This document shows, one piece after another, positions 1-64,000 of a stretch of DNA of 64,000 nucleotides. Positions within the stretch are counted from its first letter, which is position 1; each line of letters starts with the position of its first letter. Below the pieces are notes generated by a model. It had not been told where the DNA came from. It was given only the letters and a program-made list of their open reading frames with translations, and searched no databases. The position numbers were made by a program, and so were the translations under genes. Source of the DNA: an uncultured bacterium (GTDB taxonomy: Bacteria; Desulfobacterota_D; UBA1144; Nemesobacterales; UBA2774); NCBI GenBank assembly GCA_963825135.1, contig CAWGRW010000009.1, positions 2,144,001 through 2,208,000 of the forward strand, given 5' to 3'.

Positions 1-120
1 ATTAAGGATTCTTACGATCCGCAGCTCGATAAGGCGATCGAGGTTATTACGGATCTGCTTAAAAAGAATCCGCCCCAAAAACCGGTAAGGCCTCAATACG
101 AGGACAGGTCGGGGGCGTGA
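1..120 (+). CDS. 3' end of probable S41 (tricorn-like) peptidase, partial
   Basis: Frame 1 reads IKDSYDPQLDKAIEVITDLLKKNPPQKPVRPQYEDRSGA*; DPQLDKAIE resembles S41 peptidase C-termini. Confidence 0.55.
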   Translation: MKDSYDPQLDKAIEVITDLLKKNPPQKPVRPQYEDRSGA

Positions 121-130
121 TAGTTCTGTC

Positions 131-559
131 GTGAAAAAGTTAATCGGCCTTATCACGGTGCTCGCGGGGCTGCCCGGGTTAGCCGGTATTTATCTCCTAT
201 GGAAGCTCGGGAACCTTCCGCCGGGAGCGGTATTCATCGTCGTAAACGCTATCGTATTCAGGGGCATATGCGGTACGGCGGGAGGGGTTCTTCTATGGAG
301 CGGAAAGAGATTGGGCAATTACCTCACCGCCCTGTCCTGGTCCTACCTGATAATAGTATCGCTCCTTACGCTCGTGAGTTTATACAATAAGGGTGCCGCC
401 CATTCGGCGGGCGCGGCGGGTGAGAATTTCGCTGCCGCTCTCGGGAAGCCGGTCGCCTGGTCGCTCGTCAAGCTGCTACTCGGGCTCCCGATCGTGTATC
501 TGGTGGTAAAGGATATATTTCAGTCAGGAAGACGAGAAAGTAAATACGGTTCTGTTTGA
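131..559 (+). CDS. hypothetical membrane protein
   Basis: 142-aa ORF with about 4 hydrophobic segments. Confidence 0.7.
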   Translation: MKKLIGLITVLAGLPGLAGIYLLWKLGNLPPGAVFIVVNAIVFRGICGTAGGVLLWSGKRLGNYLTALSWSYLIIVSLLTLVSLYNKGAAHSAGAAGENFAAALGKPVAWSLVKLLLGLPIVYLVVKDIFQSGRRESKYGSV

Positions 560-715
560 CCTGTTTCGTGATGCTCCGCGAAAATAATCCGAATCCATTC
601 CCTCGCACCGAGCGTATTAGACTAGAGCGTAATTGTGGCTTTTCCCCGGCCGCCCCTGAGCGTATACTTTTCAGTCCCGGTTCTAATGATTGAAAGGGAA
701 AGGAGAAAGATCGAA

Positions 716-1288
716 ATGACTGATAAAAAACTTGAGAAGGCCACTTTTTCTGGAGGGTGTTTCTGGTGCATGCAGCCCCCGTTCGACAACCTTCAAGGGG
801 TTATCTCCACCACGGTCGGTTTTACGGGGGGTAAGGAGAAGAACCCGAATTACCACGAAGTCTGCTACGGACGGACAGGGCACCTGGAATCTATCGAGGT
901 GGTCTACGACCCGGAGCGTATCTCCTACGATGACCTGCTGGATGTATTCTGGCTCAACATAGACCCGACCGACGACGGGGGTCAGTTCGTGGACAGGGGC
1001 GGACACTATAAGACCGCTATCTTTTATCATAACGATGACCAGAAAAAAACGGCCGTGGAGTCGAAGAAGAAGCTCGGGGAGTCCGGGAGGTATAAGGCGC
1101 CGATCATGACGGAAATCAGGCCGGCTATGGAATTCTACCCCGCCGAGGAATACCATCAGAAGTATTACGAGAAAAACCCTATCGGATATTCACATTACAA
1201 GGTCGGCTCCGGCAGGGAAAGGTATATACAGCATATGAAAGAATATGAAATAAATACATCTCCGCCCGCTCCGGTCCGGGGACCGTAA
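716..1288 (+). CDS. msrA: peptide-methionine (S)-S-oxide reductase
   Basis: GGCFWC motif, GHLE, FYPAEEYHQKYY; GGAG upstream of ATG 716. Confidence 0.95.
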   Translation: MTDKKLEKATFSGGCFWCMQPPFDNLQGVISTTVGFTGGKEKNPNYHEVCYGRTGHLESIEVVYDPERISYDDLLDVFWLNIDPTDDGGQFVDRGGHYKTAIFYHNDDQKKTAVESKKKLGESGRYKAPIMTEIRPAMEFYPAEEYHQKYYEKNPIGYSHYKVGSGRERYIQHMKEYEINTSPPAPVRGP

Positions 1289-1325
1289 AAGAAGGCGCGG
1301 CAAAACACAAAGGAGGAATTGCGAC

Positions 1326-1625
1326 ATGGCTGACGATAAGAGATGGTTCGAGAAGAACGCCCCCAAGATGGCCGAGGGCTGGTGGAGCTTCTATAACGCT
1401 GTCGAGGGGGAGACCGTGCTCGACAAGAAGACGAAGGCGCTGATAGCGGTGTCCGTGGCGGTTCACGGCAGATGCCCCCACTGCACTGAGTCCAGGATAA
1501 AGAAGGCGCTCGCGCTCGGCATCACCAAGCAGGAGATAAGCGAAACGATAATGGAGACGGCCCTTCTTTCCTCGGGGACCGAGATATTCTGGGCCAAGGA
1601 AGTTTACGACAAATACCTGGGATAG
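1326..1625 (+). CDS. carboxymuconolactone decarboxylase / AhpD-like protein
   Basis: LDKKTKALIAVSVAV..RCPHC..A..LGIT..EI.E pattern with CxxC. Confidence 0.85.
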   Translation: MADDKRWFEKNAPKMAEGWWSFYNAVEGETVLDKKTKALIAVSVAVHGRCPHCTESRIKKALALGITKQEISETIMETALLSSGTEIFWAKEVYDKYLG

Positions 1626-1744
1626 CTTCGTACCTTACGAAAGAGCGACTACCCTATATCATTATTGAATTCGGGGTATTATGAATGCGGCTGGGCTTTG
1701 CCTTGTTGTTTTCAGCGGCATGGGTATAATCATTTTTCCTCTGT

Positions 1745-1821
1745 CGGGGTGTAGCGCAGTCTGGTAGCGCGCGGCGCTTGGGACGCCGAGGTCGGAGGTT
1801 CAACCCCTCTCACCCCGACCA
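1745..1821 (+). tRNA. tRNA-Pro(TGG)
   Basis: Cloverleaf CGGGGTG..CACCCCG-ACCA; anticodon arm CGGCG-CTTGGGA-CGCCG; T arm GGAGG-TTCAACC-CCTCT. Confidence 0.95.
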
Positions 1822-1846
1822 CTTTTCATATACCCCCTCGAACTCT

Positions 1847-3283
1847 TCATTGCTTTCTAAGCGAGACCGGCGGGAAATAAAGTCCTACGAGCTGTCGGTT
1901 CCAGATAGCGCCGGTCCGGCTCCGTTCCTCCGGAGTAGTGAAATGATATTCGTATAATAACGCGCGAACATACCTCGGCGGCTTATCTGGAAAGGGGTTA
2001 AACCGAAGAAGTCCCAGGACGGCCTTATCACCCTCTAAAAGTTTTTCCAAAAAACTTATGAACCACGGATGCTGGCTCGGTGTAGAGAGCGCGGCAAACC
2101 ACATCAGCCAGTCAAGCCGCAGGTGATAGGGCGCGATCTGCGGCGGCGTGCGGTTCACATCCCCGGGTTTTCCGATAAATTCATATTCGCGCCAACGTGT
2201 AGCATCCGTAAGCGCAGGCTCATCGGTCCCCTCAACAATCACTTCATAGCGCGGCCGTGTGATGGACCCGAAGGCGCCGTAAGTATTCACCAGGTGGAGC
2301 GGCTCGAAAGAAGCGTTCATTAACTGGTTTGGGGATATCATGTTGCTTACAGTAAAAAAACTTAATCCCGCTACAAGTATTGTAAGACATATTGTGGCTG
2401 ACAGATAAAGACGGCCGGGCTTGATAAGCTCGGGTGGGTGAATTGGAATAACGTGCTTCAACCATGAGTCGCTAATGGTGCTCAAAGCCAGAACCATCGT
2501 GAGTAGCCCCAGGAATGAAAAGTTCCCGCTGACAAAGAGCCACGAATGAAAGAATATGGTTATCAACCCTGCAACGGCGCTTATTTGAAAAGGCGCAAAA
2601 TAAGCAAATGGGACGACTAGCTCGGCGAAGTGATTAAAGAGCACTCCTGTTTTGTGGATCCATCCCGGCAGCCAGTGGAAATACCAGCTAAGGGCATTCG
2701 GCATCGGTTGGGTTTCATAGTGGTACTGGAGGCAGGTTAAATCACGCCAGCAGGCGTCGCCCCGAATTTTTATCAGTCCCGCGCCGAACATCAGCCGGAA
2801 GAGCAGCCAATTGAAAAGAAGGATTACAAGAAACGACGGTGTGGTTCTTTCGGAGCCCAGAAAAATCGCAAGAAATCCGGCTTCCAAAAGCAGTGTCTCC
2901 CAGCCGAATGCATAAAACGTTTGACCCACGTTTACAAAAGAGAGGTAAATCAGCCAGAGTGCGCCCCAGGTTCCCGCGGAGATAAAATTGCCGAATTTTT
3001 CCGAGAATCCCGAAAGGGCAAACAGAGAAAGCGAAATGCCGACCCATCCGAACAAATCAAAAGCGAAATTAGTCGGGAGCCAGAAGAAGATGCTCGGCGA
3101 ATCGATGAAACGCACCTGTTTTACGAATTCCGGAACCGGAAGAAGGCCGTGTTCCCCCAAAAGCGGCTTGAACTGATGAATGACGGCTATAAAAGCGATT
3201 AGATAAACAAATGCCAGGCCCCGCTGAAGGACAAGTCTTGTCAGCCAGTAATTATCTCTCCATAGAATCGTTTTTAAGTTCAT
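1847..3283 (-). CDS. lipase maturation factor (LMF1-like) membrane protein
   Basis: FGWETLLLEAGFL, YHYETQPMPN, VNTYGAFGSIT, APYHLRLDWLMWFAA motifs. Confidence 0.92.
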   Translation of the reverse strand: MNLKTILWRDNYWLTRLVLQRGLAFVYLIAFIAVIHQFKPLLGEHGLLPVPEFVKQVRFIDSPSIFFWLPTNFAFDLFGWVGISLSLFALSGFSEKFGNFISAGTWGALWLIYLSFVNVGQTFYAFGWETLLLEAGFLAIFLGSERTTPSFLVILLFNWLLFRLMFGAGLIKIRGDACWRDLTCLQYHYETQPMPNALSWYFHWLPGWIHKTGVLFNHFAELVVPFAYFAPFQISAVAGLITIFFHSWLFVSGNFSFLGLLTMVLALSTISDSWLKHVIPIHPPELIKPGRLYLSATICLTILVAGLSFFTVSNMISPNQLMNASFEPLHLVNTYGAFGSITRPRYEVIVEGTDEPALTDATRWREYEFIGKPGDVNRTPPQIAPYHLRLDWLMWFAALSTPSQHPWFISFLEKLLEGDKAVLGLLRFNPFPDKPPRYVRALLYEYHFTTPEERSRTGAIWNRQLVGLYFPPVSLRKQ

Positions 3284-3635
3284 ATCGTTTTGTGATCACA
3301 TTCAGGACCGGAGACCGATTCCCTGCGGCAGATGCCGCAAGCGCTGTCATAATAGATCGTTATTGGGTAATTCGGTCCCTTATCCATTTCTAAATTATAA
3401 TAGGGGCTGTCCCGGATAACTAGTCCAAATAACCTTTAACCCATTGTCTGAGTTGCTTTAATTGCGATTGGGGATCAGGGTTATGAACTGCTCCCCTTCA
3501 TATTCCGCGAAGACCCCCCTATCCCTTGACAACCGAAAGCGATTTGCATTATATTGGGGGAGTGGGTCGTCGCGTCGTATTGAGATATTCTGCTTTTCGC
3601 ATTGAGACCGAAAACGGTTTTTCAGATACCATGGC

Positions 3636-4361
3636 ATGACCATTAGAGCAACACACCTTTTAGTATCTCTCATTGCTCCCGTTATTTTTGTGCTCGGCTG
3701 TTCGTCCACGAAATATGTGCGTATTGAAAATCCGTCGGAGAGGATAGTCAACGGCTGCATATCCATGCTCCCGCCCGCTCGGGGGGAGTGGTACGTGGAT
3801 AAGCACTGGACCGAGATACTGTACGGTCCCGAGCCTTGCGAGGACCGGCTGAGGCTCGCGAGCGGGGGAGGGCACGATCTCTACTATATCTATATCACGA
3901 CCGGGCTCAGGGAATGGAGCGATAAGCTCGACGATGAATATCTGTTGAAATGGGTCAGAAATTATCACGACAGGCAGTTAATAAAGAATAAAGAGCTCGG
4001 GGCGGAGGACATAGAATACGAATCCGGCACATGCAAACTGGCCGGGGCGGTCTGTGCGGAGGCGAGCTACGATTTCGTATCTTCCAAGCGCCTCCAGTTC
4101 AAGGCGGGCGGGCCCACTACGACGTTCAGGGACAAGGAGCTCAATCCGAGCGATAAGTACTTTTATGAAGTGGTTGAGTTCTACGTGTTCGAAGGTCCGT
4201 ACGACAAACTCGAAAAGGACAGGAACGCCTTTTATTATGAAGTCACGTTTCTGCATGTATCCGTGGATAAGATTAAGGACCCTGAGCTTAGGGAGAAGGC
4301 CTTCAAGGTCCTCGAAAATATAGAATTCAACCAGGATTGGGATAAGGAAGCTAATCGCTGA
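3636..4361 (+). CDS. hypothetical lipoprotein
   Basis: Hydrophobic N-terminus with lipobox VLGC. Confidence 0.7.
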   Translation: MTIRATHLLVSLIAPVIFVLGCSSTKYVRIENPSERIVNGCISMLPPARGEWYVDKHWTEILYGPEPCEDRLRLASGGGHDLYYIYITTGLREWSDKLDDEYLLKWVRNYHDRQLIKNKELGAEDIEYESGTCKLAGAVCAEASYDFVSSKRLQFKAGGPTTTFRDKELNPSDKYFYEVVEFYVFEGPYDKLEKDRNAFYYEVTFLHVSVDKIKDPELREKAFKVLENIEFNQDWDKEANR

Positions 4362-4609
4362 GAAGAATCGAAAGACGAATTGTATCAGGCGGCCTGAAAC
4401 ACATAGTTGAATCCTCCCATAAACGAAAAAGAAGCGCACATAGTCCCATTTTAAACCCTCTGTAAGTTTTTCGGACAGATGACGCTGGCTCTCATCGTAA
4501 ATAACTGAGTAATATCAAATAGATGCTTTCGCTCGTTCCGTGGTACGATGATTGCACCTATTATCAGTAGCCGGAGGTCTGAGAATATGACCGGGGTCGG
4601 AGAAGCGCG

Positions 4610-6373
4610 ATGACTATTAAAATCAGTGACGATATAGACAGGGAAGCGGACGTGCCCAACGCGCTTTCGGGAGTGGACAAGATGGTCCATTCCACCATAA
4701 GCCGTTTTACGCTCGGCGTATCGCCCGCGGCGCTAATGCTCGCCTACCTCGACTGGCTCGTGCATCTGGGGATATCGCCGGCGAAGCAGCTCGAGCTAGT
4801 GCAGAAAGCGCTCAGAAAGGCCGTAAGGTTCTATGTTTATACCTCCAAGTGTGCGTCTCATTCGGGAGCGCAGCCCTGTATCGAACCTCTGCCCCAGGAC
4901 AGGCGGTTCAGCGGCGAGGGGTGGCGGCATATGCCGTTTAACCTGATGTACCAGTCGTTCCTCCTGACACAGCAGTGGCTCCACAATGCGACTACGGGGG
5001 TTGCCGGGGTTAGCCGTCATCATGAGGACGTCGTCTCGTTCGTCACCCGCCAGATACTTGATATATTCGCGCCCTCGAACTTCATACTGACGAATCCCGA
5101 AATACTCAGAAAGACGATCGAGTCCGGGGGCAATAACCTCTACAGGGGTTGGCTCAACCTGCTTGAGGACTGGGAACGGTCCGTGATCGGCAAAAAGCCG
5201 GTCGGGATGGAGGAATTCGAAGTCGGGAAAACCGTTGCCGTCACGCCCGGCAAGGTGATCTACAGGAATCGTCTTATAGAGCTTATACAGTACGAGCCCT
5301 CTACAAAGAGCGTCTACGCGGAGCCTGTACTTATCATCCCCGCCTGGATTATGAAATACTATATTCTCGACCTCTCCCCGCATAATTCTCTTGTCGGATA
5401 CCTCGTCGATAAAGGACACACGGTTTTCATGATATCCTGGAAAAACCCGGGGCCTGAAGACAGGGACGCGGGCATGGAGGACTACCTGGATCTCGGTATA
5501 ATGGAGGCACTCAGGGCCGTGTCCGTAATTATGCCCGGGAGAAAAATCCACGCCCTCGGTTATTGTCTCGGCGGGACGCTCCTCGCGGTCGCCGCCTCGG
5601 CTATGGCCCGGGACGGAGACGGCCGTCTCGGGAGCATGACCCTGCTCGCCGCCCAGACGGACTTCCATGAGGCCGGGGAACTCATGCTTTTCATCGACGA
5701 GAGCCAGCTCGCGTTTCTCGAGGATATGATGTGGGACCAGGGTTATCTGGACACGAAGCAGATGGCGGGGGCCTTTCAGATGCTCCGGTCAAACGACCTC
5801 ATCTGGTCGCGCATGGTGCACGATTACCTGCTGGGAGAGCGCGAGCCGATGTTCGACCTGATGGCCTGGAACGCGGACGCGACGAGGATGCCGTACCGCA
5901 TGCATTCGGAGTATCTCACGAGCCTGTTCCTCAATAACGACCTTGCCGAAGGGCGGTACCTCGTAAAAGACAGGCCCGTATCGCTCACGGACATAAGGGT
6001 CCCGGTGTTCGTGGTGTCTACGGAGAGGGACCACGTGGCTCCATGGCGCTCCGTTTACAAGATCCACCTGCTCACCGACACGGAGGTTACGTTCGTGCTC
6101 ACGAGCGGCGGCCATAACGCCGGCATAGTGAGCGAGCCCGGACATCCCGGCAGGAGCTACCGCATAGGGACGAGGAAAGAGAGGGATACGTACATCGACC
6201 CAGAGAGCTGGACCGCGAGAACGCCCGGGAAGGAAGGCTCGTGGTGGGAAGCCTGGGAAGCCTGGCTGAGGAAGCGCTCGGGAAATAAAGCCAAGCCGCC
6301 TCGCATGGGGGCTTCGAGGAAGGGGTACGCGCCTCTCGAAGACGCGCCCGGCCTTTACGTGATTCGGGAATAG
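4610..6373 (+). CDS. phaC: poly(3-hydroxyalkanoate) synthase
   Basis: PhaC box GYCLGG, PAWIMKYYILDL, catalytic Asp (RDHVAP) and His (SGGHNAG). Confidence 0.92.
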   Translation: MTIKISDDIDREADVPNALSGVDKMVHSTISRFTLGVSPAALMLAYLDWLVHLGISPAKQLELVQKALRKAVRFYVYTSKCASHSGAQPCIEPLPQDRRFSGEGWRHMPFNLMYQSFLLTQQWLHNATTGVAGVSRHHEDVVSFVTRQILDIFAPSNFILTNPEILRKTIESGGNNLYRGWLNLLEDWERSVIGKKPVGMEEFEVGKTVAVTPGKVIYRNRLIELIQYEPSTKSVYAEPVLIIPAWIMKYYILDLSPHNSLVGYLVDKGHTVFMISWKNPGPEDRDAGMEDYLDLGIMEALRAVSVIMPGRKIHALGYCLGGTLLAVAASAMARDGDGRLGSMTLLAAQTDFHEAGELMLFIDESQLAFLEDMMWDQGYLDTKQMAGAFQMLRSNDLIWSRMVHDYLLGEREPMFDLMAWNADATRMPYRMHSEYLTSLFLNNDLAEGRYLVKDRPVSLTDIRVPVFVVSTERDHVAPWRSVYKIHLLTDTEVTFVLTSGGHNAGIVSEPGHPGRSYRIGTRKERDTYIDPESWTARTPGKEGSWWEAWEAWLRKRSGNKAKPPRMGASRKGYAPLEDAPGLYVIRE

Positions 6374-6439
6374 CGGGCGCACACGGCGCGGCGCTTGTAG
6401 CTGTACCCCTGCTAATTACAATATAATAGAGGTGAATAT

Positions 6440-6988
6440 ATGAAGATTGAGCTCATAGGAAAGGGAATCGAGATATCGGAAGACATAAGAAGCGTCACGG
6501 AACACGGCCTCTCAAAAATGGAACGGCATTTGAAGGAGATGGGGGAGGGCGAGGTCGAGGCAGTCGTCACCTTCACCGTGGAGAAACACAGGGAGAGGCA
6601 CCGGGTCGACATAGACCTCTATCTCAAGACTCCGGGTGGAGGGGCGCTCCACGCGTGGGAGGAGTCGAAGGATACGTTCATGTCGCTCGAATTCACGCTC
6701 GACGACATCGACAAGCAGCTCAACCGTCTCAAGGAGAGGCGGATCGAGATAAGGAAGGACATCGCGCGGGAGAAAGCGAAGCGGAGGAGCGAAGAGCCCC
6801 CGGTACGCGAGGCTGGGCTGATATCGGAGGAAAGACTCTCCATCGAGAAGCCGCTGTCGCCCGAGGAGGCGCTTATGGTGCTTGAGGACGAGGACAGGTT
6901 CTTTCTCGTCTTCAGGAACGGGGACACCGGCGACTTAAACGTAATCTACAGAAAGAAGTCGGGGAAATACGGGCTTATAACGCCTTAG
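6440..6988 (+). CDS. hpf: long ribosome hibernation promoting factor
   Basis: N-terminal RaiA/HPF-like domain plus C-terminal KPLSPEEALMVL..FLVFRN..NVIYRKKSGKYGLI. Confidence 0.88.
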   Translation: MKIELIGKGIEISEDIRSVTEHGLSKMERHLKEMGEGEVEAVVTFTVEKHRERHRVDIDLYLKTPGGGALHAWEESKDTFMSLEFTLDDIDKQLNRLKERRIEIRKDIAREKAKRRSEEPPVREAGLISEERLSIEKPLSPEEALMVLEDEDRFFLVFRNGDTGDLNVIYRKKSGKYGLITP

Positions 6989-7039
6989 ATTCAATCTTGT
7001 GTAAAATAGGACGCAAATTTTTTTAACGAGAAGTGTCCG

Positions 7040-8485
7040 GTGAATGACAGGATGGAGCTAAAGAAGATTCACGATTACCTCTGGGAGATTCCGCGGACGG
7101 GCGGGATGCTCGTCCCCGGACGGATCTACGCGACCGAGAAGATGCTCGACGCCATAAGGGAGGAAAAAGCCCTCGATCAGGTGATGAACGTCGCCTATCT
7201 CCCCGGCATCCAGAAATACTCCATAGCCATGCCGGACATCCACTGGGGGTACGGATTCCCGATCGGGGGTGTAGCCGCGTTCGATGCCGAGAGCGGAGTG
7301 ATATCGCCCGGGGGCGTGGGTTACGATATAAACTGCGGCGTCAGGCTCATGAGGACGAGCCTCACGGAAGAGGAAGTGAGGCCCCAGCTGAGAGACCTCG
7401 TCACCGAGGTATTCCGCCGCGTACCCTGCGGGTTGGGCGCGGGCGGCAAGATAAAGCTTTCCCGTGAGGATTATAAACATATAATATCGAAGGGTATTAA
7501 CTGGGCGATAGGTAAAGGGTACGGAGAGAAAGAGGACGCCGAGAGGGTGGAAGATTACGGCACTTTCCCGGGGGGAGACCCCGATGCCGTGAGCGAGAGG
7601 GCCTACGAGAGGGGGAGGGACGAGATCGGCACGCTCGGCTCCGGGAACCACTTCCTCGAGATCGACGTTGTGGAGGAGGTCTTTAACCCGTCCGTCGCCA
7701 ACTCCTTCGGCCTTTTCAAGGGCCAGGTATGCGTGCTCATTCACTGCGGGTCGAGGGGATTCGGCCATCAGATCTGCACCGATTACATAGACGTCATGCT
7801 CTCCTACATGAGGAAGAAGAACCTCGACCTCCCCGACAAGCAGCTCGCGTGCGCCCATATTACGTCCGAGGAGGGGCGAAGGTACCTCTCCGCGTTCGCG
7901 GCGGCGGTAAATTACGCCTGGGTGAACAGGCAGGTCATTATGTCGTTCGTCAGGGATGCCTTCCACTCCGTCTTCCGTATAGGGCCGCGGGACCTGGGCG
8001 GAAGCCTCGTCTACGACGTGAGCCACAATATAGCCAAGTTCGAAACGCACAGGGTAAACGGGGAACGTAAGAAGGTATGCGTCCACAGGAAGGGCGCGAC
8101 CAGGGCATTTCCCAAGGGGCACCCCCTGATACCCGACATATACAAGGACGTGGGTCATCCGGTGCTTATACCCGGGGATATGGGCAGGGCGTCCTATGTG
8201 CTCGTGGGTACCGAGGCTGCCCTCGACGAAACGTTCGGCTCATGCTGTCACGGGGCCGGGCGCGTGATGTCCAGGACGAAGGCCATGAAGATCGGCAGGG
8301 GTAGGGACATTATTTCCGAGCTCGGGGAGAAGGGGATTGTTGTAATGGCCAAAGGCAGAAAAACTGTATTCGAGGAGATGCCCGAAGCCTACAAGCTGAT
8401 AGACGACGTCGTCGACGTGGTCCACAACGCCGGCATCGCGAACAAGGTCGCGCGCCTGAGACCTATCGGCGTGGTGAAGGGGTGA
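7040..8485 (+). CDS. rtcB: RNA-splicing/repair ligase RtcB
   Basis: MPDIHWGYGFPIGGV, GYDINCG, GTLGSGNHFLE, HRKGAT, HGAGR motifs. Confidence 0.96.
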   Translation: MNDRMELKKIHDYLWEIPRTGGMLVPGRIYATEKMLDAIREEKALDQVMNVAYLPGIQKYSIAMPDIHWGYGFPIGGVAAFDAESGVISPGGVGYDINCGVRLMRTSLTEEEVRPQLRDLVTEVFRRVPCGLGAGGKIKLSREDYKHIISKGINWAIGKGYGEKEDAERVEDYGTFPGGDPDAVSERAYERGRDEIGTLGSGNHFLEIDVVEEVFNPSVANSFGLFKGQVCVLIHCGSRGFGHQICTDYIDVMLSYMRKKNLDLPDKQLACAHITSEEGRRYLSAFAAAVNYAWVNRQVIMSFVRDAFHSVFRIGPRDLGGSLVYDVSHNIAKFETHRVNGERKKVCVHRKGATRAFPKGHPLIPDIYKDVGHPVLIPGDMGRASYVLVGTEAALDETFGSCCHGAGRVMSRTKAMKIGRGRDIISELGEKGIVVMAKGRKTVFEEMPEAYKLIDDVVDVVHNAGIANKVARLRPIGVVKG

Positions 8486-8572
8486 GAGATATTACAGGCC
8501 GCTGTCCGAATAGAGGCCAGCCGCAAGATAGTTTCTGAATTCCCGTTCTGTGCTTTCCCTGATGCTTTAAAT

Positions 8573-9073
8573 TCACTCCCCCAGGCCCTTTCCCTCGGCC
8601 TCCCTGTCGCCGAGAGGCATTTCTTCCTGAACGGGCGCCTGGTCTTGGAGAGGGTATTCCTCTCCGGCCGGGCCCGGAGGCAACACTTCAGACGCCTGCC
8701 CGGCCGTCTCCGAGTCCGCGCCCACTTCTTCAGAGGCCTGATCATCCGTCTCCGAGTCCTGGTCGATTGATTCGGTCGGCGCGATATCCGACCCGACCTC
8801 TTCCGAGGCCTGCGCCGTCTCCGAATCGCATTCCTCCGAGGCCTGATCGTCCGTCTCCGAATCGGCCCCGATTTCCTCCGAGGCCTGGTCATCCGTCTCC
8901 GATACCTGATCGAGCTGCTCAGGCTCGGGGTCTATCTGAACCAGAGCTCTTTCATCCGATGCCCCGGCGGGTTTCGCGTCTCCGATGGCGATGCCAAACG
9001 CCGGATATGTAAATAGGACGGCGAACGCGGCCAGTAATGCGCAGGTTACGCTTTTTCGCAATATTTTTCTCAT
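8573..9073 (-). CDS. secreted acidic repeat protein
   Basis: Signal peptide plus about 5 imperfect (D)SETDDQASEE(I/V)GA repeats. Confidence 0.7.
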   Translation of the reverse strand: MRKILRKSVTCALLAAFAVLFTYPAFGIAIGDAKPAGASDERALVQIDPEPEQLDQVSETDDQASEEIGADSETDDQASEECDSETAQASEEVGSDIAPTESIDQDSETDDQASEEVGADSETAGQASEVLPPGPAGEEYPLQDQAPVQEEMPLGDREAEGKGLGE

Positions 9074-9440
9074 AATATCTCCCCGTTACTTTCTATCTTA
9101 ACAATTCCTTAACATTGACCTGTATCATTCTAAGGATAGCGCCTGTATGAGCATTAGACAACGGATGAATCGAGACGGCGTTTTGAACAGGGTGATATCA
9201 GCGGGGCGGCCTCACGAGAGGATTTGAAATAACCCGCGCGTTTTTATATAATATCTGACGCAGCGAATCCGACCTGCCGAAGTGAAATTAAACCGTGTTT
9301 GCGTATAAATTAGATCATACTCGCCGCCCGCGTTTAAATAAGACAGACGGGGTGTGTTTTATATTTACGATTTTCAATGGTACGTTCATGAAATCTTTCG
9401 GGGCTGGTCTATGTAATGAAAGAAATGGAGGAAGACCCGC

Positions 9441-10328
9441 GTGAAAAAACTTACCGGCGACAGCGTGGAAAAGATCGAATCCCCGTATGAGGGGATAAGC
9501 CTCAAAGATTATTATATCGAGAAGAGGCGCCTTCAGCTCGAGCTGCTTCTCATACAGCAGAGCATAGTGAAGAACGGGGAAAGGTGGTGCGTATGCTTCG
9601 ACGGGCGCGACGCCGCGGGCAAGGGCTCGACAATACTCAGGTTTACGCAGAACCTGATGCCGAAGTACTACCACATAGTGGACCTCGGAGTGCCGACGCC
9701 TAAAGAGTCCAAGTACTGGTTCCACAGGTACGAGCAGCACCTGCCGGTGTTAGGCGAGATCGTGTTTTTCGACCGATCCTGGTATAACCGCGCGCTGATA
9801 GAGCCGACAATGGGGTACTGTTCTCAGAAGCAGTACGAGTATTTCATGGACAAGGTGCTCGACTGGGAGCACGGGATCATAGACGGAGGCCTCAGACTTG
9901 TGAAGTTTTACCTGTCTGTAGATCCCGAGCACCAGCTCTACCGTTTCCAGGAGCGCCTTACGGATCCGCTCAAATTTTGGAAATTCTCCGAAAACGATTA
10001 CAATGCCAGGAAGAAATGGGAGACTTTCACGAAGTACAAGGAACAGATGTTCTCGCATACGGCGTCGGAGAAGTCCCCCTGGATAGTCATTAATTCGAAT
10101 TCGAGGAAGACGTCGAGGCTTACCAGCATGCTTTATCTGGTGAGGATCTACGGCAATAATAAGTTCGTGCCGCTCACGGGAGAGGACGTGACCGAGACGC
10201 ATACGATTGAGATAAACGGAGTCGCTTTCGACGGACTCAACAAACTACAATATTCGGTACTGAAAGAACTGGCCGACGATCAGAATCTCCATGTTCAGGA
10301 CGTACTGACGGGACTGCAAGATGGATGA
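9441..10328 (+). CDS. ppk2: polyphosphate kinase 2
   Basis: FDGRDAAGKGSTI Walker A, FFDRSWYNRA, DPLKFWKFS. Confidence 0.92.
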   Translation: MKKLTGDSVEKIESPYEGISLKDYYIEKRRLQLELLLIQQSIVKNGERWCVCFDGRDAAGKGSTILRFTQNLMPKYYHIVDLGVPTPKESKYWFHRYEQHLPVLGEIVFFDRSWYNRALIEPTMGYCSQKQYEYFMDKVLDWEHGIIDGGLRLVKFYLSVDPEHQLYRFQERLTDPLKFWKFSENDYNARKKWETFTKYKEQMFSHTASEKSPWIVINSNSRKTSRLTSMLYLVRIYGNNKFVPLTGEDVTETHTIEINGVAFDGLNKLQYSVLKELADDQNLHVQDVLTGLQDG

Positions 10329-10791
10329 AGATATTACATTAGCCAATACACTGAACCTGCCCCGCGTCAGGTCAGCGGGGGGGCTCGTTTATAACGACAA
10401 TTACCACATCCTTCTGATATTCAAGCGCGGTAAGTGGGACCTGCCTAAGGGCCGTTTCGAGATGGGCTCCGACCCGCTTGAGACTGCGCTAAGGGAGATC
10501 AGCGAGGAGACCGGCCTCGACAAGAACAAGCTCACTATTCAGGGGAAGCTCGTGTCCACCTGGCATACGACGAGACACGAGAAGACGAAATACCTGAAAA
10601 AGACCCATTGGTACCTCGTCCACTATCACGGCGAGGATTCGGACGTAGCTCCCCAGTTCAGAGAGGGAATAATAGAGTGCCGCTGGGTGCACCTTCCCGA
10701 TCTCGACAAGTACCGGTCGCTCCTGCTTCCGAGGATAGAGTACGTAATAGATTTCTGGCTCCAGAACCTGGCGTACGCGCCCCGTTTCTGA
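10321..10791 (+). CDS. Nudix hydrolase
   Basis: Nudix box WDLPKG..E......ALREISEETG; overlaps the ppk2 stop. Confidence 0.9.
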   Translation: MDEDITLANTLNLPRVRSAGGLVYNDNYHILLIFKRGKWDLPKGRFEMGSDPLETALREISEETGLDKNKLTIQGKLVSTWHTTRHEKTKYLKKTHWYLVHYHGEDSDVAPQFREGIIECRWVHLPDLDKYRSLLLPRIEYVIDFWLQNLAYAPRF

Positions 10792-10895
10792 CAAACTGCA
10801 GCGATCTGACACGAAAACAGGGTTTGACAAGGTACCTTGAACCGACGGGAACGACAGGCCGGGGGTTTGATGTCCGGAGTATTTATCCGGGCTTA

Positions 10896-11237
10896 TTATT
10901 TTACGAGCTTATTGATCCTTTCTTTATAAGCTGCGTTTACAGTGTCCTCCGGGTCATCGACTATCTCCACCCCCATACTGCCGGAGAGGCTCCCAACGAG
11001 GCGGGTGGACCATTTGACGACGCCTTCTATCCGACTTTCCTGACCCTCTTTTCCCGAATCCCCCTCTTCCTGGAAGGCTATTACTATCCTGGTGCCGGCG
11101 GGGAATATATTACGCGCCTCTATTACGAGACCCTGCTCGGAAATGTTAACGGCGTACCCCATAAACGTCGGGTTCTCTTTACCGAGCCTTATCCTCTTCC
11201 TGAAGTTGAGCCTTCTCGATTTTCTTTTCTCGCCCAA
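10896..11237 (-). CDS. single-domain PilZ protein
   Basis: RKSRR (RxxxR) and NISEQG (D/NxSxxG) motifs; GVVKW..MGVE. Confidence 0.85.
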   Translation of the reverse strand: MGEKRKSRRLNFRKRIRLGKENPTFMGYAVNISEQGLVIEARNIFPAGTRIVIAFQEEGDSGKEGQESRIEGVVKWSTRLVGSLSGSMGVEIVDDPEDTVNAAYKERINKLVK

Positions 11238-11415
11238 TTTGGTACCCCTCGCAAATTATAACTCTGTTTCTACCGTCCGGTTATAGGGTTTTAACATCCG
11301 GGAAGACCGGCGCGAATCCGGGGGGTCTCCGCGTATGATGATTTACACATCATTCCGATATGGTTAAAATTCATGGAGGAAAGGACTAAAGGTTTCGGCA
11401 TTACCGGCATCTAAC

Positions 11416-13212
11416 ATGAATCACTATGGTTCTATAATTTATGAGGCGGGGGCCTTCGTATCCTTATTCGTCGTTCTCGCCGTCTGTTCCCAACCCTGCC
11501 CGGCCGATGAAGAGCACGACTGGAGGAGCGATTGGGGTATCCAGGAGGGTTTCAATATAGCCGTCGATACCGAAGGGTTTTCTTTCCCCTCTGCGATAGC
11601 GTTTGTCCCCGATCCGGGAAAAGGGCCGAAAGATCCGCTCTACTTCGTACTTGAGCTAAGGGGGAAGGTTAAAGTCGTCACTAACGACAGAAGCGTTTAT
11701 ACGTTTGCCGAGGGCTTCATCAATTTCACTCCTCCGAAGGAGCTGCCCGACACCTCCGGGGAGAACGGCCTTACAGGCATATGCCTCGACCCCGAAAACG
11801 GGTACGTCTTCGTTACTTTCGTTTACCAGGACGAGAATAATATTATGCGGAACAATGTCGCTAGGTTCGATACCACGCCCGGTACGTTTTCGCAGAAGCC
11901 CCTCTCAATGACAACGTTCACGGATGTATTCTCGAGGGAAGGCTCAAGCCCCGCCCACCAGATTGGCCCCTGTCAGGTCTATGAAAACACCCTGTTCGTA
12001 TCGGTCGGAGACGGGTACTTAATATTTCCCGGATCTCGCAATTACTTTAGGAGCCAGGACGAGAATTCCGTTCTCGGAAAAATTCTCCGTATGACTCTCG
12101 ACGGCAAACCCGTAAGGTCGAACCCCTATTACGTCGATGACGATATTACGAAAGCCAGGAACTATGTGTGGGCAGCAGGTTTTAGGAACCCCTTCGGGCT
12201 CAAGATAGTAGACGGGCGTGTGTTCGTCGCGGACAACGGCCCCTTGTTGGACAGGTTCATCGAAGTTCACAAAGGGGAGAACTACCTCTGGGACGGTTCG
12301 GATATGAGCATAGCGACGAATGCGGACGTTGTATTCGCGCCGGCCGCCGGCGTGGCGCAGCTCGATTACTACCCGGAGGGCCTGAATGCCTTCCCCGAAC
12401 GGTTCAGGGGGAAATTTTATCAAACACTATGCGGCGATCCTAAAGACGATTCGACTTTAAAGAAAGGACGGACTGTGGTCTTGCTGGATTACAGCTTCGA
12501 ACAAAACAAGGTTCTCAGCCCGCCTTCAACGTTTCTCGCGTACCGTGGTTCTGGTTCTCAAGCGCTCGTCGGGTTAGCAATCGGCCCTGACGGGCTTTAC
12601 TTCGTACCGATTATGCCCATTTCGGACGGCAGGAGCGTTGTGTTCAAGGTGTCCTATGAACCGGAAAGCGAGCACCCGTATACTCTGGGAAATGAGACGA
12701 GCGCGCCCAGACTCCTCGAAGAGCGCGGCTGCTACGGCTGCCACACGTACGGCGGGAACGATTGGGGAAAAGCGGGCCCCAGCCTCGACAGCGACTTGCT
12801 CGTTCAGAGTATCAGCGCCAGGCTCTCAAGCGAAGAATACATAAAGAGTGTGAAGAAGCTCGACAGTCAGGAGAATGAACCTTACAAAAGCTACAGAGAA
12901 GAAAGGTCGGAAGTGATGGGGAAGAAGGGTATCGAAAAGATCAGGACCTGGGTAAAATACCATATTATCGAGCCCAAATTCGATAATCCTTATTCTCTAA
13001 TGCCCAATCTCGGAATCGGCGAATCGGAATCGGAAACGTTGTCCATGTTCCTGATCCCCGACGAGCCTCCTTTGATGGTTCGGATGGGGCGGATTCTATA
13101 TAAAGTGCTTCCCGAGCTCAAGTACAGGTATCTGGCCTATTCTTTTCTCCTGGGGTTTGCCGTAGCCCTTGTAATTGCGGGCGGGTACATGTTTATCAAA
13201 AGACGGAAATAA
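11416..13212 (+). CDS. PQQ-type glucose/sorbosone dehydrogenase family beta-propeller fused to cytochrome c, with C-terminal membrane anchor
   Basis: GKILRMTLDG..NPY, GFRNPFGL, GLAIGPDGLYF; CYGCH heme motif and distal MP; terminal TM helix plus KRRK. Confidence 0.85.
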   Translation: MNHYGSIIYEAGAFVSLFVVLAVCSQPCPADEEHDWRSDWGIQEGFNIAVDTEGFSFPSAIAFVPDPGKGPKDPLYFVLELRGKVKVVTNDRSVYTFAEGFINFTPPKELPDTSGENGLTGICLDPENGYVFVTFVYQDENNIMRNNVARFDTTPGTFSQKPLSMTTFTDVFSREGSSPAHQIGPCQVYENTLFVSVGDGYLIFPGSRNYFRSQDENSVLGKILRMTLDGKPVRSNPYYVDDDITKARNYVWAAGFRNPFGLKIVDGRVFVADNGPLLDRFIEVHKGENYLWDGSDMSIATNADVVFAPAAGVAQLDYYPEGLNAFPERFRGKFYQTLCGDPKDDSTLKKGRTVVLLDYSFEQNKVLSPPSTFLAYRGSGSQALVGLAIGPDGLYFVPIMPISDGRSVVFKVSYEPESEHPYTLGNETSAPRLLEERGCYGCHTYGGNDWGKAGPSLDSDLLVQSISARLSSEEYIKSVKKLDSQENEPYKSYREERSEVMGKKGIEKIRTWVKYHIIEPKFDNPYSLMPNLGIGESESETLSMFLIPDEPPLMVRMGRILYKVLPELKYRYLAYSFLLGFAVALVIAGGYMFIKRRK

Positions 13213-13372
13213 ATCCCCCGCTCTAATGCAGCTGCATACTATATAAACAAGGCGGCGGTATCCCCCGCCGCGTCGTCCCCGCACGCCTTTACTAATCGCG
13301 GTTTACGAAATATCATCATGCGGGCGGACCCGGAGTTGCTTAATCCGGCATAACTCCGCTTACTGCAATAGT

Positions 13373-15301
13373 ATGAGAAATAAATTTTTACTGTCCAAAG
13401 TGATATACGGTATGCTAATTTTTTACACGGCCTCTTCGTCCGGGCAGGAGGAAAACCCCGGCCTCTCTAACTCCGAGACCCTCGATCCGGTCGTTGTAAC
13501 CGGGACTGCGTATCCGGCCGGGCTCAGCAAAAGCACGGGGAGCGTCACGGTTTTAACCGAAGAAGATATCGAAGCGAGTCACGCGGTGAGCGTGGGGGAG
13601 GTTCTGGAACAGGTCCCCGGTCTCTACGTCGATCAGCCCGCCTCACGGGGAGGGGTGACGTCGGTTTATATACGAGGCGGCGATCCGAACTTCACCCTCG
13701 TCCTCATCGACGGGGTGAAGGTGAACGACCCCACGAACAGCCGGGGCGGGTCGTTCGATTTCTCCTCGCTAAGCACGGACAACATCGAGCGCATCGAGAT
13801 CGTGCGCGACCCGATGTCGTCCCTCTACGGCTCGGATGCGCTCAGCGGAGTGATTAATATCATCATGAAGAAGGGCGAGGGGAGGCCCAAAGCGTCTGCC
13901 GAAGCTATGGCCGGGAGATACGGGCAGTATCAGTTCCTTGGCGGCGTCTCGGGGGCCGGGTCTTTCTATGATTACTCCGTTACGGGTTCCTGGCTCGACG
14001 ACGGGGAGCAGGTGGAGGGGAGCGCGTTCAAAAGCCCGAGCGTGACCGCGAACCTGGGGCTTATCAACCGGGACGATATGGAGATAACCTCCACCATGAG
14101 GTATTCGCACATAGACAGCACCAGCTTCCCGGACGACAGCGGAGGTCCTGAGTTTGCGGTGCTCAGGGGGACAGACGACAGGAATATCGACCAGTTCCTC
14201 ATTGGGCTCAATTACACGCACAGCCCCGCCCTATGGTGGGAGTACGGGATTAAGCTCGGGTACTACGACAATAAAGAAAAATTTTCATCACCCGGAATCG
14301 CGCCGGGCGAGCGCGACCCTTTCGGCATACCTCCCAACGAATCCGACAGCGACTATAAAAACTATGACGCGAATATTACGAGCACATTTTCCCCTTATGA
14401 GGGTCTCGATATTGTCGCGGGGTTCGAGGCTGAAATTCAGGACGGGTCGAGCCGCGGCATGATCCTCGGCGAATTCCCCCTGCCCGCTTCGTTCGACCTG
14501 AGCAGATATATATTGTCCCCTTATGCGGAAATCCAGTTCGGCATGATCGAGAACCTTTACGTCGTGCTTGGCGCGAGGGAGGACTTCCCGGAGGGATTCG
14601 ACCCGGTTTTCAGTCCGAGGGCCGGGGTATCCTACACAATCGCCGCGACCGACACTATACTCCGGGGGAGCTTTGGAGAAGGGTTCAAGCTGCCGTCGTT
14701 TTTCTCCCTCGCGAACCCGATAGTAGGCAACCCCGACCTCGTGCCCGAGGAGAGCAGGAGCCTCGACCTGGGCATCACACAAGGGGTCTGGGACGACAGG
14801 CTGAGCGCGCTGTTCAACGTCTATTACAACGAGTTCAAGAACCTCATAGACTTCGAGGAAGGGCCTCCGCCTATACTCGTCAATCGCTCCCGGGTGACGG
14901 TCAAGGGGTTCGAGCTGATTGGGAACATCCGCCCCTGGGACGAGCTGACATTGAGCGGGAGCGTGAGTTACGCGGACAGCGATATCAAGGGCACGGGCGA
15001 AGAGCTCAGGAACCGCCCGAGGTGGTGGGGAGAGCTCTCCCTCCTCTACAGTCCTTCGCCTACCGTCAAGTTCAGCCTGGACGCCGTATTTACGGGGAGC
15101 GTTCCCGATTCCTCGATACCGACCGGGGACGTAACGCTCGACCCTTACGACGTTTACAATATCGCACTGACCTGGACGCCGTCCGACAGGATAAGGGTGT
15201 ATGTAGCGGTCGATAACCTGTTCAGCGAGGAGTACGAGCAGTTCGTCGGCTTTCCTGCGCCGGGGGTGAGCCTGAGAGCGGGTATCAGGCTCACCTTCTA
15301 A
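13373..15301 (+). CDS. TonB-dependent receptor
   Basis: TonB box DPVVVTG, plug motifs LVLIDG and IERIEIVR..SSLYGSDALSGVINI, C-terminal Phe. Confidence 0.95.
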   Translation: MRNKFLLSKVIYGMLIFYTASSSGQEENPGLSNSETLDPVVVTGTAYPAGLSKSTGSVTVLTEEDIEASHAVSVGEVLEQVPGLYVDQPASRGGVTSVYIRGGDPNFTLVLIDGVKVNDPTNSRGGSFDFSSLSTDNIERIEIVRDPMSSLYGSDALSGVINIIMKKGEGRPKASAEAMAGRYGQYQFLGGVSGAGSFYDYSVTGSWLDDGEQVEGSAFKSPSVTANLGLINRDDMEITSTMRYSHIDSTSFPDDSGGPEFAVLRGTDDRNIDQFLIGLNYTHSPALWWEYGIKLGYYDNKEKFSSPGIAPGERDPFGIPPNESDSDYKNYDANITSTFSPYEGLDIVAGFEAEIQDGSSRGMILGEFPLPASFDLSRYILSPYAEIQFGMIENLYVVLGAREDFPEGFDPVFSPRAGVSYTIAATDTILRGSFGEGFKLPSFFSLANPIVGNPDLVPEESRSLDLGITQGVWDDRLSALFNVYYNEFKNLIDFEEGPPPILVNRSRVTVKGFELIGNIRPWDELTLSGSVSYADSDIKGTGEELRNRPRWWGELSLLYSPSPTVKFSLDAVFTGSVPDSSIPTGDVTLDPYDVYNIALTWTPSDRIRVYVAVDNLFSEEYEQFVGFPAPGVSLRAGIRLTF

Positions 15302-15493
15302 TCCCCCCCCCCACATCGTGTGGCGCAGAACCTGCGCTCGAATACGATCCTGCTGAATCTCCTCAGCTCAAATCAGCAACTGCGATAATTTCGATTGTCA
15401 GCGGCGACTCGCCGCCCCGTTCGTCCAATCTGCGCTGATATACGACATCTATGCTACTCCTTCGCTTCCGCTAATCAATCAAGGTAGCGCATC

Positions 15494-15530
15494 TGTCCTG
15501 AGCGAAGTCGAAGTGTCGAAGGATTGAACG
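15494..15530. repeat. degenerate REP-like element
   Basis: GTCCTGAGCGAAGTCGAAG..GTCGAAGGATTGAACGG resembles widespread CTGAGC..GTCGAAG extragenic repeats; single copy here. Confidence 0.35.
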
Positions 15531-15602
15531 GGTTATACGCTCATATGTCCGCGTCGGCTAACCGGACATAATGATGGAAAACTCTTTTTTCAACATTCTG
15601 GT

Positions 15603-16139
15603 TTAAGCAATCACTTTTCTTTTCCTAAAGACAACCACGCCAATAATCCCTAAAGCTGCCGCCAAAGCTATAAATCCCCATTGGGAAAGTACCGGGATGT
15701 TATCGGGTGACGGCCTGTTAAGAAAAGTGCAGACAACGCCCGAGTCCGTACCGCTTACGAGACATCCCGCCTGAAACCCGTTTTCTAACTTGGTAAACGT
15801 CATATTGGGAGATGCGGTGCACTGGATATCCGCGAGCTCCCATCCTTCCTGCGCTGCTTCCGTTATCGTAATATTGTCTCCCTTGGATATAAATACATCC
15901 GTGGGTATCGTATTCGAGGTAACGGAGAGCGGAGATTCAATTCCGTTTAAGACCTGGTTAAATTCAAATTCCACGTTCTTTGCGGTTGTCACTTCTTTCA
16001 CAATTCTAATCAGACAGTCACTCTGAGAATAGCTCCTTTTGGTTGATAGGACCAGAAAACTCGAAACAATAATTACTAACAATAAAACCTTGAAAATACC
16101 GTTCCCCACTCTTATCGCCAGCTTGCATGGTCTTTTCAT
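15603..16139 (-). CDS. IPTL-CTERM sorting-domain protein
   Basis: Signal peptide; C-terminal IPVLSQWGFIALAAALGIIGVVVFRKRK; AGGAGG RBS. Confidence 0.88.
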   Translation of the reverse strand: MKRPCKLAIRVGNGIFKVLLLVIIVSSFLVLSTKRSYSQSDCLIRIVKEVTTAKNVEFEFNQVLNGIESPLSVTSNTIPTDVFISKGDNITITEAAQEGWELADIQCTASPNMTFTKLENGFQAGCLVSGTDSGVVCTFLNRPSPDNIPVLSQWGFIALAAALGIIGVVVFRKRKVIA

Positions 16140-16408
16140 GTCGATCCTCCTCAAAGGAATAACCCAATATTCATTATACGATTTCTCATGAGCCGTTACA
16201 ATCGTTTGCCTAATACCCCGCGGATGACCGGGAAAAGGGTGCAATCGGCATTGAATATGTGATACTGCCCGGGAAACAAGAATTGGGCTTAATCCGTTTT
16301 ATTCGAACGTTCCCTCCTTGAAATCCTGATAACCTATAGCAACAATTTAACAATCTTCACCTAGTTTTGTATAATCCCGGCAACGATACGTGAATTAAAG
16401 GAGGCAAA

Positions 16409-16699
16409 ATGTCGAGAAGCGGAATCAATTTATTCCCATCGGTCGTTATTCTATTTATTACATTCGCAATCTGGTCTCAGGATGCAAACGCTCAAACCTA
16501 CCTGTCTGTCGGCCCGCAGACGAGTGTGCCGGAGAACACGGTAACCGGGGGCGGATGGACCGAGTATTACCGGGATCTCTACAGTAACCATCTAGATGCC
16601 GAAACAGTGTTAAGAAGCTGTCCAGGAAGCCGGTTGATGCTATCCTGTCGACCGACCGGAAGCTCTACACTGGCCCTGCTCGCGCTTATCTGCGCGTAG
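16409..16699 (+). pseudogene. probably truncated secreted protein
   Basis: Good RBS and signal peptide, but the ORF stops after GPQTSVP..GGW..CPGSRLMLSCR..TLALLA with no anchor, where the convergent Hint gene ends. Confidence 0.5.
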
Positions 16700-16762
16700 C
16701 AACCAGTCTCCGCCTTGAGCACGCATGAACTCGTTCTACTGCGGAGAGTCCTGCTCCAGGCG

Positions 16763-17383
16763 TTAGCCGAAGAAAGGTTGAATCTCCGGCTGAAGAACCT
16801 TACGGATAAAAAAGCCGGAATTCCGGGAAAGCGTGCTCCCGAGCAGAACCCCGTTAGCCCAGTAAAACCCGGTATCTCCTGCGGGGAGTAAATCATATGT
16901 ATAGCCACCACTGTATAGTACTTTTTCTATCGATGTCAGCTTCGCCCCATCTATAATATCGCCCGGAATTAAATCGCTTATTATTCTCTCATCTGCGGTG
17001 GGATGACTGCCTGAAACGTACAGCTTTTTTCCGTCATTTAAAATGAGATGAAATACTACATGACTATTGGGCACCGAAACTTTCGATACTAACTCTATCG
17101 GCTGTATTACCTTGTTTCCGTCCATGTCCAGAGTATATACGGGCATCCCCGGTCTCAATTCAATCATTGGAATATTCCCTTGTGGTGTGGCGATTAACGT
17201 GTCAAATGATAGGCAACCACCCATCCCGTCGTTGCTCTGCGCGTTCGCAGTCGTGAGGTTGAGCTTCTGGTTAAGCATCATGACCGATATGACCGTCGGG
17301 ATGATGAAAGCGCCTTTCGTTAACTTCTCAAGGAACTCACGCCTCTCGGGATTAACGTTGTCCAAATATTTTTTGTCCTTCAT
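16763..17383 (-). CDS. Hint (intein-like) domain protein with twin-arginine-like leader
   Basis: GG|CLSFDTLIATPQG block A, SGSH block B, TYDL..FYWANGVL; leader RREFL..AFIIPTV; GGAGGG RBS before ATG 17383. Confidence 0.85.
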   Translation of the reverse strand: MKDKKYLDNVNPERREFLEKLTKGAFIIPTVISVMMLNQKLNLTTANAQSNDGMGGCLSFDTLIATPQGNIPMIELRPGMPVYTLDMDGNKVIQPIELVSKVSVPNSHVVFHLILNDGKKLYVSGSHPTADERIISDLIPGDIIDGAKLTSIEKVLYSGGYTYDLLPAGDTGFYWANGVLLGSTLSRNSGFFIRKVLQPEIQPFFG

Positions 17384-17915
17384 GGAAATACCCTCCGTTG
17401 TATTCTGGTTAGATACGAGAATGTTTATTTCACAGTATATCACGGCCGGTATTTCCCGTAAAGCGGTAGGCGGTCTATGAAGCCTTACTCGGAACATGGA
17501 GACCCGATTCCCGTCCGAGGCTCTGCTTCGACTTGAACTGACGGGTAGATGCCCGGCAGAACGGCCGGTGACGAACCTTACCGACCGGGTTTTCGGGCCC
17601 GGCCCGGCATACGCCTTTTTCCATACCGGGCTCTCTCCCTTAATACCTTGGTATCGGCGATAATATATACCTTTGTCCAATTGTCGCCCGGACGGCCGGA
17701 GGTTAATCTCAATTCCTGTACAAAAAAAATCCCCCGAGAGTATGGTCTCTCGGAGGACTTGACGCCGATACTTTTGGTCTGCACCGGCATTGAGGTATGG
17801 CTCAAAGCTAAAATTAGTTACATATAGGAGTCGTGTCAATACCTGTTATCGACTCCGAATCGAGCGGCCAGGGCGTCCGGTCTTCCCCGCATCTCGGACA
17901 GGGAAGGGGAGAGAT

Positions 17916-18353
17916 ATGGGGTTATTCCCAAAAGGCAGGAAGGGGACCGGTCGCCCGGGGTTTTTCCTGATTTCAGTCCTGACAATCTATACGCTCGACT
18001 GCGCGTCGTCGGCCCGCCCGGAGCTTGAGGATGCAATACTATCCCTCCCCGGGAGCGAGCTTGAGGTGAACGTCAAGTATCCCGACAAGTACGACCCCTC
18101 GACGGGGCGGGAAGGGTTCTCCTGTAAATTTTCTGAGAAGGGCTGCGCCGGTACGTTCAACACGGAGGGCTCGCGTATAGACGTACCTCCGTCACTCGAC
18201 GCCCTCGGTCACGAGATGGAACACTGGATCAACTTCATGCTCTACGGCGAGACGCACGACGAGGACCCGAACGACCTTTCCAATATCTGCAATATCCCTT
18301 CCTACTGCCACCTGTATTCCGAATCGAGGAACCTTTTGTCCTGCCGGCAGTGA
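17916..18353 (+). CDS. hypothetical exported protein with HExxH motif
   Basis: Hydrophobic N-terminal segment; LGHEMEH zincin-like motif. Confidence 0.55.
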   Translation: MGLFPKGRKGTGRPGFFLISVLTIYTLDCASSARPELEDAILSLPGSELEVNVKYPDKYDPSTGREGFSCKFSEKGCAGTFNTEGSRIDVPPSLDALGHEMEHWINFMLYGETHDEDPNDLSNICNIPSYCHLYSESRNLLSCRQ

Positions 18354-18450
18354 GTTTACGGACTAATAAGCTGTAGCCGGGGCGCGAAGCTGCACTCTCC
18401 TGATATGCACCTTTCTCTCCTAAGCGCCCCTGCTATTGTTTCCGGGAGGT

Positions 18451-19902
18451 TCAGGCCGCGGGCGGAGTCCCGCCGGCTGTCTCCCCTCCGCTTCCTGCGG
18501 CGGCCGAAAGCCCGATTAGAAACGAGAAATAGAACGCGTTCGAGGGTATCTGCAGGTTGAAATCGACGAAGCTGTGAAGGAGTATCGAGAATATCCCCGT
18601 CAGCGCGCCCAGCAGTATGAAGAACCTGAAATAGTCCTCCTCCCCCGCGAGCCTGGTCAGCGATTTAAGCGATGCGTAAAGGAATATACCGAGCGCCGCC
18701 ATGAGTGACGCGAACCCGAGGACCCCGGTCTCGGCGATGAGCTGGAGGTAATCGTTGTGCGCGTATAGGTACACCAGGGGTTTTTCGACGGAGACCTTAT
18801 AGGGTGGATATGCGTAGGCGAACGTGCCCAACCCCGTACCGAAGAGGGGGAAATCCCCGATCATGACGAGCACATCCTTCCAGAGTTCCGTCCTCGAGGG
18901 GAGGTTCTCTCCGACGAGCAGGAATCTCTCGATTACGGGATAGAGACCGATGAACAATCCGAAGAAGACCGCGACCGCGAGAACGGTGTAAACCATCCTC
19001 CCGGGCCCCCTGCCTGACCGGATCAATCTCGTGCTCAGGAATGAGAAGAATACGAGCGAGACGAGAACGCTTAATATGCCCATCCTCGACCTGGAGAATA
19101 ATACCGCAAGGAACGCGATACCCAGCAGGAAAAGAAGAAGCACCTGTTTCTGAAAATTCTCCGAGGAAACTAGACGCCTCATGAGCGGCTTCCCAGCCGA
19201 ACCGGTCCAGTCCCCGAACGAAAGCACATAACCGAGCCCCAGCGGAAAACTCAATTCGAGGAATCCGGCATAGTGGTTCCGGTTGTAGTAGGACCCCGTG
19301 GCGTCTTCCGACCCCCCGCTCACCAGGTACTGGTATATGCCAAGGGCCGCCTCGATGAAAAGCATGGCGAAAACCGGCGCGAGCACGAGCCTTATCCATC
19401 CCGCTGACCTGAAGCTCCTCGAGACCGTGATCCCGAATGCGATACAGGCGAGCAGGAGGAGCGTTTTTCTAAGCGTCGCGTCCGGGTACACGCTTATCGT
19501 ATGGAAACCGTGCCCGACCCCCTCTCCCACCGACGAAAGCACCCTGCCTGCCGTTTCCCAGACCTCGAGACTCTTCCCCGATATAGCGCCCAGCACTGAG
19601 TCCGGGAGCGGGACAATCTGAAAGAGGCATATCAGAACGAATGCAAGGAGGGGCAGGTACGGCCTCGCGCGCACGAAAGGCTTTTCCCCTCCGGCCGTCA
19701 TTTTCAGGGTCCAGACGATGAAGAGCGAGAATGAGAGTACCTCTAGAAAGAGCACTGAACCCGGCCTAACGCTGCCTAGAGGCATGGGGGCAAAGACAAG
19801 CAGCGTCAGTGTGAGGATATATATGAGAATCTGGGCCGCCTTCCCAAATCCGATATGCGCCTCCTTTCGCGCTGCGATTCTGAGCTCCGGTGCGGCATTC
19901 AT
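18451..19902 (-). CDS. O-antigen ligase family (Wzy_C) membrane protein
   Basis: GSYYNRNHYAG, SRSRMG, PLFGTGLGTF, AHNDYLQ..ETG, HSFVDFNLQIP. Confidence 0.9.
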   Translation of the reverse strand: MNAAPELRIAARKEAHIGFGKAAQILIYILTLTLLVFAPMPLGSVRPGSVLFLEVLSFSLFIVWTLKMTAGGEKPFVRARPYLPLLAFVLICLFQIVPLPDSVLGAISGKSLEVWETAGRVLSSVGEGVGHGFHTISVYPDATLRKTLLLLACIAFGITVSRSFRSAGWIRLVLAPVFAMLFIEAALGIYQYLVSGGSEDATGSYYNRNHYAGFLELSFPLGLGYVLSFGDWTGSAGKPLMRRLVSSENFQKQVLLLFLLGIAFLAVLFSRSRMGILSVLVSLVFFSFLSTRLIRSGRGPGRMVYTVLAVAVFFGLFIGLYPVIERFLLVGENLPSRTELWKDVLVMIGDFPLFGTGLGTFAYAYPPYKVSVEKPLVYLYAHNDYLQLIAETGVLGFASLMAALGIFLYASLKSLTRLAGEEDYFRFFILLGALTGIFSILLHSFVDFNLQIPSNAFYFSFLIGLSAAAGSGGETAGGTPPAA

Positions 19903-20213
19903 GCCCGGCCGGGTGCTGTCCTACTCGCCGAAGTATAATGCCGTGTCCGGTTTTTGAAAAATAATTCACCGTCCGCACGGCTCTATAATGTTTTAGCTAC
20001 GGCACTATCTTTCTTATTTGTTTCACAAGACTTACAAAATAGTAGTCAATTAACTAAGGTGCCGGAACCAACCTTCACCCACCTCATCCGCCTTATGATA
20101 TTAGCACCGCAAGTTCTAATATATACAGGGAATTTCATTAATTTCGATACTACACTCAGGCTGATTCCTTTTCTTTCTAATTTAGCTATTTAAACAATGC
20201 CGCGGAATTAAGC

Positions 20214-20241
20214 TTGACAAATAACGGATGAACCCTAAAAT
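20214..20241 (+). promoter_or_regulatory. sigma70 promoter
   Basis: TTGACA-16 bp-TAAAAT immediately upstream of the riboswitch. Confidence 0.7.
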
Positions 20242-20255
20242 TAGCTATAGATGGA

Positions 20256-20353
20256 CCTAAGACGAAAGGGCAAAGCATCCGAAAGGGTGTTGCGCAAAGC
20301 TTGAGGCCTAAAAGCCTGAAAAGGCTCAAGGCGGCTCGGTTGCCGAAGTTAGG
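20256..20353 (+). ncRNA. cyclic di-GMP-I (GEMM-I) riboswitch
   Basis: GGGCAAA-GCATCC-GAAA-GGGTGT..GCAAAGC..GGCCTAAA-AGCCT-GAAA-AGGCT..GGCGGC..GGTTGCCGAA matches the GEMM-I layout; CCTAA/TTAGG closing stem. Confidence 0.88.
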
Positions 20354-20444
20354 AGTATTAGGATTACAAACCATTCCTGATTTCCCTTCCTTAACCAGGC
20401 TCCTCCCTTTCATTCCAGTTTTAGGCCCGTATGGGAGGTGTTTA

Positions 20445-21188
20445 ATGAAAGGTTCAGTCTGGAGAATATCGATGTATTCTTGCCTGGCGGCAGCTTTACT
20501 TTTCATCACTTTCGGATCTGCTTCGGCTGACACTCTGCTCGGAAGGGTCACGCTAATAAGAGACGACGGAAAGACGGACGTCTATCCTGTCGTTTCGGGG
20601 AAACGAATATCGTACGCCGAGAAGTCTCTTATAAGATTGTCAGGCGCTACATTCGTGGCCGAAGGCGGCTCCGCACTCGAGGTCCTTGACCGGGGCGAAG
20701 AGTTCGAAATCGGCATTGAAAGGGGAATCGTACACTTTAGAATACAGCCCCAGAGGGCCGTTATATCGTTCGTAACGACGGACGGCAGGTTCGACACCCC
20801 GAAGGTAGTCACGGCGGGAACATCAATGATCGAAGGAACGATCACCGTAGATAAGAACGGGACCGCGGTCGAGCTTGCGGACGGTTCCTTTTCTGTCCTC
20901 ACGCCCGAAGGTCTCAAGACCGTAAATGCGGGGGAAAGAATCGTGATCGCGCAGTCGAACATCGACGGGGAATCGACGGTCGAGACCGAAGACGTGGTCG
21001 CGGACACACCCGCTGAAGACGACACCACCAAACCCGAGGAAACCGGCGCGACCGGAAACAATGGGTCGGGCTACACGGCGGCTGCCGTGATGGGCACGGC
21101 GGTAGCGGGCTCGGTGGCGGGCGTTATTATCGGAGTAACAACCAGCAACGGAGGTGGCGGGGATTCGGTCGCGAGTCCTATAGAATGA
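20445..21188 (+). CDS. secreted FecR-like beta-rich hypothetical protein
   Basis: Signal peptide, IERGIVHF / VELADGS..V FecR-like strands, C-terminal hydrophobic segment; GGAGG RBS. Confidence 0.65.
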   Translation: MKGSVWRISMYSCLAAALLFITFGSASADTLLGRVTLIRDDGKTDVYPVVSGKRISYAEKSLIRLSGATFVAEGGSALEVLDRGEEFEIGIERGIVHFRIQPQRAVISFVTTDGRFDTPKVVTAGTSMIEGTITVDKNGTAVELADGSFSVLTPEGLKTVNAGERIVIAQSNIDGESTVETEDVVADTPAEDDTTKPEETGATGNNGSGYTAAAVMGTAVAGSVAGVIIGVTTSNGGGGDSVASPIE

Positions 21189-21316
21189 AGGAAGAAGGAT
21201 AAAAAAATCCCGGGGTAGCAACATAGCCCCTGGCAATTAAGAGCTTCAAGCAGCATCGAGTATGGGGAATAGTTTGGGAATAGTTCTGGCGCTATTTCAA
21301 TTGGGAGGAGACTGCT

Positions 21317-22349
21317 GTGAAGATATATGCTGCATTAGTTGTGTTGGCGCTCCTTATGGCCTCATGCGTAGGGAGAAGCGCACCGAACCCCGCGTCGTAT
21401 GATGGGGGGGGGCAGGGTAATTCAAACGGCAGGAACAGCGGCGCCGTTGAAAAGCAAGAGGTGGATAACCTCAATACAAAACTGTTCAGCGAGACGTCCG
21501 AATCAGGCTTAAATCCGGACACGTATACGATAGGTCCTAACGACCTCCTCAAAGTAAAAGCAATAGAGTCCGACAAATTTACAACCACCGAACGCGTCGA
21601 CATGAACGGGGACATCAACCTCCCATTCCTCGATGACGTGAACGTCACGAACCTCACGCCTGTCCAGGCGGAGCAGAAAATAGAAGACCTACTTCAGGAA
21701 CAAGGGTTCATCAAGAACCCCCATGTCAATGTTTTCGTAGCCGAGCACAAGAGCAAAACCGTTTCCGTCCTCGGATATGTCAATGAACCGGGCAACTTCG
21801 AAATGTTCGGCGAAATGACCCTCCTCGACGCGCTGGCCATGGCGAAGGGGCTTGAAGACGGCGCGGGGACGCTGGCATACATAACGAGGACCCACAACGG
21901 CAGACAGGACAAAATAATGGTCGACCTGGACGATCTGCTGAAAATTGAGGATACGCGCCGGTCAGGGGAACATCCAGCTTCAGCCGGGCGACAAGGTATA
22001 CGTTCCTAAGGCCTCGAACGTTTTTGTGGACGGCGCGGTCAGGTCCCCCGGAAGTTACCCGATTAACGAGGGAGAGACGACTCTCAGCCAGGCGATAGTC
22101 ATGGCGGGCGGGGTCGCCAGTGTAGCCGATGAAGGCGACGTGAGCCTCGTACGATATAAGGGCACGGGGAAGAGGGAAGTCGTTAACGTGGACCTCGAGA
22201 GCATCCAGAAAGGAGCGGCCGAAGACCCGCTGCTCAATGAAAAGGACGCTATTGTCGTCGGTACGAACGGGTTCAAGAGCTTCTTCTACGGATTGAATTT
22301 CAACGTTTTCGGATTGGGCGGAGTGGGCTACAACCCCCCCGCCAGATGA
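21317..22349 (+). CDS. wza: polysaccharide export lipoprotein (Wza-like), frameshifted near 21950
   Basis: Lipobox MASC; YTIGPNDLL, G.INLPFL, SLBB repeats continue in the second frame (NIQLQPGDKVYVP, GAVRSPGSY). Confidence 0.85.
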
Positions 22350-22373
22350 CGGAAAGGGAGCGAGAGGTGCAGT

Positions 22374-24672
22374 TTGAATAACGAGAACGGCAGGGAAATA
22401 ACGGAATATCAAGGCAGAAGCCTCAAGGAAAGGCACGACGGACTCCCGGCGGCCGAGTTCAGGAGGGAGACGGAAATCCGTTCTTTCGAAGAAGAGTTCA
22501 GCCTGAGCGATTTCCTGGATATCCTCCGGAAGAGGAAATGGATAATAATCCTTGTGCTCACCCTTTCTGTAGTTACGGTGCTCATCGTGTCTCTCCTCAT
22601 GACGCCTGAGTACAAGGCCGAGATAACGCTCGAAATATCACCCGACAACCCGAAGATAACGACGTTCGAAGAAGTAGTCGAGCTCGACGCGCCGCAGGCG
22701 GAATTCTACGAAACCCAGTACAAGCTCATCAAGAGCAGGTCACTCGCGGAGGAGGTCTCGAAGGCCCTCGATCTATCGAAGAACCCGGAGTTCGAGCCCG
22801 GGAGGAAAGGGCTGTTATACTCGCTCACAGGCTCGTTAAAGACGTTCTTTTCGCCGGCCAAGCCGGTAAATCCGAAAGGCGCGGCATCGGAAAACCGTAT
22901 ACGCGGGCAGAAAATAACGGACGAATTCATGAAAAGGATCAACATCGAGCCCGACAGGAAGTCGAGGCTCGTGAAGGTGAGCTTCCTCAGCAGAGACCCC
23001 GAGTTCTCGGCCACGGCCGTAAACACGCTCGGGGACAAATACATCGAGTGGCTCCTCGAAAGGAGGCTCGACGCGACCAGGGCCGCGAGGAAATTCCTCG
23101 AAAAGCAGCTCGCCCAGGTAAAAGCGAATCTGGAGAGGGCCGAAGAAGATCTCAATCAATTTTCGAAGGCCGCCGACATAATATCCCTCGATACAAACCT
23201 GAACCTAACCTATAAGCAGCTTGCGGAGCTTAACGATGCCCTGGCGAAGTCGGAGAACGAGAGGCTGGCGAAAGAGGCTTATTACGAGGAAATAAAGAAA
23301 GGGAACTACGACTACCTCCCTCAGGTTGTGAGCGACGAGTCCCTGCAGGACCTGAACGAGGAGTACGTGAAGGTCAAAGCGGAATACGACAACCTGAACG
23401 TCATTTACGGGCCCAACTACCCGGACATCAAGCAGCTCGGAGCTAAACTCGCGAGTATGAAAACCGACATAGAGAAGCGCACCAACGGCATTGCCGAGAG
23501 CATTAACAAAGAGTACGAGACTGCCTTGAGAACTGAAAATATTATGAAAAAAAGAACAGAGGAGCAGAGACAGAGGGCGTCCGTGCTCAACGACAAAGCC
23601 ATACAGTACAAGATACTGGATAGGGAAGTCGAAACGAACAAGTCTGTATACCAGAGTCTCCTTCAGAGGCTGAAGGAGGCGGAGGTAACCTCGGGCAGCA
23701 AGGCGACTAATATCCAGATCGTCGACTACGCCACCGTCCCGCTCCTGCCCTACAGTCCGAACATCCTTCTCAACCTCCTTATAGCCGTCTTCGCAGGACT
23801 GTCGGGCGGGGTTTTCCTCGCATTCGTGATGAACCATTTCGACAAGACCATAAAGGACGAAGAGGAGCTCAAGAAAAGTTTCTCGATACCGTTCCTGGGC
23901 GGGGTACCGCTCGTTTCGAGCCACGAGCTCGGCAACGTCAATATAGAGCAAATTTCCCATACGAACCCCATGTCGATAGTGTCGGAATCTTTCCTGTGTC
24001 ATAAGGACGTCGGTCCTTTTCGCGTCTCCGGACAGCCGGGCGAAGTCGCTTCTCGTTACGAGCAGCCAGCCGCTCGAGGGCAAGACGACCTGCACGTCGA
24101 ATCTCGCCATCTCGCTTACGCAGTCGGGGTACAGAGTCATACTCGTAGACGCCGACATGAGGCGCCCGCGCCTGAGCAAGGTTTACAGGAACGGAGCCGG
24201 AGGCAACGGTGCGGGGCTTAGCACATACCTTATAGGCAAATACACTCTGGAAGAAGCGATCAGGCAGACGGAGATAAACGGCCTCAGCATCATTATGTCC
24301 GGGGCGATACCGCCCAATCCCGCGGAGCTGCTGGGCTCGGAAAGGATGAAGGAACTCGTCCGCACGCTCCAGAGCGAGTACGACATCGTACTCATCGACG
24401 GCCCTCCGGTGGTGGGCTTCGCCGACTCCCAGCTCCTGGCCAGAGCAGTCGACGGAGTGCTGATAGTAACCAGTACGGGCATCACTCAGAGAAAGGCGCT
24501 CCAGCTGACCTTGGAGGAGATCCGCAAGGTTCAGGGACGGATAATCGGAGCAATCGTGAACAGGCTCGACTCGGGGTCGGGCAGGTATAAATACAGCAAT
24601 TATTATTACGGTGACAGGGATGCAAAAACACTCAAGATACAAAAGCCAGCCGCTGGCGCTGATAACGCTTAG
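22374..24672 (+). CDS. wzc: polysaccharide co-polymerase / tyrosine autokinase (Wzc/GumC), frameshifted near 23995
   Basis: Removing one base restores ESFRVIRTS..TSSQPLEGKTT (Walker A), DADMRRP, PPNPAELL and the Tyr cluster YKYSNYYY. Confidence 0.88.
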
Positions 24673-25852
24673 TGCTCTCGCGATCGCCCTCGCGGTAAGG
24701 CTCGGGTATTCCTCCGAGCTTTCCTTAGCCGGGGACGCCCGGTCGCTCGAGCGGAGCGTATCGCTCGACGGGTGGAACGCCGAGGCGAAATATAGGCTCG
24801 CGAGGCTTTACCATCTGAACATGAGCGGTGAGGATAACACCGTAAGGGCGCTTTATACGCAGTCCCTCCTCGGTAGCCCGCTCCTCGCCCTTTCCTGGCT
24901 CGGGCTCGCGGAGCTCTACGCGGACGCGGGCGAAAACGCGAAGGCGAGGGCTGTACTCGAGAGGGCCGATGAAATAATCCCGTCCTCGATCGGGCTCCTC
25001 TGGGAATCCTCCATGCTGTCCCTCTCCCTGGGCGATGTGCGGCAGGCGCTGGGGAAGCTGAGAAAGGTTGCGAAGGCGGACCCGGCGAGAAGGCGGATGG
25101 TATTCGAAATATGCCGGGATATCGGCGCAGACCCGCGCGTGGTACTCGATACGGTCGTATCGGTCGAAGCTCTCCCGGACTATCTCCAGTACCTGATAGG
25201 AATGGACATGAAGGCCGAGACTTATCCGGTCTGGGAACGTGCGGTGCGGGAAGGAGCGGTCCCCGTCGGGCTCGTTCTCAACTACGTGGATTACCTGATA
25301 AGCAGGGACGACGTCGTTAAGGCGAAGTCCATATGGGACGGTATCTATCCCGGAGCGGACACGGGCTCCGCGGTATGGAACGGCGGGTTCGAGAAGGATA
25401 CGGAAAGCAGGGGATTTGACTGGAGAATAATAAAGACGGACGGGGTAGAGGCGGATTACGATTACAGAAACAAAACCGAAGGCGAAAGGTCGCTCAGGCT
25501 TAAGTTCTCGGGCGACAAGAATGTCGATTTTTATCATGTATACCAAGTAGTCCCTGTCGAGCCCGGATCTCACTACATGCTGATGTCCGACATCGCGACA
25601 GACGGCATAACCACTCGAAACGGCATAGTGTGGGAAGTTTATTGTCACAGCATGGACGCGCTGTCGGAAGTTTATACGGGCACGGTCGGTTGGACTCGGG
25701 CTAGCGTCGCATTCGATACCCCGGCAGGGTGCAATTACGTCGGTATAAGGCTGAGGAGGTTCAAGAGCGGCAAGCTCGACAGCCTGATCTCCGGCGAGGC
25801 GTGGATAGACAACGTTAATCTGGTCAATTTAGGGCCCGCGACGGACGCATGA
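24620..25852 (+). CDS. membrane-anchored TPR protein with C-terminal carbohydrate-binding-like domain
   Basis: N-terminal TM, TPR-like helices, WNGGFE..FDW..AWIDNV domain. Confidence 0.75.
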   Translation: MQKHSRYKSQPLALITLSALAIALAVRLGYSSELSLAGDARSLERSVSLDGWNAEAKYRLARLYHLNMSGEDNTVRALYTQSLLGSPLLALSWLGLAELYADAGENAKARAVLERADEIIPSSIGLLWESSMLSLSLGDVRQALGKLRKVAKADPARRRMVFEICRDIGADPRVVLDTVVSVEALPDYLQYLIGMDMKAETYPVWERAVREGAVPVGLVLNYVDYLISRDDVVKAKSIWDGIYPGADTGSAVWNGGFEKDTESRGFDWRIIKTDGVEADYDYRNKTEGERSLRLKFSGDKNVDFYHVYQVVPVEPGSHYMLMSDIATDGITTRNGIVWEVYCHSMDALSEVYTGTVGWTRASVAFDTPAGCNYVGIRLRRFKSGKLDSLISGEAWIDNVNLVNLGPATDA

Positions 25853-26433
25853 AAATGAAAACCGATGAAGTTAGAACCGGCGTATTCAGGAACGATTTAA
25901 TGCTCAAAGGCAGAGACATAGAAGAAGCTGTCGCGGGTGAGGACACAAGGAGCTGGTTCGCGGTCTATACGAAGTCCAGGCACGAGAAGAAGGTGACCTG
26001 GTATCTCCAGGACAAGGATGTGGAAACTTTTCTTCCGCTCAGGGAGGTGCTCGTGCGCTGGAAGGACCGGAACAAGCAGGTGTTCGTCCCGTTATACCCC
26101 GGTTACCTCTTCGTCAGGATCGACCCGCAAATGAGGCTGAACGTGCTCAACACGAAAGGTGTCGTATGCATATTGGGAAATAACGGCTCTCCGGTGCCGG
26201 TCCCCGAGCCGGAGATCGAGTCGACAAGAAGACTCATCAAATCGGGGCTCGGATTCCTTCCCTTCCCTTACGAGATTGAGGGGAAGGAAGTGCTTATTCT
26301 GAGGGGCCCCCTCGAGGGGGTGAGGGGGAAGGTTCTCTTCACAAGAGGCGGCTGCAATTTGATTTTGTCCGTAAATCTGATCCGGCGTTCGGTATCCGTC
26401 GAAGTAGACGCTAACGACGTGGAATTTGTCTGA
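25849..26433 (+). CDS. UpxY/NusG-family transcription antiterminator
   Basis: WFAVYTKSRHEKKV, PLYPGYLFV, KOW motif GPLEGVRG. Confidence 0.9.
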   Translation: MKMKTDEVRTGVFRNDLMLKGRDIEEAVAGEDTRSWFAVYTKSRHEKKVTWYLQDKDVETFLPLREVLVRWKDRNKQVFVPLYPGYLFVRIDPQMRLNVLNTKGVVCILGNNGSPVPVPEPEIESTRRLIKSGLGFLPFPYEIEGKEVLILRGPLEGVRGKVLFTRGGCNLILSVNLIRRSVSVEVDANDVEFV

Positions 26434-26709
26434 CACCTGGCGAGTCTGACAAAGAACGGGTCTGCAGAGTTTTTTTTGACTTGAATGTGACTGAGGAAGC
26501 GAAGCTTTATTGCATATACAACCGGGCGGGCTCACCCGGACCCGCAGCATCCATTCCGGTTCGGTAAACCGATCGTATCGAGAATCGTACCACGAAGAGT
26601 AACGAAATCTCTTAAATCGGGCAGTTGACGCCGCGGGCTTCTTGCGTCCGCCGCTCGATCAATCACTTAGAAATCCGCAGGGCAAACAATAAAAAAGGAG
26701 GCGGCAAAT

Positions 26710-27927
26710 ATGCGCGTACTCATAGCAGGAGTGGACGGTTATCTGGGATGGCCGCTCGCGATGTATCTCACTAAAAGAGGACACACGGTCGCGGGCGCCG
26801 ATAATTACTACAGGAGGGACTGGGTGCAGGAGATGGGTTCACAGTCCGCGACGCCGATACGGAGGATGACGGAGAGGCTCGAGGCGTTCCGGGAGAACTT
26901 CGACAGGAACCTCAGGTTCTTCAAGGGAGACCTGACGAACTACAATTTCGTAGAGAACATATTCAGGGGTTTCAAACCGGAGGCGATAGTCCACCTGGGA
27001 GAGATGCCCTCCGCGCCTTACAGCATGATAGACGTCGAGCACACCACGTGGACGCAGGTGAACAATATCGTGGGCACGCTCAACATCCTCTACGCGATGA
27101 GGGACGTATGCCCCGAAGCTCATCTCGTGAAGCTCGGCACAATGGGTGAGTACGGTACACCTAATATGGATATCCCCGAGGGCTTCTTCGAGATCGAGTT
27201 CAGGGGAAAAAAAGACAGGCTCCCCTTCCCGAGACAGGCCGGCAGCTGGTACCACCAGACCAAGGTGCATGATTCCAACAACGTCATGTTCGCCTGCAGG
27301 GTTTGGGGCATCCGATCCACCGACATAATGCAGGGTGTGGTATACGGGACCCGTATCGACGAGATGGGAGACGACGAGCGCCTGCTCACGCGCTTCGATT
27401 TCAACCAGAGCTTCGGGACCGCAATAAATAGATTCTGCTGTCAGGCGGTCGTCGGCGAACCGATATCTCCTTTCGGCAGGGGCCACCAGAAAAGGGGGTT
27501 CCTCGCGCTTCGGGACTCGATGCAGTGTCTGACCATAGCGCTCGAAAACCCGCCCCGGGCGGGCGAATACAGGGTATTCAACCAGTTCCAGGAGGTCTGC
27601 GACATAACGGAGCTGGCGGAGATAGTCGCCGGGGTCGCGGAATCCCGCGGGATTAGAACCGAGATACGCAACATCGAGAACCCCCGGAAGGAGATGGAAG
27701 ACCATTACTACAACCCCGACCACCGGCACCTGCTCGACCTCGGTTATAAACCGGTGTCGGACATGGACGGGGAGATATCGGTCATGCTCGGGGACTTGAT
27801 GAAATACCGGGACAGGATCGAGGCTCGCCGCGAGGTGCTCATCCCGGACGTAAGGTGGGACGGGAGGAGGGAAAAATGCTCCTACATAGAACCAGTAGCG
27901 AGAATAAAAAAAATACGCGCAGTATGA
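26710..27927 (+). CDS. sqdB: UDP-sulfoquinovose synthase (SqdB/Agl3-like)
   Basis: GVDGYLGWP, PSAPYSMID, HLVKLGTMGEYGTPN, SWYHQTKVHDS, NPRKEMEDHYY. Confidence 0.88.
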   Translation: MRVLIAGVDGYLGWPLAMYLTKRGHTVAGADNYYRRDWVQEMGSQSATPIRRMTERLEAFRENFDRNLRFFKGDLTNYNFVENIFRGFKPEAIVHLGEMPSAPYSMIDVEHTTWTQVNNIVGTLNILYAMRDVCPEAHLVKLGTMGEYGTPNMDIPEGFFEIEFRGKKDRLPFPRQAGSWYHQTKVHDSNNVMFACRVWGIRSTDIMQGVVYGTRIDEMGDDERLLTRFDFNQSFGTAINRFCCQAVVGEPISPFGRGHQKRGFLALRDSMQCLTIALENPPRAGEYRVFNQFQEVCDITELAEIVAGVAESRGIRTEIRNIENPRKEMEDHYYNPDHRHLLDLGYKPVSDMDGEISVMLGDLMKYRDRIEARREVLIPDVRWDGRREKCSYIEPVARIKKIRAV

Positions 27928-27937
27928 GGTAAAACGG

Positions 27938-28930
27938 ATGAAAATACTGATCACGGGCGGCTGCGGATTCATCGGATCAAACCTAATCGACCTGCTCCTC
28001 AGCTCGGGCAGACACGAAATCTCGATACTCGACAACCTTTCCGCAGGCAATATCAGGTACTTAAAAGAGATACTCGACTCTCGTAAATTAGGCTTATCGT
28101 ACGTCGATTTCACGAAGGGCGATATAAGAAGCATGTCGACGGTAAAACAGGCGTGCAAAGGGGTTCATGCAGTGGTACATCTGGCGGCCCACGCGGGCGT
28201 CGTGGCATCGGTCGAAAACCCCTACTACGACGCAGAGGTGAACGTCTCCGGCACGCTCAATCTTCTCGGGGCAGCCCGTAATGCGGGAGTCGGGAAGTTC
28301 GTATTCGCATCATCAAACGCCGTTCTCGGAGTCCAGTCGCCCCCCATGGACGAGGAGAAGGCGCCGCGCCCGCTCGCGCCTTACGGCGCGGGCAAGCTCG
28401 CGGGAGAGGCCTACTGCTCGGCCTACTGGGGCTCTTACGGTCTCCCGACCGTTACGCTCCGCTTCTCGAACGTTTACGGACCCTGGAGTCTCCACAAAAC
28501 GAGCGTCGTCTCGAGGTTTATTAAAGAGGGGATGTCGAACGGCGTCTTCACGATATACGGCGACGGCTCGCAGACGAGGGACTTCATACACTCGGAAGAT
28601 GTCTGCAGGGTGATTGCGAGGGTGATCGAATCCGATTCGGAGGATATCCGAGGGGAAACCTTCCAGCTGGGGACCGGGACGGAGACTAAAATAATCGAGC
28701 TTGCGGAAATCATAAAGGGGTTCTTCCGCGGCGGTGTCAGGATCGCGCATGAGCCCGGCAGGGCCGGAGAAATCAGCAGGAATTATTCAAACATAGGGAA
28801 GGCCGTCAAAAGGCTTGGCTTCAGGCCTTCCGTCACACTCGAAGAAGGGGTAAAAAGGGTGTTCGAGTGGTTTGTGTACCAGGGCACTGAGACGGTAAAG
28901 AAAGCGGTCGCGGTATCGGGGAGCGACTGA
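27938..28930 (+). CDS. NAD-dependent epimerase/dehydratase
   Basis: TGGCGFIGS, HLAA, YGAGK (YxxxK), GDGSQTRDF. Confidence 0.92.
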   Translation: MKILITGGCGFIGSNLIDLLLSSGRHEISILDNLSAGNIRYLKEILDSRKLGLSYVDFTKGDIRSMSTVKQACKGVHAVVHLAAHAGVVASVENPYYDAEVNVSGTLNLLGAARNAGVGKFVFASSNAVLGVQSPPMDEEKAPRPLAPYGAGKLAGEAYCSAYWGSYGLPTVTLRFSNVYGPWSLHKTSVVSRFIKEGMSNGVFTIYGDGSQTRDFIHSEDVCRVIARVIESDSEDIRGETFQLGTGTETKIIELAEIIKGFFRGGVRIAHEPGRAGEISRNYSNIGKAVKRLGFRPSVTLEEGVKRVFEWFVYQGTETVKKAVAVSGSD

Positions 28931-28993
28931 GGAATATCAACCACTGAGGAATATCAACCACTGAGGCATATCAACCACTGAGGTATATCAACC
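28926..28993 (+). repeat. 17-bp tandem repeat, 4 copies
   Basis: ACTGAGG(A/A/C/T)ATATCAACC repeated four times head to tail. Confidence 0.95.
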
Positions 28994-29018
28994 AAGGAAA
29001 GACTGACATCAGGGGCTA

Positions 29019-30299
29019 ATGAAGATGCAGAGCATAAACGGCGTAATCGCTTCAGAGAAGATTAAAGTAAAAAGCGTGGCCGAACGGGTCATTTCGAACT
29101 TCGCGTGGTCTATGCTGAGCGAGTCGACGGGCAAAGGTCTTTTCTTTATCACCACGCTCTACCTGGCGAGGACACTGGGGGTAGAGAATTTCGGTATCTT
29201 CACTCTCGCCCAGACCTTCACATTCTACTTCTGGGGGGCGGTCGATCTCGGCACGAACATGTACGGCATCAGGGAGATAGCGAAGAACAAAGTCGGTGTA
29301 GAGGCTATAATCAATCCGCTCCTCACGTTAAGGATAACCGTCGGGTTCGCGGTTTTCCTCCTCTACGCGCTGTCGCTCAGTCTTATCGATATGCCGGAGG
29401 TTAAGAGACTCGTCTTCACCGGCTGCGGACTTTATCTCCTCACTTATGCCTTCTACCCGGATTGGATATTCAAGGGGCTCGAGAATTTCAGGTACATATC
29501 CCTGGGGAGTCTGGCGTCTTCTTTATTCTTCCTGGCGGCGACCCTCTCTTTCGTCAGGGGAGGCCAGAACCTCATAACCGCCTCGTTCGTCTGGTCCGTC
29601 TCTTACCTCCTCGGGAGCTCAGTCCTCTTCTACTGCCTTCTCAGGAAATTAGGCATCAGGTTCAGGCCGGACTTCAATTTCAAGTCCTGGCGTATGCACC
29701 TGAGGGAATCGGTATTTTTCCAGCTTTCCGGCACGCTGATAATGCTCACCCAATACGTGCCCGTCCTGCTCCTCGGTTTATTCTTCAACGATTATACCGT
29801 CGGGCTCTTTTCAGCCCCCTACAGGATAGTGGTTTTCGTATGTCATTCCGGTTTCTTAATAATGATGTCCGTCTACCCTGTCCTGTCCGATCTACACGAC
29901 AGAGACAACGGCCGCTTCATTAAAACGCAACTGAGCTTCCTCAAGCTTATGCTGCCTGCCGGCCTCAGTCTTGCGATCATAGGGACCGTCTTCGGAGACT
30001 TCATCGTCAAGACGGCGCTTGGAGAGCAGTATCTTCAGGCATCCGGCGTGTTCAAGCTGATAGTGTGGCTGATACCGATCTATTTCATAAGGTATGTGTA
30101 CGGCACCTCGCTCCAGATAACCGGAAAGCAAAGACTCCATACGGCGTCTTCATTCGCCGGACTCTTAATAATGGTCACGGTGGGAGTTTTATTGACATTT
30201 AATCTCGGTCTCAAGGGAGCGGCCGCCACTATCCTCCTCTCCGAATCGACGTGCCTGGCCATGATTTTATATTTTTCTAGATCGGAACTGATGGGATAG
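29019..30299 (+). CDS. wzx: Wzx flippase
   Basis: YLARTLGVENFG, DLG, multiple TM helices, VGLFSAPYRI. Confidence 0.88.
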   Translation: MKMQSINGVIASEKIKVKSVAERVISNFAWSMLSESTGKGLFFITTLYLARTLGVENFGIFTLAQTFTFYFWGAVDLGTNMYGIREIAKNKVGVEAIINPLLTLRITVGFAVFLLYALSLSLIDMPEVKRLVFTGCGLYLLTYAFYPDWIFKGLENFRYISLGSLASSLFFLAATLSFVRGGQNLITASFVWSVSYLLGSSVLFYCLLRKLGIRFRPDFNFKSWRMHLRESVFFQLSGTLIMLTQYVPVLLLGLFFNDYTVGLFSAPYRIVVFVCHSGFLIMMSVYPVLSDLHDRDNGRFIKTQLSFLKLMLPAGLSLAIIGTVFGDFIVKTALGEQYLQASGVFKLIVWLIPIYFIRYVYGTSLQITGKQRLHTASSFAGLLIMVTVGVLLTFNLGLKGAAATILLSESTCLAMILYFSRSELMG

Positions 30300-30334
30300 T
30301 TTTTAAAAACGTAAATAAGGATTCCGTACCCGAC

Positions 30335-31726
30335 ATGGATTACAATTTAATAATCTGCGTTATCTCGCTTATCGCCCTTTCGGCGCTGATAACGGTCACT
30401 GCAGGCGGCTGGTATAAAGAAGCGGTCGCCATGGGGGACGGCAGGCTGCGCGCCTGCTTCAGCGCGGGTTTCTTCTTCTCTCTGCTCTATTTTTTAATGT
30501 TTGTCGTGGAGCCGGTGCTGATACTCCTGTGGAGGGAGGGTTCCGGATACTATCTCATCCCCATGCCGGCGGAAACAATTTATTCCCTCCTTAGCAAGGC
30601 CATGCTCTACGGGCTGGCAGGCTATGCCAGTTTCGCTTTGGGCTACAGAGTGAAATTATTCCGCGGAATCGGACAAGCATTGCCCTACTTCAGCATAAAC
30701 AGGGCAAACAGATCTCTTCTGATTGCGGTGATAATCCTCTATTCGCTGATATCGGCATTCGGCCTGTACCTATACGGAATAGATACTCTTTTATACGTTC
30801 TCTCGCACCCCCAGACCAGGATTGAGACCCTGGCGGGCACAGGCTACCTGTTCTTTGCAGTTCAGTTCTATCTAACCGCCGTGCTATTGCTGTATGTCTA
30901 CCATCTCGACTCGCGCGAGCCGTCGAGAATATGGGGGCTTTTCCTGTGGATTCTCCCTCTGTCAGTTCTGACATTCGGCGGCAGGACGCACTTGATGGCG
31001 ATATGGCTGGCGATGCTGATAATATACGTTTTTAAGAAGCGCAGGCCTAATTTTGCGCGAATACTAACTTCCTCGCTCTTAATCATATCGACGACGGGAT
31101 TGTACTTTATCTACAGACAGTACATCACCTCGACTCAGGGCATCGGCAGCATCAGCGATATAGAAGACGCGCCGTTAACCTTTCTCTGGTCCATTCGCCA
31201 CACACTGATCCCTTTCGACAATCTTATGGCTTATCTCGACGTGTTTCAGAGTAGCCTGAACTATCAATATGGCTCGCCTTTTATAGATATATTGCATTAT
31301 GTAATTCCGGGCGACGTTTTTCATCTGACGCCTCTGGAGCCGGGCGTGGAACTTGCGCAGGTTCTCTACCCGGGGATACTCGAAGGCACGGGTACGCCTT
31401 ATACGATCGTAGGATTTCTGCATAACAACTTCTCTCTCCCGGGGATCATCGTCGGCATGTTTTTAGTCGGGGGGTTCTTAAGGGCATTGAACTCGTACCT
31501 GAGGTACAACATGGAGCAGAATAGCGTCATAATAATATACAGCATCGTGCTGGGCAGGCTAATCATACTCCTGTGGGGTGTATTCTATTCGGGAGTACTG
31601 GGCTATGCCCAATTCTTTTTGCAATGCCTCATAGCGTTCGCGCTTCTGAGCGGATTTAAGGTGAGGAAGAAAGTAGTCCGGGATTGCACCGTTTCTTCAG
31701 GTTACAAACTCAATGAATCGATCTAA
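30335..31726 (+). CDS. wzy: Wzy-type polysaccharide polymerase
   Basis: About 10 TM segments, GGR motif, position directly after wzx. Confidence 0.7.
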   Translation: MDYNLIICVISLIALSALITVTAGGWYKEAVAMGDGRLRACFSAGFFFSLLYFLMFVVEPVLILLWREGSGYYLIPMPAETIYSLLSKAMLYGLAGYASFALGYRVKLFRGIGQALPYFSINRANRSLLIAVIILYSLISAFGLYLYGIDTLLYVLSHPQTRIETLAGTGYLFFAVQFYLTAVLLLYVYHLDSREPSRIWGLFLWILPLSVLTFGGRTHLMAIWLAMLIIYVFKKRRPNFARILTSSLLIISTTGLYFIYRQYITSTQGIGSISDIEDAPLTFLWSIRHTLIPFDNLMAYLDVFQSSLNYQYGSPFIDILHYVIPGDVFHLTPLEPGVELAQVLYPGILEGTGTPYTIVGFLHNNFSLPGIIVGMFLVGGFLRALNSYLRYNMEQNSVIIIYSIVLGRLIILLWGVFYSGVLGYAQFFLQCLIAFALLSGFKVRKKVVRDCTVSSGYKLNESI

Positions 31727-32822
31727 AGGAATATCCGAATTGGAAAACCGCTTCGCCCGGGAGATCGGAAGCGCGGTCGCTCTGGAGATAAATCGGCGCT
31801 TCGGCACCCCCGGTTGCGCCAGTTTGATCGCGTTCGACAGGGATTACTGGTCGGTAATTCTCGTCTTTATGATAACGAGAGAGCACTCGGACGAGAACGC
31901 TTGCAAGATATACTGCAAAATACCGAAGGCCAATTGGAAGATATCGACCGTGGATGGAATACTGAGGGAGGATTACGAAGCCTCGAAGGAGATGGCAGAG
32001 GCGGAATTTCACAGCCTGAGTTGCCTGCACGCCGATTTCGAAGGCTGTCCGGACAGGTCGCTCAGAGTCATAAACCCTCTCGGCTATCTGCCCGAATACA
32101 ACGCTATCGTCACCGAGGGTGTAGAACGTTGCGCGGAAATCTTCGAGCTTCTCAGGCCCTGGGGAAACACAACCCGCATAAACGGCGAAACGCTTCGCTT
32201 TCTGAGAAAGATCGGGAAATGGCTCGGTTATTTACACGCGGCCGGCACGGAGAAGGATCCGAACGGATTCACGCGCCAGGCCTCTTTTTCCGACCAGATC
32301 AGCGAGATGCAAAATACCGCAGACGAGGCAGCGTGTATGGGGCTTGCAGGGAGACTTCCCGAATATATCGATAAACTATCGAGTAAAATCAGGCATAACC
32401 CGTCCGGGCGGCACACCCTTACGGTTGAGGGATTCGAGCTGAGGAATTTTATTACAGACGGCGGGGCTGTTTTCTTTCTGGATCCCGGACATATACGCAC
32501 CGGACCCGCTTACGAGGATTTGGCGAGATTTACCGCGTCGCTGTCCCTTCTCTATTGGGGGAAAATAAATTTTCTGAGAGACTATCGCAACGAGGAAGCA
32601 TTCATCAGCTCGTTCGTCGAATCCTACGAGGATGAATGCGGCAGGGTAGAGCGTGACGTCCTGAATATATATCTGGCAAAACAATTCATCAAGCTTTGGA
32701 TCGACGGCATTAAGGTGCTTCAATTCAAGAATTACGGGAAGCCGTTACAGAGAATCATTAATCGGTTTTACATGGAACGGTTTTTTTCCAGGCGGCTCGA
32801 TAAAATTTTATCAGTCGTATGA
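31713..32822 (+). CDS. kinase-like (APH/choline kinase fold) protein
   Basis: YCK, EAEF, WLGYLH, RNFI..FLDP, EDLARF kinase-like motifs with a degenerate catalytic loop. Confidence 0.55.
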   Translation: MNRSKGISELENRFAREIGSAVALEINRRFGTPGCASLIAFDRDYWSVILVFMITREHSDENACKIYCKIPKANWKISTVDGILREDYEASKEMAEAEFHSLSCLHADFEGCPDRSLRVINPLGYLPEYNAIVTEGVERCAEIFELLRPWGNTTRINGETLRFLRKIGKWLGYLHAAGTEKDPNGFTRQASFSDQISEMQNTADEAACMGLAGRLPEYIDKLSSKIRHNPSGRHTLTVEGFELRNFITDGGAVFFLDPGHIRTGPAYEDLARFTASLSLLYWGKINFLRDYRNEEAFISSFVESYEDECGRVERDVLNIYLAKQFIKLWIDGIKVLQFKNYGKPLQRIINRFYMERFFSRRLDKILSVV

Positions 32823-32846
32823 TCAGACTAATATATCCTCCCGGCC

Positions 32847-33575
32847 ATGGACGATAACATTAAAGAAAACATAGAGAGGTACCAGAAAGAGTCGTACGCC
32901 TTAAGGTATGAGGAGGAGTATAAAGGGGGGTACGGGTTTAAGAACATCAGGTCGCGTATAATCGCGAGCCGGGAGATAGCCGTGCTCAAATCGCTGCTCG
33001 GTGGTATCGGAATCGCGCCGGGGTCAACAATCCTGGACATGCCCTGCGGCACGGGAAAACTGGGGCCCGCACTGAGCGGCTACCCGATACGGATTTTGGC
33101 GGCCGACCTCTCACACCACATGATGAGGCTGGCGTCTTCCGAATATTCTTCCGGGAAGCTCCTGGGGTTCATGAGATTCGACGCTCGAAATGTCCCTCTT
33201 TACGCGCAGAGTATCGATCACATCATATGTCTCAGGCTTTTTCAGAGACTGCCGAAGGAGATAAGGATAAGCATATTGAGGGAATTCCGCAGGGTGGTTA
33301 GACGCTGTCTCGTCGTTTCCTACAGTTATTACTCGCCCTTTCAGAGTCTCCGTAATTCCGTCAGGAGAATCTACGACAGAGAGAAGCAGACCTTTTATCA
33401 CGAGAGTCTCGCGAACATCGAGTCCGAATTACTGGAGGCGGGCTTTATGCCCAGGCAGGTTAGACATGTGTTGTTCGGGGCGTCAAGCGAGATTGTAATA
33501 CTTGCGGAAGTCATAGAAGCCGGATTCGGACAAAAAGAATCCGGAAGAGCCGACAAATTGAAAATACGTGCTTAA
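32847..33575 (+). CDS. class I SAM-dependent methyltransferase
   Basis: ILDMPCGTG, AADLS, REFRRV. Confidence 0.88.
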   Translation: MDDNIKENIERYQKESYALRYEEEYKGGYGFKNIRSRIIASREIAVLKSLLGGIGIAPGSTILDMPCGTGKLGPALSGYPIRILAADLSHHMMRLASSEYSSGKLLGFMRFDARNVPLYAQSIDHIICLRLFQRLPKEIRISILREFRRVVRRCLVVSYSYYSPFQSLRNSVRRIYDREKQTFYHESLANIESELLEAGFMPRQVRHVLFGASSEIVILAEVIEAGFGQKESGRADKLKIRA

Positions 33576-34827
33576 AGAAGCGTATGCGAGCTCGTTTATC
33601 ACCGAACGAAAGCTGGCGGGAGGAACTGGAAACATGCATTCGAATCACAACGGCAACGGCAATTACACGAGGAAGGTACTCATGATAATAGACGAGGCGG
33701 CGGTACAGGTCGAAGATAAGACGTATTGCGGCGGCACTGAAACATTGTTCTGGTGCAGTCATTTTAAATCATTCGGCCGCACGGTTCTATCGATTCCGAG
33801 AAAACGGGAAGAAGACTACGATCCCGATTTCCCCCACGTGCTGAATATGCCGGAGAACACGACGATATCGCCGAGAAAGTTTTATAGCTACAAAATGGAC
33901 GCGCTGAAAAGCCCCGTTGTATTCCTGTATAATTACTTCACCCTGCTGAGGGACATACTGAGGACGGACGCGGTGATCTACCGGCTCCCCAACATCTATT
34001 TGCCGGTTTTGCTGCCGTTCCTGATGTTATTGCGTAAACGCAAAAAAGTCGTGCTGTTAGTCGTAAGCGATTTCCACGGCCGTACCTTCAAGAACAGCTG
34101 GCGCCCGCGGCAGATGCTGAAAAACCTGATAGCGCACGCGTACGATTTTTGTGAGAGAAAGGGCGCGCGGCATTTCAAAACTCTCACAACCGGCAGGTAC
34201 CTGGCGGATAAATATTCGGCTGAATTGTTCGACATCTCCCTGATACCCCTGCAAAAGATATGCCGTTCAACCAACGGGTTTAGAGACGACAAGATAAAGC
34301 TTCTGTACGTCGGCAAGCTGGACAAGGTTAAATCCGTCGACACGATACTATCGGCCATAAGCCGGCTTGATGAGCACTACAAGGAAAGGATCACATTAAG
34401 CATCGTAGGGGCGGGATACGAAGACGGGTATCTGAGAGAGTACGCGAAATTGATGGGGATCGATCACCTGGTGACGTTCGTAGGCCCCGTGCCTTTCGGT
34501 CCCGAACTGGAGCGATTTTATGAGGAGTCCCATATTTTTATATTGTCCTCCCTCTACGAGGGCACGCCCAAGGTGCTGTTTGAAGCCATGGCTTACCGGC
34601 TGGCGATCATCGCGACGAATGTCGGCGGAGTGCCCTCCGCCACGGAGAACGGCAAGTCCGCGTACCTCGTCCCTCCCGGGTCTCCGGAGAGCGTGAGAGA
34701 CGCTCTCGTAAAAGTTATATCAGACGACAAATTAAGGTCGGACCTGATCGAGAACGGCACAAGGATCGTCTCCGAAAACGCCATGGAAAAAAAGATAGCC
34801 TACATCGAGGAATTGTTGGCTGGCTAA
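33568..34827 (+). CDS. GT4 glycosyltransferase
   Basis: LLYVGKL..K, EGTPKVLFEAMA..IIATNVGG. Confidence 0.9.
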   Translation: MLKEAYASSFITERKLAGGTGNMHSNHNGNGNYTRKVLMIIDEAAVQVEDKTYCGGTETLFWCSHFKSFGRTVLSIPRKREEDYDPDFPHVLNMPENTTISPRKFYSYKMDALKSPVVFLYNYFTLLRDILRTDAVIYRLPNIYLPVLLPFLMLLRKRKKVVLLVVSDFHGRTFKNSWRPRQMLKNLIAHAYDFCERKGARHFKTLTTGRYLADKYSAELFDISLIPLQKICRSTNGFRDDKIKLLYVGKLDKVKSVDTILSAISRLDEHYKERITLSIVGAGYEDGYLREYAKLMGIDHLVTFVGPVPFGPELERFYEESHIFILSSLYEGTPKVLFEAMAYRLAIIATNVGGVPSATENGKSAYLVPPGSPESVRDALVKVISDDKLRSDLIENGTRIVSENAMEKKIAYIEELLAG

Positions 34828-34960
34828 ATCATATACGGGATCGGCGAAGAGGACGCGCCCCTTCCGGGCGGCGTGCAATTCTCGTCAATCCGTCCTTTCA
34901 GAAAAATTCCGCTCTTATACCCGGTAGCGCCCGCGGAGAGACAGCGAGCAAGGTAAAGAC

Positions 34961-36145
34961 ATGTCGTTCACAGAACAATATTCGGGAAAAAGAATACTCT
35001 TCATTACGGAGGACCCGGCAATCGACGTAGGGGGAGACATCTATTGCGATAACTCTGCAAACCATTTCTGGAGCGAGCTCCTGGGTCTGTTTGATAAAGC
35101 GTATTTCTCGATGCCTCTGAGAAAGCAAAAGACCTGCAACTGCATGTTTCCTCACAAGCTGAATGTCCGGGACAACACAACCATTTCATCGAGAAAGTTT
35201 TATCACTATAAGCTCGACGCGCTTAAGAATCCGTTTAACTTTCTGCGAAACGCATTTTCCTTAACCAGGGACGTACTTCGTGCGGATATCGTGTTTTATC
35301 GTCTGCCCAGCGTCTTCTTTCCCGTTCTGCTGCCTGTACTTTTTATATTCCAAAAGCGAAAAAAAATTGTTCTCTTCATAGCAGGGGATTTCCATGCCCG
35401 TAATTTCAAAAGCAGGCCCAAGTCAAATCAGATTTTCAAAAACCTTATCGTATCCGCCTATAATTATATCGAAATCAGTGGATCGTCTCATTTCAAGACC
35501 CTCGCCGCCGGAAAGCATCTCGCCGATAAATATTCCGCCGAGCAGTTCGACGTGAGCCTCATACCGTCGCACAAGCTCGAAACTTCCCGGATGGAGTCCA
35601 AAGACAGCAGGATTAGACTCCTGTACGCGGGGAGATTTGATAGCAACAAATCGGTCGATACTCTTCTGTCCGCCATCGGTTTACTCGACGCGCAGTACAG
35701 AGAGAAAATCATGCTCAGCCTAGTTGGGAGCGGTCCCGAGGAATCAAACCTGAGAAAGCTCGCCGGGTCACTCGGCATCGAACGTATCGTGTCCTTCAAG
35801 GGCAACGTCCCTTATGGACCGGAGCTCGAGCGATATTTCAGGGAATCCGATATGCTCGTGCTGCCTTCCCTTAGCGAAGGCTCCCCCAAAGTCCTGTTCG
35901 AAGCCATGGCTTATGAGCTCGCGATAATCGCGACGAATGTCGGCGGAATCCCTTCCGTCACCGAAAACGGCAAGTGCGCATATCTGGTGCCTCCGCGGTC
36001 GCCTGAGAGCATGCGAGACGCGATAGTGAAAGTAATTTCGGACGTCGCGTTAAGGACAGACTTGATCGAGAACGGCACGAGGATCGTTTCCCATAACACT
36101 ATGGAAAAAAAGCTGGCCTATCTCGAGCAATTGTTGAAGGGATAA
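34961..36145 (+). CDS. GT4 glycosyltransferase (paralog of the preceding gene)
   Basis: EGSPKVLFEAMA..IIATNVGG; strong similarity to 33568..34827. Confidence 0.9.
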   Translation: MSFTEQYSGKRILFITEDPAIDVGGDIYCDNSANHFWSELLGLFDKAYFSMPLRKQKTCNCMFPHKLNVRDNTTISSRKFYHYKLDALKNPFNFLRNAFSLTRDVLRADIVFYRLPSVFFPVLLPVLFIFQKRKKIVLFIAGDFHARNFKSRPKSNQIFKNLIVSAYNYIEISGSSHFKTLAAGKHLADKYSAEQFDVSLIPSHKLETSRMESKDSRIRLLYAGRFDSNKSVDTLLSAIGLLDAQYREKIMLSLVGSGPEESNLRKLAGSLGIERIVSFKGNVPYGPELERYFRESDMLVLPSLSEGSPKVLFEAMAYELAIIATNVGGIPSVTENGKCAYLVPPRSPESMRDAIVKVISDVALRTDLIENGTRIVSHNTMEKKLAYLEQLLKG

Positions 36146-36149
36146 AAAC

Positions 36150-38063
36150 ATGTGCGGAATATGCGGTCTTCTCGACCTGAACAGGGCAGTCGACGTGAAT
36201 TTGCTCGCGAAAATGGGGAACTCCATTCTCCACCGGGGTCCCGATGACGGTGGCTTTTTTACGGACTCCTCCTTGGGGCTCGGTCACAGGCGCCTCAGCA
36301 TAATCGACGTCGACGCGGGCCGTCAGCCTATGTTCAACGAAGACGGGACACTCGCCATAGTGTTCAACGGAGAGATATATAATTTTAAAGAACTGCGCGG
36401 GGATTTGCAGGCTTCGGGCCACGTTTTCAGGACCAGATCCGACACGGAAGTCATAGTCCACCTGTTTGAAGAGCACGGGTACAGATGCCTCGACCTGATC
36501 GAAGGTATGTTCGCTTTTGCTATTTGGGACTCTAAGAAAAAAGAGCTCTTTTTGGCGAGAGACAGGTTCGGTATAAAGCCCCTCGTCTATTACTATGACG
36601 GCAGGAGTTTTATATTCTCCTCGGAGATCAAATCGATACTCCGGGACGACAGAATCCCCAGGGAATTCGACTACGGCGCTTTCCGTGACTACCTGACCTT
36701 TAACTATATCCCGGCCCCGAGGACGATATACAAAAAGATTATGAAATTAGAGCCGGGTCACTTCTTAATCGTCAACGCCGGGGATGAGAATATTAAGCTC
36801 AAAAAACAACGATATTACGATGTGGCGGATATCGGCATTAACCGCAACGGCTCCTCCATACGGCTTGAAGAAGCAAAAGAAAAATTGAGATACGCCCTTG
36901 AGGAATCGGTCAGGAGTCATATGATAAGCGACGTGCCGATAGGCGCGTTCCTGAGCGGCGGCATCGATTCGAGCATAATAGTCGGGCTCATGTCCAGGTT
37001 CTCGGACAGGCCCGTCAAGACATTTTCTATCGGTTTCGACGGCCACGATCTTTTCGATGAAACCGCTTACGCGAGGCAGGTGTCGAGCCTAAACAATACC
37101 GAACATTATGAGATCAAGCTAAATCATACGGATATGCTGGGAATAATCCCAGAAGTGCTCGACAACCTGGACGAGCCATTTTCCGACTGGTCGATTTTCC
37201 CCACGTATCTGGTCTCGCGGGAGACGGGCAAATACGTAAAAGTGGCCCTGTCGGGAGACGGCGCGGACGAAGTGTTCGGCGGGTATCGAAAACACCTCGG
37301 GGAATATCTCGCAAAGTATTACATGATGGTCCCGAGACGGCTCAGACACGGTGCTATAGAGCCTCTTCTGAACCTGATGCCGGATTCCCATGACAGCTTG
37401 CCGCTCGAATATGTGAGGAGGGCGAAAAGATTTATATCCGGCATAAGCGACAACCAGGCGGAGCGGCATTTCAGGTGGATGCAAATATTCTCCGAGGATT
37501 CACAGAGGGAATTATTAAGCTCCTGCCCCGATCAGGACGGAGCCGGTCCGCTCGACGCTATCGCTAATCTCTGCGACAGGTATAAAGGGGACGACATCAA
37601 CAGGGTTCTATATGCCGACCTGATGTTTTGCCTCCCCTATGACATGCTGGCGAAGGTGGATTCGATGAGCATGCTGAACTCGCTTGAAGTAAGGGTTCCC
37701 TATCTGGACAGGAATCTCGTGGAACTGGCATTTTCAATGAACGGAAACCTGAAGCTAAACGGGCTCAAAAGAAAATATGTCCTTGTCGAGACCTTCAAGG
37801 ATATCCTTCCTCCCGGGCTCCATAAGAGATCCAAACAGGGTTTTGATGTCCCCATCGGCGATTGGTTCAAAAAGGATTTGCGGGACATGTTCCTTTCGGT
37901 AGTCAACGAGAAATCCATAAGAGAGAGCGGCCTTTTCAATTTTACTTCTATAAAGCGAATATACGATTCGCACTGCTCCGGCAGTAGGGATCACTCAAAA
38001 GAGCTCCTTAATATCTTTATATTCCAGTGGTGGTTCAACAAAAACCAACAGGCTCTAGGATGA
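36150..38063 (+). CDS. asnB: asparagine synthase-like glutamine amidotransferase
   Basis: MCGICG, HRGPD, FNGEIYN, LSGGIDSS, SGDGADE, SLEVRVP. Confidence 0.93.
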   Translation: MCGICGLLDLNRAVDVNLLAKMGNSILHRGPDDGGFFTDSSLGLGHRRLSIIDVDAGRQPMFNEDGTLAIVFNGEIYNFKELRGDLQASGHVFRTRSDTEVIVHLFEEHGYRCLDLIEGMFAFAIWDSKKKELFLARDRFGIKPLVYYYDGRSFIFSSEIKSILRDDRIPREFDYGAFRDYLTFNYIPAPRTIYKKIMKLEPGHFLIVNAGDENIKLKKQRYYDVADIGINRNGSSIRLEEAKEKLRYALEESVRSHMISDVPIGAFLSGGIDSSIIVGLMSRFSDRPVKTFSIGFDGHDLFDETAYARQVSSLNNTEHYEIKLNHTDMLGIIPEVLDNLDEPFSDWSIFPTYLVSRETGKYVKVALSGDGADEVFGGYRKHLGEYLAKYYMMVPRRLRHGAIEPLLNLMPDSHDSLPLEYVRRAKRFISGISDNQAERHFRWMQIFSEDSQRELLSSCPDQDGAGPLDAIANLCDRYKGDDINRVLYADLMFCLPYDMLAKVDSMSMLNSLEVRVPYLDRNLVELAFSMNGNLKLNGLKRKYVLVETFKDILPPGLHKRSKQGFDVPIGDWFKKDLRDMFLSVVNEKSIRESGLFNFTSIKRIYDSHCSGSRDHSKELLNIFIFQWWFNKNQQALG

Positions 38064-39229
38064 AATACAAAATGCCGATCAAGATGGCGTACGTAGGCGG
38101 GGAGGACCTCAGTTTGAGGCTCCCTATTATCAAGCTCCTGGGGGCTGCTGGATACGACGTATGCGGCGTTGGCCCGTCGGCTAAAGAAAAAGAGCTGTTT
38201 CGGAGGAACGACGTCCCCTACGAGACCTATCCCCTGAAGAGGTCATCAGGCGTCTTATCGGACATCCTGAGCTTCATGAGACTTTATCGGGTATTTAAGA
38301 AAAACAGCTACACGATTGTCCACGCCTTCGATACAAAGCCCGCCGTATTAGCGCGGCTTGCGGCAAGGCTTGCGGGGGTTCCGTTCATAGTCGGCACGAT
38401 TCCCGGCCTGGGATCGATCTTTTCAGAGGACAGCCGAACCAACAATATCCTCGCCATACTCTACAGAGCGGGACAAAAAGCCGCTTCCGGAGTTTCCGAC
38501 ATTACCATATTTCAAAATCCGGACGACATGGAATTCTTCACTGCGAACAAACTGGTCTGTTCATCCAAGGCGGCTCTGATAAGAGGATCCGGTGTGGACG
38601 TAAACGCTTTGTCTCCGGAAGTAATCCGGGATACGGACATAAAGCGATTAGAAGCCGAACTGGGCTCACGCCCGAATGAAATAAAGGTGTTTTTAATCAG
38701 CAGGCTGCTTAAATACAAAGGGATTCAGGAATATCTCGAGGCCTCCAGGATCGTAAGAGAGAGGCACGATCATGTCGCTTTTTATCTCGCGGGCCCCGAG
38801 GACAGATCGATGTATTCATTCCCGATCGAGAAATTAAATGAATACAAAGATACGGTCAGGTATATCGGTCCGAGAAACGATATCCCGAATATTCTCGGCC
38901 TGGCCGATATCGTGGTACTGCCGTCTTGTTACAGGGAGGGTATTCCCCGTATCTTACTCGAAGCCGCATGTTTCGAGAAACCCATTATTACGACGGACGT
39001 CCCGGGCTGCAGGGAAGTAGTGGAAGATGGAATTAACGGCTACCTGGTTCCTCCTAAAAATCCTTATTCATTGGCGGATGCGCTCGACAAACTCATCTCC
39101 TGCGAAGGGAGAAGAAAGAGCATGGGGCAAAAGAGCAGAGAAAAAGTCACAAGTGAATTCTCTCTGGATCTCGTCTTTAAAGAAAGCCTGAGATTGTACC
39201 AAAATCTTTTGAACCATCCGAACGGCTAA
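38060..39229 (+). CDS. GT4 glycosyltransferase
   Basis: IFQNPDD, GSGVD, REGIPRILLEAA..TTDVPGCRE. Confidence 0.92.
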   Translation: MKYKMPIKMAYVGGEDLSLRLPIIKLLGAAGYDVCGVGPSAKEKELFRRNDVPYETYPLKRSSGVLSDILSFMRLYRVFKKNSYTIVHAFDTKPAVLARLAARLAGVPFIVGTIPGLGSIFSEDSRTNNILAILYRAGQKAASGVSDITIFQNPDDMEFFTANKLVCSSKAALIRGSGVDVNALSPEVIRDTDIKRLEAELGSRPNEIKVFLISRLLKYKGIQEYLEASRIVRERHDHVAFYLAGPEDRSMYSFPIEKLNEYKDTVRYIGPRNDIPNILGLADIVVLPSCYREGIPRILLEAACFEKPIITTDVPGCREVVEDGINGYLVPPKNPYSLADALDKLISCEGRRKSMGQKSREKVTSEFSLDLVFKESLRLYQNLLNHPNG

Positions 39230-39266
39230 CGGCTGTTTACCCGTTATCGAGATAGGCGGGACGGAC

Positions 39267-39962
39267 ATGATAAACGAGACGGCGAGAATAAAAGAAGCGT
39301 ACGCGAGCAGGAATCATCTCAAGGACAGAAGGACGTATTCCTATTTCAGCCCCTCCGCGCTTTTCAATCACCAGCAGCGGGAAAGAGCTACTGTTGCGGC
39401 TCTCAAGGGAAGCGGGTTCGACAACTTATCCGATAAGCTGATCATGGAGGTGGGGTGCGGCGTCGGTCGGGTACTCAGGGACTTTGTCAACTACGGGGCG
39501 AATCCGGAGAACTGCTACGGGATCGATCTTATATCGGACAGGATCACGGAAGCAAACAGGACTTCCCCAAACATGCATTTCACTTGCGGCAACGCCGAAC
39601 AAATAACGTACGAGAACGATCTCTTCGACATAGTGCTTTCCTTTACGGTATTCACCTCGATCCTGGACAAAACGATGAAGCGGAATATCGCGCGTGAAAT
39701 GATAAGGGTACTGAGCCCCGGCGGGATCATCGTCTGGTATGACTACCATATGGATAATCCATACAACTCGAACGTCAGAGGAGTAAAGAAAAAAGAGATT
39801 CATGAGCTTTTCCCGGATTGCGATATCAAGCTCGCTCGCGTAACCCTTGCTCCCCCGATTGTCAGGGTGTTGGCTCCCTGCTCATTATTGCTCTGCTATC
39901 TACTCGAAAGTATCAAGATACTGAACACCCACTACCTGGGAGTCTTCAGGAAAAAAGATTAA
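39267..39962 (+). CDS. class I SAM-dependent methyltransferase
   Basis: MEVGCGVG, FDIV..FTVFTSI, RVLSPGG. Confidence 0.88.
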   Translation: MINETARIKEAYASRNHLKDRRTYSYFSPSALFNHQQRERATVAALKGSGFDNLSDKLIMEVGCGVGRVLRDFVNYGANPENCYGIDLISDRITEANRTSPNMHFTCGNAEQITYENDLFDIVLSFTVFTSILDKTMKRNIAREMIRVLSPGGIIVWYDYHMDNPYNSNVRGVKKKEIHELFPDCDIKLARVTLAPPIVRVLAPCSLLLCYLLESIKILNTHYLGVFRKKD

Positions 39963-40023
39963 GCGCGCTGTTCAACATTCCCCGAATAAAATCAGCATCT
40001 CATCCACACCGTGCGAGGTAATC

Positions 40024-41175
40024 ATGGAAATACCCTTTCACAAGCCTTATATAACTGACGACGAGGTCGAGCAGGTCCTGGACACCGTCCGCTCGGGCTG
40101 GCTCACAATGGGTCCCAAGACGTTCCTCTTCGAGAGGGAGTTCTCGCAGTACACGGGCGCCCGGCACTCGGTCGCGGTAAGCTCGGGCACGGCGGCGCTG
40201 CACCTCGCGCTCCGGGCTATCGGTCTCGGACCCGGGGACGAGGTGATTGTGCCGACCATGACGTTCACGGCGACTGCCGAAGTGGTCTGCTATTTCGGCG
40301 CCCTGCCCGTCCTTGTAGATGTCGAGAGCGACACGGGCAACATGGACGTATCCGCATTACAAAGAGCGATCACACCGCGCACGCGCGCGGTCATACCTGT
40401 GCATTACGGAGGTCAGCCCTGCGATATGGACCCTATCATGGACATCGCGAGGCAGAACGACATTTATGTGATCGAGGACGCCGCTCACTGCCCCCCCGCC
40501 ATGTACAAGGGGAATCCCGTGGGGACTATCGGCGACATGACATGCTTCAGCTTTTACGCGACGAAGCCGCTCGCGGCGGGGGAGGGCGGCATGGTCACGA
40601 CCGGGAACGACGACTGGGCGGAAAAAATACGGATACTGAGACTTCACGGCATATCCAGGGACGCCTGGAAAAGATACTCGACCGGCGGCTCCTGGTATTA
40701 CGAGGTTACGGAGGCCGGATATAAATACAACTTGACCGACATACAGGCGGCGCTCGGCATATCCCAGCTGAGGAAGCTCGACGCGATGCGGGAGATGAGG
40801 AAGCGGATCGCCGAGAGATACACGGAGGGATTTTCGGGACGCGGGGAATTCGTTCCCCTGTCCGTACGCCCGGATAGGTCGTCTTCATATCACCTCTACG
40901 TGCTCGGAATAAATCCCGGGGCCCACGACATCGACAGGGCCGGGTTTATCCAGGAGCTGGGCAAAAGGGGCATAGGCACGAGCGTGCATTTCATCCCGCT
41001 CCACAGACACCCTTTCTACAGGGACAGCTTCGGATACGATCCGAAGGATTTCCCCGGAGCGGAGCGGCTCTACGAGCGGATAATATCGCTCCCCATATAC
41101 CCGGGGTTGAGCGAGAAGGAAACAGAGTACGTAATAGAGAACGTAAAAGATGTCTCGTCAAAACACAGCATATAA
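40024..41175 (+). CDS. DegT/DnrJ/EryC1/StrS sugar aminotransferase
   Basis: SSGTAALHLAL, IEDAAH, FSFYATK, GEGG. Confidence 0.93.
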   Translation: MEIPFHKPYITDDEVEQVLDTVRSGWLTMGPKTFLFEREFSQYTGARHSVAVSSGTAALHLALRAIGLGPGDEVIVPTMTFTATAEVVCYFGALPVLVDVESDTGNMDVSALQRAITPRTRAVIPVHYGGQPCDMDPIMDIARQNDIYVIEDAAHCPPAMYKGNPVGTIGDMTCFSFYATKPLAAGEGGMVTTGNDDWAEKIRILRLHGISRDAWKRYSTGGSWYYEVTEAGYKYNLTDIQAALGISQLRKLDAMREMRKRIAERYTEGFSGRGEFVPLSVRPDRSSSYHLYVLGINPGAHDIDRAGFIQELGKRGIGTSVHFIPLHRHPFYRDSFGYDPKDFPGAERLYERIISLPIYPGLSEKETEYVIENVKDVSSKHSI

Positions 41176-41788
41176 CGGAGAGGGGTTTTACGCGGAGCAC
41201 GGGAAGCGTCTATTCGACCTCGTGCTCGCCGTACCGCTTCTCATAGTCCTTTCGCCGGCCCTCTGCGTGATAGCGCTCCTGATCCGGCGCGGCAGCCCGG
41301 GGCCCGTCTTCTTTACGCAGGAGCGGATGGGCAGGAACGGGGGCGCGTTCACGCTCTACAAGTTCAGGACCATGACCGGGAACGCGGCGGGGGAGGGCCC
41401 GCAGGTCACTTCACGGGGCGACCCGAGGATTACGGGGATAGGGAGGGTGCTCCGGAGATATAAGCTCGACGAGCTTCCTCAGCTGCTTAATGTCATAAAG
41501 GGCGACATGAGCCTCGTAGGCCCGAGGCCCGAGGTCAAAAAATACGCCGACGCGTTTCGGGAGGACTACTCGTCCATTTTGAAAATCAGTCCGGGCATCA
41601 CCGACTACGCCGCGCTCGAGTACAGGAACGAAGAGGAGATACTCGCGGGGTACGCAGACATAGAGGACGCATACACGCGGGTGATTCTTCCGGGCAAGAT
41701 CGCGCTCTACAAGAAATACATCGACGAGATGGGGTTTATGGCAGACCTGAAAATCCTTTTCAGAACCATGCTGGAGGTCGTCAAATGA
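41150..41788 (+). CDS. initiating phosphoglycosyl transferase (PglC-like)
   Basis: KRLFD, YKFRTM, DELPQLLNV.KGDMSLVGPRP. Confidence 0.92.
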   Translation: MSRQNTAYNGEGFYAEHGKRLFDLVLAVPLLIVLSPALCVIALLIRRGSPGPVFFTQERMGRNGGAFTLYKFRTMTGNAAGEGPQVTSRGDPRITGIGRVLRRYKLDELPQLLNVIKGDMSLVGPRPEVKKYADAFREDYSSILKISPGITDYAALEYRNEEEILAGYADIEDAYTRVILPGKIALYKKYIDEMGFMADLKILFRTMLEVVK

Positions 41789-43704
41789 TCAGAACGTCCA
41801 TACTGCGCTTCATCGAGAAAAACTACAAGCACAAACCGCTTCTGGCCGTGATCGCGGAGGTGCTCATTTTCACGGGCATACTGTTCGCGTCCTACTGGAT
41901 AAGACTGGGCGGCATAAAGGCGAGCTACCTGCCCCAGATCCTGTTCCTCACCGCCGTATACATACCCATAAAGCTCTTCGTATTCTGGGCGTTCAGGCTC
42001 TACAGGGTTTCGTTCAGGTACTTTTCGCTTTTCGACCTCATCGAGGTCCTTAAAGCCGCCGTAGTCTCCGCTGCGTTCCTTTCCGTTATCGGAATGGTGT
42101 TCAGGGATTTCCCCGTGATGGAGAGCTATCCGAGGTCTGTCGTCTTCATCGACCTCCTCCTTACGTTCCTCGCCTCCGCGGGACTCCGTTTCGGGTACAG
42201 GATATTCTATACCTCCAATTACGGGTATCACGGCGGAATGAGGGTGCTCATCGCGGGAGCGGGGGACGCGGGCGTACGCCTTCTGAAAGAGATGCGGACG
42301 ACCTCGCGGCAGAACTCCTCATACATACCGGTAGCGTTCATCGACGACGACCCGGCGAAGACCGGGAGCATCATCCGGGGCACGAGGGTCGCGGGGAACA
42401 GGACGGACATCCCGAGGCTCGTAAAGGAGCTCGACATCGCGGGGCTGATAATCTCGATCCCTTCGGCTTCCGCCTCACAGGTAAGCGGTATAATCGAGTA
42501 TGCGAGGAGCGCGGGCGTAGAGCATATAAAGATTATGCCGTGTATCTCGGATGTGCTCGCGGGTAAGGTCACGATGGGCGATTTCAAGGAGGCTACGGCG
42601 GACGATTTTCTGGGAAGGGACTCGGTCAAATCGGAGATGGGCGGCATAGCCGCATATATAAAAGGCAAACGCGTCATGGTTACCGGGGCCGGGGGATCGA
42701 TAGGGTCGGAGCTATGCAGACAGGTTTCGAGCTTCGAGCCGGGGCTCCTGATAATGCTCGACGTGGGGGATACGGAGCTGTTCTATATCAATCAGGAGAT
42801 GCGGGATACGCTGAATCGGGTCCCCTCGGTCCCGGTAATCGCGGACGTGAAGGACCCGGTCGCGATGAAAGAAGTCTTCGATACCCATTCACCCGAGGTC
42901 GTATTCCACGCAGCGGCATACAAGCACGTCCCGCTTCTCGAAAACAGCCCCAGGGAAGCCGTTCTCAACAATATCGAGGGCACGAAAGTCACCGCACTGC
43001 TTTCCTCGGGCTTCGGCGTTGAGAAGTTCGTTTTTATCTCAACGGATAAGGCCGTTAACCCGACAAGCGTTATGGGGGCCACTAAGCGCGTCTCCGAGAA
43101 CATGCTCAGGGAGATAAACGGCGGCACCGAGTTCGTCTCGGTGCGGTTCGGCAATGTGCTCGACTCGAGGGGCAGCGTCATACCGATATTCAGGGACCAG
43201 GTGAGGAGGGGAGGGCCCGTGACGGTGACTCACCCCGACATGACGCGCTATTTCATGAGCATACACGAAGCGGTTTACCTCGTCCTTCAGGCGGGCGCTC
43301 TGGGGAGGGGAGGGGAGGTCTTCGTGCTCGACATGGGAGAGCCGGTCAGGATACTCGACCTCGCGCATAACATCATCCGGTTCTTCGGACTCGAGCCCGA
43401 CAAGGACGTGCCCATCGTTTTCACGGGGCTGAGGCCCGGGGAGAAGCTCTTCGAGGAGATACTCACCGCGGAGGAAGGAACGACCGTCACGAAGAGTAAA
43501 AAGATATTCATAGCGAACGACAGGAACCATTTCGGAAAGGAGTACATAGAGGAAGTGAAAGAGCTTATACGCGAAGCGCGGAGGGGCGCGCAGCGCGGGG
43601 TCCTGATGCACATGCTGAAAGAGCTCGTCCCGACGTATCAGGTCGAGCTGCCCGAGGCGGGGTACAGGGGGTTCGTGAAACTGAAATCGACCGCGGCAAG
43701 GTGA
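41785..43704 (+). CDS. UDP-GlcNAc 4,6-dehydratase (CapD/PglF/WbpM family)
   Basis: N-terminal TMs, TGAGGSIGSEL, AAAYKHVP, STDKAV, RFGNVL.SRGSV. Confidence 0.93.
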   Translation: MIRTSILRFIEKNYKHKPLLAVIAEVLIFTGILFASYWIRLGGIKASYLPQILFLTAVYIPIKLFVFWAFRLYRVSFRYFSLFDLIEVLKAAVVSAAFLSVIGMVFRDFPVMESYPRSVVFIDLLLTFLASAGLRFGYRIFYTSNYGYHGGMRVLIAGAGDAGVRLLKEMRTTSRQNSSYIPVAFIDDDPAKTGSIIRGTRVAGNRTDIPRLVKELDIAGLIISIPSASASQVSGIIEYARSAGVEHIKIMPCISDVLAGKVTMGDFKEATADDFLGRDSVKSEMGGIAAYIKGKRVMVTGAGGSIGSELCRQVSSFEPGLLIMLDVGDTELFYINQEMRDTLNRVPSVPVIADVKDPVAMKEVFDTHSPEVVFHAAAYKHVPLLENSPREAVLNNIEGTKVTALLSSGFGVEKFVFISTDKAVNPTSVMGATKRVSENMLREINGGTEFVSVRFGNVLDSRGSVIPIFRDQVRRGGPVTVTHPDMTRYFMSIHEAVYLVLQAGALGRGGEVFVLDMGEPVRILDLAHNIIRFFGLEPDKDVPIVFTGLRPGEKLFEEILTAEEGTTVTKSKKIFIANDRNHFGKEYIEEVKELIREARRGAQRGVLMHMLKELVPTYQVELPEAGYRGFVKLKSTAAR

Positions 43705-43760
43705 CGTCAGCCGCGTAAAGTAATCGCTCCAGCGTGAGCCGGCGCGATTTCATTAGCCAT

Positions 43761-43814
43761 AGAGAGGCCAGGGCTGTGATACCTCAGACCACACGCCCGC
43801 GGCCTCTTTTTTTT
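43761..43814 (+). terminator. intrinsic terminator after the polysaccharide locus
   Basis: AGAGGCC..GGCCTCT stem followed by a T run. Confidence 0.65.
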
Positions 43815-43863
43815 ATTGACCGGATTCAGTCCGCCGCTTCGCGCCCCCCCCTGTTGAAGTGCC

Positions 43864-44013
<150 letters not shown>

Positions 44014-44320
44014 GTTTAAGACAGTTACTACCCTTCCAACGCACTGTGATTATTTGATGTTTGATTTCCCAATACCCCGATAAATACGACACTCCCAATT
44101 ATCACACTAGAAAACAACTAGAAGGACACACTATAACTATTAGTGTGAAGAATAACAAGAGTGTTCTGCACACCATCCGGTAGTGGGTCATTTTGAAATT
44201 TATGGGGGGGCAAGGGGAAGTGAGGTTGATAAATAATGATTACAGTGAATAGAAAATGATTGCAAAAGGCTACAGCGTGTCGTAAAATCAGTATATATTG
44301 ACCTAAGTGAGGATGATAAA

Positions 44321-44811
44321 ATGTTCAATCTCTGTGTTTTCTCTATAGTTTTCGTACTAACAGGCCTTATGATGCTCGTAGGTTTCGGGGAAGAAGCCTT
44401 TGGGCAGGGTGCGTGTAGTGCAGTTGCAATAAAAGAGGCCCCGGGAGGCAGCGGTGTCCAATTTCCATTCGAGGTCACATCGGACGGTAAGGAGCCTTTT
44501 ATTGCTAATATAGTCGGTGGAGGCTCGGATGGAGCACTTTTAATTCGAACGTTAGTGTGACCGAGCTGCCGTTAGCGGGATGGCAGCTCTCAGACATAGA
44601 ATGCGAGAATACGGGCGCGACAACATTTGAGATTACGGATAACGGTTTCACGGCCACATGTGACGGTGGCGGCGACGTCACCTGCGCTTTCACGAACGTG
44701 AGTGCTGTTTCGGAATTTCCGACTCTATCTGAGTGGGGGATGATCGCTATGGCTGGTATTTTGGGGATAGCTGGATTTATGGTTATACGCAGAAAGAGAG
44801 CAGTTGCATAA
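44321..44811 (+). CDS. IPTL-CTERM protein, frameshifted near 44535
   Basis: Two ORFs join into a close paralog of 59540..60037; C-terminal FPTLSEWGMIAMAGILGIAGFMVIRRKR. Confidence 0.8.
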
Positions 44812-44855
44812 AGACATGGGATTTTACAATATCAATGTTTAAGGGGAGCCTCGGC

Positions 44856-45362
44856 ATGAAAAGAACTAACAGTTCTCTCAAAATACTTTCTGGTATTTTT
44901 GTTGTTGCGTTAATTATGATGATTTTTCCCAAATTGGGAGTATCCCAATCAGCTACTCTTGGTTGTTGTTATGATCATGATGCTAACAAATGTGTGGGAT
45001 GTGTCGGTAATTGCTCATTATCTGAAGAGTTGTGCGGTTCAAATTCATGGTATGTAAATGGGGATGAAGGTTATAAATGTGTTTTAGTACCTCCCGATCA
45101 GGATCAATCCTGTGAACCGGCTTCTGGTCTGGGTTGCTGTGAATATAATGAGAGAAACTGTGCAGACGATGTTGATTTCTCAGCTTGTAATGGAGTGGGT
45201 GAGGCTTGGTTCGAAAAGGAATCATGTTCCAATGTCTCCCAATGTTTGAAACTGGTACAAGCCCCAATACCAACACTGACACAATGGGGCTTCATTGCGC
45301 TGGGTGGAATATTGGTTTTAACAAGTTTATATGCGATCCGTCGCAGAATAGCGAATACATAA
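44856..45362 (+). CDS. Cys-rich IPTL-CTERM protein
   Basis: Signal peptide, two LGCC..C repeats, IPTLTQWGFIALGGILVL..IRRR. Confidence 0.85.
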   Translation: MKRTNSSLKILSGIFVVALIMMIFPKLGVSQSATLGCCYDHDANKCVGCVGNCSLSEELCGSNSWYVNGDEGYKCVLVPPDQDQSCEPASGLGCCEYNERNCADDVDFSACNGVGEAWFEKESCSNVSQCLKLVQAPIPTLTQWGFIALGGILVLTSLYAIRRRIANT

Positions 45363-45381
45363 ATAGGACCGATAAATTTAG

Positions 45382-45410
45382 AAAAAGGGAGCCGAAGCTC
45401 CCTTTTTTTT
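45382..45410. terminator. bidirectional intrinsic terminator
   Basis: AAAAA-GGGAGC-CGAA-GCTCCC-TTTTTTTT. Confidence 0.85.
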
Positions 45411-45551
45411 GATACTTCTAACATTCATTATTCCAAGTAAATCTATTCAAAGCATTTGTGGATCAGTACAATAGCACCAATCTTCATTATTATGGAACTT
45501 TCGCTTAGAATCGAATATAATATAAAATTATTAATCGGAGTGAATCAGATT

Positions 45552-46022
45552 ATGGCAGGTGGAAAAGAGTTAGTTGAAAGTGATGTTGTGGATATTTCGA
45601 ATTACATTTCCCTGAAACAGTTCCCCCCGAAATTGCGTAAATTGGGAAAATATTTACTCCAAAGTGATCAACCCGTAACTATTATGGATGCTTGTAAGGC
45701 TATTGATGTGAAGTATGATAGCATTAGAAGTATGATTTATAAATCTAAACAAAATGGTAATGATTTCAATAGGTTTATAGCAGAACAAGCCGACATGATA
45801 CTTCATGCGGGGAAGGCAGAAGTTTACAAGGCCCTTCAGAAAGGAGCGGTTTCCGAAACGAGTACGAGCCATAATGATAGAAAAACCTACTTTCAGCTCA
45901 CCGGAGATTTGAAAGAGAACGCAAATATAAACACATCAATTACCCTTGCTATTGGTATTAATGTGAATGGAGTAATCCCCCAAGACGATCGGGAAAAGGG
46001 ACAATCGACATTGAGCCGATAA
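45552..46022 (+). CDS. HTH protein resembling phage terminase small subunits
   Basis: N-terminal HTH (TIMDACKAIDVKYDSI), then VYKAL..GA....DRKTYFQLTG helices; judged by recognition only. Confidence 0.5.
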   Translation: MAGGKELVESDVVDISNYISLKQFPPKLRKLGKYLLQSDQPVTIMDACKAIDVKYDSIRSMIYKSKQNGNDFNRFIAEQADMILHAGKAEVYKALQKGAVSETSTSHNDRKTYFQLTGDLKENANINTSITLAIGINVNGVIPQDDREKGQSTLSR

Positions 46023-46574
46023 TCCCGGCCGGGAAGTAGTTACAACAATTGTAATAAAAAATAGAACGTCCTAGAAGTATATTTATGTAAAGTGTACCGT
46101 AATCATTACATAATTATCTGACATTCTGCGCTGTTCACTACAATCCTTGTTTGACCTGTTAGCGGTATCTAGTTATATCAACTACTTATCCTAACCCGAC
46201 CTGTTAGCAAACCATACCGAACACGCCCAGGCGGGAGATCGTCCTGTCACCCCGGCGTAAAATGTCATTGGTGAGTTGATGGATAACTCCAAGGGCTTTT
46301 ATTTATTTTCCGGCTTGTTCCTTTGGAATATTTTTATACCCCCCCTTCTATTTTTTAGGGGCAGGGTGGGGTGTACCCCCGCCGCCCTACCTGGCCAGGG
46401 GGCGAGCAAGGGGGGTGGGAGTACAGGCGTAGGGTCCCATAGACGTACGGTTAAGATAAAAAATACTCAGGGTATTCAAATTAATAATTATGCTAAATTG
46501 ATGTTAAGCCATTGAAATTTAAAGTTAGTTCATGGTAAAGATAGAATAGATGTTGACCGAAGGGGGATATTAAT

Positions 46575-46874
46575 ATGAAAGAAAATGCTGGTTGCATATT
46601 CTACGTCATATATCTATTAATGGGTCTTGTCCAAATTTTCGCAATAGTAAAAGGTGTACAAATATGGTTTGGCCTGGAAGTGATATTGTCGTTTATTGTG
46701 GCTATTCTAATTACCTATATTCCAATCGTTGGTACAGTTGCCGGAATAATAGGCGCTTCAAAAGGATGGGGATGGAGCTATACTTGGGCGATTTTATTCT
46801 TTGGATGGCCCTACCTAATTTATCTAATTTTAATTTTATCTGTAGGGGTCAGTGATTTATTTCGTAGGAAATAG
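46575..46874 (+). CDS. small membrane protein
   Basis: 99 aa, 3 hydrophobic segments, RBS. Confidence 0.7.
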   Translation: MKENAGCIFYVIYLLMGLVQIFAIVKGVQIWFGLEVILSFIVAILITYIPIVGTVAGIIGASKGWGWSYTWAILFFGWPYLIYLILILSVGVSDLFRRK

Positions 46875-46941
46875 CTTTAGAGAAATACTTAAAAAGCTTC
46901 TTGTGTGAATATGAATCCTGACTTAATCTAAGACATAGGTC

Positions 46942-47613
46942 ATGTGTGGTCGGTTCGCACGTTCTACGGACAAGGAAGAGTTACAAAAGCGGTTCGGGTT
47001 CGATGATCCGAGTGGGATTCTTTTAAAACCGCGATACAACATAGCTCCATCTCAAATGCACCCCGTTGTGATTGTAGAACACGATCATAGAGTCCTTAAA
47101 TTGATGAAGTGGGGATTAGTGCCATTCTGGTCTAAAGATGAGAAAATCGGATACAAGATGATTAATGCCCGTTCAGAAGGAATTGAGAGTAAGCCCAGTT
47201 TCAGGGACCCATTCAAGAAAAGAAGGTGTCTGGTCTTATCTGATGGTTTCTATGAGTGGAAAAAGGTTGACGTTAAAACCAAAGTACCATACTTCATCAG
47301 GCTTAAATCAGGGGAGCCTTTTGCCTTCGCCGGTCTATGGGATACATGGGACAAGGGAAAAGAACCCCTTGATTCCTTCACCATAATCACAACCGAAAAC
47401 AATGAATTGATGGAGCCTATACATAACCGGATGCCCGTAATCCTGCATGAGAAGGATGAAGGGTTATGGCTCGATCCCGAGCTCAAGGACCCTGTGAAAA
47501 TAATACCCCTTCTTAAACCTTACCCGTCAGAAGAAATGGAACTATACGCAGTCTCTACGGTCGTAAATTCACCTAAGAATGACGTTCCGGATTGTATCGA
47601 GCCTGTATCTTAA
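46942..47613 (+). CDS. SOS response-associated peptidase (SRAP/YedK/HMCES family)
   Basis: MCGRF N-terminus, YNIAP, WGLVP, INARSE, HNRMPVIL. Confidence 0.95.
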   Translation: MCGRFARSTDKEELQKRFGFDDPSGILLKPRYNIAPSQMHPVVIVEHDHRVLKLMKWGLVPFWSKDEKIGYKMINARSEGIESKPSFRDPFKKRRCLVLSDGFYEWKKVDVKTKVPYFIRLKSGEPFAFAGLWDTWDKGKEPLDSFTIITTENNELMEPIHNRMPVILHEKDEGLWLDPELKDPVKIIPLLKPYPSEEMELYAVSTVVNSPKNDVPDCIEPVS

Positions 47614-47626
47614 ATAGGAGAGTGAT

Positions 47627-48064
47627 ATGAGAATAACAGACATTGGAATTATGGACTTATCGCAAACCCAAAGCCTACCCTTAGCAAAGGTAAGAATCCC
47701 TTGTGGTACTGGTTTCCCTTCACCAGCCGATGATTATTTGGAAGAAAGGCTGGACTTGAATAAGCACCTGATTAAGCATCCAGCGGCGACGTATTACGCC
47801 CGCGCGGAAGGGGATAGCATGATAGGCGCGGGTATTTACCCTGGGGATATACTCATCGTTGATAAGGCCATTGATGAAGTAAAGGACAGAGTAATAGTTG
47901 CCTGGTTAAATGGGGAGTTCACGGTTAAGAGATACTACATAGATGACAGACTGGGGAAGGTTTATTTAGTTCCGGAAAACCCGCAATATTACCCCCACGA
48001 AATTACCCCGGAGATGGATTTTATGATCTGGGGAGTTGTAACTTACAACATTCACAAGCTATAA
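47627..48064 (+). CDS. umuD: UmuD-like S24 autopeptidase
   Basis: GFPSPADDY, GDSM (catalytic Ser), EFTVKR (catalytic Lys). Confidence 0.93.
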   Translation: MRITDIGIMDLSQTQSLPLAKVRIPCGTGFPSPADDYLEERLDLNKHLIKHPAATYYARAEGDSMIGAGIYPGDILIVDKAIDEVKDRVIVAWLNGEFTVKRYYIDDRLGKVYLVPENPQYYPHEITPEMDFMIWGVVTYNIHKL

Positions 48065-48066
48065 AG

Positions 48067-48712
48067 ATGGATAATATCTGGTTAGAAAGGGTTGGGATTA
48101 TAATGAATTGTCTAGCTGGTTTCATGATAGCACCGGAGCTTATAGGAGATATAAGATTAATTAGGCTTAGTGATTGGATGCAAAAGTTCGTTAAAAAAAT
48201 ACAAGAATATCTTATCTGGGGACAACAAAATAATTGGACTGTTAGACAGGATTTCTTAATATCATATATGCTCCGATTAAATCCGCAACGAAAAAATCAA
48301 TCCCTACATACACAATATACCGTAGGATATACATTATTATTAATATTCTCTCTAACTTTATGGGCGGTAATATGGCTTTTCGTTCATTTATACGTTGAAA
48401 ACAATATCTTACTTTTGTACGCTTTTTGCGCATATAATACTTTTGTCCTTATTTCCATAATACTACTTCCACGAATAGCTGGTATATGGTCACCAGCCCG
48501 TCGTTTAGCAAGTCTCATATCTAACTCAGCCGAATTATACAGTGGGCTTGGTGTTGCTACTCTATATTTATTATCCGATGTCCTAAATTTAATACTCAAG
48601 TTTTTGTTTCATCAAGTCACACAGCATAAGTTTAGACATTTCGCTTGTTGCCGTTGGAATTGTAATGTATTTAGTGGGGAACCTACTCCAACTCGTTGCG
48701 ACATTCAAATAA
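48067..48712 (+). CDS. AT-rich membrane protein between umuD and umuC (probable frameshift near the 3' end)
   Basis: Several TM segments; an alternative frame supplies a final helix ISLVAVGIVMYLVGNLLQLVATFK*. Confidence 0.55.
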
Positions 48713-48728
48713 TATAAAGAGTAAGACT

Positions 48729-49991
48729 ATGAGGACTTATTATGCTCTGGTTGATTGCAACAATTTCTACGTATCCTGCGAACGGGTCTTTAATCCCGCT
48801 TTGAATGGTAAGCCTGTAATTGTTCTATCAAACAACGACGGCTGCGCAGTAGCTCTATCGAATGAAGCTAAACAGTACGTCGAAATGGGAGCTCCTATCT
48901 TCGAGCATATGGACATTGTGAGAAAGAACAGTATACAACTGTTTTCCAGCAATTATACTCTTTACGCGGATATGTCGCGCCGGGTGTATGAAGTATTGGC
49001 CGACTTCTCCCCGAACATTGAGAACTATTCTATTGATGAATCGTTCCTTTCCCTAGAAGGCTTTGAAAAACGCGATCTAACCTATTATGGAAGGGAGATA
49101 AGGGCGAAGGTTCTCAGGTGGACAGGAATCCCCGTATCAGTGGGAATCGCTCCTACAAAGACGCTGGCGAAGATCGCAAATAAACTGGCTAAAAAGAATA
49201 AGATGTGTCAAGGGGTATTGGATATAACAAATCACCCCAGGATCGATGATTTCCTTGCAAGCGTGGACGTGGGGGATGTTTGGGGGGTAGGCTGGCAATA
49301 TACCAGGCTTTTAAAAAGGCATGGGATAAACACAGCGCTCGATCTCAGAAACGCCCGTGACGGGTTTATAAGAAAGCATATGACGGTACAGGGCTTAAGG
49401 ACGGCTTGGGAGCTACGCGGGGAATCCTGCATTGAGTTGGAAGAAGTAACCCCGGACAAGAAGCAGATCGTGAGCTCGCGGTCATTCGGTAAGGACGTGG
49501 GAGAGTACAGAGAACTTTCTGAAGCAATAGCCACCTACGCAACCCGAGCGGCTGAAAAGCTACGGTCCCAAAACTCCATATGCGGTCATATATCCGTATG
49601 GATAGAAACCAACCGCTTTAAACCCAAGAACCCACAATACAGTAATGCAATCAGCTGTAGATTGCCGGAGCCAACGGCGTTTACTCCAATGCTTATAAAA
49701 TATGCCCTTTACCTGCTCAAGCGAATCTATCGAGACGGCTACGGGTACAAGAAAGCTGGGGTAGCGCTATTAGACATAGTTCCAGCCAATGAGACTCAGC
49801 TCAATCTTTTTATGAAAATTCACCACACTAAGAACAAAAACCTGATGTCGGCAATGGATAGCATTAATTCACAGTGGGGTAGGGAAACAGTAAGGTCGGG
49901 GGCATCGGGTTATGAAAGGCCGTGGGGTATGAAAAGGGCGATGTTATCAAAGAGATATACAACTAGATGGGGTGAATTACTGGAGGTTTAA
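48729..49991 (+). CDS. umuC: Y-family DNA polymerase UmuC
   Basis: ALVDCNNFYVSCE, SNNDGC, YSIDE, C-terminal W.MKR..LS..YTTRW. Confidence 0.95.
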   Translation: MRTYYALVDCNNFYVSCERVFNPALNGKPVIVLSNNDGCAVALSNEAKQYVEMGAPIFEHMDIVRKNSIQLFSSNYTLYADMSRRVYEVLADFSPNIENYSIDESFLSLEGFEKRDLTYYGREIRAKVLRWTGIPVSVGIAPTKTLAKIANKLAKKNKMCQGVLDITNHPRIDDFLASVDVGDVWGVGWQYTRLLKRHGINTALDLRNARDGFIRKHMTVQGLRTAWELRGESCIELEEVTPDKKQIVSSRSFGKDVGEYRELSEAIATYATRAAEKLRSQNSICGHISVWIETNRFKPKNPQYSNAISCRLPEPTAFTPMLIKYALYLLKRIYRDGYGYKKAGVALLDIVPANETQLNLFMKIHHTKNKNLMSAMDSINSQWGRETVRSGASGYERPWGMKRAMLSKRYTTRWGELLEV

Positions 49992-50003
49992 TAGGAGCGA
50001 ATT

Positions 50004-50937
50004 ATGTATGAAAAACCATATGACATTGTTAAAAGAGAGTTCAATAATAAAGAATTTGTGGGTTATCTTGAACTAGTATCTGGCAAGCTCGACCTACTTG
50101 TGAATTTTGGCTCATGGTTGTTTATGTGGTGTTCTAAAGATAATAGATTATTACCTGATGAGAAAATTGTATTATTGCTTATATTACGCAGAGTCTTAGA
50201 ATTGACCGACGCTATTTCTATTCTGATTAAGAAATCTTCAATTGACTCATGCAAGATATTGCTCAGATCATTATTAGAAACATATTTTGAGACGGAGTAT
50301 CTATTGAGCAAAGAGTCGGATAAAAGATCAAAATGCTACATAGTATGGTACTTGAATCAAGTATTAAAGTTAAAATACAGTTTCGCTCCGGAATCGAAAG
50401 AAGGTAAATTGTTTTATGAAGCTGTTAATCAAGATAAGTTTATAAATCGTATGACTCCGTTTAAGCCGGGAAAACTTAGATCGAATAATATCAGAACATA
50501 TCAATTTACTAAATGAATATGATGATATTAACGATGAGTATAACAAGACTCTAATGAAACAAAAGGGAAGATATTTTCCTTGGTATGCAATGTTTAATGG
50601 GCCAACTAATTTTAGGGATTTATCCGCTGTTGTTAATTTATTAGGATTATATGAACTATTGTTTCGTTATCTATCTAAATCAACTCACAATTCGGACATA
50701 TTTGAAGGTGTATTGAGAGAATCTGAAATTGAGAACTTTATTAATGTAGTACAGATACGATCCCCAAAAGATTTACAATTTGTAAAAACTTACACGTTTA
50801 CATTCGCATTGGGAATTTATAATTTATTGATCGATAAATTTTTTCCAAATAGTTTATATGCGAAACAACAACTAGGTTATTTCTATGAAAAAGAACTCAA
50901 AGATTTCTATACTGGGAATGTGAAGATTAATATGTAA
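50004..50937 (+). CDS. DUF5677-like helical protein, frameshifted near 50500
   Basis: ILLRSLLE motif in the first ORF; WY..F....L......Y..LS..TH motif in the second. Confidence 0.6.
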
Positions 50938-50968
50938 AATTACAAATTTAAACCAAAGTAGTAATTTT

Positions 50969-51193
50969 CTATGACGTACATTCTCCTTCGCAGGATTCAT
51001 ATTCGTCTTTAGCATCGTCGATACAACTTTTTAGCATAGAATCATCGTCTGGATCATCACCCCACATTATCTTGCAACTATCTACTTCTGATTCGTATTC
51101 GTTTTTACAATCAGTAATACATCCGGCCATTACCGGGATAGCTAGATAATCGAGAGCTATTAATATCGAACTTACGAGAATTATGTATTTCAT
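50969..51193 (-). CDS. small secreted Cys-rich protein
   Basis: Signal peptide plus 6 Cys in an acidic mature region. Confidence 0.65.
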   Translation of the reverse strand: MKYIILVSSILIALDYLAIPVMAGCITDCKNEYESEVDSCKIMWGDDPDDDSMLKSCIDDAKDEYESCEGECTS

Positions 51194-51359
51194 ATTGATT
51201 CAACAATGCCACAGTTTAATGTAACTCGCAAATGATGCTAAGTAATTCTATATTTCCATAATAGATGATATATTGATAATTAACTATTTGCATAGTTGAA
51301 TCGAAGGAAGTAATATTTGTTTTATAATGGCACATTAGAACAGATTTCTACTGCTTTTT

Positions 51360-51689
51360 GTGTTCATATTATTACTGCCAGCTACCTGCCTACACGCATC
51401 AGAAAGACCTGACTTCGATTCATACGAAGAAGCAATTGTTTGGGTTCGCGGTAATAATAATTTCACAAAGGATTCGGTGGATACTTCCAAGAGCTCCTGG
51501 ATCAGAGCAGCCGAATATTATACCGATAGTTCGGGGGATGGTTTTCTTAACTTGAATATGAAAGGACAAGAATACATTTGGGAAGGTGTACCGATAGATA
51601 TTTGTAAGGGCTTCAAGAATGCTGATTCATTCGGGAAATATTATCATCGGTATATAAAGGGGAAATATTATATGGAGTTGGGGAATTGA
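51360..51689 (+). CDS. KTSC-domain protein with hydrophobic leader
   Basis: SSWIRAAEY..L.LNM...Y...GVP......F.NADSFGKYYHRYIKG. Confidence 0.75.
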   Translation: MFILLLPATCLHASERPDFDSYEEAIVWVRGNNNFTKDSVDTSKSSWIRAAEYYTDSSGDGFLNLNMKGQEYIWEGVPIDICKGFKNADSFGKYYHRYIKGKYYMELGN

Positions 51690-51699
51690 GTACGAATAT

Positions 51700-52806
51700 T
51701 TATTTTAGTAACTTTTCTATATGCTTCAAGAAATGGTCATATATGCTATTCGACCTAATTTGATTATCATACCGTTTAAATTCTTTATATCCTGATTTAA
51801 GCTTGTATGTATTTCCGCTCATTGCAGGTTCGTTGGGGTCGCCACCCCAAACGGTTATTGCCGCTTTCAGAGTGTTTACCATATCCGAAGGCGGTGGATT
51901 CTGGATTGAAATACTATTGTTCTTAATGATCGTGTTCCTAGTCCCATACCATAGAGCTATCCCTGTATTAACATTCACAAGCTGATTGCCTTCGACTAAT
52001 GTGCCGTCTATATAGTAGCCCGATTTACTGCAATCATCACCATTGAAATTCACCCCCGCCCCCGGAGTGGGGCCGAGATAGTTATCGATGACCCTATTCC
52101 CCTTCATTTGAACGCAATAACCGGAGGCATTACTTAGATAAACGTCATGGCAATGACGGTTCGAATTAATCCCACCCAGCACACAATTCATGCCATTATC
52201 TTCCAGCCTGTTATCTTCAATCAGCACATAACTTGAAGAGGCAACAAAACTCGACCCGTACCAGAAATGGTGAGCCCAGTTGTTTTTCGCAACAACATTG
52301 TTGGAATGGAAGTCGAGGCCAGCGTACCCATTTCTCACTTCAAAACCTGAAAATTCATAATCATCCTGTCCTGGGTTAGTTCTGATAGAACACTCTTGAC
52401 AATATCCAGGTTCAATCACGGGCTTATTATTTGGAGAGGCGATTACGTGAACGCCTTTCTTTCCCATCAACTGAGCGTTGATATTCCACACTCCGTCCCC
52501 GACGCATACATATTGCCCGGCACTCGCAACATTAATCTTTGCCTGTATAGATTCCCCAGCCTTGACCGTATTCGTAGTTGTGCAATGGTTCGGCTTGTTG
52601 TAATCGGGCAAGCCGTCAACCCATCCCTGAATCGAGCCTATTATTTTACCGTCTTTATCGATGACTGGGACATTATAATCCCAATACCTTACTGGAGTAG
52701 GCGTAGGAGGCACAGTCGGGTCAGGGGCAGGGAATTGAACTTCAGCCCACGAATGAATGCCGAGAAGGGAAGACAATAAAAATAAACCAACTATCATCTT
52801 TCTCAT
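51700..52806 (-). CDS. secreted right-handed beta-helix protein (pectate lyase/NosD-like fold)
   Basis: Signal peptide, Pro/Thr linker, GESIQAKIN, repeated I.NN/IE.N strands. Confidence 0.75.
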   Translation of the reverse strand: MRKMIVGLFLLSSLLGIHSWAEVQFPAPDPTVPPTPTPVRYWDYNVPVIDKDGKIIGSIQGWVDGLPDYNKPNHCTTTNTVKAGESIQAKINVASAGQYVCVGDGVWNINAQLMGKKGVHVIASPNNKPVIEPGYCQECSIRTNPGQDDYEFSGFEVRNGYAGLDFHSNNVVAKNNWAHHFWYGSSFVASSSYVLIEDNRLEDNGMNCVLGGINSNRHCHDVYLSNASGYCVQMKGNRVIDNYLGPTPGAGVNFNGDDCSKSGYYIDGTLVEGNQLVNVNTGIALWYGTRNTIIKNNSISIQNPPPSDMVNTLKAAITVWGGDPNEPAMSGNTYKLKSGYKEFKRYDNQIRSNSIYDHFLKHIEKLLK

Positions 52807-53077
52807 AGTTATTGTATTGTTGCAATGCATATCAAAACACTCTTATGTTCACGATATTTCTTGCCGCTTACCGTTCTTAGAACTTAAAAAGCTATCTTAA
52901 CCGTCAGGACTGCACTTGTCAGGACTGTGGGAGGCGAGAACTTCCACATTAACTCACCCATCAGGCCGTTCATGGCCTGGTTGGCTTAAGATCGTAATGT
53001 GCGTCAATTTCGCCTGGGGGCGTGGTTGGAACACTGATTTATCCATTCCAAGAGACTCTATTCATCGAAAACCGACT

Positions 53078-53377
53078 CTAGCTTACGGAATTTGATAAAA
53101 TCGGGGATTTTAAGAACCTTTTACGGGCAGCTTCCCTTTGGGATTCTGACACCTTCCTGGGGGCTGAAATCTTGATCCAGCGTTTCGGGACCCGGAAACA
53201 CTCGTAATCGGCTTGTTTATGGTGCGGCTTCACCCCTATCTTAGTCATACGGTTCTTAATCCGTTTTTGCCGGGTGCTAATCTGAGCAAAAGATTCTTCA
53301 TCGTTAAAGCTGATAACTGTCTCGGTTTCAATCTTTTTCAATTGATTCTCCTTTTTTTTTATTTTCTTTGCTGGCAC
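53078..53377 (-). CDS. hypothetical basic protein
   Basis: 99-aa ORF; C-terminal SESQREAARKR. Confidence 0.6.
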   Translation of the reverse strand: MPAKKIKKKENQLKKIETETVISFNDEESFAQISTRQKRIKNRMTKIGVKPHHKQADYECFRVPKRWIKISAPRKVSESQREAARKRFLKSPILSNSVS

Positions 53378-53568
53378 TTGCTAACAAACAGATTGAGACT
53401 GTAAAAAAAGATTATTCTCTTAGGGGGACATGTATTCCCCCCCTTAATCCCCTTTCAAACATTAAAGACTTTAAAGGGATTGGAAGATTAAAAGGATTAA
53501 AGAAACAGAAAAAGCCCCAAAGCCTTAAAACCTTGACTACTCTCTTCTGTATTACGTAACGGTTTGGA

Positions 53569-54836
53569 TCATTCTTTTGGATCATTTATTTGTGCCATCT
53601 CCGAGGCTGGATTTGAAGCGATTAACTTTAATTCCGACTTCTCTTTCTTTAGTGTGATCTCGGTAATCGCGCTTCGACCAACACCGTATGATTTCAGGGT
53701 TAGGCCGGGTATCGAATCTAATGCATGTAGAAACGAGCTATAAGGGATAGCAAGGTCTTTTGCTAATCCCCTTAACGAAGTTACCATGTACCCCCCGGAG
53801 CTCTCCAGTATTCGGCGTATCCTAAGGGCGTAGTGCTTAATCTTGTCTCTCGGGGGTTTAGGTGCTCTTTCTATGGCGGGAGCAGGCTTCGATTGCCATT
53901 CACGGGCCTTTTCCGCTATTCGGCTTAGATGTGTCTTAGAAAGCCTATATCCGTTCCTGTACGCACTTTTTACGCTAGCTTTAACCCTGGACTCATATTC
54001 GGGGGCATAAAGTCCGTCATTCCAGAATAAGAGCCTTGTAAGGGCTTCCTGCTCGCTTAAACCCTGTTCTCGGTAATGAATGGCTAATGTAAGACACGCT
54101 TGATTCCTGACCCCGTCCGGGTCCCGGCTTCGAGTATCGCTATATCTTCTGATTCAGCGTTTTTCCGCTTTACCGGGGGTCGTATGATCTCGGCATCAAT
54201 CAAGGTCTGATGTACGTCGGTAAGGGTGGTTATAGAGCCTGAGTGATAGACTGTTTCGACTAGCGGCTTATCAGGATATTTGTAATTGGGATGACCGGGA
54301 ATCCGTATCAGACCGACAATGTTTCTTGTGGCCGCTTGATCCGCGCCTAGGTCTTCAAAAGCCCTAAAAAGGCCATTGGCACATTTCTTCCAGTATGAAA
54401 TCTTCTCAGGGAAGGCTCGGGCGGGCTTTATTCGGACAATGACGTGAAAGCGGCCCTGGCTGGTCTGTCTTATCTCACTAGGCGGTTCGGGAAACCCGAG
54501 CTGGCCCCATCTCTCCAAAATCTCGTCAGGGGATAAGAGCAAAGGCCCCTTATCGCCGTCTATGTCGATGTAAAGGGCATACAGAGCGTGAAGGTAATCA
54601 TGTCCCCGCTTTCTTTGATAGAAGGAATTGGGGGTTTCTAATTGGTGAGTCTTTCGAAATCGCTCAATATTGGCTAACTGGCATGGGGATTCGGATACGA
54701 AATTGTCCCTTTCGTCCCGCTTGTGGATAAAGTAATATTCCCCCTTGTTATAACCTGATCCCATAGAGTTTGTTTTCGTGCTCACTTTTGATAAATGATT
54801 TTCCACCGGCGTTTGGAGCATTGCCTTTTGATTCAA
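53569..54836 (-). CDS. primase-type replication protein (primase domain + PriCT-1 + C-terminal HTH), frameshifted near 54120
   Basis: LYIDID, TSQGRFH, RIPG motifs; second frame reads G.RNQACLTLA..YR..G..WN..VKSAY and continues into SLRGLAKDLAIPYSS. Confidence 0.75.
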
Positions 54837-55422
54837 TTAACTCGTTTAAAATTCCCCCTAGCGGTTGCAGCCGGGCCTTCGAGATCAGGGTATAAGGGCG
54901 GCGGGACCCGATCGCTTTATGGAGCACATCGGGGTTGTTTTCCTGTTTTACCTCGGCTCGATAGAGATTGTTAATCCAGCTAGCCCGATAATCCTGTCCT
55001 GGTTCCGGCGCGGGGAAAATGTAAAGAATCTTGAGAGCGCCTGGGGGGTTCCAATTCAGGACAAAATCTTTCTGTGATTCGTAAGACGCTGTATTAATGG
55101 AATAATTACTACTTTCGGTCAGTACGGTTTTAACTTCGATCAGGAACGTCCCGCTGTGATCGGGGCGTATTGCAATGAGGTCGGGCATATAGCGAATGAA
55201 CCCGCTAGTTGCATCATTAAGCTGTCGGAGTTCTACTTTAAATTCGGGGGGTAAAAGTTCCTGACCGAAGGGGGCGGTGGTAATGCCGAACCCGTTGAGG
55301 TATTCGGAGAGAGTCTTTTCAAATCTATGTCCGCGTTCAATCCGGGTTTGATAATTTATTCGGTCCGGTGTCGGGGGTATAGTTGAAAATCTGTTTGAAC
55401 GTGATAGAATTTGATTAGCCAT
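54748..55422 (-). CDS. PD-(D/E)XK nuclease-like protein
   Basis: GHRFE..PDL..LIEVK motif. Confidence 0.65.
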   Translation of the reverse strand: MANQILSRSNRFSTIPPTPDRINYQTRIERGHRFEKTLSEYLNGFGITTAPFGQELLPPEFKVELRQLNDATSGFIRYMPDLIAIRPDHSGTFLIEVKTVLTESSNYSINTASYESQKDFVLNWNPPGALKILYIFPAPEPGQDYRASWINNLYRAEVKQENNPDVLHKAIGSRRPYTLISKARLQPLGGILNELIESKGNAPNAGGKSFIKSEHENKLYGIRL

Positions 55423-55476
55423 TGATTTTCCATCCGAGCCGCTCCGCCTACCAGCAAGACGCGGCTCTTTTTTTGC

Positions 55477-55668
55477 CTAATTCACGCTTCCCCTTACTCG
55501 ATCGTCGCTAAACTTTTGTTGGATGATAGACTCAAGGTCGGCAATCTCATCTTTCAATGCTGAGAAAAAGTTATTGGCCTCGATTCTTTCTTCAGAACCA
55601 CCGCCAAGTAGGCTTATAGACTCGACACCTTCCGGGGTGAGAATGAGCCCGATTTTCGGTCCTTTCAT
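55477..55668 (-). CDS. small hypothetical protein
   Basis: 63 aa, AAGGAG RBS, first gene of the leftward operon. Confidence 0.6.
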   Translation of the reverse strand: MKGPKIGLILTPEGVESISLLGGGSEERIEANNFFSALKDEIADLESIIQQKFSDDRVRGSVN

Positions 55669-55822
55669 ATTCTCTCCTTTGTGCGTTAAATACCTTCTAC
55701 CTACCTATCTACTCACGGAGAGCGTTTTGTCCCAAAACTATTTTTTCAGGTAAAAAATCGTGGAAGCTATTTACGCCGGGGTCTATAAATGACGGGCAAA
55801 GTATGTTAGAATAATCAGTAAA

Positions 55823-56641
55823 ATGTCTGCAAATAATAGAGTATTATCAGCAACTTGGCCTTTATTAGATGATTATCTCGATGGACGGATATCCAGGGCT
55901 GAATATCTTTCAGTCTATATCAATTTTTTCACCACTAATTTCAAAAGGGATTACCCATTTATAGATCAGTGGACTACTGATCAAACAGATTATATATCTA
56001 TGGTTTCGGATATGGCTACCCCCGAAGAATGTTTAGAATATGATGCAATGGGACAGACAGGGATGGAGTTTATAGAGCAAATGGTGGGTTATCCCTTCAC
56101 CAATATAGGCCAACAATCTTATGCGCCCTTCAACTCACAAGTATTAATTCGTTGTGTTAAAAACGGCCAATGGACGGATTTGAAACGATGGACAGATAAT
56201 AACGGTCCGATCATGCCATATTTAGGATATTTTGCTATACACGTCATTGCCCTAGAACGGGCACATATAGATGCAAGGAAGAATAAGACCCTATGGCCAC
56301 TTCTCCTACGGCACGACAATGATCCCCGCAGTTCAGATTTTATTGGACGGTTTAACTTCACATCCGGGAAACAGAATGGTCCTGAACCATATCCACAAGG
56401 TGGAGCGATAGGCGAGTTGTTCAAATACGCTCAGGTGGATTTTCAAGCTCGCAGTAATACACCCGTGGATCAATCAATCGCTGCGGATATTAACTTTCAT
56501 CTCGGATTAGAGATTGCAAAGCATGTTCCAGCAGACCGAAGAGAAGCCATTGTTGCAAGCATGAAAGGTGATGAGAATATGCGGAATTTATCGACAAAGG
56601 CAGTTGATGATAAAATCAAAGAATATAATCGAAGAGAATAA
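55823..56641 (+). CDS. hypothetical protein
   Basis: 272-aa ORF divergent from the rep operon; no motif recognised. Confidence 0.65.
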   Translation: MSANNRVLSATWPLLDDYLDGRISRAEYLSVYINFFTTNFKRDYPFIDQWTTDQTDYISMVSDMATPEECLEYDAMGQTGMEFIEQMVGYPFTNIGQQSYAPFNSQVLIRCVKNGQWTDLKRWTDNNGPIMPYLGYFAIHVIALERAHIDARKNKTLWPLLLRHDNDPRSSDFIGRFNFTSGKQNGPEPYPQGGAIGELFKYAQVDFQARSNTPVDQSIAADINFHLGLEIAKHVPADRREAIVASMKGDENMRNLSTKAVDDKIKEYNRRE

Positions 56642-56974
56642 AGAAAAAAGAAAACAAGTCTTAATTCAGAAATATGGGGATGGCAGGAGAAGAAGGATGG
56701 TAAAGAAAGTAGTTGCTTCGATTCGCAAGAGATGTTTGTGTCCGTAAATGAATTGTTGAGGGATACCAAAGGCACAGGTGATGAAGAAATCATAGTTCAG
56801 AAACTTCAAGATGATACTCCATCACTTCGGGATATGGAAAAGAAGGTGGGTATGTCTAAAAAGTAAAATTTCTAACCATCTTAAAAAACTTAAGAGAATT
56901 ATATCTTCTGTAATTCCACTCCAGTTTATAGTATGATGAAACTAGTTTCCGTTTTCTAAGGGGTCGGGGACTCA

Positions 56975-57304
56975 ATGAAATACCTTGTTTTTCTGCTCTT
57001 ATTCCTGATAGGTTGTGGCGGGGGGAATTACTACGGGACAACTGCTACTCCGTATAACAGTTATTACACCGATAGTTCAGGTTATCAGCCCGGCGCATAT
57101 GGAAACAATGATCAGGGATTTCAGACGCCACAACAGTATGAATCCAGAAATCGATGGAAATATGTGCCGTCAGTTCAGGAACAAAAACCCGCTCCAGACC
57201 TTTATATAAACACGATGACAGGCTATTCGTATATGCGGCTCGGAGATGATGAAAATAGTTTTTATGTCGATCCCAAGGGGAAATACGCTCATGCAGTTTG
57301 GTGA
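56975..57304 (+). CDS. hypothetical lipoprotein
   Basis: MKYLVFLLLFLIGC lipobox. Confidence 0.7.
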   Translation: MKYLVFLLLFLIGCGGGNYYGTTATPYNSYYTDSSGYQPGAYGNNDQGFQTPQQYESRNRWKYVPSVQEQKPAPDLYINTMTGYSYMRLGDDENSFYVDPKGKYAHAVW

Positions 57305-57413
57305 TTGGAAAATTGACCAAAAGGGAAATACATATATCCCGTTCGGGGACGGATATATTGATTCAAAGGGGACTTACTTGATGCCAATGAACTAAGAGAC
57401 TCACGGTAAGCAA

Positions 57414-57976
57414 ATGCACTTCATATGGTTCCTGATTAGGCTTGCTTTAGCTGATTTAGTTGCTGTTATCGTAATGGCTATCGGGACATTTATCGTTTCT
57501 TTGCCGGTTTTACTCTTGGTAAAAATAGAGTCAAAAATTAATAGCTCGGCCTACAAGGGTCTAAGTTATATCTGTGCAATCCCAATGTTAATATTCATGC
57601 TAGTATCTTGGGGTTTTTGGGCCGCCTATAACGTTGGTATAACATATCTATTCGCAAATTCGAATTTCTGGCATATTCAAATGGGTTTATTGGGCTATAA
57701 ACCTTATAACCTGTTTAACATTTTTGTCATGGTTGGCGTATAAAGAGAAACAAAATATAGCGAGAGAATATTTTGACAAAACATAAAAAGGCAAAAGATC
57801 AATTTGAACAGCTTGACGTGATTGTTGAACCACTCGGGGAAGAACGTACCGTGAATCGGGCAACATTTGGGTGGCAGATATATACAGTAATAATATATGG
57901 CCTTTTCGCTTTATATCCACCTGTGATGATAATTCTTTATGGACCAGTTTTACAGTTTCTAGGGGTTGTTCAATGA
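57414..57976 (+). CDS. membrane protein, apparently frameshifted
   Basis: Two consecutive hydrophobic ORFs, 57414..57743 and 57773..57976. Confidence 0.5.
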
Positions 57977-57985
57977 CTTATAAGA

Positions 57986-59041
57986 TTAATCCCTCACCAG
58001 CTTCAGCTTCTTTTCCCCCCAGGGCAGCTTCTTAATCGCTCGGGCTTTATGCTCGTCAGATAAGTGGGCGTATATCATGGTCGTGACTATGCTCTTATGG
58101 CCCATTAATTCCTTTATTGTTGGAAGATCAACACCACTCATTACAAGGTGTGATGCAAAAGTGTGTCTTAGGGTATGGGGAGTTACTTTCTTTAGACCCG
58201 CCCGTTTAACTGCATTATTAAAGCAGGTCTTGAATGATGTAATAGACTTTCCGTCCGGGTTGCAGAATAAGTAAATCTTTTGATCCTGCCTCGGGGAAAC
58301 CTTGTCATGTGGGGATACGTAATTATCCCTTAAAAAAGAGCAGGGTGGCTTTTAATTCGTCATTCATAGACACGGTGTAATAGCCGTTCCCTTTTGTATT
58401 CAGGATGGTGAGCAAGTCGTTTTCATGGGCCGCGTCATCGAGCTTCAATTCCCTTAACTGTTTCGATCGTAGGCCCGCACTCCGTAGAATGGTTAATATG
58501 AGCCGGAGCCATAAGGAAGCGGCGCCCATCAACATATCGAGCTCTGTCCGGGAAAGAAAACGGGGCGGCTTCTCCTGACTCGTGAGTTTTTTGATTTTGG
58601 GAGACGTAGATAATAAGCGCCATTCGATAGCCTTACTGAGCATGTATTGAAGGCATAGGAGCTCAATATTGATTGTACGGTTGCTTACCCCTTCCCCTTG
58701 CCGTTTAGCCTTGTAAAGCTCTATATGCTCGTTATCAATGGAATCAACCATCATTGTAACAAAGTAAGGAGAAAGGACCCGTGTGCTGGTAATATCTCTT
58801 TCCCATGTTCGGTGAGCCTTATTCGCTCTGGAGTAGTTGAGATAGCGGACTATCAGATCATTAAACGGGACGGGCTTAATATCCATAAGGCCCAATTTGT
58901 CCCGTCCGATTTGGATTCAACTTTCTTGATATACTCCCGAGCGTCCTTGTATGGTACCTTTCCAATCCGCTTCCATTTGACCCAACCATTTATGCGAAAC
59001 AAAGCATAATAGACTTCCCCCTTTTTGGTTAAACCAGCCAT
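57986..59041 (-). CDS. int: tyrosine recombinase/integrase, two frameshifts
   Basis: N-terminal arm-like segment, SNRTINIEL, GLR, HTLRHTFASHLV, LMGH, TTMIYAH; stop at 57986. Confidence 0.9.
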
Positions 59042-59066
59042 GACAGTATCCCCCTTTTGCATGGTT

Positions 59067-59240
<174 letters not shown>

Positions 59241-59247
<7 letters not shown>

Positions 59248-59423
59248 CTCCTCCTTCCCGAAGCATAGCGACAGAGTTGCAATTTTCCACCAGCGACCGG
59301 TTCCTCTTAATTTGGTTTCAGTAATGACGGTACGGGGTCTTTTTGCGTTCGTGCCTTCAACCATGAGCGACCAATTCCTCGCTTGCTCGGAATTGTTGAT
59401 CGGAACCGTTCCTCCGGGCGCGC
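59241..59423 (+). repeat. tRNA-linked repeat, copy 1
   Basis: Begins and ends with the tRNA 3' end GGGCGCGC; core 59293..59405 identical to 61090..61202. Confidence 0.9.
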
Positions 59424-59445
59424 ACTCCTTTCCCGAGGCACTGTT

Positions 59446-59629
59446 AAGGAATACCATGGAGGATGGAGGAATATGCCAGGGGCCTCCGGTACGAGAAACC
59501 ATGCCGAGAGCATAGTACCAATTATTAATTCGCGACTTATTAATTCGCGACAGCCTTTCTTCTGCGCACCGCGAAGAACACCCCGACCAATCCTAATCCC
59601 GCCGCCGCCGCGATCATGCCCCATTCGGA
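59446..59629. repeat. IPTL anchor plus downstream module, copy 1
   Basis: 184 bp, near-identical to 60181..60364. Confidence 0.9.
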
Positions 59630-60037
59630 CAGAGTCGGAATATTCGAAACAGCGCTCACGTTCGTGAACATGCAGGTGACGTCGCCGCCGCCGTCGCATG
59701 TGGCCGTGAAACCGTTCTCCGTAATTTCGAACCCCGTCGCGCCCGTACTCTCGCACTCAACGCCCGAAAGCCTCCATCCCGCTAACGGCAGCTCGGTCAC
59801 AGTGACTCCCGAATTAAAAGTGCCTCCCTCCGAGCCTCCGCCTTCTATACCAACAAGAAAGGGCTCTTTACCGTCCGATGTGACCTCGAATGGAAATAGG
59901 ACACCACTGCCTCCAGGCGCCTCTTTTATGACGACCGCACTACACGCACCCTGCCCAAAGGCTGCTTCCCCGAAACCCGCGAGCATCGTAAGGCCTGTCA
60001 GTACGAAAACTATAGAGAAAACAGAGAGATTGAACAT
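59540..60037 (-). CDS. IPTL-CTERM protein
   Basis: Signal peptide; IPTLSEWGMIAAAAGLGLVGVFFAVRRRK. Confidence 0.9.
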   Translation of the reverse strand: MFNLSVFSIVFVLTGLTMLAGFGEAAFGQGACSAVVIKEAPGGSGVLFPFEVTSDGKEPFLVGIEGGGSEGGTFNSGVTVTELPLAGWRLSGVECESTGATGFEITENGFTATCDGGGDVTCMFTNVSAVSNIPTLSEWGMIAAAAGLGLVGVFFAVRRRKAVAN

Positions 60038-60180
60038 TTTATCATCCTCACTCAATTATGACTTTTAGCCAACATATTATATTTCTATTCCCAAGTCAAT
60101 CGCTTCCCTTCCCCTAACCCGCCGTATTTCTTGAAAAGGAGGTCCGGGTAAATGCGCTTTAGGGACGCCGGCACCGAAAG

Positions 60181-60364
60181 AAGGAATACCATGGAGGATG
60201 GAGGAGTATGCCCGGGGCCTCCGGTACGAGAAACCATGCCGAGAGCATCGTACTGATTATTAATTCACGACTTATTAATTCGCGTAGGCCTTTCTTCTGC
60301 GCACCGCGAAGAACAACCCGACCAATCCTAATCCCGCCGCCGCCGCGATCATGCCCCATTCGGA
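60181..60364. repeat. IPTL anchor plus downstream module, copy 2
   Basis: Near-identical to 59446..59629. Confidence 0.9.
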
Positions 60365-60745
60365 TAAGGTGGGGATGGGATTGATGTTCAATCCGCATGC
60401 TTCGAGCACGCGTGCCCTGCAAAATATAGCTTGTTGCCCAGTAATACGAATCCCAAGCGGGCTATCACCCTCATAGCCGAATGAGCAATTCCCACCTTCT
60501 ATATCCATAAACGTTGCAAAATTCACAGATTCATTAGAAACTATTATGCCTTGGGATATTTCATTGGATTCGAGAACATACTGAGTGCCCGGTCCAAGTT
60601 GACCGCCGGGGCATAGAGCTTCAATTACATCATTGCCCGTGGTCCCGTCTGGCAGTGCCTGCGTATCGCACGGGCAGGTTTGTGAAAAAGCATAATCGGA
60701 TACAAAAAGAACTGCTAATAATATAAACAGGTTATAGATTTTCAT
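60275..60745 (-). CDS. IPTL-CTERM protein
   Basis: Signal peptide; Cys-containing passenger; IPTLSEWGMIAAAAGLGLVGLFFAVRRRK. Confidence 0.9.
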   Translation of the reverse strand: MKIYNLFILLAVLFVSDYAFSQTCPCDTQALPDGTTGNDVIEALCPGGQLGPGTQYVLESNEISQGIIVSNESVNFATFMDIEGGNCSFGYEGDSPLGIRITGQQAIFCRARVLEACGLNINPIPTLSEWGMIAAAAGLGLVGLFFAVRRRKAYAN

Positions 60746-61037
60746 ATCAATCGCTCCTTTAAACAGTTTTATCTGCAATCAATAAATTCTACTGATTGTA
60801 ACACTTTTAGGTTTGCAGTACAATAAATATAGGTATTATCGACGAGGCAAAATTTGCGCCGTCAGAGAAAGGTCGAGTCCGGGATAAGATTGCCGAAGTC
60901 GTAGGTATGTCTGGTTGGAACTTGTACAAGTTGTCACTTCCCCTTGCCGTCGCGCCTGGCAAAGATATTGTTTATGGCTTCCGTATACGGCTCCCGGAGG
61001 GACTTGCCGAGCCGGGCGGCCGGTATCTTCAATTGCA

Positions 61038-61220
61038 GGGCGCGCTCCTCCTTCCCAAAGTACTGTGATGCATGTGCCATAGTCCACCGGCGACCGGTTC
61101 CTCTTAATTTGGTTTCAGTAATGACGGTACGGGGTCTTTTTGCGTTCGTGCCTTCAACCATGAGCGACCAATTCCTCGCTTGCTCGGAATTGTTGATCGG
61201 AATCGTTTCCGGGCGCGCTC
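61038..61220 (+). repeat. tRNA-linked repeat, copy 2
   Basis: GGGCGCGCTCCTCCTTCCC start, 113-bp identical core, TCCGGGCGCGC end. Confidence 0.9.
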
Positions 61221-61494
61221 CGCTGTACTCCCCGGTCGATAACAAGCAGCTACAGCACGGGGTGTTCCCGATTATTCATGCGGAGCGTCCGCGAAAGTAT
61301 GTAAGATGTCGATATATCTGACGGGATAGGCGAGGGTAAAAAGAGGAGGCCGCCCCCGCATCCTCCTGAGAGCGTGCGTTAAACGGGGCTGAATAGGGGG
61401 ATTCGGCGGTTATATCCCCTCCGGCCTGCTCTCCGTCGCGTAAATTCGGAATGATGTCCGCATATTCGCCCCGAGGCCCGGCAGCGGGTCCTGA

Positions 61495-61510
61495 TGGCAC
61501 GGGAGTTGCA
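61495..61510 (+). promoter_or_regulatory. sigma54 (-24/-12) promoter
   Basis: TGGCAC-GGGAG-TTGCA matches TGGCAC-N5-TTGC, about 30 bp before the radical SAM start. Confidence 0.75.
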
Positions 61511-61542
61511 CTAATTTATTCTGTCCGCAGAGAGGCCCCCCC

Positions 61543-62700
61543 ATGAAGAGCTTAAAAGAAATGGACTTTTCCCTTACCCCGTTTGTGGTGATTTGGGAGG
61601 TTACACAGGCGTGCGACCTTGCGTGCCGCCACTGCAGGGCTGAGGCGGTTAACCGACGCGACCCCGGGGAGCTTACAAGGGAGGAAGGTTTCGACCTTAT
61701 CGATAAAGTACGCTCGATGGGGACCGAGATTATGATATTGAGCGGCGGCGATCCGATAAAGAGAGAGGATATTTTCGATTTGATCGGGTACGGGTCCCGG
61801 CAGGGTTTGCGCATGGCTACGATTCCGGCCGCTACGCCGAGTCTTACGCCGGAGATTGTCGGAAGGCTGAAAGAAGCGGGTCTCGCTCAGATGGCGCTCA
61901 GTCTGGACGGACCCGACAGGGAGTCTCACGATACGTTCAGGGGGGTTCCCGGGGCTTTCGACTTGACCATGCAGGGCGCTCGGTACGCACGTTCCGCGGG
62001 CCTTCCGCTTCAAATCAACACGACGTTCGGCATGCACAATATAGACCGTTTCGAGGAAATTGCCCGGCTCGTGAGGGACCTCGGGGTCGTCTTCTGGGAG
62101 GTGTTTTTCCTTGTGCCCATGGGCAGGGGGAAGCTGCTTGAACAGATGGAGGCTTACCGGTATGAAAGACTGTTTGAGAAGCTTTACGGGTTTTCGAGGG
62201 AAGTCGATTTCATAGTCAAGATAACGGAGGCCCAGCATTACAGGCGGTATGTGATCAAGCAGGAGATGAAAAAGCGTACGGCGGGCGGGGGTCCCCTCGA
62301 AGGGAGCCTCCCTGAACGCCTTACGCGCGATTTCGGACCGGGGGGCAGCATCGGGCTTGCGCCCAAGGGGGTCAATTCGGGTAACGGTTTTGTGTTTATT
62401 TCCCACACGGGCGAGGTCTATCCGAGCGGGTTCTTGCCCATATCCGGCGGGAACGTGAGAAACGAAAGCATTGTCGATATATATAGAAACTCGCCGCTAT
62501 TCAGGGAGATAAGGGACTACGACAGGCTCAAGGGGAAGTGCGGCGCGTGCGAGTTCAAGAACGTATGCGGCGGCTCGAGGGCGAGGTCGTACGCCGTGAC
62601 GGGAGATTACATGGAATCGGAGCCCTATTGCGTGTACGTGCCGAAGGGCTATGAGGCGGAAAAGTCCGTGGGGGAGAGAGCATCCGAGGCGGAAATTTAA
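61543..62700 (+). CDS. radical SAM/SPASM protein, NirJ/Ahb-related (TIGR04053-like)
   Basis: WEVTQACDLACRHC (CxxxCxxC), GEVYPSGFLP, KCGACEF..CGGSRAR. Confidence 0.9.
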   Translation: MKSLKEMDFSLTPFVVIWEVTQACDLACRHCRAEAVNRRDPGELTREEGFDLIDKVRSMGTEIMILSGGDPIKREDIFDLIGYGSRQGLRMATIPAATPSLTPEIVGRLKEAGLAQMALSLDGPDRESHDTFRGVPGAFDLTMQGARYARSAGLPLQINTTFGMHNIDRFEEIARLVRDLGVVFWEVFFLVPMGRGKLLEQMEAYRYERLFEKLYGFSREVDFIVKITEAQHYRRYVIKQEMKKRTAGGGPLEGSLPERLTRDFGPGGSIGLAPKGVNSGNGFVFISHTGEVYPSGFLPISGGNVRNESIVDIYRNSPLFREIRDYDRLKGKCGACEFKNVCGGSRARSYAVTGDYMESEPYCVYVPKGYEAEKSVGERASEAEI

Positions 62701-63001
62701 CAACTGCAACGCCTTCTGACCGCGGCTTCCACCGGCAGCCGTGGCCTAAACCCTTCAAGCCGAGCTTGTAGATCGACGCAATATTTTGCCTTAGTGGGCT
62801 TGGCCAGAGTAATAAATACCGGGTTAATTTTAGAGCGTATGGACCATCGCTGTCCCTGGAGGTGGGGATCGCAGGGGTTTGTGAGCAATACCATTTGCCA
62901 CTTCCATTGTGTTCCTAATAATATATAATGACGATAACTTTATATTCGTCAGAGTTAATCTATAATATTCAGAGATGGTTACTTTTTCAGGAGGATTCCG
63001 G

Positions 63002-63757
63002 ATGACTTTAATTATCCGTTATTATAAAATTACTCTATTCCTTTGCGTTGTTTCCGTATTCGGATGCATTACCGGAACGCGTGCTTCGGCGCAGGTTACG
63101 TTTACGAACGACGAAGCGGAGTTCTTCGCCGACAACCCCGGTCTCCTGGTTCAGGCTTTCAATTCCGCCGTCACCTCCGGCTGTGATGCGCCCTTCGATT
63201 CGACCGACAGCGCCGGCTGCTTCCCGCCGGGCGCAATACTCCCGGGGGTGGTGTACGATGTCGCCCCCTCCCACGAGTTCTTCGATATCTTCGCCGTCAA
63301 TTTTGACGGAACGAGCGGCAACCCCTCGAAAGCGATCGGACCGGACAACCATACCGATACTTTGGATATTATTTTCGAGAAAGGCGGAGTGTCCGCTGCC
63401 GGAGTCAGGCCCGGATGCTTCGTATTGACCGGCGATGTGTGCCTTAGAACTGTGACGATCAGCGTCTATGGAGCCGGAGACGCGTTATTAAGCTCTACGC
63501 AGGCGGATGTGTCGAGCCATTTCGACGATTTCGTCGGCGTCGAGTCCGACATTCCCATAGCGAGGATCAGCGTCGCGGGGCCTGATTTGGGGCCCGACTC
63601 CGGCTTCCACGCAGTTTCGGAAGTGGTTTTTCCGCAGGGTTCGCTCTCGCCTGTTCCCACACTCTCCGAATGGGGCATGATAGCGGCTGCGGCAGGATTG
63701 ATGCTCGTCGGGGTCTTCTTCGCGGTGAGGAAAAGAATAGCACAGGCGAAGGTTTAA
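63002..63757 (+). CDS. IPTL-CTERM protein
   Basis: Signal peptide; VPTLSEWGMIAAAAGLMLVGVFFAVRKR. Confidence 0.88.
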   Translation: MTLIIRYYKITLFLCVVSVFGCITGTRASAQVTFTNDEAEFFADNPGLLVQAFNSAVTSGCDAPFDSTDSAGCFPPGAILPGVVYDVAPSHEFFDIFAVNFDGTSGNPSKAIGPDNHTDTLDIIFEKGGVSAAGVRPGCFVLTGDVCLRTVTISVYGAGDALLSSTQADVSSHFDDFVGVESDIPIARISVAGPDLGPDSGFHAVSEVVFPQGSLSPVPTLSEWGMIAAAAGLMLVGVFFAVRKRIAQAKV

Positions 63758-63793
63758 ATTATAATAGAAGATAAATAAGTCGGGAGGAAGAAA

Positions 63794-64000
63794 ATGAAAA
63801 AGATTGTTAGAGCCGGAACGGTATTACTTTTAATATTTACGGCAGGGGCAATGATAAATCTGTCCACCGCTGAAAAAGCGAGTGCGCAGTCGTGCTCGAT
63901 GACAATATGCAAGTCCGCTCCGGGAGCGCCGCCGGACCTCGGGTTCACGATTAACTTCGGCGGAGATTTAAAACCTTTCTCGGTCGAGCTTTTTGACGGG
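63794..64000 (+). CDS. secreted protein, partial, probably IPTL-CTERM family
   Basis: GGAGG RBS, signal peptide, QSCSMTICKSAPG similar to the start of the 59540 passenger; runs off the window. Confidence 0.65.
   Translation, partial: MKKIVRAGTVLLLIFTAGAMINLSTAEKASAQSCSMTICKSAPGAPPDLGFTINFGGDLKPFSVELFDG

Follow-up and report, generated by a model that had tools for sequence, protein, structure and literature searches.

Several surface-protein families are reshuffled by recombination at conserved segments, including pilE/pilS of Neisseria, msp2 of Anaplasma and the Rhs/CdiA proteins with their C-terminal displacement. The locus described here likewise has a short conserved coding stretch that parts a variable module from the rest of the gene and marks the mosaic junction; by contrast with these systems, the variable part is the N-terminal passenger, and the part that is swapped is a disposable anchor together with the DNA downstream of it. 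Genes that flank an attachment (att) site can also be captured by mobile elements, as in the specialised transduction of gal/bio by lambda, in which case one expects the captured DNA to border on the att core and to take the place of the element's arm. The present locus is similar to lambda gal/bio in having a gene of host lineage at the edge of an element near an att site, but differs in that its cargo is set apart from the core by about 100 nt of conserved arm. In common with tRNA-targeting islands, the element has (i) repeats that include part of a tRNA gene, (ii) an integrase at one end, and (iii) accessory cargo (UmuDC, SRAP) that is not found at this locus in relatives. Its repeat is formed by the 5' part of the tRNA and 124 nt of upstream sequence instead of the more usual 3' end, and its integrase is in three frames.

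The genes at issue belong to the IPTL-CTERM family (TIGR04174 / PF18203), for which exosortase H (XrtH, TIGR04177) is presumably the IPTL-specific sorting enzyme. One paper presents an IPTL-CTERM protein as the S-layer protein of Methylomirabilis lanthanidiphila (PMC8671808). In a literature search on IPTL-CTERM and exosortase H, no account of 3'-end exchange or of island carriage was found. Within the window (the whole 64,000-nt stretch of DNA that was analysed), five genes pass the curated TIGR04174 cut-off of 20.5 bits: the island gene I (38.6 bits), gene 2 (22.2 bits), the host gene H (24.4 bits), its neighbour N (21.8 bits) and the gene at 62975..63757 (22.3 bits). The Pfam model PF18203 also matches the IPTL-CTERM genes at the locus. 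In the translations, the N-termini are hydrophobic and end in an ...AFGQG-type site, which by eye is a putative signal. The genome has at least 55 matches to the TIGR04174 model, and a motif scan for IPTL-type C-termini returned 81 ORFs, 68 of them on the two large contigs, of which 67 were analysed once a 24-aa false match was dropped. A single XrtH gene is present (C9:944910-945377; 91.7 bits against a cut-off of 86) and adjoins a gene for an XrtH-associated protein. Across 101 genomes of the order, XrtH and IPTL-CTERM are both present in 31, XrtH only in 1, IPTL-CTERM only in 5 and neither in 64; of the 37 genomes with at least one of the two families, 31 thus have both, a count in which kin are not independent.

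Gene I resides in an island at tRNA-Arg(TCT) that is bounded by a 167-nt direct repeat, the copies of which are 95% identical and include tRNA-Arg positions 1-43. The attL-like left copy (43847..44013, + strand) joins 124 nt from upstream of the tRNA to the first 43 nt of tRNA-Arg(TCT), its end falling in the anticodon loop/stem; the attR-like right copy is at 59050..59216 (+) and the intact tRNA-Arg(TCT) at 59174..59248 (+). The tyrosine integrase (57986..59062, -) is distributed over three frames (59062-58853, 58916-58323 and 58351-57986), the pieces of which are 52-68% identical at the amino acid level to the intact integrase (353 aa) of a homologous island in G011. The three frames reflect either a broken gene or assembly indels, the latter being plausible. 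A perfect 126-nt repeat, in which upstream sequence is joined to the 5' part of tRNA-Arg(CCT), flanks the G011 island. Related integrases are found in 20 of the 101 genomes, and a search for loci related to the G011 integrase returned only the record of the query itself and one distant match. Past the crossover point, about 100 nt of a conserved left arm (44014..44110, +) are homologous to the left arm of the G011 island, and the IPTL cargo begins near 44150-44178, inside this conserved arm. A backbone gene with a weak HTH match follows (45456..46022, +; 53% amino acid identity to the G011 island gene L052:3707-4189). The slot between the arm and the backbone gene is occupied by an unrelated 264-aa ORF in G011 and by a pair of IPTL genes in the genome under study; thus, the pair is cargo in a variable slot inside the island.

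Further cargo includes genes for an SRAP peptidase, a UmuD-like protein, a 216-aa ORF that matches no family and a UmuC-like polymerase V subunit (46942..49991, +), which are co-directional and represent a translesion-synthesis module. A DUF5677 gene is seemingly split into ORFs 50004-50516 and 50554-50937, and may be a broken gene or an assembly indel. Also between the repeats are a KTSC-domain ORF and a gene for a beta-helix protein. In a DNA search of 20 relatives, the interior (45400-59050) was not found as a block, and only fragments of at most 1.2 kb were detected in 5 of the 20, at other genome sites; no such island block is present at the tRNA-Arg(TCT) loci of G009, G003 and G002. To the left of the island, variant contig C17 of the assembly joins 15317-18459 (98.4%) straight to 43825-43892, which points to a co-assembled strain without the intervening 25.4 kb or so (18460-43824). 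The block missing from this strain ends with a Polysacc_synt_2 (CapD-type) gene (41785..43704), homologues of which in G004, G007 and G009 are not beside tRNA-Arg(TCT). In G007 (L014, C10:541000-554000; 6231-7625), the 5' end of tRNA-Arg(TCT) adjoins the C-terminal fragment of an integrase, and an IPTL-CTERM gene follows, which again points to this tRNA, within the genus, as a hot spot of integration with IPTL genes at its flanks.

Gene I (44321..44811, +) pairs a SpaA_4-type passenger with a type-B anchor, and H (59540..60037, -) pairs a SpaA_4-type passenger with a type-A anchor; the reading frame of H in the ORF listing is 59540..60055 (-), with an ATG at 60037. According to the initial annotation, the two genes have an RBS region and most of the passenger in common, in inverted orientation, and diverge after PTLSEWGMIA. 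Alignment confirms both points: nucleotide similarity sets in abruptly at the common RBS string AGTGAGGATGATAAAATG and is lost after the PTLSEWGMIA codons, with an identity of 86.7% over 443 nt (BLASTN) and of 86.4% in the coding part from the start codon to the motif (398 nt). The two anchor peptides quoted in support also agree with the alignment and the ORF translations. The description needs amending in two respects, namely that I consists of two ORFs and that a copy at least as close, T, exists 1.5 Mb away. The inverted repeat has one pair of arms at 44306-44534/59824-60052 (229 nt, 90%) and another at 44534-44747/59610-59823 (214 nt, 84%). Compared with H and T, I is 80-97% identical from 44306 to about 44745, after which the similarity collapses. 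A 1-nt gap relative to H near 44534 breaks the frame of I into ORFs 44321-44560 and 44557-44811 (79 and 84 aa); this gap may be an assembly error. The dN/dS values (0.32-0.33 for I vs H or T; 0.49 for H vs T) indicate that I has been under constraint for most of its history, and the frameshift is thus either recent or an error. The SpaA_4 prealbumin-like model PF24514 (threshold 27.3 bits) matches H (34.9 bits), T (36.6 bits) and the second ORF of I (27.4 bits).

Genes I and H lie 14.7 kb apart. When three family members were placed at random, a pair fell within 15.3 kb in 3.1% of 200,000 simulated trials; thus, the adjacency is probably not due to chance. The divergence between the two genes is 13.6%, and the longest identical run in the coding part is 30 nt, which implies that any exchange between I and H is old.

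Past the motif, the closest relative of I is found elsewhere. The stretch 44719-45408 is 95.2% identical over 690 nt (BLASTN) to C9:286258-286947, which lies in a second island at a tRNA-Met gene. In 30-nt windows, identity to this locus lies near 0% up to 44710, rises to 70-77% over the motif and the first half of the helix, and reaches 93-100% from about 44766-44770 to 45385, with most windows at 97-100%. The segment common to I and the tRNA-Met island (44766..45408, +) holds the distal half of the anchor, the intergenic region, gene 2 (44859..45362, +; a Cys-rich IPTL-CTERM protein of 167 aa) and a hairpin with a T run. As read by eye, the similarity ends after this G+C-rich hairpin and T run (about 45383-45410); a simple terminator scan of 44000-45500 found no terminator. 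The breakpoint zone (44719..44765, +), which spans the codons of the IPTL motif and of the first half of the TM helix, is 70-72% identical to H, T and M and has its closest match, at 81%, in a partial G005 homologue that likewise has a type-B anchor. At the partner locus of the tRNA-Met island, a 295-aa DUF4394-type IPTL gene is followed by the copy of gene 2. As the passenger matches H and T while the distal anchor and gene 2 match the tRNA-Met island, I is a chimera.

The second island (C9:275685-290266; L001) is about 14.5 kb in length, and its IPTL pair is homologous to the gene 2 module. Its flank repeats are formed by 40-47 nt of the 3' part of the tRNA (C9:274022-274068 and 275685-275724), and its contents include an intact 365-aa integrase, IS (rve) fragments, a methyltransferase and an AI-2E transporter. 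Repeat units of 51 nt and 44 nt occur about every 2 kb in this island (L001:657-788, 2668-2817, 4725-4870, 9123-9166 and 10177-10227), with a few other copies on C9. These units were considered as cassette borders and dropped, as they are local to the region and a few other sites and none flanks the shared module.

The 3' end of H is related to that of a different gene again. The anchor of H with 94 nt of downstream DNA (59446..59641, -) is repeated at the 3' end (60181-60376) of the neighbouring IPTL-CTERM gene N (60275..60778, -), the two 3' ends being 94.5% identical over 184 nt by BLASTN and 92% without gaps. The passenger of N is unrelated to that of H, whereas the anchors are nearly identical. 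Thus, the passenger homologues I, H and T carry three different 3' ends, and for two of the three the nearest 3' end is that of an unrelated gene. Around H and N, the tRNA-Arg 3' end and the sequence that follows it occur in three copies (59236-59265, 59411-59440 and 61033-61062), and a 181-nt direct repeat (59241-59421 vs 61038-61218; 89-91%) brackets the H and N block. The 181-nt repeat could have been left by a further integration event at the tRNA 3' end, or it could be a case of tRNA-linked repeats; a similar repeat is found 4.8 kb downstream of tRNA-Arg in G004 (L016).

Mosaic 3' ends are common in the genome. The last 54 coding nt and the 100 nt downstream were compared among the 67 genes, with passenger relation assessed by BLASTP. 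A 3'-end partner of at least 0.90 identity was found for 16 of the 67 genes, and in 10 of these 16 the passenger of the partner has no BLASTP relation. Thus, the histories of passenger and anchor are incongruent genome-wide. The initial annotation had placed recombination at the IPTL motif, and both the three 3' ends of the I, H and T homologues and these 10 of 16 closest pairs with unrelated passengers agree with a crossover at or near it; sequence comparison supports events at, or just after, the motif. The mean pairwise identity of the 36-nt motif is 0.71 over 2211 gene pairs, compared to 0.29 just upstream and 0.55 downstream. Identical runs of at least 20 nt within the motif are noted in only 73 of the 2211 pairs, which would make the motif a weak substrate for RecA-type recombination.

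The third copy T (C9:666383-666895), which lies 1.5 Mb from I and H, has an anchor of its own, of a third kind. In a BLASTN search of the whole genome, the query 44306-44747 of I matched two places, H and, with 88.0% identity, T at C9:666450-666892; from the start codon to the motif (398 nt), identity is 88.4% between I and T and 92.2% between the H and T passengers. Upstream of the RBS, H and T have 74 nt in common that are absent from I. A maximum likelihood (ML) tree was built on 11 of 13 aligned rows, three of them partial and with two G003 rows (40-43% identity) left out. In this tree, I, H and T form one clade (97% support) whose sister is a G002 gene (97%) located 2 kb downstream of tRNA-Arg(TCT) in the orientation of the tRNA. 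The pairing of H with T has a support of only 58%, and I, H and T form a near-trichotomy. A promoter-like region upstream of I (44178..44313, +; TTGCAA-17-TAAAAT at 44260-44288) is about 80% conserved and precedes an I-like gene in G005; in G009 and G001 it is located downstream of tRNA-Arg(TCT). Based on these sequence relationships, a local origin of the island cargo near tRNA-Arg(TCT) is plausible, and the closeness of I to H is most readily accounted for if the passenger lineage has long resided near this tRNA. T itself is part of a tandem array of six IPTL-CTERM genes that includes a DUF4394-type gene (C9:662584-667565) and adjoins tRNA-Leu(TAA) (C9:667808-667894). The DUF4394 gene that follows T is 71% identical at the amino acid level to the gene of the tRNA-Met island. 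Two members of the array that lie 2.7 kb apart have 3' ends that are 99% identical and passengers that are unrelated.

Gene I is probably a mosaic and possibly frameshifted member of an IPTL-CTERM family of about 67 genes, which a degraded tRNA-Arg(TCT) island carries as cargo in its variable left slot. As predicted from family knowledge and co-occurrence, the C-terminal helix would retain the proteins after export, and exosortase H would then process them at the IPTL motif. If the anchor is discarded at that stage, swapping it costs nothing and recombinant 3' ends may persist. The IPTLSEWGMIA/TM-coding stretch is the only nucleotide similarity among otherwise unrelated family members, at which homologous recombination (gene conversion or unequal crossover) may repeatedly join one passenger to the 3' end and downstream DNA of another gene. 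For I, the promoter region and passenger would derive from the lineage that also gave H and T, a lineage that is likely an ancient resident beside tRNA-Arg(TCT). The codons of the IPTL motif and the first half of the TM helix are closest to those of the type-B-anchored G005 homologue, and the distal half of the anchor and gene 2 would have been shared recently with the tRNA-Met island. The mosaic may, for example, have arisen by a deletion between tandem SpaA_4-type and DUF4394-type genes, an order that is still present at C9:665-667k. By this reading, the resemblance of I to H reflects routine reshuffling in a large gene family and not a special shuttle, and no new kind of mobile-element mechanism is called for. 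A broader form of the mosaic reading can be entertained tentatively, with some doubt: the IPTL/TM stretch may serve as a family-wide recombination handle by which about 67 exosortase-H substrates, including the copies on two tRNA islands, continually swap passengers, 3' ends and downstream genes, with the islands moving modules between strains.

The initial annotation had instead proposed that the element shuttles IPTL passengers to or from the locus beside its att site, with the crossover at the IPTL motif. In this model the exchange would be specific to that locus, and its route would be capture on excision or recombination between the inverted copies. This model is unlikely. It accommodates the 14.7 kb between I and H, for which chance gives an expectation of 3.1%, as well as the single clade of I, H and T with a sister gene near tRNA-Arg in G002, the occurrence of the upstream region of I downstream of tRNA-Arg(TCT) in G009 and G001, and the stop of the I/H homology at the motif. 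By contrast, T is nearer to I and to H than I is to H despite its distance of 1.5 Mb, the distal anchor half of I and gene 2 come from, or are common to, the tRNA-Met island and not the att flank, and the anchor of H matches that of its own neighbour N. The position of the cargo also differs from that expected of imprecise excision, which would leave captured DNA abutting the att core with the arm replaced: the arm sequence 44014-44110 aligns with that of G011, and the cargo is within the conserved left arm instead of separating that arm from the att core. The proposed shuttle with the att-side locus is thus not upheld as originally worded, with T at least as close and the cargo inside the conserved left arm.

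The proximity and mosaic structure may also be by-products of assembly, if a collapsed or chimeric metagenome assembly joined paralogues of different strains, but this is very unlikely. The assembly is of metagenome type, with 17 contigs, namely two large ones and 15 small ones that are variants of these at 92-99%; one end of C17 falls within the 167-nt repeat; and the differences between near-identical contigs are indel-rich (for example, 32 gap openings per 42 mismatches and 54 per 70 between variant contigs). Assembly artefacts may account for the frameshifts and possibly for where repeats have been placed. Genes I and H, together with the island and both copies of its repeat, are, however, all on one contig of 2.79 Mb; the junctions of the supposed chimera coincide with the motif and the hairpin, which makes biological sense; G011 has an island of the same architecture; and similar mosaic 3' ends occur at many loci. 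Among the public runs searched, none had more than 0.08 of the sampled words from the locus. Contigs from four public runs matched mainly the 5' half of the tRNA in other organisms and short pieces of gene 2, with 44393-44700 uncovered.

Least credible of all is that the inverted pair works as an active switch, by inversion of the 15-kb segment or by gene conversion that exchanges gene ends, since the 443-nt inverted repeat that such a switch would use is only 86.7% identical with a longest identical run of 30 nt, a scan of 25 ORFs found no invertase family, no alternative junction was seen among the 15 small variant contigs, and flipping would turn tRNA-Arg and the integrase around without obvious gain. 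Inversion between I and H was also considered as the cause of the swapped anchors and set aside by reasoning alone, as the ancestral layout would be implausible, with the tRNA inverted and facing its own 5' copy.

IPTL-CTERM proteins form a large and almost unstudied class of predicted surface proteins, and the mosaic reading of gene I makes this locus a worked example in which passenger and anchor have separate histories and in which islands can carry such genes. The pattern suggests that one anchor can functionally stand in for another, which is what removal by exosortase H would lead one to expect. The locus also serves as a warning that orthology and function are not to be inferred from the C-terminal part of IPTL-CTERM proteins. 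For the uncultivated lineage that harbors these genes, the locus yields a concrete hypothesis on surface variation; if the IPTL/TM stretch does act as a family-wide recombination handle, the genes would constitute a cell-surface diversification system of this lineage.
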